DNA of 49,972 bases, counting the filler, from Sphacelaria rigidula (taxonomy: Eukaryota): the NCBI GenBank assembly GCA_964200075.2. It is 3 parts of 3 records of this genome, joined end to end, with 100 filler letters (N's around TTAATTAATTAA, not from the genome) between each part and the next. Parts side by side here need not be neighbours in the genome. Positions count along the whole stretch, not along the records: positions 1 to 16,593 come from CAXNAA020001306.1; 2 more parts are not named here. The stretch is one strand, 5' to 3'. This document shows, one piece after another, positions 1-49,972 of the stretch. The notes under the pieces are model-generated. The model was given only the letters and a program-made list of their open reading frames with translations. It ran no database searches and was not told the DNA's origin. The position numbers were made by a program, and so were the translations under genes. Within the stretch, counting starts at the first letter, position 1. Each line of letters starts with the position of its first letter.

Positions 1-37
1 CCCCCCCTCCTCCTCCCCACCCCCCGCCCCTTACACC

Positions 38-178
38 GGCCACTCGTGGATATCTTCGCCGTAGGTGTTACTCCGCAAAGGACCACGGCGTAGAAGGTCA
101 TCGCCGAGAAGGATTCGGCGAAGTATTCGCTGCTTGGCTTGCTCTGTTTCGTGCTCGCTGCGGCCTGGGAGCCACGTC
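38..178 (-). CDS. Possible internal coding exon of an unidentified gene
   Basis: Minus strand reads TWLPGRSEHETEQAKQRILRRILLGDDLLRRGPLRSNTYGEDIHEWP after a CAG, followed by GTGTAAG, with a poly-C tract upstream. No family recognised; reading frame ambiguous. Confidence 0.25.
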
Positions 179-254
179 TGCCGTTCTCGTAGTCACTGTC
201 AATTCTGGCGAGAATTTTGTGTGGGGGGGGGGGGGGGGGGGCGGGGGGGCAGCA

Positions 255-1245
255 AACGTGTTTCATTGTAACTCGGTCACATCCGTCGAACACCAAATTT
301 TTGCGACAATTATGTCGAAACTAATTCTACTTGGTTGGGTAGCTCTGAACAGAAAGCATAGAGCTCTGCGAACGTGTTCGTCGAGTTCGGCGTTGCCAAA
401 CACGGAGAAGAATGCTCAAATTTGTTTACAAAATACGGGGATAGACCAATTGAATCCCCGAATTGTCTCTTTTCCCTCTTTAGTGCCAGAAGGTGATGCA
501 TTGTGAGGCATTATGATGGATTGCGATGAGTAAAGGTTTGTGCCAGAGGCAAATATCTGGAATGTCCTAGCTCTAGGTGTTCCATTTTCGCAGCGTTGTC
601 GATTTCTGGTGATTAGGGGGCATCACTCAACGTGCGTCATAGTACCTTAATCGTAACGCATCAACACCAAATTTTGGGAGATTACTGTCAAAACGTATCT
701 CGATGGGTGAATAAAGCAGAAAAAGAAGAAAAGGTTTTCGTCGTGTACGGCGTTGCCAAACACAGAATTAATGGCGAAAAATGTTCCGAAAACCAGGAGA
801 TAGGCCATTTTCATCCCTGCTTTTTTTTTTTGCGAAACGGACCGTACTAGTGTCAAACATATTTGTACCGAAAGAGAAGGCCTGAAACGTCCCAGGTGTT
901 CCATTTTCGTAGTCATTATCGATTTCTGATGAAAAATGAATGACTAGGGGGCACCACTCAACGTGCGTGATAGAGTACCTTGATCAAAACCGATGAACAC
1001 CAAACTTTGAAAGATTACTATTAAAACGTATTTCAGTGGGTTAAAAAAGAAAAAAAATGGGAAACAATAGTTTTCGTCGAGTACGGGGTCGCCAAATACC
1101 GACTTAACGGCGAAATTTTGTTCCGAAAAACAGGGGATAAGCGATTTTCATCCCCGATTCGAATTTTTCTTCCCTTTTTTTCTTGAAAACGGACCGCACT
1201 AATCTATTAAACATTTGCACCAGAGGAGAAGGTCTGAGACGTCTA
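255..1245. repeat. Three diverged tandem units of ~330-370 bp
   Basis: Recurring blocks CGTG(T/C)(T/G)T..A, AACACCAAA(T/C)TTT, TTCGTCG(A/T)GT(T/A)CGG and ATCCCC/ATCCCT start near 257, 631 and 962. Confidence 0.8.
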
Positions 1246-1858
1246 AGGTCGCGAGAAATCAATTGCTGCGTAAAGTGTACCGTAATTGAAACAGAGGGTG
1301 TTTTGGCCGCATTTTTACGTCAATAGAGCCATACTCCACATCTACTCCTGCAACTTGGTTTAATTATTGTTCAATTTTGAAAAACTTGGGTGATAGAGGA
1401 TTGACTTGTCTTTCTCCGAATACTCTGGTCATTGTTCTACGTGTCTTGGTTCCCACGAACCAGAGTTTTCCCCGTCAGGTGCCTCAAGCGTACCTTACTT
1501 GGTACATTTACCTCTAGTATTTTCAAGGTTAAAGTTACCGTGGCGCCAGATGAACTCTCTCTCGCGCTGGCAGTTCTCGCATTCATGTTTGGTGCCGACT
1601 ATTATCAGACCCTGTCTCGAAGAAGGCTTACTGCCTGCGTGGTCGAAGGTGGAAATATTCTGCGAAAAAGAGCAACCAAGGGTCCGAATAGTCCGTTGCA
1701 AAAGTCGATCAAATTTCTGGAAGTACCGCGGGTATGATGGATGCATGCGTTATTTGTGTGCATGTATATTCCATTGAAAGGCACGAACTCAATTGACACC
1801 ACCTCTCGAATGCGCTTCGTCACTAACACAGCGCAAGGTGGCGAAATCACAATGATTA

Positions 1859-2878
1859 CGAGCTGGGCAAAAGCCTAAACACGGACTCCAGTTGTCATAG
1901 CCATATATATCTCATCGACGTAAACGAATTGGACCGCGATCCACACATAACGTTTTCGTGAGATTGAGAGTGGAGCGCTGATTGAGAGTGGCTTAGATAA
2001 TTCGCTTTAACTTCGCCAACGTTTTATTCCGTGTGTGCTCTTCTTTGCCTCCATCACTGGCGTGTGCTTACAGCTACACGTCAATATTCTAGTTAGGGGT
2101 ATCAAGGGCCCCAGTGCCAAGCTACTACGGAAAGCATATTGGGCCTCGGGGAGGGGCATTTCGGAACTGAAACGATTCATCCACTTATTAACCACTTTTC
2201 ACTCTCAATCGTACCCTCTACTCTCAACCTCACGAAAACACTGCTGCATATATATATCGTTAATAATGTAATCAAAGACCAGATGTTCATCTACCCGACA
2301 GCCCTTCAGAAGTTTTGTTGATGACTGAGCACTGTGTCGAGTAAGTGCCGTGAGTACGGAGATATCTCCTAACTAAGGTCTATTCGAGATCCTGTTGCAA
2401 TATACTTGGCAGATGGCGTTGATTGTTAGTGTGAACATTTCTCGGACACGGGGGAACAATCGATATCCTCTCACCCTAACCAGATCCTTCATCTATCGAG
2501 ATAATTGGCGTTTTCAAGATTTGACGCTAAATTCAGTATATTGCAATAAAAGCACTGAATCTGGATTCCCCACCTCAGTTTTGAGAAATTTGCTTCGAAA
2601 TTGCGTGTGGAGGATCGCAGGGAAAGTAATAAGAACCCATCCTGCGCACTGAGATTTTTTCTTTTCTTCATGAGTTGAGGGGAGGGCATTTTTTTGAAGA
2701 ATGGTTCTTGTTTTATGTCCTTCAATCGTGAAACATATAAAATAATCTCAATTAGCAGAATGCGTTCCTTGTTTTCCCCCCCGCGATATTCTGGACCAAA
2801 TTTTGAAGCACATTTCTCAGAACTGGGGTGGGAAATTCCCTTTGAAACTCACATCAATTTCTAAGCTGGCCCAGCTCG
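1859..2878. mobile_element. Non-autonomous Tc1/mariner-like element with TA flanks
   Basis: TA|CGAGCTGGGC at the left end and GCCCAGCTCG|TA at the right end. Related termini occur at 13750, 16414, 28791 and 34457. The internal segment 2340-2560 recurs at 15060-15280 (inverted) and 28975-29170. Confidence 0.6.
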
Positions 2879-3760
2879 TACACGAAAATAGTGTTTGTAC
2901 TCGGCTTTCGACTTTGTCCTTTAATAAAAGCCCTGCACACAGAAAGGTGTGTATGGGGAGAGCATTTTCTCCACGCATGTCGACAGGCAATTCGTCCTCG
3001 TGCTCCTGTTAGTTTGCTATCTCATCGTAGACCTCGCCGCTGGCGCCCGAGGCAGCAGCACGTTAATCCCCGTAATCCATGCGAGTTCTTTCTTCTCAAT
3101 ACTACAGTAAGGTACTCCGTTTACGCAACCTTCCACGATCGTACTGCCTGCACTCTCACAGTGAACTGGCTGGCTGTTCGGGCCGCCGTTCCGCGCATCT
3201 GCTACTGCGTCCCCCCACCATTCTCTCAGCGTTTGAATTGACAGCGGCTTCGATCTCCGGTATCATCGGCAAAAAACATTTCAAGCCCTGATGAGCCTTC
3301 CAGCATCTGTTCGACATTCGTCGCCTCGAATTTATGATGAATCTCATGTATATTTCATTTATTTCAACTATTAGGCGATTACAAATTCTTCTGCTCCAAC
3401 TAAACACATATTCCCTCGATTGGGAATATTCATTTTTTTCTGGAAAAAACGTGCCCATGAAGGGGGTAGGTAGTTTGTTACCATGACCCAGACGAAACCA
3501 ATATAAACACTGTTGTTAGGAGCGGTGACAGGTGTCGTTGAAAGCAAGAATAAGCAAGTGCATACTCATGCAGCACATGGTTTGGTAGGGCTGGTGAAAT
3601 GGTCGCATGTCAAAAATTACGACACCGTGTATTCAGACTGTTGCTATTTATAACGAACGTGACCCGCCGACTTTTGTTTATTGATTGCTGTCTATGTGTT
3701 ACCCTCGCTCCGTCCCGCGCATCGCCTGGTCCCCCGCAATATTTACACTCATGATGACAG

Positions 3761-4333
3761 GACCACGAGCGTGATGATGCCGCTGCCAGACGCTCGCTAC
3801 GCAAACACTCCACCACGCGAGGTCGTGACGCAAGGCATTCAGTCCTCGGGCAAGCCATGCGATCTAGCCGTGTCGTCGGCCATGAGATGGACAACCACCG
3901 GGAGCAACACGAGCATTACCACCACCAAGGCCTGGACGGCGGCGCCAAGCGGGAAAGTTCGGATACAGCAGCACTTTCCCGTGAATCGCCAAGTATTGGA
4001 AACATCAAGAGGGCGGTATCGCGAACGACAGCTGCGAGGTGGACCAACGCGGAAGTTCCTTCGGCTTCTAGGTTTGGTGACAACTGGAGCGCTGCGGAAA
4101 ATGGCAATAGTCATGGGGATGCCGAATTACATGACGCAGACCCCCCGTCGACGCAAGGAGAAAATAGCAGTGATCGAGGACCACATGGAGGACGCACGGG
4201 GATGGGGGAAACAAACGATGGTTGCGAAAATGGAGCTGATACTGCTCACAGTGACAGCAGAGGGAGGAAGGAAAACCGACATGATTTCGAGGCGAGTGAA
4301 GTCGTAGAAAAAGCTGTTCGCTTGTTTCGATGA
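3761..4333 (+). CDS. Low-complexity coding-like segment, probably the upstream part of the 4590-6902 gene (frame-disrupted)
   Basis: Open frame from CAG|GAC at 3761 (DHERDDAAARRSLRKH...MDNHREQHEHYHHQG...) with the same charged, disordered composition as the downstream ORF. 4330-4590 contains stops and frame changes. Confidence 0.35.
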   Translation, partial: DHERDDAAARRSLRKHSTTRGRDARHSVLGQAMRSSRVVGHEMDNHREQHEHYHHQGLDGGAKRESSDTAALSRESPSIGNIKRAVSRTTAARWTNAEVPSASRFGDNWSAAENGNSHGDAELHDADPPSTQGENSSDRGPHGGRTGMGETNDGCENGADTAHSDSRGRKENRHDFEASEVVEKAVRLFR

Positions 4334-4589
4334 CAACATACAAGCACGCGAAAACGACACACAGTTCAATGATGCAGTCCTCCAAAATCCTTGTACCTAC
4401 GAGATGTGCCAGTCACTACGCCCGATATCTCTGAACGTAGTCATAGAGCAATATTAATAGTAGACTACAATACCAGCAACGCTAACCGGGATGTGCACCT
4501 CAATCTCATGGATCATCCTACGAAACCCGAACGAGGCACAAGTGATTCGGGGACGCTAACAAGATGAGCGTCTTATTGGTGGCGTCTTC

Positions 4590-6530
4590 GTGAGGTATTT
4601 TCACCAACATGTGAAACACTGCTGTCGATGTCGCTGCCACCACCTACAACAGGAACACACCTCAGCGAGGACACTCGAACAGGTATCCTCTACGGCCTCG
4701 ACGAAGTCACGAAATAAATCAAAGAAAGCGACGACAGCGGCGGCGGCAAATCTACAAGAAAAATACCCGCATGAGGATCCGTCGATGTTGTTACCGGAAC
4801 CGCCGTCTGAATGTATCGCCGATACTCATGGCGTTACGAGGATAGTTGTGCCACCCTGTGCGAAACGATCACATTTGGATGTCCTTCCCCGTCCGTCACC
4901 GAGCACAGCGTATTCCCTCCACGAACTCAACAAAGCTGAGGCATGTTCTCTTGCTTCTTCGGCAACCGGATCTCGCGAAACATGGAGCCAACAATCATTC
5001 CCTGTAAGAGAAGAGGCAGATATTTGTGGCAATATCTTGCCGAAGCAGAAAATGCGGTCGACGCTAGATAAGGTGGCCGATGTTACGGCACCGATGACAT
5101 CACCACAGAGTAGTCGCGAGGACGTCGTTGAGGATGGTCCTTTCGATGCTTGTGAGCTAGACCAACAAGATCTGGACGAGCAAGACCGTACAAGTTTACG
5201 GCTTTCGGGGGAGGGGGGGAAATATGTAAACGTCAATACAAGAGACATTGTCAAACGTGAGAGTAATGTTTCGCAAGATACTAACAGCGAAGGTACAAAC
5301 GAAGACCACACGACCACAGGGGAAGTCCATGGCCGGGAACCCATTTCCCTGACAACCGCCGGCAAGACCCTCAAGGCGCTAACGCTAAGCATAGAGAGCC
5401 TGGTATCTTGGGGAGCCGGCGAGGATTCGGTGACAGGAGGTGATCACAAGGCCCCATCACCTTTCTCAATCATCCTGGACAGTTACACCTCCGCCGCGGG
5501 AGTAGCGACGCTGCGGGGTTCGGTGCAAGCCACATCGACTGAAGCGGTGGTGGCTGCATCGGATGGACACAAAGCTTCTCACGATGTACAACCGCTCGAG
5601 AGTTTCGAGCTCGGCACGCGTTGTCGTGCGGTATTGGATCTCATCAGCCAGTACGCACATGAAGTCCTGCCTGAACGGCTCCTGTCAGGTCTGGTCACCG
5701 TCGGCAAGGTGCGTGCGCAGCACCGCAAGAGGGGGCCGCCGGGAAGGGTTGAGCTGTTTGACGCCTTGTTTTCTCACATCCACCGTTTGACCGCCTCGAG
5801 AGAAGCCAACCCTGCTGCGGTGGCCGCAATCTTTGCCCCGTGTTTTTTTGAGTCATTCCGAAAGGAGACACACCAAGCACACGTTGATGGTGGCAGCGGT
5901 GACAGAGGGGACTGCGGTATCGAGCGACGTTTTCGACGGAAGATTTTGTCTCTCTTGGAAGAAGCGGCGGATCCGGATGGACCGACGCCAAATCGAACAC
6001 CACCGATACGAGGTGCAAGTATAAGGGGTGTTGGACATCCTGAGCTAGGCATCACTGGCTGGAGCAGCAGCAACGTTTGTACTGGTGGGGACCGCCACGG
6101 GGAAGAATTGGACAGAAATAATAAAAATAGCGGTACGAGAGCAAAGAGTAGAAACCACAGCAGTGACGACGGTGCCTTGTGGACATCGAAGCGCCGCACC
6201 AGCAGCAGCAGTGATGTTCCTAACGCACCACGGGTTCGGCAAGCGCAACAAACATCGTCAGCGACACTGGTACAAGAACAACCGTCTTTTCAGCAAGAAT
6301 GCCCACAAAAGGGACCACTACCAGTGTCGCCAGTGGATTTCAACACCATGGTGTCGTCAGCTGGGAGGCGAGGGTCGGGGAGAGCTTCTAAAACCACTCC
6401 CTCGGGGGTGCTCTTGGGCTTGAGCAGCAGGAAAGCTGGCAAGAAGAAGGAGTCTCTTGACTTGTCTGCTGTGACCGGCATACTAACTGATTGTTTCGGA
6501 GACAATGGTCATGACCTACCGGAATTCAGG
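4590..6530 (+). CDS. Large exon of a mostly disordered protein with a possible degenerate RhoGAP-like domain
   Basis: ~650-codon open frame ending at a phase-0 donor AGG|GTATGC (6531). LFDALFSHIHRLTASREANPAAVAAIFAPCFF resembles the RhoGAP C-terminal helices (L..L..HL..V.....N.M...NLA.VF.P.L). True 5' boundary uncertain. Confidence 0.7.
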
Positions 6531-6872
6531 GTATGCGCGACAACGAACTTGTGGGGGAAGTTAACCGTACATGTTGAAGTTTTGAATATAATCGCTGCGG
6601 GAGCTCAGACCTCTCTCCTCCAGATATTTTTCAGGTGTTGGCCATCGACTGCTTTTCGAATGTATTCATGCGTCTGTACTTTAATTTTGGTTTCTCATTG
6701 AAGATGGGGCTTTGAATTGCACCCTATGAGGTGCAACGCACGAAAATATCGAATGAAGTAAAGTAGACACAATCCTCAAAGGTGTGGTCAACGTTGACAT
6801 TCGATACGTATAGCGCTATTTGAACCCCTCCCACCCCCGCCCTGCGTTCTGTTGCTTCCTCTCGGTGAGAAG

Positions 6873-6902
6873 GCGGATGAGCTCTTAGACGACGAGTTTT
6901 AA
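6873..6902 (+). CDS. Probable terminal exon (ADELLDDEF*) of the large-exon gene
   Basis: Pyrimidine tract then AG|GCGGATGAGCTCTTAGACGACGAGTTTTAA, in phase 0 with the 6531 donor. Confidence 0.55.
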   Translation, partial: ADELLDDEF

Positions 6903-8106
6903 GGAAAAACTGGACGTTTCCATTACGTGACCTATTTTGCTTCTAAAGGAGTGAGGGGCAAGCACAGGCTGGCTTCGCAGTCTAATATTCGGTAGCTATG
7001 CACTACGAGCAATGGGAGCATCATTACTGTTGGGCTCATGCAAGGAAACGCCTTTCTACATTCTACTTCTTCGTGGGGCGTCATTGGAGCCGTGCATGGG
7101 ACTCGGGCCTTTCGAATAGCTATTTCTGAAGGAATTTTCCAACCCTTGCGAAGATGTGCGGACCTCGTTCTGGATGGCGTTGACACTAGAATACTCAGGA
7201 CAAATACTTGACCGAAATCCGTCAACCGACTCGGTAATCAGAAGTATTTTTTCTCCTCTTTTTCTTGTTTACGATCGCGCTTGCGTATTTTCTTCGCGAG
7301 TTCACGGTGCGGTGGTGTGTTCGGGTTCTCATGTTGCAAACAGTTGCGGAACAACATTGTTGCCGGTTACTCTAAGCCACAATCGGCAGACGGATTGCAC
7401 GGCCTGTAGGTTGACATCCAACTACATGTGGCTTTATCGAGAAACTTTCTTGAACGCCAAAAATGAATCTAGCGTCACATTTGCTCTACCCAGCACCATA
7501 GCATCGTCGTACTGGTCCGCTCGATGTTGAGATATATAATACAGAAAATAACATCAGCCCCTCGCACGATCCGGTAGAGACAGACATCCTGGCACCGAGC
7601 GACCGCTCTCATCGTTCGCATACACAACAAACGATACCGCTTAAACCTCTACAGCTATTGGCTGACGCAGACTGCTACCGACATCCTACCGCACGCCATG
7701 TCCACGGCAATATTACGCTTCGAAACATCTCCCGTGCAGCACAGCACGGCGAGTCTTCACTTCCTAACAACACTGCGACTTTGACCCGCTCGGCCGTCCA
7801 AAGTACTCCCTGGTGGGTCTTGTTCAGAAGATAGATGGGACCCGTAGGAATAGACTCGCTTTCACGGGTCGAGCGCGTGTTCAAATAATCATCAGCGTCA
7901 ACCTTTCATCGAGGGTAATGCATTTGGACTTCGGTAGCGTTCCAGACACCCCATTTTGTAGAAAAGAAGCAACGCACGTCTCATATTTTGTCCCATACGT
8001 AGCACCATTATTCGAAAAAAACGTGAAGAAAAACAGGGAGCAATACACATGAATATTCCCACTTACCCCGTTTCCCCAACGCTGACCTGATAAACATATC
8101 AATATT

Positions 8107-9441
8107 TTAGAACGCGTACTCCGTAAGCGCTCCTGGTCTTACGGCGAGGCCGGCCGACGCGTCGACAACTGCCCCGTGAAACATAGACGCAGCGAGAGAG
8201 GAACACATCCAGTATACGGCCTCACCGACCTCCTCTGGCTGTATGAGCCGCCCTTGCGGCAGCGCACGCACAAAGTGCTCCCGCTCCATCTGGCTCATGT
8301 TGTCAAGGGTACTCGCCTTAAACATGTCCGTCAATGTCGCCCCCGGAGAAAGGCACACAAAGTCTACGGCAGCGTCAATCTCGGTTCGACCAACAGCACT
8401 TGTAACATCATCCGCATTTTCGTCACCGCCACTGCTGCTTTTATGGCGAGGGCGTCGTCGAGCGGCGAAGTGCCGACATGCGTAGGCCAGCGCCGCTTTG
8501 CTCATCGCATCTGCCGCTCGAAAGGCGGGGAACACAGATTGGGAGGCCCCGCCAACGGAGCCTATGAACAACACCGTTTGCTTGCCGGTCACTGGGACTG
8601 CTGCCGAACCACTCGCACTTCCCGGTGCTATTGGTGCCAATTTGTTGTCTTCTTCTTGGATTTTCGCCTTCTTTTTCTTCGCCGACATATTCTCACCAGT
8701 AGTATCTGAGTAATCGCGCACCTGAGATTGCGGCGGCGGCAGTGGCAGCGGCATCATCATGGGCAAGAGGGCCTCCGTTAGCCACATTGGTCCCAGAGCG
8801 TTCACCCGCATAAGCGCCAAATCCTCTTCCGCCCTTCGGTAGGCTTCGTCGCTGTCGTGACCCTTATCTTTATTTTTCTCATCCTGATTTTCTGACTGTT
8901 GCTGCTGCATTCCTTTGTAGTTCTTTACCGTTGCCACGCCGAGAGCGGCATTGTTGATCAAGGCGTTGAGCTGTCGGCCGTTTCGCCACGTGTCAACCTC
9001 CGCCGCAAAAGCGCGGATGTCGTGGAAGTCTCCTTGATCGAGGTGGCGACACTGCACGCGACCCGGGGGCTGAAAGGACATCTCAACACGCTCGGCAGAG
9101 TCGCGGTCCGAACAGTAGGTGAAGAGAACGCGCGCGCCGCGCTTTGCGAAGGACTCGACGCATGCCTTACCTATCCCCTTCGAGCCTCCAGTCACCACCA
9201 CAAGGATATCACTGTCAGATTCAGGAGGGGCAGAATCCATAGTTGCTCCAGCCTCTATGCTGACTACACCGCGCTTGTGTTTACGAGTGGCATCTTCCTC
9301 TTTGCTGTGAGGCTCGATGCTGTCGGCACCGTTTCTTACCACACTTTTTCCTTCGGCAACGCCCGTTTCTTCTGTCGCAGCTAGGACCGGCTGGGTCATG
9401 CCTTCAGCAACTCCAGCTGCTGCTACAACAGCGGTCTCCAT
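8107..9441 (-). CDS. Short-chain dehydrogenase/reductase (SDR), single long ORF, atypical DxxxK active-site motif
   Basis: TGGSKGIG (TGxxxGxG), LINNAA, VNALGP, FIGSVGG (catalytic Ser), DAMSKAA at the YxxxK position, LSPGATLTDM, GRLIQPEEVG. First in-frame ATG at 9441; the open frame extends to 9510. Confidence 0.92.
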   Translation of the reverse strand: METAVVAAAGVAEGMTQPVLAATEETGVAEGKSVVRNGADSIEPHSKEEDATRKHKRGVVSIEAGATMDSAPPESDSDILVVVTGGSKGIGKACVESFAKRGARVLFTYCSDRDSAERVEMSFQPPGRVQCRHLDQGDFHDIRAFAAEVDTWRNGRQLNALINNAALGVATVKNYKGMQQQQSENQDEKNKDKGHDSDEAYRRAEEDLALMRVNALGPMWLTEALLPMMMPLPLPPPQSQVRDYSDTTGENMSAKKKKAKIQEEDNKLAPIAPGSASGSAAVPVTGKQTVLFIGSVGGASQSVFPAFRAADAMSKAALAYACRHFAARRRPRHKSSSGGDENADDVTSAVGRTEIDAAVDFVCLSPGATLTDMFKASTLDNMSQMEREHFVRALPQGRLIQPEEVGEAVYWMCSSLAASMFHGAVVDASAGLAVRPGALTEYAF

Positions 9442-10039
9442 ACATGAACGCTGCGTACACCGATTGTCGTAACGCTGCGCTTGTTTTACCTTATTGCTTA
9501 ATCGATTCAATGAAACAGGCAGAATATTCAGTACCTTTGTGACCCTTTTCCACCAAGCCAGCGCTAGATCACACCTTATTTGGCGATCCCAGGCAGAGCA
9601 TTATCCATCGCGGGCCTCCAAGAGCTGCGAGACTGTGTTTATCCCACTTCTGAACAGGTTCTTGTGAATTTGGAACCAGTTCTAATCCATTGAGTTTCTG
9701 CACAACGTTGGATCGAGGTTGGAGCAGTATGTTTCGGAATTTGCTCTTCTCGTGAATCTAGTGGAATCCCTGTTTTCAAATTCCTCGGCAGGCTTAAACG
9801 CGCAATGTGAAGCAAAATGCTACTCAACCTGCGGTAAGAATGGAGACGATATGTTCCTCCTCACCACCTCGCGTAGCTTTTCTCTATCCTAGTGACATCT
9901 GCGCACCACTCGCGACAGAAAAACGACAAACAAACGCCATCGATGATAATCCAAAACAGTAATAATGCTGTACCTCTGGGTGGTGGGTGGGATGGAAACG
10001 AAATATTATTTGTTCTACTTGACAATATGGCCGAAAAGT

Positions 10040-10285
10040 GCGTGTGTGTGTTGCCACCCCAGTCTACACCCCATCTGTTTATATGTCGGCGCATCAGATT
10101 CCCTGCGGAGTCAGTTGAAGTGCGACAATCAATCAATCACAAGAACCAAATAAAACCAGCCGGGGTCACACAGGAGGACGACCAACACAGGACTTTTTTT
10201 CTTTTTTTCTCTTGTTTTAGTACTCCCCCCCCCTTCCTTGTGCGGTGCTTGCCTAATTTTTATTGCGAGAGGGTTCAGTTGCACT
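10040..10285 (-). mobile_element. Partial copy of SINE family B carrying a short AAGTGCGACA(ATCA)n insert
   Basis: CCAGTCTACACC, CAGCCGGGGTCACACAGGAGG and TGCGGTGCTTGCC...GCGAGAGGGTTCAG match 38172-38430. Confidence 0.6.
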
Positions 10286-10697
10286 TTCGTAAAAAACAAG
10301 CTGTGCACACATAATTGTAATAGATGGATCGACTGTACCCAAGTCGTGCAACAATGCGTGCGCGCTGTCGGCTCTCTACAAGTCATGTACTACAATAAGT
10401 ACTCTGTGCTATATATTCACCAAAAGCAATCAGTCTGAGCACACAAAAGTATATATATGAGGTCACTGCCTGCAAGCCGTATGCTATGCGCGTGCCATGT
10501 GCCGGCTCCCAAGGGTACCGTATGACATTATTTGACCGGCTCTGTTGTGCACGGATAAATTCATCATGTTCATGCTCGGCGGGTCTGCACTAGTGTACGA
10601 GTACTGTGAAACTGGTTCTACATTGCCAAGGTGTTTTATTTATCAGCCTGCGGAGGCACAAATTTTCTGGGATTCTGCATTGGGTTGGACTGGCATG

Positions 10698-11079
10698 TAG
10701 GCCCTGACCGATAAGGCATGCCTTCCTTTTTGCCTTGGATCCCCTTTTCGAAAAGGGGTTGCCTGATGAGGTGTTCTATGCCTGAGATACCTTATTCAAC
10801 AAAGCCAAACACATTATACCACAGAAACAGTAGCAATAAATCAAGCTTATGACAACGCCCACTCGAATTATTAGGGTAACCGGAGTGATTGTTCAAGGCA
10901 AGTAAGTCTAAGGCAAGTCTAAGGCAAGTCTCAGGCATCCCGAGCTATAAACTAAGGCATTTCAGGTATGAGTACGGGATAAGACATGCCTTAGTAGTTG
11001 CCTGAGGCCAACTATTTTGCCCGAGACGTGCCTTAAATGGTTTGCCTTAGACCCCTTCGGCACGCCTGATCAGAGCCTA
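10698..11079. mobile_element. hAT-like MITE with a perfect 8-bp target-site duplication
   Basis: CTGGCATG at 10690-10697 and 11080-11087; termini TAGGCCCTGA... and ...TCAGAGCCTA; many internal AGGCA/TGCCT motifs. A related fragment lies at 21950-22090. Confidence 0.85.
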
Positions 11080-11205
11080 CTGGCATGTCTGCACAGATGT
11101 CTGATAGAACTGGTTCTACTCTCCCGGCAGGTTCTCTTTCCTGCCTTCGCCGGTAGAAGTAAGGTCGCAACCCGTTTTATCTTCCCGCAACAGCTACTTG
11201 CAGAC

Positions 11206-11418
11206 ATGACTTCGCCTGAGAAGACAGTCGTGCTGGATATTGTGGGCCTGACTCAAAGCCTGATCAGCGCGGATCACACGCCGTTTCTCTACGGCTACTT
11301 GTCGCAGCCGGACGTCCTCAGCAGGGATGTCGAGCCTACGTTCCCTGCGCTCACTTGCCCCGGACAGTCGACCTACCTCACGGGCGCAGGACCCGCGTCG
11401 CACGGCGTGACAGCCAAC
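11206..11418 (+). CDS. eboF: First coding exon of an EboF-like nucleotide pyrophosphatase/phosphodiesterase (alkaline phosphatase superfamily)
   Basis: MTSPEKTVVLDIVGLTQSLISADHTPFL...VEPTFPALTCPGQSTYLTGAGPASHGVTAN then a phase-0 GTGAGT donor. Fits the EboF N-terminal pattern as I recall it (KTVVL.VVGLT..L.G.HTP.L...P..PAVTC..Q.TYLTG..P..HG..ANGWY), including the nucleophile Thr. The next exon (expected GWY) was not found before the contig end. Confidence 0.8.
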
Positions 11419-12200
11419 GTGAGTGGAGCTGTGTTGATTGGAGTTGACGGGAGTTTGCCGCTGTAAATTGTATTGTGGTAGAGTGTTGAGCGCTTATTTC
11501 ATTATCAATGTTTGCTCTAACAAAATCCGCACAGAACCTTGCAATCTTTCAGGGTGTGGTACGCCTCTTTTTCCAAATCCAGGAATCGGTATTAGATTAC
11601 TTTCGTCTAACATTTTCGCAACTTCCCCCCCCCTCCCCGCCAGGGAAGGGTGCAGGAAGAGAGTGGTTTTTTATCAAGTCAAAAGGACACAGCATACCAG
11701 AGCATTGGCCCAAGTATCTGCTCTCATAGCCCACATATGCGGCCGCCACCCGCGAGATCTTGAGCTACGACCGTACAGATGTGGTTTACGTGCTTTGCGT
11801 CATTTCCACAGGAAGTTTCCCAACACGTTCCTGATTCGAAGTGGCGGAGATACCCCGTATCGTACAGCACTGAGTGATTGTCGCCGTCATTCGGATATGT
11901 ATTCGGTGATCAAAAACCAACATGCACCACCTCTCTGCTTCGCCATTCCCACCCCCACCCTACCCGACCACCACACACACACATGTACCCATAATCTCAC
12001 GTTTAACAGTACCGCCGATGATTGTACAGCCCTCATCGTAGCCACAACACAACCAACAGGCCCTATTACGGGGGAACATCGTTACTAGGAGTCGTTACGT
12101 GAACGCACTTAACTCGAGCGTCTATGGGTCGAATTCGTCAGACGATAGCTCGGGTGATCCGCAAAGCCCGCGTAATCAACTGCCCAGCAAGCCAGCAAGG

Positions 12201-12281
12201 ATGTTGTTGTTGTCGTTGTTGTTGTTGTCGTTGGTGCTGTCTTTGTCACTGTTGTTGTTGTTGTCGTCGTCGTCGTCGTCG

Positions 12282-12312
<31 letters not shown>
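12201..12312. repeat. (GTT/GTC)n trinucleotide microsatellite forming the end of an interspersed repeat
   Basis: Direct inspection; the adjacent 12300-12480 matches 39040-39245, which starts with a shorter (GTT)n. Confidence 0.95.
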
Positions 12313-12584
12313 CTTCACATTAAAAACCGTCCCGATATCTGCGCGGTACATCCGTACTGGGCATCTGACGCGGACGCCTTTCGTGTCACAGGCTAGCTAC
12401 TGTACCTAAAATAAGGTATGAGGAAACCAGACAGAACAAGAAAAACAAAAATAGACGCGATACAAGCAAAACAGGAATAAAGAAGAAAGAGGAAAGATAG
12501 TTAGTATGGCCAACCTCAAAAGACCCGGTGCCGCACAAGGATGAACAAAACAAATGACCCAGAAGTTAACGGAAATCTCGGAGG

Positions 12585-13045
12585 TTTTCCTGTTGGTGTC
12601 TCTCCAACCCTGATTCAGGGTTGAGATATGACATGCCATATCTCTGGCGTGGCGGCGTCGAATTCGAAACACGGTAGCTCGGATGAACCGCCAAGTCCTC
12701 TCATCGCCGGCTAGCAAGAAAAATGGGAAACAAATGCACACAACAAGTTAGGGGACATGTGTTTCGTGGTTTTTTCCTGTTAGTGTCTCTCCAACCCTGG
12801 CCTAGGCGTTGACATATGGCATGACATATTCTCGGCGTGTTGGCGTCGAATTCGACAAATGATAGCTCTGACGAACCGCAAGGTCCACGTGATCACCGGC
12901 CAGGAATAAAAAACGAGAAGAAAAAATGGACACAAAAAATGAAGAGACGTTTATTTCTTGATCTTCCCTGTTGGTGTATCTACAACCCTGGCTCAGGGGT
13001 TGAAAGATGACATGCCGTATCTACGGCGTGTTGGCGTCAAACTCA
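12585..13045. repeat. Three tandem ~190-bp units
   Basis: TTCCTGTT(G/A)GTGTCTCTCCAACCCTG...GTTGA.A.ATG.CATG...GGCGTCGAATTCG repeats at about 12587, 12774 and 12964. Confidence 0.85.
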
Positions 13046-13494
13046 ACGACAGCGTGTTGACGTCGGAAAAATATCGTTCGTTAAAATAGAAAGCCTCCTA
13101 CAGACACCAGCACAGTGCAACATACACAGTAAGAACAGTACAGTACACCCAGCATAAGAGTATACCAAGCAGTACAACCAGAAGAGTGCACAGCACAGAC
13201 CGTACGGCCTTCGAAGAGTTAGGCGCTGAAATTTCAACACGGCATTTTTATCATCAACACGCGCAACTTGTACAAAGGTGCAAACAAAATAAAAAAAAGA
13301 AGAAATCCGGAGCTATTTGAAGTTTAAGGGAAAACAGGGAATATGCTATAACTCCGTGAAAATCAAGAAATACAAATCAAGAAATACCGCGGCACCTTAT
13401 TACACTTTTTGGGCACTTGCGTGCAGGAGATCCTGGCAAAATTTCGGCCGAAAGTAACTCAAATTGGGCGCAGCAGGACACTTTTCGTGTGACA

Positions 13495-13620
13495 CCGCTG
13501 CGCCCGTTTAATCCAAGTGATACAGGAGACTCCAGTTATGAAGGTCACGAGTTCGAATCCCGACAGATTCTCTTTTTTTTCGTTCCGTCGTTTAGGTCAT
13601 ATATAATGTAGTACATTTGC
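13495..13620 (+). mobile_element. tRNA-headed SINE-like element, family C
   Basis: AAGTGATACAGGAGAC...GAGTTCGAATCCCGACAGAT (Pol III B-box-like); second copy at 30860-30990. Confidence 0.6.
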
Positions 13621-14344
13621 TTCATTTTTTTTCTCTTTCAGTCGCCGTGCGTTACCAGGTTGGTCTGTAGTTCACAGCGATGTGCTCAAGTCGGGCTGCT
13701 TTTGTAAACTTGATAAGTTGTGGTGTGAAAATCAAATGCGGGATTTACTGCTGGCCCAGCTCATACAAGCAGCGCAGTACAGTCAGTACAGCACAGTACA
13801 GTACGTGCTATATGTTTGAGTGTACGGTATATGAACAGCGCAGTGCAGTGCAGTATACGCAGAAAAAAATGGGTACACAGTCCTCAGCAAGGGCTGCCTA
13901 CTGTGCAGCAAGGGCTGCCTGCTGTGCAGCAACAATTTCTTCGCGTCTTTCCACCCCCTTCTTGATGTGCACGAACCGCTTGCCTCTTCTCGCCACCTTT
14001 GGCGCAGTGCCAGGGAGCGCTGCTGTTTTCCCACCTCTTTTGCGGGGCATCGCTGTGGGGTACGCTGTAATCTGAAGCCCCCCACCCACTTCAGCTGGGA
14101 ATATCTCGGGCGCATCTTCAAATTTTGAACAGCAGTTTCTTGAGCTCCCTCGATCATATTTCACGGTTTCGCCGACGTGCCGTTTGCATGCTTTTTCGGG
14201 GATGTGGGTATGATGTTCCTCCCCCTGTACAAAAAACCGCGTTGCCAAAGGTGAAACCTCCACCGTTGGAAAGCCACAGTGACCAGCTTTCTTACGATGT
14301 GCCCAATGCATTCGACCTGATCCAGCCTAGACGCGACTTTGTAG

Positions 14345-14625
14345 TTTTCAGGCCCCGCCTGACCTCAATATTGAGAATTGGACTTTCAAATTTGGTATGG
14401 AGAATGGATAGGGTATCATAAAAAATATATGTTGCGGGACCATGAGTTTTTTTTTCATCCAAAGGCAATAAATAACCAGTAACCAGTTTTCAGTAAAATG
14501 CCCTTGACTCATGAAACAAAGAACTCATGGTCCCGCAATACATTTTTTTTATTATGTCCTATCCGTTCTCCGTTCCAATTTCAGATGTCCAACTCTCAAA
14601 TCTGAGGTGAGACGGGGCGTTCTGG
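14345..14625. mobile_element. Long imperfect inverted repeat (foldback) belonging to the TA-CGAGCTGG element family
   Basis: TGTTGCGGGACCATGAGTT pairs with AACTCATGGTCCCGCAATACA, and GAGAATTGGAC with GTCCAACTCTC. Homologous arms at 16470-16530, 29185-29260 and 34510-34730. Confidence 0.7.
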
Positions 14626-16274
14626 CAACCGGGCCGGTCGAAATTCGGAACAGTATTTTGAAAGTTCGTGTGGAGCCTCATGAGGACATAATGAACAAAC
14701 GCAATGGGATAGGTTGATCCTTTTCATTTTTCTCACGAGTTGGGGACGTTTTAGTGTGGTAAAGAACATTTTTTCACGAGAATGCCCTCAGCTCTCCAAG
14801 AAAATAAATAAAGGCTCATTTTTTGTGTCTTAGTCTCAGCATGACTTTGCAATTTTCCATGCTAAGTTCTGAAACACAATTCTAAAAATTGAGCTGGAAA
14901 ACTGAGATGAAGGCCAAAAACAACGTTAATTTTTCCTTGAAACGCCCCTAGAAAACGAAAAAAAATCTCAAGAAACTCTTTTTTTCATTATACCCTAGCG
15001 ATTCCACATACCAGATTTCATAGCCTAACCCTAAAACATTGAGACGCAAAATCCAGATCTCGTACATTTAGTGTCTCTGCTCGTAATATATTGATTTTAA
15101 TATATAGTATTATGTGCGTAATCTCTCGAGATAGATCACGAATCAGGTGAAGGTGGGGGTATCAATCGTTTCCCGTGCTCCAGGGAATGTCCACACCACA
15201 AACGTCACCATCCGCTGTATATATCGTTGGGGGTTTCATATAAAATTTAGTATGGACCCTATCTCCGTACGGCTCCGGAATTACTAAACATGGCATTTAA
15301 TCAATGAGGGAACATTGTCCCAGGCTTTTGAGCAGATGGGCATTTTTCCCTTGATTGGATGATTAATTCGATACTTGTGGTGAGCCACCGCTGACGAGCG
15401 TGGTAACAATACCGCAGGTATCAACACCATGGGTCTCGCACGTGTGGAGGTTTTGAGCAAGATGGTAAAAAACAAAGAAAGATCCCGACGCTAACCATGA
15501 TTTATTAGTATGAGCAGATTAGGACTTCCAACCACACGGCCAACCGTAACCACTGTTGATAAAAAAAGGAAAACCTTGGCCGTTTTGACGCCAACCGGAC
15601 AGCGCTACATGAGTAGACAGTCTACCCCAGAGAAGTAAGGACCAGACCGAGCAAAATGGCGCCCCGTCACTGGAGTAACCCCCCACCGGATGTATAGTAA
15701 CGAAGTCAAAATGATCGATTCCTAGCTCGATGATCCTCGCCGGCAGTAGTGAGGCGTTGGCCGCTTGTGACTCATGGACAGCACGCTGGCGGTACGCATC
15801 AACTCGAGAGCGAAGGTCGTCGTTCAGGGCCATGGCTTGTTCCTGGCGCGTATCGACGGCGTACCCGTTGTCGTTGAGGGTGTTTGCTGCGTTGACATCA
15901 TGCTGTTGAATGCCTTGCGGTAGCCACTTACGATGTTTTCGCACCCTGCTTGACATATCTGATTTCTTCGTTTCACGACACTTCGACGAACGAGGGTGGA
16001 GGCTTCTATTCTTTCGTTTTCATGACGTGTCTTTCATTATTTAATGCTTTATTTCAGTTTTTTTCTTGATTTTTGGAGTCGCAGAACACGCCGCTACATG
16101 GGCGCTTCCATATCATGTGAGGATAGTATGATAGTGACGGTAGTGGAGAAGGCGAGCATACGTCTGTGACCACGGGTTCGAGAGATCGGGCTCATGTGCG
16201 AACATAATAGTAGTAGTATTATAAGACGTTCCCAAAGTCGAAATTCCCAAACGCGAGATTCCCGGTATATTTAA

Positions 16275-16410
16275 CCCTTAGACAGCGATCCCCCCGCAGG
16301 TGGACTGAGATGGACTATGCCACTCTTGAGATGCAAAACAGCTCTTTTCTCGCTACACAAAACGCCTTTTTCATCATCATGTGGATATTTGACATCTACG
16401 TGAAAAAATG
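16275..16410 (+). mobile_element. Left end of a piggyBac-like element, interrupted by a mariner-like terminus at 16414
   Basis: TTAA|CCCTTAGACAGCGATCCCCCCGCAGGTGGAC matches the left end at 27646. Confidence 0.65.
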
Positions 16411-16593
16411 TACTACGAGCTGGGCCAGCCTAGAGGCGGGTTTGAGGTTTGCAAGCCTATGCTCCCGCGAGTATTTAAGAGTTGGACCCTGAAATTTTGT
16501 ATGGACAATGAATAGGGCATGAAAAAAATAAGGGCAATGGCCTAGAAAAGGTATACCTTCTCGTTTTTTGCCTGAGAAAGGTACGAAAAATGG

Positions 16594-16693
16594 NNNNNNN
16601 NNNNNNNNNNNNNNNNNNNNNNNNNNNNNNNNNNNNNTTAATTAATTAANNNNNNNNNNNNNNNNNNNNNNNNNNNNNNNNNNNNNNNNNNNN
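16594..16693. other. Artificial contig spacer (44 N + TTAATTAATTAA + 44 N)
   Basis: Exactly 100 nt with a six-frame-stop linker; identical to 33285-33384. Confidence 0.98.
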
Positions 16694-16828
16694 CTTTTGT
16701 TTACTCACGTTTTCACGCTTTCCACGGTGGAAATCATACATTACGAAGAAAAAAACCAACGCATCGGGGATCGAACCCACGTTCTCTCCACCCTAACGGC
16801 GACAGTCGGACCATTTCACCACCAGGGC
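16694..16828 (-). mobile_element. 5' part of tRNA-headed SINE family A, cut by the contig start
   Basis: Reverse complement of 17187-17320 (GCCCTGGTGGTGAAATGGTCC...GGGTTCGATCCCCGATGCG). Confidence 0.75.
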
Positions 16829-17186
16829 GTGGCATCTCCAAGACAGAAATGCCCCACGGTGAACAAACGGAAATGCTCGCTAGAGAAAGATCATTTGGGG
16901 GGAGGGGGGGGGTTACGGCAAAAAAAACAAACGAACGGAACTGAAGAACAAAGGCACCGAGGAATCAAAGCAAATGGGGAGGGAAAATGGAACTTAAATC
17001 GAGAAACAGTGGTCGCAATGAAGGAAACAGAATAAAACGATGATGGCGAAACAAAAATAGACGTGGCTGGAGCATGGCATCAGCTGAAGAAAAAGAAGCG
17101 CCACGCGTACAAAAACACATGCAGTCATACACTAAATAAAACAAAAACGACGGGGGAAAAGATTGTTGCTCAGCTACTGCCGCCGC

Positions 17187-17520
17187 GCCCCGGTGGTGTA
17201 ATGGTCCGATTGTCGCCAGAAGGGTGGAGAGAGCGAGGGTTCGATTCCCGATGCGGTTGGGTTTTTTCTTTGTCGTATCTGACTTTCACCGTGGAAAACG
17301 TGAGAACGTGAGTCAACAAAGTAGTTGAATGAGTTTGTTTGACGGTTAATTGAGTTTGTTCGGAATGAGTTGACGCGGTGCGGTAGTGCTGACCCAATCC
17401 GCGAGACCAAAATGAAAGGCACGTACCGGGGACAGATGGATTGATGTGCTTTCTCGGGACAACGGGCTCGTCCCGAAAAAGGGGAGGGGTTCAAAGTGCG
17501 ACAAAGAAAAATAAAAAAGA
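17187..17520 (+). mobile_element. Apparently full-length tRNA-headed SINE family A
   Basis: A box TGGTGTAATGG, B box GGTTCGATTCC, ~250-bp body, 3' end GGGGAGGGGTTCAAAGTGCGACA plus A-rich tail. Other copies at 16694-16828 and 46650-46970; 3' end only at 30590-30655. Confidence 0.8.
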
Positions 17521-17806
17521 CAGATTGGGCCATACTGTTCACGCGCGAGCTCTCACCCATGAGCCCGACGAAAGGGAAGCACCAAACTACTGCTGCACGA
17601 TACTTGAAATATGTCATGAATGAGCGGATAGACATACCTCAGCGATTAAATGGAAATGGTGATGCACTGCAGTTAATACGATAGCCCCCCCCTTCCCCCC
17701 ACCCCCTCCCGGCGCGTTCTCGCCCCATTGTCGCTGCTTTTGCATGCTGCCCATGTGGGCGCCACTGCTTTGGCCCTCGTTCTCGTTTTCGTTTCATTTT
17801 CTTCAG

Positions 17807-20800
17807 ATTTTTTGACACTGAGGCGGTGTTTACGCCCGAGCGGGTGGAGAGGTCGTTCAAGTTCTCGGATCTACTCGCCCGCAAGAGATAGAACGTGGCC
17901 AAGTTAGAACTCTTGGGACTCGGTGCGTTCATTTCTGCTCGGCATTTAAGAACGCAGAGTTCAATATTCCCGGTATTAATTGAATTTCGTCCCGCCAATC
18001 GGACGAGTGTCGTCGGCGGTGCTAATCATAGGCTACATTCTCTTTTTTTACTCTTTCGCCGTGGAGAGAAATTTCATCGACTCTTATGGGACCCGCTTCA
18101 AATCACAATCGCGCCCGCTTCTGGACGAAACGTGGGCGGTAAAAGCAAAAACGCAACTGATTGAGCGAAATCAGTGACGATTTTGACCAGAAGTGACTCC
18201 ACAATTCGCGATTTTGATTTTGTTTTTGTTCATCCGGTTACTTTCTGATCGGAACCGACACTCCGTGTTGAACCCCCAACCAAAGTTGAGGAGCTGTTCG
18301 AAATAGTGTGATGAAGCAAAAACAGCTATGGGGCATCATCTCGTCTTTGACTATACTGCAGTACAAATACACTCATGCCCTCTCTCTCATGTGCTGTACC
18401 TGTCCGTGTGGTGTGGTGTGCTTACACCGTGCGAAGACGCTCTTGTTCTGCACTAGGATTGCCTGAGCTGCTCAGCTGTTATGTTCCGCTTTGCACACAA
18501 CGATTGTATTCGGCACGTAGTGCTGGGTTTGTCAAAGTTGGAAATGCCGTGATGTGTTTGTTGGATATTGTTGTGTCTTTCGCAACGAACAAAGTGCTTC
18601 GTGCCCAGACTCACAATTCCTGTACTGTACCTGACACTGTAGTGTGGTGGGTTTGAAGCCTGCGGAGACGGTTTCATCTACGCTGGGGTTGGCCTCAACC
18701 GCGGTACTATAGCTGCGCCCCGGTCGGTACAAGCGTTTTTAGTCTGCAAGGAGTTCCGTCTTCATACTGTTGAACGCGTCAGTGTGTGTTGGTTGTCGTA
18801 TCTTCTGTAAAGCGAACAAGGTGGTTCATGCTTGCAACCATCAATTCTACTCCGGAGTCGTCGCTGTGCTGTGGTGCTCATGAACCCCGCTAAGATGGTT
18901 TGATCTACGGTGGGCATTGCCTGGGGTGCTGTTGCTGTGTTCTGACGACAGAACTGGGGTGGGAACACATGCTATGTGTCTATACAAATTCGAAAAAATC
19001 ACGTGATGGCTGTGCAGCCGTTGCAGCCGTCGTGTGTCCTTTGGGGTCTGTTGTTCAGGCGCGAAATTCCTCATTTCCGGTTTTGTGCTGTGGTAAGCGA
19101 CCAAAAGGGCTACGAAGCGTGTAGTGAGTATCTTGCGTTCTTGAACGTCCTGAAGGGCTGCAAGAGCGTAGGTGCCGGTCAGGCGATGCGTAACGGCGTT
19201 GTCGTTCAGTTAGGATTCACGGCAGGTGGACTGAAGCATCTCATCTCTAACAAGTTCGTCTTTGATCTAGTGTGGACAGCAGATTCAGATTCCGTCTCAC
19301 AACGCAAAATCGATTCTCGCGTAACGACACTTTTGCCATTCCGAGGGTATGTACATATATATATATATATATATGTGTGTGTATATCGTTATGAAGTGAG
19401 CTTTTTAGCCATTTGTGAAATCGGTACCATTTTCACTTGAAACGTTACTGCGTGACCCCGCTTGCGAACCCTGGCGATCAAGGGTAACAGTCTGAAGAGC
19501 TAATAGCTAGATGTATACTCCGGAAGCAAAAAATCGTGATATACGTTGCTTTGAAATCGCGATGGGTTGATTTCCTACACTAGCATTAATCGTATTCATC
19601 GGAATAATATTTTTGGAACGCACGGCATTTATGTGCGATCTGTAATCATATTATGCTTAACGTTCACCAGCGCATTCATGAGGGGAATGTTTCGATGGCT
19701 GATATGCTCATTGCCCCTTTTTTCATAGTTCAACAAAACGGATCGTTCCCTATCATGACTTATCAGCTTTTCATAGATTGGAACACATAGGAACAACGTG
19801 TTTGTAATGAATGGTCACTCTCAATCAGAAGCTAGACTCTCAATCTGGCGAAAATGTTGTCACGTGCAGCACAAGACGATAGCTGCTCAAGAGACGTAAG
19901 AGAGCTCACAGATCATCTTGCCTACAGCGAGATGCATCAAGTGCAGCCAGGTTTGCACTTTGGGCTGAGATATCATCTTGAGAATCGATAGGTCATGGGG
20001 TGAAACATCCGCATAGGAGCAATCGTGACAGGATCGGTTAAAGTTTACGATTTGCGGAAGGTTGACGTTTGTCCGGTCGTCTGGAAGCACGACGTCGGTT
20101 TTCGCATGCCGCAGGAGACGATAGCTTTACAAAAGACACAGGAAAGTCGATGAAATCAACGTGTCTACACAGAGACGCATCGAGCGGCGCGAGATCCGCC
20201 CTGATGGCTGACATCGGTGAAAATATGGCCGTAACAGGATCGTATGTCATGTTAGATCTGCTGCAGATCCGACGTTTCTCCTGTCGCCTCTCGTCTGAAG
20301 ACGCAACATAGATTTTCCCATGCCGCGGAAGACGAAAGCTGCCCAAAGGACACAGGAGAGCCGAGGAAATCATGTTTCCTACATAGAGATGCATCGAGTG
20401 GCGCAATCTATCAAGGGGGGTCTCATGTCGACAAAGTGACACATTTTTTTGTTTTTGTTGACAGAGACCCGATGTCCTATCGGAGCGTGGGGACATGCTC
20501 AACCGTCGATAAACGTTTTGACCGGATCTTTCCCCGATGGCACAACGTTCAGGAGTCACGTTGGCGGAGTTCATTCGTCGCAGTTCTCTGAACCTCTCTC
20601 GTCCTCCCTTTGGACCACCGACTCAACGGTTTTCTGGTTTGTAATGGAGTTTCTCCGTTTGGCCCAAACTCAACCTGCGCGCACGTAAGATCGGCCTGAT
20701 TACGCTGGGATCTCGTCGAAGAGACGAGGACGACATTCTGAGATAGCAGAATCCACCCGGTCTTTTCTTGGCCGCGCGATGGGGGAAACGTCACACTGTT

Positions 20801-21480
20801 CCATTGCTTGCGACGGGATGCTATGAACTCTGTGATGCGCGTACCGCTTAGGCTGAGGTTTCGCCTCCCACGGTAGGTTGTGCAAATTTCATCACCCCGA
20901 GGTATACTACTGACCGTAGCTTGGCTAAATTCTGTAGCGGACATGTGATTTTGATCACATTTACAGTGTATGGGCGTCATTCCTGTGTCCCGATGTTGGC
21001 CTTGCACAGGCTACTACATTTTGGGGCGCCATCATGAACCGTATGTGGAGGTACGCTACTGTACTTTGTTGCGGCTGGCCACAAGAAACGCTGATGTTCC
21101 CCACTCTCTCCGTCGCCCCTTCCTCCCCTTTTTGCCGTCCCCAACCCCTGAACATGTGCTCGCTCCTCGATGGCTTCGGTGGATCAAAATTGTGATGCAG
21201 GATTAAATTCAGTGACGGATTGATCTGAGAACCGGCGGGGAGAGATATCGGCTTGATTCTCAACCTCGATCTTGTGAATATGAACGTAGTCGGTGATGAA
21301 CCGTGAGCGCCCGCATGTAGATACCTGAGTCTGACGGTCAGTTTTCCGAGTGAACATGATGGAGATCCAACAGATGGATATCCCTGGAGTGGTCGATGGG
21401 TCAATACCCTTGATGATGCTTTCTTTGTGTAGACAAAGAGGAGAAAGCACGGTGCCCGCAGTTTCCAACAGGGCGGGGAC
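17807..21480 (+). pseudogene. Decayed multi-exon coding relic of unknown family
   Basis: Acceptor-flanked coding-like blocks at 17807-18160 (in-frame TAG at 17889), 19059-19346 (open, CAG|...|GTATGT) and 21201-21480 (several in-frame stops), plus three coding-like tandem units at 19864-20410. Confidence 0.35.
19864..20410 (+). repeat. Three diverged ~215-240-bp tandem units
   Basis: TGC.GC..AAGACGA(T/A)AGCT....AA..GAC...GA.AG...AGA(T/C)GCATC(A/G)AG at about 19865, 20107 and 20322. Confidence 0.75.
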
Positions 21481-21949
21481 ATGTGTGCGAGGGGAGGAAT
21501 GATCAGTACTCGTTGCCCAGCAACCATATACCATATGCAGCAGTGTTATCGTGGTATGTGGAGGGTCACCAGGTTGCTAACCCGTGTTTCTATTGTCCGA
21601 TACACCAGCCGAGCACCACGTCTGGTATTCATTTGTCGTTCTTTCGTTTTGATATATTTTCTTGGGAATGTGTTTTTTGTTGACGCCCGCACGGACGATG
21701 TGCGCCCTTTGCGCCCTCCTTCATTTCTAATACGCGTCTGTGTTAAGCATTGATGGAGTTAAAAGTGAGGGTTCAGGGCTGGATGTGGTAGGTGTGGGGA
21801 TGATATTGAGTGTAGAGAGAGTCAATTATTTTCACGTACCAGTACAATAGGAATGCCCGAAAACATATGTGGTCCACACCTACGTACCCCAGGGTATTTT
21901 CAAATTAAGTAAAAAGGAAAAGGAACTACGTCACGTCGAAGGCAAATAT

Positions 21950-22090
21950 AAGGCAAATTGCCTCATCTAACTAGGACATCTCGGGCATGAACAAGGCAGG
22001 TACGTCATGGAATTCCATGTCAGGCATTTGCCTTGAAATTTGCCTGCGCCCAATTTTTTCGCCTACCGCGTGTCTCATTGGCCAGGGTCT
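21950..22090. mobile_element. Fragment of the AGGCA-rich hAT-like MITE family
   Basis: Clustered AAGGCA/TGCCT motifs ending in CCAGGGTCTA, similar to the termini of 10698-11079. Confidence 0.5.
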
Positions 22091-23147
22091 AGCACCCCAA
22101 GGGGTGGGGTGTGGCTCCAACCCCACCTCCTGGGGTATCGAGTGTGTGGACTTGTCACAATTGACCGAACAAGCTCAACGCAATGGTCTGCACTAGAACC
22201 ATGTGTATATAGAAATAGGGCAATACTCGCTTTATGCATGTTCATGCTCGCGAAGTATGAACGATGTTCGACAAGTGCCGTACCAACCGTTTGGAGTTTC
22301 CTCCAAGAATACAAGACTTCCAGTAGACCCTCTCTCCATGTATGTGTGCGTTATGATGGTCGATGCGTATGATCTTGTCATGTGCCATTATGTTTTTCAC
22401 CCAGTGTGGAATGATCATGTGTCCCCTCAAATTCAATTTTTCTTGTTTTTTCAGTCGATTCTCGACTCTGCGTGCGTATCGAGGTGTTCAAGCTCGCAAC
22501 AATATTCGTCTTCGAATATGTATGTTGTAAGTATGCGGTGTTATGGTTCATGGGAATTTGTTTTCGAATCCACCAGGGTGAGCGATCTGGGTCTCACAGA
22601 ATCTTTACACGTGAAGATGATGCCGGTTCAACGAATGGTGGTGAAGGGGCTGATGTCCACCAACAATCACGTGCTGCCTTATCCAGCCAATTTGCACGAG
22701 TCTCTCGATCGGCCACCCGACTTCAAGTCTGCGAATGCCGCGGTCAAGCTAAGTGATGGAAACGTAGAAAACAGTACGCTGGGAAATAGGATGCTGAAAT
22801 CGTTCACAACTTCCGCCCTCTATTCCCCTTATAATGCGTCCGATCTAAGCCTAGGTGGTATCGAATCCAAGTACTTTGGAAGTTCCAGCAGAAGACGCAC
22901 TTACTATCACGAGTGGGCTTGTACCCGTCGCCTTTTCGATGGTGCAAAGGCGCAAAGATCCTGCCTTTCAGGCACCCCTCTTTTGATAGTCCCACACGCG
23001 CACGTACGAGAACAGTCCCTGCGCAATTTGTTTTCTGTTTTGTTCGATTAATTGCTGTTGGTGTGAAGACCAGGCCAAACATGGTGTTTGCTCTTCCGCA
23101 ACTGTTTTGCCCGGTCTTTGCCCCTCCTCCCTAACCGGATCTGGTTA

Positions 23148-23445
23148 GACACCTATGAGGCAGTGTGAAAGCCGTTGCTGTCTCTGGAAGTGGCGATACC
23201 ACAGAATAAAGCCACTCTTTGTTGGCCGTCATCCAAATGCAAGATAATCAGTAGCTTCGGGCCGAACAATCTCAACAGGATGCAGCTCACCCTTCACGCG
23301 ACTCGCCGAACACGCCACGGCGCTTGGTGATTCGAGTGCAAGCCTAGTCCGGCGAAAGCCCGGCACGCTCCGTCCCGGCTTTTTAGGGATGCGAGGTCAA
23401 TGGTCTTATGACTGTGGCATGCATGATCATGAGTATACCCAAACC
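23148..23445. repeat. Diverged interspersed repeat with a second copy at 31746-32030
   Basis: GGAAGTGGCGA, GTCATCCA.A.GCAAGATAATCAGTA, AGCTCACCCTTCA.GCGACTCGCC and GCTCCGTCCCGGCT occur in the same order in both places. Confidence 0.8.
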
Positions 23446-23904
23446 GGATCGGAAGTCCTGCGTGGCATTTGTTTTTTTTCCCGTAGCAGGCCTGCCCCTT
23501 TCCCGCATTGCACCCCGCGATTGTGTTTTGTCGAAATGCGAGGTTACTTCCCGCACACACGGTATTGGTGTTGGTAAATAGCTGCCGTTTCCTCGTCGTC
23601 TCACATGGCGTAGGGAATGCCCAACCTACGTATTTTCAAGATTACCAAATCGCATGCACATCCCATATCTCCATTGTTTAGAGTTGTTATAGACTTGTTC
23701 ATGCATTTTACGTTGTGTTCGGGTTTAGGAGTCATCGGAGGTCGGACGTACGATAGCACTCCCTGCCCTGCTCAATGTTTGGCTTTATTCGTGTCTTACT
23801 CAAGTCTGAAACCTGGATCAAACCCGGGATGTTGTTCTGTTGCCACTGTGTCTCGCGAGAACGCGTGCTCCATCTCCTGTATGGCTGATTCACGCTCCGT
23901 GATT

Positions 23905-24040
23905 TATTGATTGATTGATTGTCGCACTTTAACGGACCCCTCAGGGGTCCAGCCGTGGTTGCATGATAGACGTATCAAAGAAAAAAAGCAAAACTGAAAC
24001 ACTCGCTGAAGAAGAAAAGAAGGAACAGAAAAAAAGTCGA
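23905..24040 (-). mobile_element. Retroposon-like 3' fragment ending AAGTGCGACA(ATCA)n
   Basis: Reverse-complement match to 45100-45232. Confidence 0.7.
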
Positions 24041-25059
24041 ACAGAACGACAGAGAAGACGTGGTAAATAATAATAATAAAAAAGTCAACAAAAGCAAGGC
24101 ACAGAAAGATATGGCCAACCTGAAAAAAAATGACCTTGCTCTATCTACATTATTTATACCGAACTGAACATGGCAGAATAAAAATTGGCAAGACCCCCCA
24201 GCATCTTCCCTTGTCTTCTTTTTTTTGCCCCGCTAAGTAATTGCTGACTTTCATGCATCCCTCCCCCCAGGTCGTGGGTGGGTTCGTATGTTGTGCTTTT
24301 CTTTTGATGCCTACCATATTCGCACACATGGTTGTCCCTTCGAGATACAAGGATAGAACCCTGCGATTCTTGTCGCTACGCTTGGTGACTCCGGTCCCTG
24401 AGTTTGGCTCCCTTCCTGTTTGGCTTCGCGTCTTGAGTGGATCAATCGGCCCTGCCTCCAGTAGTCCGAATAGTCGCACACGGCATCGGCACTTGGGAGC
24501 TAGGCATTTTTTATAATATCATTCCCTGTATTCGTTTTCTTCTTTGTATTTATTTGGTACTGCGTCTGCGTGAAATTTTCTCGATCCAATTTTATTTTTG
24601 AGTCTCTGTTGCCCTATTGTGGGCTAGTCTTCTTGTGACCACGGAAGATGTTCGCATCAGATGCCCAGTAAAGAGTATACTGCACAGATATCAGAATGAT
24701 TTTCAATGCGAAGACAACAACAGCAGCAATTCGAAGGAAATGGTGAGGAGATCTCGTACGATTTGCGTTTTTAAATGGGGAGGCTCTGATCTATCGTATT
24801 GACGTACAATAGCACCCCCGTCCGGCCTTCCCAGTGAAGGAGATCGGACACGCGCCACACATAATGCCTTCAAGTAGAAGCGTGCATTGAGCGGTTTCTT
24901 TTGAAACTCTCCAAGAAAAAAAAAACAAGAAGAGCTAGCAATAAACGATGAGAAAGTCGTGAGGGAAATAGAAGAGAGAAGCCGCCCCGACTTGGTCGGG
25001 GTGCGGTAAAACAAAGAATCAGATATGGCAACACAGCAAATGAGCTACAGTACCCCACG

Positions 25060-25530
25060 TTTAAAGTGGGAAATTTGGTGACTTCTTCGTATTTGGCGAT
25101 ATTCTTAGGTTAATTCGCTTGCCACCGCTCATGGCATTGGGGACCTGACAATACCACCAGTATCCACTCCACATCCCAAGAAAAAAAGGGTATGTACTCA
25201 ATATTTAGTGACTTGCGGGCTGACAGTTCAACGGGGGTCCTGCCACTTTTCAGCTCAGATTCTGACTCTTCGGTATTTTCGGTCGATTGAGCCTGTCCCG
25301 ATCGTGTTCCTGGAAAATGAAAAAGCTCGTATTTTTTAATTCCACCTAAACTCAGTGTACTAGAGACCAATAACTGTGTCTCACGGTCAACAACACCCTC
25401 CTGACAAACGGCGTTGAAAAGGCTTGTTTTCAAAATTCCATCTACTTCTTGTACCAGAGCCAAATAACTGTGTTTCACGCTCAGTAACACCCTCCTGATA
25501 AACGGGGTATCTACTCGTATCGCCCGATAG
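25060..25530 (-). repeat. Interspersed repeat family with copies at 47500-47900 and 48540-48950
   Basis: GATACGAGTAGATACCCCGTTTATCAGGAGGGTGTTA and GGCAGGACCCC...GCCCGCAAGTC...AATATTGAGT are shared. Confidence 0.8.
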
Positions 25531-25699
25531 CATCGACTAGCACTATCTTGGGCACTGGGGGGGCGAGCGATCTGTTCTTTGTACCGAAATCTATCGACGC
25601 TAGTAAACTCAAGTAAGTGTAATCGAAGAGCATACGCGAGAAAATCTCAAACTAGGTCGTGCCCATTTTGAACTTGGGGCACTATATACGAATACAACA

Positions 25700-26177
25700 G
25701 CCGATCATCGAGATCGAAGATAGAGCTTTTCATTGAGAATGAAGACCCGGAGGATTATAATCTTCGTATCCACACCAGATGTTCGAAATATGGCTCCATT
25801 CCTTCACCTACTGGTATGTCTTTTGACAAGTACTAAACGTCATACGAATTTGGATTTCGATAACCAAAATGTTGGGGTGCTACGAGTATAATAATATATA
25901 TATGTGAAAAACCAATTTCGGGGAATTTCGGTGATGCGATGGGATCACCTATTATACCCCCAATATTATTTCTCCATCTAGGACCCCGGCATTTCAAACC
26001 TTTCGGTTGTCGAAATTCAAATTTGGAGGGCGCGTAGCAGTTGCCAATAGCAACCAGTAAGTGAAGGAGTGGAACCATGTTTCGAAGATTTGGTGGGGAT
26101 ACGAAGATTTTAATCCTCCGGGTTCTCATCCTCAATGAAGAGCTCCATCCATCCTCAATTCCGATGATCGATCGGCT
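25700..26177. mobile_element. Foldback/MITE with ~120-bp imperfect terminal inverted repeats
   Basis: AGCCGATC...ACCCGGAGGATTATAATCTTCGTATCC...CCTTCACCTACTGGT is mirrored by ACCAGTAAGTGAAGG...GGATACGAAGATTTTAATCCTCCGGGT...GATCGGCT. Confidence 0.8.
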
Positions 26178-26529
26178 ATGATACTAAGCGGGGATCAAAC
26201 AACACCTCCAGGTACCCACGGGGAACAAGGAAAATTCACCAACGTTAAGGAAGCCGGCAGATGCAAAAGCGAGTGCATGTGTGTGTGTGTGTGTGTGTGT
26301 TGTCGTCCCATTTATTCTGGGCACCAGTCTACATACGACGTAATAATGATGGGTTGCTCGCTATACGTTCCGAAGACCTCCCAACACTGATGGAACTCGA
26401 CTGGTAACACAGCAACATGTTCCTCTGCATGGCGCACGTTTCTCCAATCTGTCATGTATCTTGGCTCCTTATTGTGCGACTTGGTACCAACTGGAGGTAT
26501 CTTGGGCGATCTACTACCTATCATGATAT

Positions 26530-26630
26530 GCGGCGAGGGGAGCAGGTCATATGTTGAATCGCAGCATCGCCTCCTCTTTAAATTATTCATGATCCAGAAG
26601 ATGGACTCTTCCTCGCGGCCTGGGGGTTAA
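26530..26630 (+). mobile_element. Diverged copy of the ~100-bp piggyBac-like MITE
   Basis: GGTCATATGTTGAATCG..GCATC...CATGATCCAGA...CCTCGCGGCCTGGGGGTTAA. Confidence 0.6.
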
Positions 26631-27047
26631 GCCATATCTCTCTCTACCATGTGTTACGGACAACGGCTTCTCCCAGCTTTGAACTCAACCATTGCCTTCA
26701 CACAAACCTCACTCTATGGATCTGTATTCATTGTATGATGCTGTGTGTCCTGTTTGTATTGGAGTAGCTGCAACACTACGGGCTGGATTGTTGCTGTCAG
26801 GTACTGTAATGTGATATAATCAATAGTATAATAGCTGCAACAGCTCGATCGCACAGCGGTCCGAGTTAGTTTCTAAAACAGATTCCGCATTCCTCATGTC
26901 ATACTACAATTTGACACAAAAAATTCAACATGACAGGTGAAGCCGACGACCCCGCCAGCTCAGCCAAGGTCGACCTCAATCTTTTTTGTGAGACCAGCTG
27001 TTGCTTAGATATCTGGCGCCTAACTGCGAGGGTGACCCCGAGAGGAT

Positions 27048-27329
27048 ATGAAGCAGATAATTATGTTGTCAGTAGTAGGCGTGGTGGTTGTGGGGGTGTC
27101 AACGCCCGCGCAGGGGTTCGTTGGGTCGGCGGCGAGTACGAAACCTAAGCCTTGGATATATCAACCTGCAATGCCTGCAACTGCTGTCGTGGGCATCTCG
27201 TCAGCGGCCACAGTAGGTGCTCGAGCAATTCGGTACCGGCGGAATATCGCAAGAATGGCGACAGTGGAGAGGATCGGCAACGAGGGAAGTGTTTCTGAAT
27301 TAACTTTCGACGCCGAGTCGTGGAAGAAG
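27048..27329 (+). CDS. Exon 1 of a plastid-targeted carotenoid cleavage oxygenase (RPE65/ACO/CCD family)
   Basis: Signal peptide MKQIIMLSVVGVVVVGVSTPAQG|FVG (ASAF-type), then an Ala/Ser/Arg-rich transit peptide, then FDAESWKK and a phase-0 GTGAGT donor. Confidence 0.85.
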
Positions 27330-27649
27330 GTGAGTTATAGTTGTGATGTTACGTTCGAAGGGAGGGGTGGTATGTACTTGGCGTGGCAAGCACAGGATAT
27401 TTTCTAATTATATACCAATGATGACAGTACATCACCGAAGTTATATGAATCTTTGAAGGGCTGCGCCTGCTTAGAGTCACGTTTTTGAACACCCCCCCCC
27501 GTAACGAGAGGCTTTGTGGAGTCGATAGAATCGGTCATGCAAGTAACGACAAAAAATCCGGCACCCCATTCGTATAGGATTATCCTTTTCATGAAATTGT
27601 AGAAGAAGTCGGTTTCTGTGTTCTACCTACCACAGCACACATCACTTAA

Positions 27650-28548
27650 CCCTTAGACAGCGACCCCCCCCGCTGGTAGACGGAGGTAGACACTCCACGG
27701 TTTGGGTTCAGAATTATCCCGTTGCCGCAACTCAAAACGCCTACTCCACGGCGGAAGGGACCGGGAGTGTGTAAGAGGCACATAGTTGTGAGAGTCATAA
27801 GATAGACGGTGGTGTGGTTGTCAACCGCCTGATTATTACGCCTCATATCATTGCTGTGCAGTCTGTAGTGTATCGTGCCGCGGCTGCACGTAGTCTGCAG
27901 CGTACTGGATCTTACAACAGTGTTGCACGTGCCGCGTGTGCGCAGTGTGCCTTTGGATATCGCACCATGACTACCGCCACGAACGCCCCTGACTACCGTA
28001 GAGCAATTGCTCGACGATGGCGGTCGCCTCACCATCGAAGTACTTGTCTACATCTACGTGTGTAGGATACTCGTGGCCGCCGCTCGCGTTTTGCGCCATC
28101 ACGTTTGATACCAGATGGAGGTGTGGAGCTAGTAGGACGCTCAGGCAGTACTGAACAGACAGACACAACAGTGTGCCGAAAATGCTCAAACACCTGATTT
28201 TTGGTAATATAATCTATGGTTCATTTGGGATGATCGAAATGAGATCTTAGGGTAGACGGCGAATGTGTCTACCACGTGTCCACCTCTACCGTAACAAAAG
28301 TGCTCATTTTGACGACTGTGATTGGTCAGAGTGGTCATCCCGCGCCTCTCGGGCTTCGTGCACGGATCATCATTTTCCGCGAGAAACTTCCAAACACGCA
28401 TGGTTGACTCTGTGAGCTACTCCGATGCTCCGCGGAGAGACACCCCCCGCCTCAAAAACCACCCACTCCCCGAGCCATGGAAACCCCCGGATGTCTCGTG
28501 ACTGCCAGCCTTTGCAACTATTCCGAGGCGACGCTCGTCGTCTAAGGG
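27650..28548. mobile_element. Non-autonomous piggyBac-like element (899 bp) in intron 1 of the oxygenase gene
   Basis: TTAA|CCCTTAGACAGCGA ... TCGTCGTCTAAGGG|TTAA: TTAA duplication, CCC/GGG termini, 12/14 TIR match; no transposase ORF seen. Confidence 0.85.
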
Positions 28549-28792
28549 TTAACTACATACTGTGCAGGGATTGGTTTGTTTTGTTTTGAGGTGGTGCGCA
28601 CTTATGCCGCCGGTGCTCCGCCCCCTCTCCGCTGATCTCTCTTGCGAGTGAGTGTCCACCTGCTCGAGATGACTGCGGTTCACGCGATACCTTCGCTGCG
28701 CGCCGGCGTCTCCTACATCCTTATTTCTGCACGGTGGCGTGCACGTCGGCCGAAAAACGCGGCGGAACTACCAAGTAGGATATGTTGGTGTA

Positions 28793-29260
28793 CGAGCTGG
28801 TCCAACCTGGAAACGGATTTAGGGTCTCACAGCCGTATGTCATCGACACAGACGAATTTCGGCATGATTCGCATATCTCATCAATCATCTGATCAAGAGG
28901 AAGATGCCTATCTGCTCAAAAGGCGGGGCCAATCGTTTCTCCTTGACCAAACGCCGTGTCGAGTAATTCCCATACCGTACTGTACGAAGATCGGGTACAT
29001 ACTCAAGTCTTCGTGAAACCCTCGAACAAAAGACACAGCAGACGATGACGATTTTTGCTTTGGACATCCCCTGGAGCACAGGGAAACGATCGATACCCTC
29101 ATCTTCACCTATTTCATAATCTGGAGATATTGCGCACATAATATACTATACTAAAATCAATATATTGTGGGCAAGGGCACTAAATGCACCAAATCGCCCG
29201 TTCTCACCTCAATCTTTAGAGTTGGACTTTCAATTTGGTGAGGAGAAATGCAAGGGCATA
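28793..29260 (+). mobile_element. Truncated Tc1/mariner-like non-autonomous element
   Basis: TA|CGAGCTGGTCCAACCTGGA terminus plus internal segments shared with 2340-2560, 15060-15280 and 14345-14420. Confidence 0.6.
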
Positions 29261-30859
29261 TTAACCCTTTTGGGACCGGACTTCCCACAATGATATATTT
29301 GTGGCTTTTTTCCCCACTTTCCCCTCACAATCGTGTGTTAGTGGCAGGTGTCCATTAGTTTTGTTTTCAGTCGAAATGATGCCAATCCACAAAAAGGTGT
29401 GATGGTTCTTGAGAATCCTCTGGATTGTGTGGAATCAGTTGATAAAATGGAAGTGTTCAATTTTACAACCGCTGTCAACGTCGGTATTACGGTGATCGTA
29501 CAGACAGTCAGTACAGTAGAGCAACGGAAGCTAGCCATGACCGGGTTCGTCTGGCGTACTGCCGCCAACGTTGCTTGAAAGCCATTCTTAGGCAAGACCT
29601 TTGCGGTCGGCGGTTGATGGCGCGGGTCTCAAATGCAACGACAAGTGGTTCATCGCAGAGCACTCTTACTCCTCGTGGAACAGATCTCGCCCCAGCTTGC
29701 AATGAATGACCTCCTCACATGAAAATTCTCGAAAGATACCGACACACACGCAGCGGGTGGGTGCTCCAGATTACAGCATAGAGGCACCCCCATGCGTCAC
29801 GCCAGCAACAGTTAGGTCACCACCATAGGTATCTTTTTTTCACTCCGCATGACAAGAAGGTCTCCACAAGCGTTGGAACTCTCATACATCCCCCAACTGG
29901 CGTGTGGCACGCTCTTATCCTCGTCGCGCACGCACAGGCACACATGTCGGGTAAATCAACGATGAACAACAACACCCCTAGCTCCCAAGGTGCGATTGGA
30001 TCTGTTATTGCCGCAACACCATCCTTGCTGGCATGTGTGTGACAGAGAACGGTAGCGGTCACGAGAACATCACCCTGCTTTTCAACGACATGTTCTGCAG
30101 CGCTCAGAGGCGCGTCCTGTCCAAAAAGAGAAGCAGAGAGGAATCGATCTTTGCATCGGCAAGCTCCACAGACAAGAAGGGACGACACCCCTCGGCACCT
30201 CGATATTCTTTGGGGGGCTGTGCAGCAATAACCTGCCTACCGGCACATGGGAAATTGGGTACATGCTGGTAACATGAACATTATGCCAATCTCTCGAGCG
30301 ATTGGGAATCACCGAGCGAGGACAAACAAAGAACACGGGCGAGGAGCTTCTTCTCTGCCGTTACTCCTCCGGTGGTATCGTCATCGACACGCGTGTACAT
30401 CGCAATCGTTCGGTGCACGTAGCCACAGCTGCTTAACTGCTAGAGATTTTAGGGTGGGAGATGTTTTCCCTTGGTGTAAGTGTTTCGCGCTTGGCCTATA
30501 ATTTAGTTATGCCGCTTGAACCTTATTTTAGAGTTGAAACCCATTTTTTAGGATCGGCTGTGAAGCCGTCTACCCGGGAAATAGGGGTTTATCCCTGAGA
30601 CCACGGACTCGTTCGGAGCAAGGGGAGGGGTTCAAAGTGCGACAATAAAAAGAGAGTCAACGCACTGATGGCCGGCGTATATTTACCTGTACAGGCAAGG
30701 TTTGAGAACCTCTCTGTGAAAAGAAACAACAGTTTCACCACAAATCGCCGTGCGTTTGTACAGACCCGCCGGTCGCATCAGCAGCATTTTTGAACCCACA
30801 CTCACAGAGCCGACACCCACGCGCACGCACAGCACACGGCACGCACGCACACGCACAAC

Positions 30860-30990
30860 CCCACCGCGCCCCTGTGGTCAAAGTGATACAGGAGACCCCA
30901 GCTACGGACGTCATGAGTTCGAGTCCCGACAGATATTCCTACCCCCGCAGAGTATGGTTCTGTTATTGAAGTCATGTATAATGCAGTGCA
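30860..30990 (+). mobile_element. tRNA-headed SINE-like element, family C
   Basis: GCGCCCCTGTGGTCAAAGTGATACAGGAGAC...GAGTTCGAGTCCCGACAGAT...GTCATGTATAATGCAGTGCATTT matches 13495-13620. Confidence 0.6.
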
Positions 30991-32473
30991 TTTTTTGGGC
31001 TAAAGACAAAAGTGAGTACATTACCTATTTCAGCCCAAACGAATCGTGCAAGTTGGAGCTGTCCGTGCTAGGCCCGAACCACTCGAAAATCGATCCCGAC
31101 GCAAAGGCAAGGCACCCACAGCCAATGTAAAGCACGTACGCCAAGTTTTCGTGGAGAAAAAGCGCAAGTTAGGGCCGAATAGCACCGCGGGAAACAAAGA
31201 CCTCGCAGAGTACCCTATTTTGTCCGATAATGGAGTACACGTCTTTTGCCCATTTTTTGTTCATTTTTTCATCTTTCGCGGGAGAGAGCGCATCAGCAAG
31301 TTGGTACACATTTCGCAGCGACATACCTACGTCGGGATGATTCGGAAAATTGAAAACGTTGTTGTGTGCCCGCGGCATCCACGTTGCTTTAGGCTGTCCC
31401 AGCTTGTACTCGTGGTATATTTTAGCCACGCCCAGACTGGCCGCATAGTGTGACTGCGACAATCCGACCGCATCGAGCAAACATGCACGAGTGTATGTGC
31501 AGACTTTTTTCCTTCCCACGTTGTTGGGCGTACTTTTCCCCCAGGGTTGGCTTCAGTTTGCGACGACGCTGTAAAACATGCCACTCACTGCGTAAGCCAA
31601 GCAACCAGGTTACTGGGAGTTCCTCCGCTTGCGTTTGTTTTTTGCAGTAACCATAATGGTGGTCGAGCTAGATCATATTGGGCGAGGTAGAGAACCCGAA
31701 TTCCGCGCGAAGGGGACGATCGTACTTCGTAGTGTTTATATCGTGAGACACCCATGAGGCGGCATGTAACCCGTGGATGTCTCGGGAAGTGGCGAAACCA
31801 GAAGTTGAAGAGACTCATCGTAGGCTGTCATCCATACGCAAGATAATCAGTACGGTTCGGACCCAACAATATTAGCTGAATGTAGCTCACCCTTCATGCG
31901 ACTCGCCAAACATACCACCGCGCTTCGCGCTTGGTGATTGCGAGCCTGACCCGGCGTGCTCCGTCCCGGCTCTGAAGGGATTCGAGGTCAATGGTCTCAT
32001 GACCACAGCATGCACTATCATGAGTACATCCACCTGTCGTTAGACTCTAATCGATCTTTTGGTCAGCCCCCGTTTTCACGCTTGTCAGAACCGAAGCCAA
32101 CACAACTATCCCCTCTCTCTCTGGATCCGAACCCACACCGTACTCTGCGAAAAGTCTCCGACCACTTACTGGAGCAGTTTGACCACCGGGGCGCGGGGGC
32201 TATCGACCTAAGCACACATGCAGGAATGAATTGTTTGAGTGGGAAATGGAGAATAGTCCCATTGTTTTTACTCCTTGTTTAATGAACAAAATGAGGTGCG
32301 CTTCAGGACTGTCTCATCATGGTCGCAGTGGTCCTTTTTTGCTCGCGGTCAGAGATGTATGTTCCTGGGCGATACGTATTCACCTGAGGGAATTCATCCA
32401 TGTGTGTCTCTGCCGCGCGGGCGCACGTGTGCGTGAATATCTGTGCATGTGTGTGTTGGCTCTTGTTTTCCAG

Positions 32474-32584
32474 GGCTACTCAAGCGCGGGACCTGAGGAT
32501 CAGTACCTCATGAAGCCGAGCATGGGGACCATCCCGAAGGACATCGAGGGCACTCTTTACCAGAACTGTCCGGCAAAGTACAAG
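32474..32584 (+). CDS. Exon 2 of the carotenoid cleavage oxygenase
   Basis: TTTTCCAG|GGC...AAG|GTATAC, 111 nt in phase 0: GYSSAGPEDQYLMKPSMGTIPKDIEGTLYQNCPAKYK. Spliced to exon 1 it gives W..GY.S...E..Y......G.IP.D..GTLY.N.P, the N-terminus of ACO-type enzymes. Confidence 0.88.
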
Positions 32585-33284
32585 GTATACTATATTTCAT
32601 ACAGTACACATGCGTGTAAGAAAAGGGTTTTTTGTTGTTCATCGTTTAACTTTACGTTTATAATCAGATCCGCCGCAGGAAATAGTTGGACCAAATCCAG
32701 ATAATTTTGGACACTTCTCCGTGCTAGTGCAAGGCGCTCCCCCCCCCCCTCCCCCCTCTCCGGAATCTTTGGCACGGGTACTGGACACATTTGCCGCGAA
32801 ATGTCGATACGCCGCACGAGTAAAGAGCGCAGCATCTCTGTGCTGTCTGGCTGCAGTACAGGATACGACAGCAGCAGAGCCGGAAAAAACATCAAATTCG
32901 TGCAGCGTCTTTCAGACGTCGGCAGTGGATAATGTTTTTTCCTGCATGGTTCGACAGCCAGTAGGGCTCTCATGTACTACAGTACTACGACAGACGAGTG
33001 TGGAACGAAAGCACACGGGGCCAGGCAGTGGATCTGGTGATTGACAGGGCACCATCAACCTACCAAAGGCAGCATTCAACAGCATGCAGCCAGCATCGAA
33101 CGGGTCCAGTCAACAATGGTTATGTTGATACACTTGTTTCTTTTATCTTTTTCTGTCCATTTTTTTCTGCTCCCTTTTTTTCTGTTCCATTTTTTCCCCC
33201 TTATGTTTGTTGAGGTTTCGGTTTTTTGTCGTTTTACTTTTTTTTTTCTCCTTCCCGTTTCTCGCATTTAGTTTGTAATAGCAC

Positions 33285-33384
33285 NNNNNNNNNNNNNNNN
33301 NNNNNNNNNNNNNNNNNNNNNNNNNNNNTTAATTAATTAANNNNNNNNNNNNNNNNNNNNNNNNNNNNNNNNNNNNNNNNNNNN
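33285..33384. other. Artificial contig spacer (44 N + TTAATTAATTAA + 44 N)
   Basis: Identical to 16594-16693. Confidence 0.98.
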
Positions 33385-33764
33385 TGATCCAGAAAGACTA
33401 ATCTCGCGGTCTAAGGGTTAAGAGCTGACGGGCAACCAATTGGAACGACAAAATGAAATAAATAAATGACGGAGAACTCCAGAATCCCTTTCACCATCAC
33501 AGCGCGTGCTCACTTTTCCTGTTACGGTATAACATCGCCATAAGGCACTCATGATCCCAACTTCATGGTACTCGCCTTTGTAACTTGACCCTTTGACCGC
33601 GACGGTACTAGGTGATGTGAGGAATCCCAAACATTTACACCTGAAAAATGAGGTCAATTATGACGATTCTACTGATTGGCCAGCCTTTCAACCCAAGGGT
33701 TGACAAGCGTCCAGCCCAAAAACTGTCATTCGCGTCATCATCTACGAAAATACCGGGGGCGTTC

Positions 33765-33968
33765 AAAGCTTTCTCCGCGAGGATAGTTCATCTAGATCAT
33801 GGACAGTTTTCTTGACCGTTTGACCGCGATAGTATGTCACCTGCCAAATTGGCATCAATTTCCCTTGAAAAAATTATGCGTGATACAGATAGACTACCCC
33901 CATCGGGGTCTAAGGCTTTACCCTTAGACCGCGAGGGTAGGTCATCTGTTGAATCGGCATCAATGTTC
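33765..33968. mobile_element. Cluster of ~100-bp piggyBac-like MITE copies
   Basis: GACCGCGA...TTGGCATCAATTTC...GGTCTAAGG followed by CCCTTAGACCGCGAGGGTAGGTCATCTGTTGAATCGGCATC. Confidence 0.7.
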
Positions 33969-34179
33969 CAAGGGCAGGTCGAGCAGAGTATACTCAATTA
34001 CGGGGTATTTTAAAATACGCACTTGAGTTACTCGTACTCGAATGAGGATAGACTGTTGGGAGTCGTATCCAAAAAACAACTGGAAAGCGTTCCCTCAAAC
34101 CTTACCCCCAATTTGTGTACATGAAGTAAGACTTTCAAAATACCCCGCAATTGAGTATACTCTGCTCGACCTGCCCTTG
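33969..34179. mobile_element. hAT-like MITE with ~45-bp TIRs nested in a piggyBac-like MITE
   Basis: CAAGGGCAGGTCGAGCAGAGTATACTCAATT(A)CGGGGTATTTT and its inverse at the other end; flanks CAATGTTC / CAACGTTT (6/8 match, degraded 8-bp TSD). Confidence 0.8.
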
Positions 34180-34456
34180 CAACGTTTATTTTTTTAAAGT
34201 ACGCACGAGAGAAGGTCATTTGTTGACTGGGTATCAATTTCACTTAACCCTTTAAACACACACAAGCAACACGCATGTGACCTCAAGGGTGGTCTTGTTC
34301 TCGCCACAAACCTCAGCTACCATCCGCGGCTGTCTGCTACCGAGTCTTAGACGGACACAGCCTACAAAACTCCCAGCCAGCCCTCTCAACCACGAAACCA
34401 TGCGATATCGGTTATAGCCAATCAGGGACCTTAAAAGGTCTTCCTCGTTAGGCCCA

Positions 34457-34730
34457 TGAGCTGGGCCAGCCTAGAGGCGGATTTGAAGTTTGCAGGCCCA
34501 TGCTCTTTTATACATTTAGAGTTGGACCCTGAAGTTTGGTACGGACAATGCATAGGGCATGAAAAAAAAATACCTCGGTACCAAAATGTTTTTTTTTCAT
34601 GAGTTAAACTTTTTTTTTTTTACTGATACCTGAAAACTGATTATTGCCCTCAACTCATGAAAAAAATAAAAAATGGTGCCGAGGTAATTTCTTATTGATG
34701 CCTTGTTCATTGTCCATACCAAATTTCAGT
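34457..34730. mobile_element. Tc1/mariner-like terminus with internal foldback
   Basis: GAGCTGGGCCAGCCTAGAGGCGG matches 16417; inverted arms TTTGGTACGGACAATG / CATTGTCCATACCAAA and ACCTCGGTACCA / TGGTGCCGAGGT. Confidence 0.7.
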
Positions 34731-34859
34731 CTTTGTCATAACCCTGCGGTTACATATGCGGATTTTCAGCAACGCGCCACTGTTTCGTGCAGACGCCAGA
34801 CACGTCATTCCTGACCAGCCTCATTGGTTGTTCTGAAGGTCCGGTCCCATAAGGGTTGA

Positions 34860-34956
34860 CTCTTAGACAGCGAGGTTAGTCTTCTGTTGAATCGGCATCA
34901 ATTACAAGTGAGAAAAGTATGCATGATCCAGATAGACTACCCTCGCGGTCTAAGGG
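34860..34956 (+). mobile_element. ~100-bp piggyBac-like MITE
   Basis: CTCTTAGACAGCGAGG...TGTTGAATCGGCATCAAT...CCTCGCGGTCTAAGGG|TTAA. Confidence 0.8.
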
Positions 34957-35052
34957 TTAACATGGGGTCATTTTGGAGCGGAAACCTCAACGAGGCGTTA
35001 CAACTACTTGATTTTAGTTCCATTGTAGGTCACGGGCGCTACAATGATTCAA

Positions 35053-35219
35053 CCCTTTTGGGACCGAACTCCCAGAAACATGCTGTTTGCTGTTTGCACC
35101 CAAGGGCCTTGTTGTGAATCGGCATCATTTTTACTTTGAAACCACTGAAAATGGTCCCGATTCAAAAAAAAAAACCTTCGTGCAAACACCATGTTTCTGG
35201 GAGTCCGGTCCCAGAAGGG
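35053..35219. mobile_element. Second piggyBac-like MITE type with ~30-bp TIRs
   Basis: CCCTTTTGGGACCGAACTCCCAGAAACATG ... CATGTTTCTGGGAGTCCGGTCCCAGAAGGG; the same terminus follows TTAA at 29261. Confidence 0.75.
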
Positions 35220-35636
35220 TTTACAGGTACACACCAAAATATGAGAAAATGTGCTGGGCGGAACACTGGTCACCCAGGGAAAACAGGATGTCGTGGGAAA
35301 CATTACAGCGATACGCCTGGTACCCTCTGTCGTCCCCATCTTGACCGTTCCCTCGTGTGGCGATTTTATGAGCTTTTGGGGCTTCTGTATGGCTCCAAGT
35401 GCAACTCTTGGGCTTCGGGTCGACAAACAGACGGTGATTAAGTACACTTTCGAGAGAGCATAATAAACGATCGTATGGCATGTTCTGGGGGATCGGCAAG
35501 ATGCTTCGGCAGTCGGGTGATTGGAATAGATTGGCAGCCGCCGCTTTGGTGCTTGCCTTGTTTGTCAAGATAACGGGAGACCTGCCTGCCGTCCATGTAG
35601 GGAAAAAGGACATCGGAAACCACATTGTAATGCTGA

Positions 35637-35975
35637 GGCCCTGACTCATTGAGACAAAAGGAAGAGAGAATCAAAACAAGCGTCCAAAGGCAGAACACTG
35701 ATTGGTCGTCACGCGAAAGTGACGTCGCGGCAGGCAATCCACATGCTGCTACTTGTCAGAGGCTTGCTTTGTTATTCTACGCTTCTCTCTCCTGTCCCGT
35801 CAAGGCGGCGTCTTGCCGAGACAAAACAAGGAACGGGGGAAGGAGCAAGCGTCCAAAAGCAGGCACCATGTTGATTGGTCGCCGGGCGGGTCCATGGTTG
35901 CATCGACCAATCGACATGCTGCTTCGGACCCTTGCTCTGTTCCATGCTTCTTTTCTTGGTCTCGATAAGATAGAT
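35637..35975. mobile_element. Two adjacent ~165-bp near-palindromic MITE copies
   Basis: GAGAC...CAAGCGTCCAAA...TGATTGGTCG arms mirrored by CGACCAATCGACATGC...GTCTCGATAAGA. Halves also at 36268-36340 and 36790-36897. Confidence 0.65.
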
Positions 35976-37256
35976 CCTAGAACCCTTTGACCGCCATCCG
36001 TTGAATCGGCATCAACTCCATTTGAAAAATTGAAAAATCGATTCATGACCCAGATGGCCTACCCTCACGGTCAACCCTTACACGGCGAGAGTAGGCATCT
36101 GTTGAATCCGCATCAATTTCACTCGAAAGAAGTACAGTATGCATGATCCTCAGTCAATCGGAAGAACATAGCGCAGAAAAAAATACTCGTACCAAACCCG
36201 CCAAAATCATTTCCACTCTCACGGCGCGTTCTCACTATTCTTGTCCCGTTAATTAAAACGTTAAAACGGGCCTTGTCTCATCGAGACCACAAAGAAGAAG
36301 CGTAGAACGGTACAAGCGTCTAAAGGCGGCATGTTGGTCAACGTGAAGGATCGGAGCGTAGCGGGATCTGCGGTTTGTGGAACGGGTACGAATGTGAAGA
36401 AGCTAGGCTAATGTGAGGGGGTTGTGGCTCGGCCCTGTAGCAAAATTGTTGCACCACGGAGGTTGAGAACTAAGCTTGGAGCAACGAGGAAGACGGGCCG
36501 GCGGTTGAGTTTGAAATCTTTCCGTCGTTTGGCTTTAAGATGGGTATGTATAGTCTCTTCGTGGTTTCACCACCGGGTCAAGTGTACAGTAACATCGTAG
36601 TCGGACCGGGAGGGACAGGATCCTGGAGTGGCGTTGTTAGCACGATTTTCAGAGGAGACTTTAACAGGCGTACAGTAGGAAATACATTGGCGGCAAGGAT
36701 CACATGCACCAAAGTGCATGTTGCGGTATGATTTGGTTTGCGTTGCGTCACATTTGGTATTCAAATTAATAACAAATATTCCACATTCACGAGAGGAGCA
36801 AAGCAAACATAGACCCGCCCGGCGACCAATCAGCATGCTGCTTTCGAACGTTTGTTTCGTTTCTGGCTTCTCTTCTTTGTCTTGACAAGACAGGGCCTGT
36901 AGGATGGGGCCCAATCGAATTCGATCAAAACATTCAAAAGCTCATGATGTGAGAGGGCGGTTCTTCTGGGTTTGAAAAATAAATCCTGTTGAAAACTGCG
37001 TTTTGGGCTCTTCTCCGTCGTTTAACGCCCGAAAAGAGCTAGGCGAATGTGGACAACTTGAAATGACTTGCTCTACTCGTTGAGAGCGGTTCAGGGCAAC
37101 TTTGCGTTTTCACGCTGGCTGCAGTTTTATTTCGAACCGAACTTGCATTTTCGACAATAAAACGATGGAGCGATCAAAATACTGTACTGGCAAAAAACTG
37201 CGCCAAAGATATGCTGTTAAAAACTGCCTTTTGGGGTCTTCCCTCTGTCGTTTTAA

Positions 37257-37566
37257 CCCTTAGACCCCGAGGGGAGGTCATCTGCTGAATCGGCATCAGT
37301 ATTCACTTGAAAATCGTATCTGTGATGCAGATGGACAACTCGCACCGCGGTCTGACCGTGAACCCCTAGACCGCGATAGTAGTTCATCTGAGCCATGTAT
37401 ACTAATTTCACGTGAAATTGATGCCGATTCAACATATGGGCTGCCCTCGCCCTCCAAGGGTTAACCCTTAGATCTCGATGCGGGTACTCCATCTAGATGA
37501 CACATACTTTCTTCAGGTGAAAATGATGCCGATCCAGCAGGTGACCTACCCTCGTGGTCAAATGGT
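37257..37566. mobile_element. Three abutting ~100-bp piggyBac-like MITEs in mixed orientation
   Basis: Starts TTAA|CCCTTAGACCCCGAG; units 2 and 3 share GGG|TTAA|CCC at 37458-37467; ends ATGG|TTAA. Confidence 0.8.
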
Positions 37567-37993
37567 TAACGAAAGAACGGAGATCTAGGCGGATGTTGAC
37601 ACCTTGGAATGACGTGATCTACGCGTTTCAGGGCAAATATCTTTTCATAACATGTAACAACTGGTTTGACCCCGCGTCATGTTCTTCAACCCACTCCTAG
37701 AATCACAAAAACGAATGGTAGAACGCATCCGCCACTTCAAGCATCGCATACAGAACCTAGTCAACACTGCCTAGACACCACCCCTCAACACGTTCGCGCC
37801 TTACTATACGGAGCGGTATTTGAAACACGAGCAGACGGGATATTGAGTGCTGAAATGCATGTGTCTTGTTTCCTCTCGCCTTGCCCAGCTTTTTTCATCA
37901 ATTTTTTTTTTCACAGCAAAATCCAAGGTTTTCCCTCAGGCGGGTTCTAATCGGAGACGATGATCCATCGTTTTTTTCTCATAATCGCTGTGA

Positions 37994-38167
37994 GGCCGTG
38001 TCTTATCAAGACCATAAAACAGAAGCGGGAGAAGGAACAAGCATCCAAACACAGCATGTTGATTGGTCGCCGCGACCATTGATCCGCCCGGCGACCAATC
38101 AACGTCATTCTGGGAGCTTGTTCTTCGACGAGTATCTACTTTTCTTCGCCCTCGATAAGACAGGGCT
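37994..38167. mobile_element. ~170-bp near-palindromic MITE
   Basis: GGCCGTGTCTTATCAAG...GTTGATTGGTCGCCG / CGGCGACCAATCAAC...CTCGATAAGACAGGGC. Confidence 0.75.
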
Positions 38168-38171
38168 ACGT

Positions 38172-38558
38172 GTGGTGTGTTCGTGTCAGTTGTCATCACA
38201 TCTATTCTGGACGCCAGTCTACACCTTCCGGTATCGGTAGACGTGGACGCATCAGCCGGGGTCACACAAGAGGAAGGCCGACATGACAGCGTTTCTTTTC
38301 TCGTTTTTATTGCAGTTCCCCTATCTTTCTGCGGTGCTCGCCATATTTTTCTCGCGAGAGGGGTTCAGCAGGCGGTCCCTTTTCCTTGTCGACCGCAAAG
38401 TCGAATTCAATACACCCAAGACATACTGTAGTCCCTGTGCAGAGTTTGGGCATGGTGTGAGTAAAAATCTGAGATCGTGTGACTGCACCGAGATTCGAAC
38501 CCGCGACCCGACCGTCGGAGAGGGTTGCGTGCGAGGTTACCAACTGAGCCACCAGGGC
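38172..38558 (-). mobile_element. tRNA-headed SINE family B with a CA-rich tail
   Basis: Minus strand begins GCCCTGGTGGCTCAGTTGG (A box) ... GGGTTCGAATC (B box). Body shared with 10040-10285; tail shared with 26278-26335, where it abuts (CA)n. Confidence 0.7.
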
Positions 38559-39039
38559 ATCCGGCTTATGAGACAACAAATTGACAAACTGCTCCGACGA
38601 AAACGAGTTTGAGTCTCATTCGAGAATTTTTTGTCCAGATCGAAGCCCAGATCCGCACACACGTTCAAAAATGCCCCGGTTGTCATCGAATTCTAAACAG
38701 ATTTGGGCAAGGTCACTACGCCCAAGCCACACCCTGGAAGTAAGTTGTCAAAAAGTGTACTGCGTGCAGTATAGAATCCACAGTCGAGTACACAATGATC
38801 GAAACTGTACGCAGTGCACTCATTGACAATGCAGTCTGTCGTCCACGGTGTCATCGTCACCCACTATGTGCTCAGCTGATGAGCAGCTATCCTAGATGTT
38901 CGTCGTTTGCGGGGGCAATGAGTTCGCCAGATTCACCTCTGATTGTGTTGGGTTGGGTGCCCAGCCTTGGCATGTGCCGCTGTAAACGGAACACGCAATC
39001 AATCGATCAATCGACGATCATCAACTGTACTACACTTGC

Positions 39040-39245
39040 TGTTGTTGTTGCTGTCTTCACAATAAAAATCTTTCCCATATCTGCGCAATGCATTCGTGCT
39101 GGGCTTCTCATGCGGACGCCTTTTGTGGTCACAGGCTAGCCACCTATAATAAGCTGCAGTGGGAGTAACAACACAAACAAAAACAAGAAGAAAAAAAAAC
39201 CTAGATGATGACTAAAAAACGCGATACAAGGAAAACAGGAATAAA
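39040..39245 (-). repeat. Interspersed repeat with (CAA)n end, homologous to 12300-12480
   Basis: GTCTTCACA.TAAAAA...ATATCTGCGC...GCGGACGCCTTT...GTCACAGGCTAGC...CGCGATACAAG.AAAACAGGAATAAA shared. Confidence 0.8.
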
Positions 39246-42200
39246 TTACTGTTTGTATCGCTATATTTGGTTTCCGCTTTTCTCGGTGGCATTATTTTGA
39301 GTCAACTGCCAAAACCATCGTACAGGACGGACACCCGTGACAGTACGGTGCCACACAAAAAATACCATGCAAGATCAGCCGTGCATGTCATCCTACTGGA
39401 GATTGTACAGGGAATCGGTCTGATCAACCGAAGCAGAGAAATGGGCATGGCTGACGCAAACAGACGATGTTTAAATGCTGTACTGACCGCACCCTCATGG
39501 CATGTACAACGCGAAACAGCCACGAAGCAACGCAAAGTGTCAAAACACGATGCATGTTTCCAGACATGCAATTGCAAGACATTGGTCCCTGACCGGTACT
39601 TCTGATCGTACAACACTCTGGGACCGTTGTATCTATATTATCTGTGTCTGGTAAGGAACTCCGCGACCTTTTGTTCCCGTTCAATATCGGTTATTCTTTG
39701 CCGCACCATACCCAACCAACTATCTGTCTATCGTACTGTCCACAATAAGGAAAAATGAGCGCTCTAGGCACCAGCAAAACTGAAGTCACAACACCATAGA
39801 GTGAAGCGCAGTACAGTACAAAGCGGCGCAGGACAGTGACGGTAGAGAGAAGAAGCGGCTGGTTGCGGTTGAGAGGCGGAAAGACGCCGTAACTGTCTCC
39901 GTGCGTCAGTCGAACGAATTCCTCATACGATCTTGATCGCTGAGCTTGTTTCAACGCACGGGCCGACGGACGCGCTGCAGGCCACGTGTTATCGCGACCT
40001 CCATAAAATCAGGTCCTACGAGAGGCGGGTGTAGCAAATGTGAGAACCCAGTGGACGCAAGCTTCAAAGTTTTCAACAAAATTTCATGGAATCTCGAGGC
40101 CTCAAAACTGCCACGAGTACAAGATTTTCAGCCATCACAGAGAAAATAGAATCTGAATCTGTGACATACAAAAGAAATATAATATTAGTAGTCGTCGGAG
40201 GTCGTCTATAACCCGCTGATTGTTGACGCATATTATCTATTATCCTTGTCGAGTCCTAAACGTAACCCCAGACCCAAGGCATACCGTGAACAATCGCAAA
40301 AGGGTGAACTCAGTATCTCGCATGCCATAGTCTTATGGCTATTGAACTGGCATCCCTACAAGCCGGAGGGGGGGGGGGCGGGGGGGGGATTCAGTACAAG
40401 TACGAGTATCCTTCCGCAAAGAGTGCCTGCAAAGCTCACGTCAACGTCAGGAGTTCAGCAAAATATAACGTTCCGAATCTAATACTTGCACAATGAGGTC
40501 CAAAACACGACAATGTCAGGTCAAGGCTGCCGTCTGATATTCGCTTAGTGTGCTTGGCCGTGGATACTGCCTGTAGGAAGAGAGGGGTCAACACTGCAAC
40601 CACATATCACTGAGGTTTTACTATTCAATAGGTGGTACAAGAAGCACAATACGCACGATTGTTATTTATCGCAGTGTGACAGACATTCAGTAGTGGAGTG
40701 CTGCTCCCAGTGTTGGGACGTTCTCACCGTCTGTTTCACTCTCATCATACCCATGTCATACCGCCACTTTCAGTTCAGCACGTGTATACAGGGGGCGAAA
40801 CATGACCATGTGGCACTCACCACCCTAGGGAGCAACTCTGTTGTTCCCTGCCCTACTTTCTTTGATTGACTGACTTTGATCGATTGTCTTCCTTCAACTG
40901 ACCACCCAGGAATACAGCCGGGGTCACATGATGGGGGTTCTCGAGACAAAAAACTGAAAACTCGCTGACTGATGAAGAAAAGACACAGCACGCGGGACGG
41001 ACTAATATTAGTTATTCGTCATGTACCATCGAAAAAGCGGTTCTGTTGAAGTCAAACCTTTTCATGCTTGGGATAATAGATGGATGGACAGGAAAAATCA
41101 GTATCCACGGTGAAAGCAAAACCAGACGCATACAGGACAAGCCGGGCCATGCGTGCCGTATCCTCTTTTGTCTAGTGATGATGTCTGGCTATCATATGCA
41201 TTTGGTCACGAGGCTACAAATCATTGTACAAAACGGTTTCGCGGGGTTAGATGGGACCATCGTGGACTTGAACTCGCATCATCTAATCCTGAGAATCCCC
41301 TGTCTAGCACCACCCTCATCTGCGTGTCTTGAGACTCATGTCTGTGGCACGGGATAGACAATGGTATGTTTCGGCTATGACGCGATACGCTACATGAGCA
41401 GTGCCGCATCATACCATGATGCACCAACCGTACAGCAGGATTGCTGTCAGCTGTCTGTTCCGCCGTTCCTTCCACGCAACGGTACTTACTTACTTGGACA
41501 AACAGATGAAAAGTATGAAAACAACGATAATCTCTCAATTCAAACTTCGCTGTGATGGTCTGCATCAAGGCACCTGTCTCATTATTTGCCTCTTTTCGTC
41601 CACTATTGTGCTGACTGCTTCCAATAACAGGACGGTCGGCAAAATGCTCCGACCTCGGTAACGGGCCAACCGCCGGCCCGCAATAAAGCGATGTGGGAAG
41701 TGCAACAAACAACAGCTCCATGCCAACAGATAGCCAGGAGCCCATGAGAAATACTGTGCATAACGTGGAGACGTGAAAATCTCTCGAAGGACTGGCAGAG
41801 TAAATGAACCACTCGTCGTAAACACAGGAAATGTACAAAAAAGCAGAGACGATGTTGGCGGCGAGTACCGTCGGGAAGGATTGAAAATACTTCGTTATTT
41901 AACCCCATCTATATCTCTGGTTGAAGGATCACGGTTTAACGAGATAGTCTTGCTTCGTGAACAACTGCATCTTGATTGACGTCGGGGTGCCCATTCTTTG
42001 TCTTTATCTCTCCCTCTGTACTCCTCTGTCCCTCTTTCGAGAAAAATCTCGGACATAGCAAAGCATATCAGCAAGTACGGTGTGCCACAACAACACAACT
42101 GACTATTGACGCCTGAAGTATTTATTAGCTTTACATCAATATGAGATACAGGTTTGAGTTAATATCAATGACAATATGACTCTTATATTTAGGACCGTAG

Positions 42201-42280
42201 AGGGTATTCAACGCAAGAACTCGGGAACCAGTCGCCTTCTACCCTTATTCCCCGGGCCCCCATGCGGTTTCAACACTCAC

Positions 42281-42597
42281 TATTCGTAGGCACCCTCGTG
42301 ATACATAAACGCGGGGTCGCCGTCCTCGATGGCTGGTAGCTCCAACGTAGACACGTTCCAGTCCGTATTTTCGTCGCTTGATAACCCCAAGCTCCGCCCA
42401 TTTGCATCAAACGCTTCTTTCCTCACAAAGCCCTGCGCCGCAGATTCCTCGACGACTGCCTGTGTCCGTCTCCTTTTTCGGCCTTGGCAATGTGGTAGCC
42501 AACAGACCATCAGCAATAGTACGGCCATGATAGCGGTCGTCATAGAGGTACGCAAACAACTCCGGCAGCAGCGGCCACGCTGCCGCTTCATGCTCAT
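42281..42597 (-). CDS. Probable first exon of a secreted or membrane protein of unknown family
   Basis: Hydrophobic signal-like segment MTTAIMAVLLLMVCWLPHCQG|RKRR, then EESAAQGFVRKEAFD...PAFMYHEGAYE. The apparent stop is a phase-2 donor TA|GTGAGT. Confidence 0.65.
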
Positions 42598-44122
42598 GAT
42601 GAGACAGCAGGGACACCTACCCCTCTACCCCCCAAAACTGTGCAAGTAACCCGCCGCGTGCTTTGTGTCTGCAGCTTTTTAGGACTACTGTACTGCTGTA
42701 CTCACTGCACTGAACAGACGGTGCTCATTCGGTAGTGACGTTACTACACTATTTTGTGCAGCAGCTTGTCGCGGAACGTTATCCTGCAGGACGTCCGGGT
42801 CTACAAATCTAAACCACTGCCGGCCCCTGTACCGATGTATGTGCCACCTCCGACCGTGGGTTGATGTCTCGCGCCTATGACCCCAGCATCCGCTTGTTTA
42901 CCTCTCCGTATTTCTAAATTAGACACCAACCCTGTGGCATACCCGTTGATGACCTACTGCTGAACACGTGCTGTACTTGTACTGAGTGTACCATACGATG
43001 AGACTGCGTAACGCGTGTCTACCGACCAGCATCGATGCACCTGCCTATTTTGGCGCAATTCCGTACTTCCGAAACTATGGAATCATACCAAACGCAAAAT
43101 ATTCGTGGCAATCTGAGAAATGCAAGAATCGTTTTTTTGTGGTCTGACAATACTAAAATATCATAAACCTCGCAACAACATTTTGGGGTTCCTTGATCGC
43201 TCAAGCAGCCTCGTTCACCCAAGCCCCTCGATGTCAGGATAGACCCTGGATATACCAGGTTTTTCAAGCGCAGGGTATTGCTAGATCCGCCTCACCTACG
43301 TTCATGATATTACAATGATAGATACAACTTCTTGCTACACTGCAGACAGTACTTCTGCAAATCGATATGCAGCTATGAGAGGCTATAGCAGGAGGTTCCT
43401 GATGAGAGTGAGAAAGGATCGAAGGGTAAGGAATATCGGAAATTTGAATATTGCTCTGCCATATATTTCCTATATTTCCTATGGAAACTCCGAGCGGCCA
43501 TAAACAGAGTGAAAACAGGAGTGAAATATGGATGGAAATTTAGCCATCAGAGCCAACCTATTATTCGACAGGGACAGCGCTGTGTTGAAGCTATAAGGAG
43601 GGTGGAGGCAAAGCAGGAGACGTTACCGAAGGGTATTACTGATGATGGGGGCTAAGGGTGCGACAAAAATCTTGGGTCCCCGTACCCTTCAGATAGGGAA
43701 TAGGCACCATCCATGCTGCTTCGACCATATCACCAACCCCGTCCCAAATTGGTGGTCTGGACGCTGTTCATTTTCTTCTGCCATAATACCGTAATTTTCC
43801 CCCATTGCAGCTCGGTCTTATGGGATTGTGCCATAATAAAAACAGGAAAAGCCCTCATTTTGGATACTGAAATGGCTTGCCCCGAGAGATCGTGCATGGC
43901 GCCGGAACGTGGCTTGGAAATCATATGAGACACGATCTAATCCATGATCATGCCACATGCTGCATCACGGTAGTACCTCGTATGGTGCGTGGGTTGTGAT
44001 ACAGTACTGTTGTAGGTGAGAGGCATGTTTCTATACAACATAATATGATGTTCAATATGCAGAGTAGGTGCGTAAAATAGTGTATATGTGTCTCGAACGT
44101 GAGCGTGTCAGTTGAGTCATGT

Positions 44123-44168
44123 GTTGTGTGTTGTGTGTGTGTGTGTGTGTGTGTTAACACACACACAC
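44123..44168. repeat. (GT)n-TAA-(CA)n inverted microsatellite
   Basis: GTGTGTGTGTGTTAACACACACACAC read directly; palindromic about GTTAAC. Confidence 0.85.
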
Positions 44169-45099
44169 TGGACAACAGAATACTCAGTCATAAAGTGTAC
44201 TGCGTAAAGTATCAACTATTGCGCCTATTGCAACAGACAATAGATTCGATACTGTACGCAGCACATTTTTTGACAAAATAATCTTTTGTCCAGGGTGTGC
44301 AATTTTCCTCCTGTGGACGCCAACGGGATATATCGATATTTGCCAATCATTTTCGTCAAGTGTTTCCAAGAGGCACATCCAATATCCAAACTGACGAGAA
44401 GCGTGTTTTCTCGAGCTGGTTGACATATCCATCATTGGACATGAGGGTAATACTGCAACTTCGAGAAAGAGTTGATACCCTCATGTCCAACCCCCAGGAG
44501 TAGAAAGAGTTGATACCCATGATCTCCTAGGGAAAGTGTACATTGACAAAGCTCAAATCCGCGCCGAACTCTTCTGCATCAAGAAGAACTCAGCAGGCAA
44601 AGCCAGCTTGGCCGCGGGATCCCTCTCTCACGTGGCCGATCCACGGACCACAGCCGATCTTTGCGCACATCCACGATGACAGGCGGGAGAATAGGCCCAG
44701 GTTTGGGGTACCTTTCGGCAACAGAACCACGATCCTACCCTCTCCGTCGACAGCGTTTTGGACCAGGAAAAGCTTGAGATTCGCCTTACAGGGTAACACG
44801 CTGTTTTACTGCACTCGTATTTCAGTGAACTAAGACATGATACGTGATACAAGTATGTGGTATTTCCACATCAGCTCCGTCAACAGGGCCCAGAATATAA
44901 ATACAGCAACACCATCTTGCCACCCAACGGCAGTAGCGGACGGAAAATGCCGACTACAAGCAGGGGGAAAGGGGTTGTTGGAGGTGAACCGTGTTGTGAA
45001 GGGCAAAAAAACAGAGTGAGCAACTGCGTGGTCCTTGATTTCGTTCCTCTGTCCCCCGTGACGATTTGCAGCCAACAGTGTACTCGTAGTCTGTGCGAC

Positions 45100-45232
45100 T
45101 CTTTCTGTTCCTTCTTTTCTTCAGCGAGTGTTTCAGCTTTGCTTTTCTTAAGAACGTCCATCATGCGACCACGGCTGGACCCCTGGGGGGTCAGTTGAAG
45201 TGCGACAGTTGATCGATCAATCAACCAATCAA
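45100..45232 (+). mobile_element. Retroposon-like 3' fragment ending AAGTGCGACA plus ATCA-type repeats
   Basis: Matches the reverse complement of 23905-24040. Confidence 0.7.
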
Positions 45233-45433
45233 TGTAACATTCTAGCTGAAAAAACACACACAGCAGTGTCCCAATCATGACTAACCCGCCCACTCGATGG
45301 GCACGTGAACACCGGAGCACCCGCACCCCTGCGTCTGCACGTGTGTATCTTGTCGATCGTCGGCAGGAGAGGAGGCCACACAAGACGATGAGATTGATAC
45401 CGAAACGATGATGATGAAAGATAACCGTATCAT

Positions 45434-45590
45434 TTATTTGGATACGTTAAACCGGAAGTGCACCACGTCTCCCTCCTTCACTACGTACTCCTTTCCTTCG
45501 CTTCTCAACAGCCCCTTCTCCTTCGCCGCCTTTTCGCTGCCGCAAGAAACCAGATCGTCGTAGCTCATCGTCTCTGCCCGAATAAACCCC
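45434..45590 (-). CDS. ychF: Last exon of a YchF/OLA1 (Obg-family) ATPase, C-terminal TGS domain
   Basis: TTTTTTCAG| then [51 protein letters not shown], the canonical YchF C-terminus. Confidence 0.95.
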
Positions 45591-46437
45591 CTGAAAAAAG
45601 CGGACAAGAAATTAATAAGCTTTACTCGGCGCTTTTCCGATCGCATGTTCGGCATACATTATAGCAATCAAAAGATATATAAATGGCCCTTTGCAAGGGC
45701 GGGTGAAAAAAATATCCCTGGACCCACACTACCCACCCCCAGCAGCTCCTGATTTGATTTTTTTTCTCAACAAGACAACTGTTTATCAGCCTTTGAAGCG
45801 TCAGTTGCTCAGCAAGACCTTGTCGAAACAATGCGCACGAGCCGTGCGTGGTTTGTTCGTGTGTTTCATGAATAAACTTGGATGGTGTGCAGTGGTTTGA
45901 GCAGTGTTGAGTGTTATTTTCGAATAATTTATCAATAATAGTGCTTTGATGATTCAAGATGATTTAAGCAAGCAAGTATAAATGATTACTCCAAATAAAT
46001 AACGCAGATCCTCCGGCTACACCCCCTCAGCCACACTAGTGCGGCCGTTGCAGTGGTTGCTGCGGTCACAGACGGGTGAAGGGTTTATGGTTCGTCGCAA
46101 CTGCCTCCCTCCCCCGCCTCGATCTTTTGCCCCAACTAAGTAGTCTCGCCGCATTTTTGCGAAAAATCCTTGGCTCTGCTTGTTCTGGTGTCAGGGTGCC
46201 GTACTCTAGTCATCTGACTCACTTGGGTTTGCTAGATTCGTGATGAGGTTGCATCAAGGAATGGATCAAGCGGTTTATCTTCGCTTACAGAGCGTACTTC
46301 TAGCCCAACACCAAACCAAGACTTACCGAGACCGCGACTGTTTCGTTTTTTGCTGCTTGTGCTTGGGCGTGCTCTGTAAGTGAAGTGACTCTTCTCCCCC
46401 GTTCAACCCATTCTAAAACCAAGTAACTTGTGGTTGA

Positions 46438-46546
46438 GCTTGGTTGCATTGAGTATATAGGATTTAGTATAGAACCGGAACCTGCCAGCCCGCTTGGTTG
46501 CATTAAGTATATGGGATTTAGTGTAGAACCAGAACCTGCCAGCCCG
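46438..46546. repeat. Two-copy ~54-bp tandem duplication
   Basis: GCTTGGTTGCATT(G/A)AGTATAT(A/G)GGATTTAGT(A/G)TAGAACC(G/A)GAACCTGCCAGCCC twice. Confidence 0.9.
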
Positions 46547-46649
46547 GACACGGTCCCAACACTGCTACCACCCCCCCGCCAATCGGCCCCAAATCGAAAA
46601 AAGTGAGTGTGGGTCCAGGGATAATTTTTTCATCCGCCCTCGCCCCTTG

Positions 46650-46970
46650 CGTTTTATTTTCATTTATTCATTTATTTGTCGCACTTTTCACCCCTTCCCT
46701 TCCTCGAAATGAGTCCGTCGTCTCAAGGCACCAACCCATCTCTCCTCGGTACACGCCGTGCATTTTGGTCTCGCGGATTGGGTCATGACTATCAGCACTC
46801 CCGCACCGCGTTAACTCATGTCGAACGAACTCAGTCGACTACTTTGTTCACTCACGTTCTCACGCTTTCCAGGGTAGAAATCATACATTACGAAAAACCG
46901 AACGCATTGGGAACCGAACTCTTTTCTTTGCACCCTAATGGCGAAAGTCAGACCATTGCACCACCGGGGC
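46650..46970 (-). mobile_element. Apparently full-length tRNA-headed SINE family A
   Basis: Minus strand GCCCCGGTGGTGCAATGGTC...ACCCAATCCGCGAGACCAAAATG...AAAGTGCGACA plus AAT/A-rich tail; colinear with 17187-17520. Confidence 0.8.
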
Positions 46971-47036
46971 ACGGCAATTCACGGCAATTTTCCAGGGTTT
47001 CGGTTACTATGAATCACGGTTTCTGTTCGATCTTGA

Positions 47037-47135
47037 CCCTTAGACCGCGAGGCTAGTCTTCTGTTGAATCGGCATCAATGTCAAGTGAAAAAAAAGTATG
47101 CATGATCCAGAAAGACTAATCTCGCGGTCCAAGGG
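47037..47135 (+). mobile_element. 99-bp piggyBac-like MITE (cleanest copy)
   Basis: TTGA|CCCTTAGACCGCGAG ... CTCGCGGTCCAAGGG|TTAA; its 3' part is nearly identical to 33385-33421. Confidence 0.85.
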
Positions 47136-47499
47136 TTAAGCTTCGGGAATTGGGAGACATGAGTACCCGACACAAGTTTTGAGAAAAAAATGCAATATGC
47201 GACCAACCCCTTGATCAAGAGAAGGGCTTGCCTGTCTTCCGGGGTCCCACAAGTGTACAGTCGCCAGTTCTCACTCTTCGATATTCTCGCTCGACCGGCC
47301 GATTCGGGTCATTACCTTCTCGATATTTTTCGCGCTACAGTAGTAGTGGGCGGTCTAACTATTCAAGGGTGTTTTGGGGGGTTTTCTCGCGAACCACTGT
47401 TTGACAGAACTCGAAATTCCTGGCGTAGGTAAATTTTGGCTCAATAAACAGACCATCCTCGGAACACGGTGCCTAAGTCAGTGTTAGTTGGTGCTATCG

Positions 47500-48950
47500 A
47501 GTGATACGAGTAGATACCCCGTTTATCAGGAGGGTGTTATTGATCGTGAAACACTTTTTTTCGGCTCTAGTGCAATGAGTACATAAAATTTCAAATAAGT
47601 GAAACTGTACATTTCTTCACAAATATGATCGGGACAAGCTTGATTGACCGATAATACCGGAGAGGAAGAATTTGGGCTGAAACGTGGCAGGACCCCCGAT
47701 GACCGGTCATCCCGTAAGTCCCTCAATATTGAGTACAGAAGATACTTTTTTCTTGGAATGTGGAGCGGATACACATATCTTCAGATCCCCAAAGTAACAG
47801 GCGGTAATAAGCGAAAAGAGCCCAAGAAAATCGTCAATTACGGAAAAAAGACAAAATATCGCAAAATGAATAGTTGGACCGCCCACTACTGTACAGCCGA
47901 ACTAGTGTGTTTAGGCGCTATATGCGGTCAATAACGCTCCCTCGATGAACTCGGTGTCGTACCCATGACACAAAAGTATGCTTCCTGAGCACGAAGTGTT
48001 TCACTCGCCAACACTTACCGATTCTCATACTCCAGAGTGAAGGTGACAAATCGTCTGTGAAAAACTCCCGTTGAGTGAATTTTATCATTGTCGGCGATTT
48101 TCGAAAGTTTTTTTGAGTGCCACCGCTCATCCTAGCGAGCACTTGATCCCGCAGTTTAGAGATCGAGATATACAAGTCATCTGCTGCACATACCGCTCAA
48201 AATTAAGAGACTTACGGGCTGACTTGACAGGGGGTGTTATTGTCCGTTTTTGGTACGGAACACAATTATTTTCGGCTCCAGAGCGATGAATAGGTAAATA
48301 TAGGAAACGATGGTCCGTGGAATTATTCACGAGGGCGATCGAGGTTGTTTTACACCCCCGTGGGCTATGGGCTGGGCTATGCGGAGCTCGGTTGGGCAAG
48401 TTTCGTTTTGGGGTGATTTTCTGAATTTTCTCGTACAGTATTTTTCCTTAGCGCTCGAGAGCCCTAGCGTCGACAGACATTGGGAAAATGAGCAGGTCCT
48501 GCTCAGGACACAACCCTCAACTGATGTTGATGGGGTGATACGGAGTAAGTACGTCGTTTATCAGGGGGTGTTATCGACCGTAACTGGTAAAAAAAACACA
48601 CAGTTTTTCGGCTTCAGTGCAACGAATAGCTATAATTAAAAAAAAACAAAACATTAATTTTCATTTGTTTACAAGAATAATTGGGATTGCTCCAGTTGAG
48701 CAGAAACCTCAAAGGGTCAGAACCTGGGGCTGGGTAGTCAGTCGCATGACCCCCGATAATCGATCAGCCCGCAAGTCGTTTAATATTGAGTGGAGATGTG
48801 ATTTTGTTTCGAAATGTGAAGCGGATGCGTAGTATCTCCTGACCTCCGAACTTTGGGATCGAACGTTCACTGGGACCGACGGTGGCACGCAGAAGATTAT
48901 TGAAATCGCCAAGTACGAAAAAATCACGAAAATACCCTATTTCAGCTGAA
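47500..48950 (+). repeat. Nested copies of the 25060-25530 repeat family
   Basis: GTTTATCAGG(A/G)GGGTGTTAT and ACCCCCGAT...CCCG(C/T)AAGTC...AATATTGAGT at 47520-47735 and 48556-48790; an inverted fragment near 48200. Confidence 0.7.
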
Positions 48951-49972
48951 AACTACTGTAATACTAAAACGAAGAAGTTGGGACTTTGCACCTTTCAAGC
49001 CCACTTTGTCGTACAAAAGCCCGAATGTTCACGGTGATTCTTGGAGTTAGGCCGCTTCTCTTAGCCGGAGAAAGGTCACTGAAAAAATCTCATGAGATCA
49101 GTTTCCAGAAACTTTCATCAAGTCGCGACTTTATAGGGCCGTTTTCTATGGAAAAAATCTCTCTGGAAACGGCGGGATTTTTTCAGACAGCGATTTTTTT
49201 TCAAAATCTATTGCAAAAAAAAATGTCAGTTCTCGGTGAGATCAAATTGTTGGAAATGAGGCGCTCCATCATACACTCCTCGCACACCACACCACCCGCA
49301 GTGGACGCAATGGATATTAACGCAATAAATGTAGACGAGCTGGATAAAGATGACGTCGACATATCTTTACTGCATGACACTGTTCTTAAACGACAGGACC
49401 GCGTAAACTACGGGCACTGTCTGTAGGTGCTCAAGATACCCCGGCCCGAGAACCCCAATCTGGTAGCGTTAGTCAGGAAGAAGCTGGAATACCCATCGCG
49501 CGAGTTCTGAACACGGCACGACTATCGATGGTGTTCGCGATGTCGAAGAAGGAATTTGTATGCAATGTGTTGTTGCGTGCCGCCTGCTACTATGTGGATA
49601 TGGGTGTGAGTGAGTGATTGATGCGCGTGGATTTCACCCTGGATCCTGTTTTCAAGAAGCAAATTATGCAGGATGGCCACTACCACCGTCTGCACGCAGG
49701 CTAGACGATGGCCATGGGTGCACAAACCCCCCGGAATTTTTCACAAACTATGATAAAAGGCAGGGATCCTCTGAGAAAACTCACTGAAAGAAGTCGTCCC
49801 CCGTACATCTTTTCAGCGCCGTTTTCCAGACTAGATCAAGCCGCCTTCGACTCGGGAGATTTGCACACAGATACCGTGGGGCATTTCGGAACTTTTGACG
49901 AATGAGGTTTTTTCTCATTATTTTCGCCGGGTTTCGGGAACCCAATAACGGCATGTTACTCCGCAGGATCCT

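Follow-up and report, generated by a model that had tools for sequence, protein, structure and literature searches.

Nuclear eboF genes are known from PX-clade ochrophytes, Stylonematophyceae and Plasmodiophora (Yurchenko et al., 2016, PMC5133447, section 3.5, Table S3), and the role of a lone eboF in the nuclei of unrelated eukaryotes has been a standing question since that study. It was concluded there that EboF works without other Ebo proteins, the other ebo genes being absent from those eukaryotes, and no partner gene was named. In a 49,972-nt stretch of DNA from the brown alga Sphacelaria rigidula (the window), an eboF gene lies head to head with an SDR gene, which raises the question of whether the two are functionally linked and on what kind of compound they would act. 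The locus contains the following features.

6861..9564, minus strand: extent of the SDR transcript contig, unspliced, with a ~1.2 kb 3' UTR (strand taken from the ORF)
8107..9441, minus strand: intronless SDR gene, 444 aa, Asp-type (DxMSK) subfamily, with low-complexity insertions
8497..8559, minus strand: SDR active-site stretch with Ser295 (8557-8559), Asp311 (8509-8511) and Lys315 (8497-8499)
9169..9192, minus strand: Gly-rich dinucleotide-binding motif TGGSKGIG of the SDR, residues 84-91
9565..11158, no strand: interval between the transcript ends, 1,594 bp, holding repeats
11159..11418, plus strand: eboF exon 1 (PF01663), 5' UTR from ~11159, coding 11206-11418
11236-11238 and 11353-11355, plus strand: first metal-ligand Asp11 and nucleophile-position Thr50 of EboF
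11419..16593, plus strand: eboF intron 1, GTGAGT donor at 11419, continuing past the contig end

The SDR (8107-9441, minus strand) and eboF exon 1 (11206-11418, plus strand) diverge with their ATGs 1,764 bp apart, and both lie on a single contig, which makes up positions 1-16593 of the window and is followed by an N-spacer at 16594-16693. The head-to-head pair reported in the initial annotation is real: the minus-strand ORF from 9441 to 8107 encodes 444 aa with SDR domains, and positions 11206-11418 on the plus strand encode 71 aa matching PF01663. Both genes were found to be transcribed in contigs from three runs guessed to be RNA (two studies; X2 and X8 are perhaps one data set). In these runs the SDR contigs had depths of 109-113 and those of eboF 143-146, values that cannot rank the genes. 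A bidirectional promoter common to both genes is no more than a possibility. Such a promoter is recognized by start sites within ~1 kb and by co-regulation; here the ends of the SDR and eboF contigs were 1,594 bp apart, and such contigs cannot show start sites or levels. The interval contains high-copy repeats, with DNA-run depths of 16,061 (bin 9810-10263) and 643 (bin 10718-11171) against ~30, and an 11-bp tandem repeat at 10904-10937. A eukaryotic metabolic gene cluster comprises at least three unrelated enzyme genes from a single pathway, placed side by side, whereas only two enzyme genes were found on this contig, the right end of which falls within eboF intron 1. The left neighbour, an ORF at 4560-6701, gave no significant Pfam or NCBIfam match that would make it a third cluster gene. 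For this ORF a RhoGAP-like lead only was obtained, at 0.88.

The window holds exon 1 of eboF only. The eboF contigs from the RNA runs covered 11159-11419 and then continued in frame outside the window with G-F-Y-D-R-T-Y-C-E-V, a match to EboF, and the last exon was located on another contig of the assembly (C9978, minus strand, match at 8128-8463). The assembly yielded neither exon 2 nor the middle exons; since spliced contigs of 2.1-2.5 kb exist (2,131-2,475 nt), the missing exons are read as an assembly gap. Exon 1 is ~70% identical to EboF of Cladosiphon and Pylaiella; like it, the spliced continuation and the last exon match brown-algal EboF orthologues. The gene combines PF01663 with closest similarity to EboF sequences. 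Its place in the eukaryotic clade of PMC5133447 was determined through these orthologues rather than from the fragment in the window; CBJ28409, the entry of that paper, belongs to the Ectocarpus cluster, and the window gene is a member of the nuclear eboF described there.

EboF shares the alkaline-phosphatase fold and has phosphonoacetate hydrolase as its nearest solved structure; Atlas and PDB searches with it returned generic NPP/PhnA matches only. The EboF orthologues have D-xxx-Q and S-E-Y at the places of the NPP motifs D-xxx-H and S-D-H. From the ligand set of two-zinc NPPs and phosphonoacetate hydrolase (D-xxx-H, D-H, Thr) the Thr is kept, but Gln stands in place of the His and E-Y in place of D-H. 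Invariant residues are common to the bacterial and eukaryotic EboF sequences, and in this respect the orthologue resembles that of the bacterial and plastid ebo operon. Unlike in that operon, where none of the six ebo genes is this SDR, its partner here is an SDR.

The assembly contains a single copy of the SDR gene. Its product has the Rossmann fold and the TGxxxGIG motif of classical SDRs, but the catalytic combination of Ser and Tyr-x-x-x-Lys is altered: Asp311 stands where the Tyr is expected, while Ser295 and Lys315 are kept. The Tyr position was occupied by Asp in 62 of 64 strong SDR matches, and across 80 bacterial SDR loci it was Asp in 68, Glu in one and unparsed in 11. Atlas and PDB searches returned generic SDRs only, with no solved close relative, and the nearest structures in the PDB search were 15-19% identical to the algal protein. 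An acidic residue at the catalytic Tyr position is shared with isopiperitenone reductase, an SDR ene-reductase with Glu for Tyr (PMC4988501); this is a plant enzyme of another subfamily, and the algal SDR has Asp. An acid residue replacing Tyr switches an SDR to ene-reduction (PMC4988501), and imine reductases use Asp as a donor (PMC7540600).

Both genes are of bacterial stock, as the initial annotation had supposed. A viral origin of the pair was rejected: viral contigs gave four weak SDR matches (27-29%) and none to eboF. The bacterial kin of the SDR are found near tryptophan dioxygenase (TDO) and PLP enzymes, not near ebo genes. Within 6 kb of 86 bacterial SDR loci, a PLP enzyme or decarboxylase was present at 76 and TDO at 62, and fusions of TDO with the SDR and of the SDR with an aminotransferase exist. 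The idea that this SDR subfamily accompanies ebo genes in bacterial neighbourhoods was not borne out: an eboF match was found in the flanks of one locus of the 86 (L136, a truncated eboF ~8 kb away), and the kin sit with tryptophan-breakdown genes. Anywhere in the genome, eboF was present in 31 of 80 SDR-bearing genomes versus 107 of 151 evenly drawn Streptomyces (including G604), and in 14 of the 37 Streptomyces among the SDR-bearing genomes. An SDR-ebo link in bacteria was rejected on the flanks (1/86) and the lack of genome-level enrichment; because related strains are not independent, only the latter, no enrichment, is claimed from the genome counts. No bacterial genome carrying the SDR and eboF as a pair was found in the loci examined, and in bacteria eboF is not tied to tryptophan genes except by an indirect EDB effect.

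The gene order in Ralstonia GMI1000 is hmgB, hmgA, LysR, a glyoxalase-fold gene, TDO, an FAD enzyme, a class V PLP enzyme, the SDR and an aminotransferase. It fits RSp0690, RSp0691 and RSp0693 as hdfA, and a six-gene operon for a tryptophan derivative; from this order we infer that the operon is hdf (3-hydroxy-oxindole). The Ralstonia hdf operon was reportedly connected with 3-hydroxy-oxindole by Delaspre et al. in 2007. The fifth gene of the operon (RSp0693 onward) is an SDR of the same subfamily with a DGMSK site, 36% identical to the Choristocarpus SDR (E 4e-46, in a pairwise comparison outside the tree), and the window SDR belongs to the DxMSK subfamily of the hdf and kynurenine-cassette group. 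The pocket motifs NNAALG-ATV, SVGGG, FP and GL-VRPG are common to the SDR and the kynurenine-linked bacterial enzymes. Unlike the SDRs of the hdf operon and of the actinomycete SDR-PLP-AurF-like-TDO cassettes (no product of the latter was found in a literature search), the algal SDR lies beside eboF, without TDO or PLP partners. TDO and the bacterial PLP partner were not found in the S. rigidula assembly, which is incomplete and fragmented and in which intron-rich genes can be missed; IDO was outside this search. The bacterial kin also resemble, in gene logic, the TioG/TioH step of 3-hydroxyquinaldic acid synthesis, where TDO, a kynurenine aminotransferase and an oxidoreductase work towards a quinaldate (PMC4052310, PMC9962454). 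The comparison of TioH with the algal SDR is an analogy only; a search for TioH membership in 401 genomes around G001 gave six matches.

Synteny in brown algae and beyond, which the initial annotation had set as a check, was observed. In Ectocarpus sp. CCAP 1310/34 the two genes have consecutive accessions (CAB1109105.1 and CAB1109106.1) on a 204,612-bp contig, and the SDR and EboF source contigs are equal in size in Scytosiphon (accessions 78 apart), three more Ectocarpus records and one Logan contig. In the fungus Paraphysoderma the SDR (KAI9145468/KAI9145476) and eboF (KAI9145489) are on the same 810,121-bp scaffold, with accessions 13 and 21 apart. Same-contig placement in the named genomes was taken from contig sizes and accession order, not from read DNA. 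Outside brown algae, the head-to-head order was read in one metagenome contig only (L007, intron-bearing), with the SDR at 1748-2683 on the plus strand, a three-exon eboF on the minus strand and the ATGs ~550 bp apart; both of its genes group with Planoprotostelium, in the amoebozoan group, in separate trees. Among 10 eukaryote-type metagenome SDR loci eboF was adjacent in one and lacking in two with several kb upstream (L005, L011), the other seven being too short. Both genes are also present, unlinked or with linkage undecided by the data, in Chondrus (accessions ~5,000 apart), Bangiopsis, Planoprotostelium and two more fungi; in Planoprotostelium, Sorochytrium and Hyaloraphidium they do not share a contig. 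Most eukaryotes searched gave no match for either gene, and eboF has been shown, here or in PMC5133447, in 9 of the 13 named genera with a eukaryotic-clade SDR.

The eukaryotic SDRs formed one clade with a support of 100/99 in a 42-row tree, from which the outgroup, the longest branches and Heterococcus were left out; in the first tree, from a quick search and with long branches, the support was 87. The sampled eukaryotic EboFs likewise formed one clade (SH-aLRT 100, in a quick tree holding no florideophyte or eustigmatophyte rows), which extends the known clade to Blastocladiomycota, Hyaloraphidium and Planoprotostelium. The Chondrus SDR nests inside the eukaryotic SDR clade, whereas florideophyte eboF was a separate gain from bacteria (PMC5133447). 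Both trees split alike into PX-clade, Stylonematophyceae, fungal and amoebozoan groups. A gene order common to a brown alga and an amoebozoan-like organism is rare, and it strongly suggests that the genes function together or were transferred together between eukaryotes. As conservation and co-distribution of the pair reach far outside the brown algae, the functional link that had been put forward as a hypothesis is likely, and we hold it with good confidence. In a departure from the account of PMC5133447, eboF here has a co-inherited SDR, which looks like the partner of nuclear eboF. No published SDR-eboF partnership was found in the literature, PMC5133447 or bioRxiv 10.1101/2024.02.19.579948, subscription journals and bioRxiv supplements being outside view.

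From these sequences we favour, at slightly below even confidence, an old two-enzyme module that eukaryotes would have put together from two separate bacterial pathways. The ebo (thallusin) pathway would have supplied EboF, and the SDR would derive from tryptophan/kynurenine cassettes, of which the Ralstonia hdf operon is an example. The substrate class, a tryptophan-derived aromatic compound, is proposed with about the same reserve. The SDR would act as an NAD(P)H-dependent reductase, its Ser...Asp-x-Met-Ser-Lys site being suited to an activated bond (C=O, C=N or C=C) in an o-aminoaryl or N-heteroaromatic substrate, perhaps of the isatin/oxindole or kynurenine/quinaldate type. EboF, its two-zinc site rebuilt, may then carry out a neighbouring step on the same compound and would not be an ordinary phosphodiesterase. 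Processing or detoxifying a compound from associated bacteria is slightly favoured over making one from scratch, because TDO and the bacterial PLP partner were not found in the genome. Against this explanation, the SDR-eboF pair is not adjacent everywhere, florideophyte eboF was gained separately while the Chondrus SDR belongs to the eukaryotic clade, bacterial eboF lacks a direct tie to tryptophan genes, and a bacterial gene neighbourhood need not carry over to a eukaryotic enzyme.

The pair may instead be linked through ebo-type chemistry, close to what the initial annotation had suggested, with EboF coupling an inosose, a cyclitol ketone, to a derivative of aspartate in the manner proposed for the core of thallusin, and with the SDR making the ketone or reducing the resulting imine or enone, towards an algal or fungal aminocyclitol or hydroxyquinaldate. 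In bacteria eboF is essential for the seaweed morphogen thallusin, the ring of which comes from a cyclitol and L-aspartate, and eboB, eboC and eboE are each essential as well (bioRxiv 10.64898/2026.05.21.724671); the EboF residues conserved between bacteria and eukaryotes and the Asp donor, which suits imine reduction, agree with such chemistry. However, an exon-by-exon search of the incomplete assembly gave 0 matches each for eboB, eboC and eboE (eboA and eboD were outside the search), and therefore cyclitol or prenyl chemistry is not supported and S. rigidula is not shown to be a thallusin maker. With other ebo genes absent from the eukaryotes of PMC5133447 and bacterial SDR kin placed beside tryptophan genes rather than eboF, we consider this explanation rather unlikely. 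A linked pair may also act on a substrate of neither class, such as an endogenous metabolite, phosphorylated or lipid-linked, with hydrolysis by EboF and subsequent reduction by the SDR. The alkaline-phosphatase fold, the Thr nucleophile and the relation to phosphonoacetate hydrolase would fit, as would the change of partner that both enzymes made upon entry into eukaryotes, but the metal ligands for ordinary phosphoester hydrolysis are altered and the SDR pocket motifs are those of kynurenine-linked enzymes, which makes it quite improbable.

Two further explanations dispense with a common pathway. The genes may have travelled as neighbours, from one donor or one early eukaryote, while serving unrelated processes, their order being kept by slow rearrangement or shared regulatory DNA. 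This would agree with the loss of adjacency in at least four lineages, the lack of a third pathway gene beside the pair (4560-6701 is RhoGAP-like only) and the failure to find a bacterial genome with the pair; yet both genes are retained where they are unlinked, though most eukaryotes gave neither, and Chondrus keeps the SDR with a separately gained eboF, as if a function had been replaced. We regard it as improbable. That the genes are chance neighbours, the brown-algal adjacency being ordinary synteny and L007 a coincidence or a chimera, draws on there being a single distant head-to-head case, from a metagenome assembly. The chance of one particular gene lying head to head with a given gene is of the order of 1 in 10,000 (a rough figure from gene numbers), the separate trees each place the L007 gene in the amoebozoan group, and in Paraphysoderma the accessions differ by 13 and 21 on a single scaffold; coincidence is therefore very hard to credit.

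The SDR-eboF pair suggests a two-step pathway that is new to description and that may well act on small molecules derived from tryptophan. It is possible, though doubtful, that it represents a two-gene module common to seaweeds, zoosporic fungi and amoebae, head to head across supergroups, which converts bacterial tryptophan- or quinoline-type signals or antibiotics. Such compounds would then include isatin, oxindoles, hydroxyquinaldates and thallusin precursors, and through the module the eukaryote would take its part in a chemical exchange with its bacteria. An Asp-type SDR family, one that links to tryptophan-derived small molecules of bacteria, would have its first member in this SDR, and together with EboF the SDR would give a two-protein assay for the EboF reaction. 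A single co-inherited partner makes the question of the lone eboF a two-protein problem, which can be tested in Ectocarpus or in vitro.

The short-chain reductase gene (SDR) and eboF are real, transcribed genes that diverge head to head on a single contig of the fragmented 244-Mb assembly. The spacing described in the initial annotation was borne out, with 1,764 bp between the two ATGs.

1-16593: contig bearing the pair
9441 to 8107, minus strand: SDR reading frame, 444 aa
11206-11418, plus strand: eboF exon 1, 71-aa PF01663, with a GTGAGT donor at its end

In transcript contigs from three runs presumed to be RNA, the SDR is covered at 6861-9564 with no splicing; the eboF contigs run from 11159 to 11419 and then read on, still in frame, into the EboF residues that follow. 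A 1,594-bp stretch containing repeats separates the two transcript ends, a spacing at which a shared promoter, as suggested in the initial annotation, stays hypothetical. Exon 2 and the middle exons of eboF were absent from the assembly when searched for and the last exon was found on a separate contig, so eboF spans an assembly gap. A 713-codon open frame (4560-6701, plus strand) is convergent with the SDR 3' UTR; its transcript fragments were sparse and it gave only a RhoGAP-like lead (score 0.88). Because the spacers (N-run, TTAATTAATTAA, N-run) at 16594-16693 and 33285-33384 join separate contigs, genes past 16593 are not established neighbours of the pair. The next contig carries an exon reading like a plastid-targeting presequence (27036-27407, plus) and another with a weak RPE65/carotenoid-oxygenase match (32183-32704, plus; E 0.044), which possibly form one carotenoid cleavage gene.

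The active sites of both enzymes are altered. The SDR is a member of a distinct subfamily; searching 1.84 billion representatives with its profile gave 53 proteins with E-values no higher than 1e-30, and the tree placed the window SDR with brown algae (support 100/96). Ser and Lys are retained, and Asp occupies the Tyr position in 62 of 64 strong matches; among 80 bacterial loci, 68 have Asp and one Glu, with 11 unparsed. Published work ties an acid at this position to C=C reduction (PMC4988501), and imine reduction has been linked to Asp donors (PMC7540600). EboF still has an alkaline-phosphatase fold and a Thr nucleophile; two metal-binding motifs are altered in bacterial and eukaryotic members alike, which makes plain phosphodiesterase activity doubtful. 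Exon 1 matched brown-algal proteins at ~70% and bacterial EboF at 44-57%. In this setting eboF is an already known gene: Yurchenko et al. (PMC5133447) described a nuclear eboF, unaccompanied by the other ebo genes and with no partner gene named, for PX-clade ochrophytes, for red algae and for Plasmodiophora. Thallusin requires each of eboB, C, E and F, as a 2026 preprint shows (10.64898/2026.05.21.724671); searches of the S. rigidula assembly for eboB, eboC and eboE found none. The pair is not a member of an ebo operon.

The neighbourhood singled out in the initial annotation is conserved in three supergroups, with varying tightness. On metagenome contig L007 an SDR (1748-2683, plus; 35% identical to the window SDR) accompanies an eboF that is interrupted by introns and read from the minus strand; the ATGs are ~550 bp apart, and separate trees put each gene with Planoprotostelium, an amoebozoan. 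The Ectocarpus sp. CCAP 1310/34 proteins carry consecutive accessions and sit on contigs of equal size; matching contig sizes were also found for Scytosiphon, for one close relative and for three more Ectocarpus records. In Paraphysoderma, a fungus, a single 810-kb scaffold carries both, with accession distances of 13 and 21. In Planoprotostelium, Sorochytrium and Hyaloraphidium the two genes occupy separate contigs, in Chondrus they are far from each other, and eboF is missing from two red-algal-type SDR loci with several kb upstream; seven further metagenome SDR loci are too short to judge. Identical entries recur for eboF in Blastocladiella emersonii (two, five locus tags apart; P0333) and for the SDR in Paraphysoderma (two, eight accessions apart; P0171). 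These are possibly duplicated small clusters and could expose further pathway genes.

Across genomes, eboF was shown in nine of the 13 named genera holding a eukaryotic-clade SDR (Ectocarpus, Scytosiphon, Phaeothamnion, Bangiopsis, Chondrus, Planoprotostelium, Sorochytrium, Paraphysoderma and Hyaloraphidium); Ascophyllum, Choristocarpus, Heterococcus and Bicosta have the SDR without an eboF record. Cladosiphon, Pylaiella, Tribonema, Rhodosorus and Blastocladiella have eboF without a named SDR, although clustering hides names. Both trees contain a eukaryote-only clade (SDR, 100/99; EboF, SH-aLRT 100) with PX, Stylonematophyceae, fungal and amoebozoan subgroups. Such a distribution could reflect descent with losses, or else gene transfer from one eukaryote to another. 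Fungi and amoebozoans join in the SDR tree at 96/93, as descent predicts, whereas the overall range of the pair is very patchy. PMC5133447 describes the florideophyte eboF as a separate gain from bacteria; unlike it, the florideophyte SDR is not a separate bacterial gain, which breaks strict co-inheritance, though a needed partner may instead have been replaced. The SDR entered under the choanoflagellate Bicosta minor (P0453), nearly identical to a metagenome sequence (L004), groups with PX-clade algae and represents contamination or transfer.

In bacteria the SDR family showed no tie to eboF. Among 86 bacterial SDR loci (80 top-scoring ones out of 204 genome matches, with six metagenome loci added), one had a fragment of eboF in its flanks, and eboF occurred anywhere in the genome in 31/80 SDR-bearing genomes versus 107/151 Streptomyces, a count that takes in the unpublished G604. 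The pairing thus appears to occur only in eukaryotes among the data searched. Within Streptomyces, eboF was rarer in SDR-bearing genomes (14/37) than in this even genus sample, which may reflect relatedness only. In Streptosporangium (L136), a broken ebo remnant (114-2530), with a truncated eboF beside a transposase-like gene, lies ~8 kb from the SDR cassette; a whole ebo operon is present elsewhere in the genome.

The bacterial SDR relatives reside in tryptophan-breakdown cassettes. A PLP enzyme or decarboxylase lay within 6 kb of the SDR in 76 of the 86 loci, a tryptophan dioxygenase (TDO) in 62 and an AurF-like oxygenase in 58, counts that are not independent, as the sample is heavy in related actinomycetes. 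The SDR is present in ~100 Ralstonia megaplasmid records, and in strain GMI1000 it is gene 5 of the 6 that follow hmgB, hmgA and a LysR gene, an arrangement that matches the hdf operon, associated with 3-hydroxy-oxindole. Isatin, a bacterial antifungal, yields 3-hydroxy-oxindole on reduction. Nine Ralstonia records (L172, H16-H24), several from ginger-family hosts, hold two SDR copies of this hdf-operon type; the copy that was read is ~87% identical to the usual one. An actinomycete four-gene cassette (L077-L152; for example L110 9941-13875 and L136 8228-12012) combines the SDR, an ACC-synthase-like PLP enzyme, an AurF-like oxygenase and TDO, and a literature search found no product for it. 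A PLP decarboxylase replaces the aminotransferase in 5/86 loci (L115 9971-13921, L126, L123, L113, L134), accompanied in Pseudomonas and Rahnella by a cyclase-type formamidase and TDO; this variant would fit a kynuramine-type product. On a Shinella plasmid (L173 5959-8012) an ABC transporter precedes the SDR and kynureninase immediately follows it, an arrangement suggestive of uptake and degradation, not synthesis. Fusions are known among P0179, P0207 and P0223, comprising TDO-SDR fusions and one SDR-aminotransferase fusion; the latter, from the chrysophyte Chlorochromonas danica, falls outside the eukaryotic SDR clade and is therefore probably a separate gain.

Of the small gene cluster first proposed, a two-gene module stands, which is not a cluster in the strict sense. 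SDR and EboF probably act in one pathway. More tentatively, with the odds slightly against it, the SDR would reduce an activated bond in a ring of the isatin, kynurenine or quinaldate type and EboF would perform an adjacent step. Two indirect hints agree with this: the core of thallusin is a hydroxyquinaldate (10.64898/2026.05.21.724671), and the ebo-like EDB cluster changes tryptophan breakdown (PMC12904256). The TioG/TioH route may offer an analogy (PMC4052310, PMC9962454). Searches of the S. rigidula assembly recovered neither TDO nor the bacterial PLP partner, which slightly favours handling of a bacterial compound over synthesis of one. The literature searches turned up no earlier account of an SDR partner for eboF, nor of the conservation of this pair in brown algae, in an amoebozoan-like contig and in a fungus.
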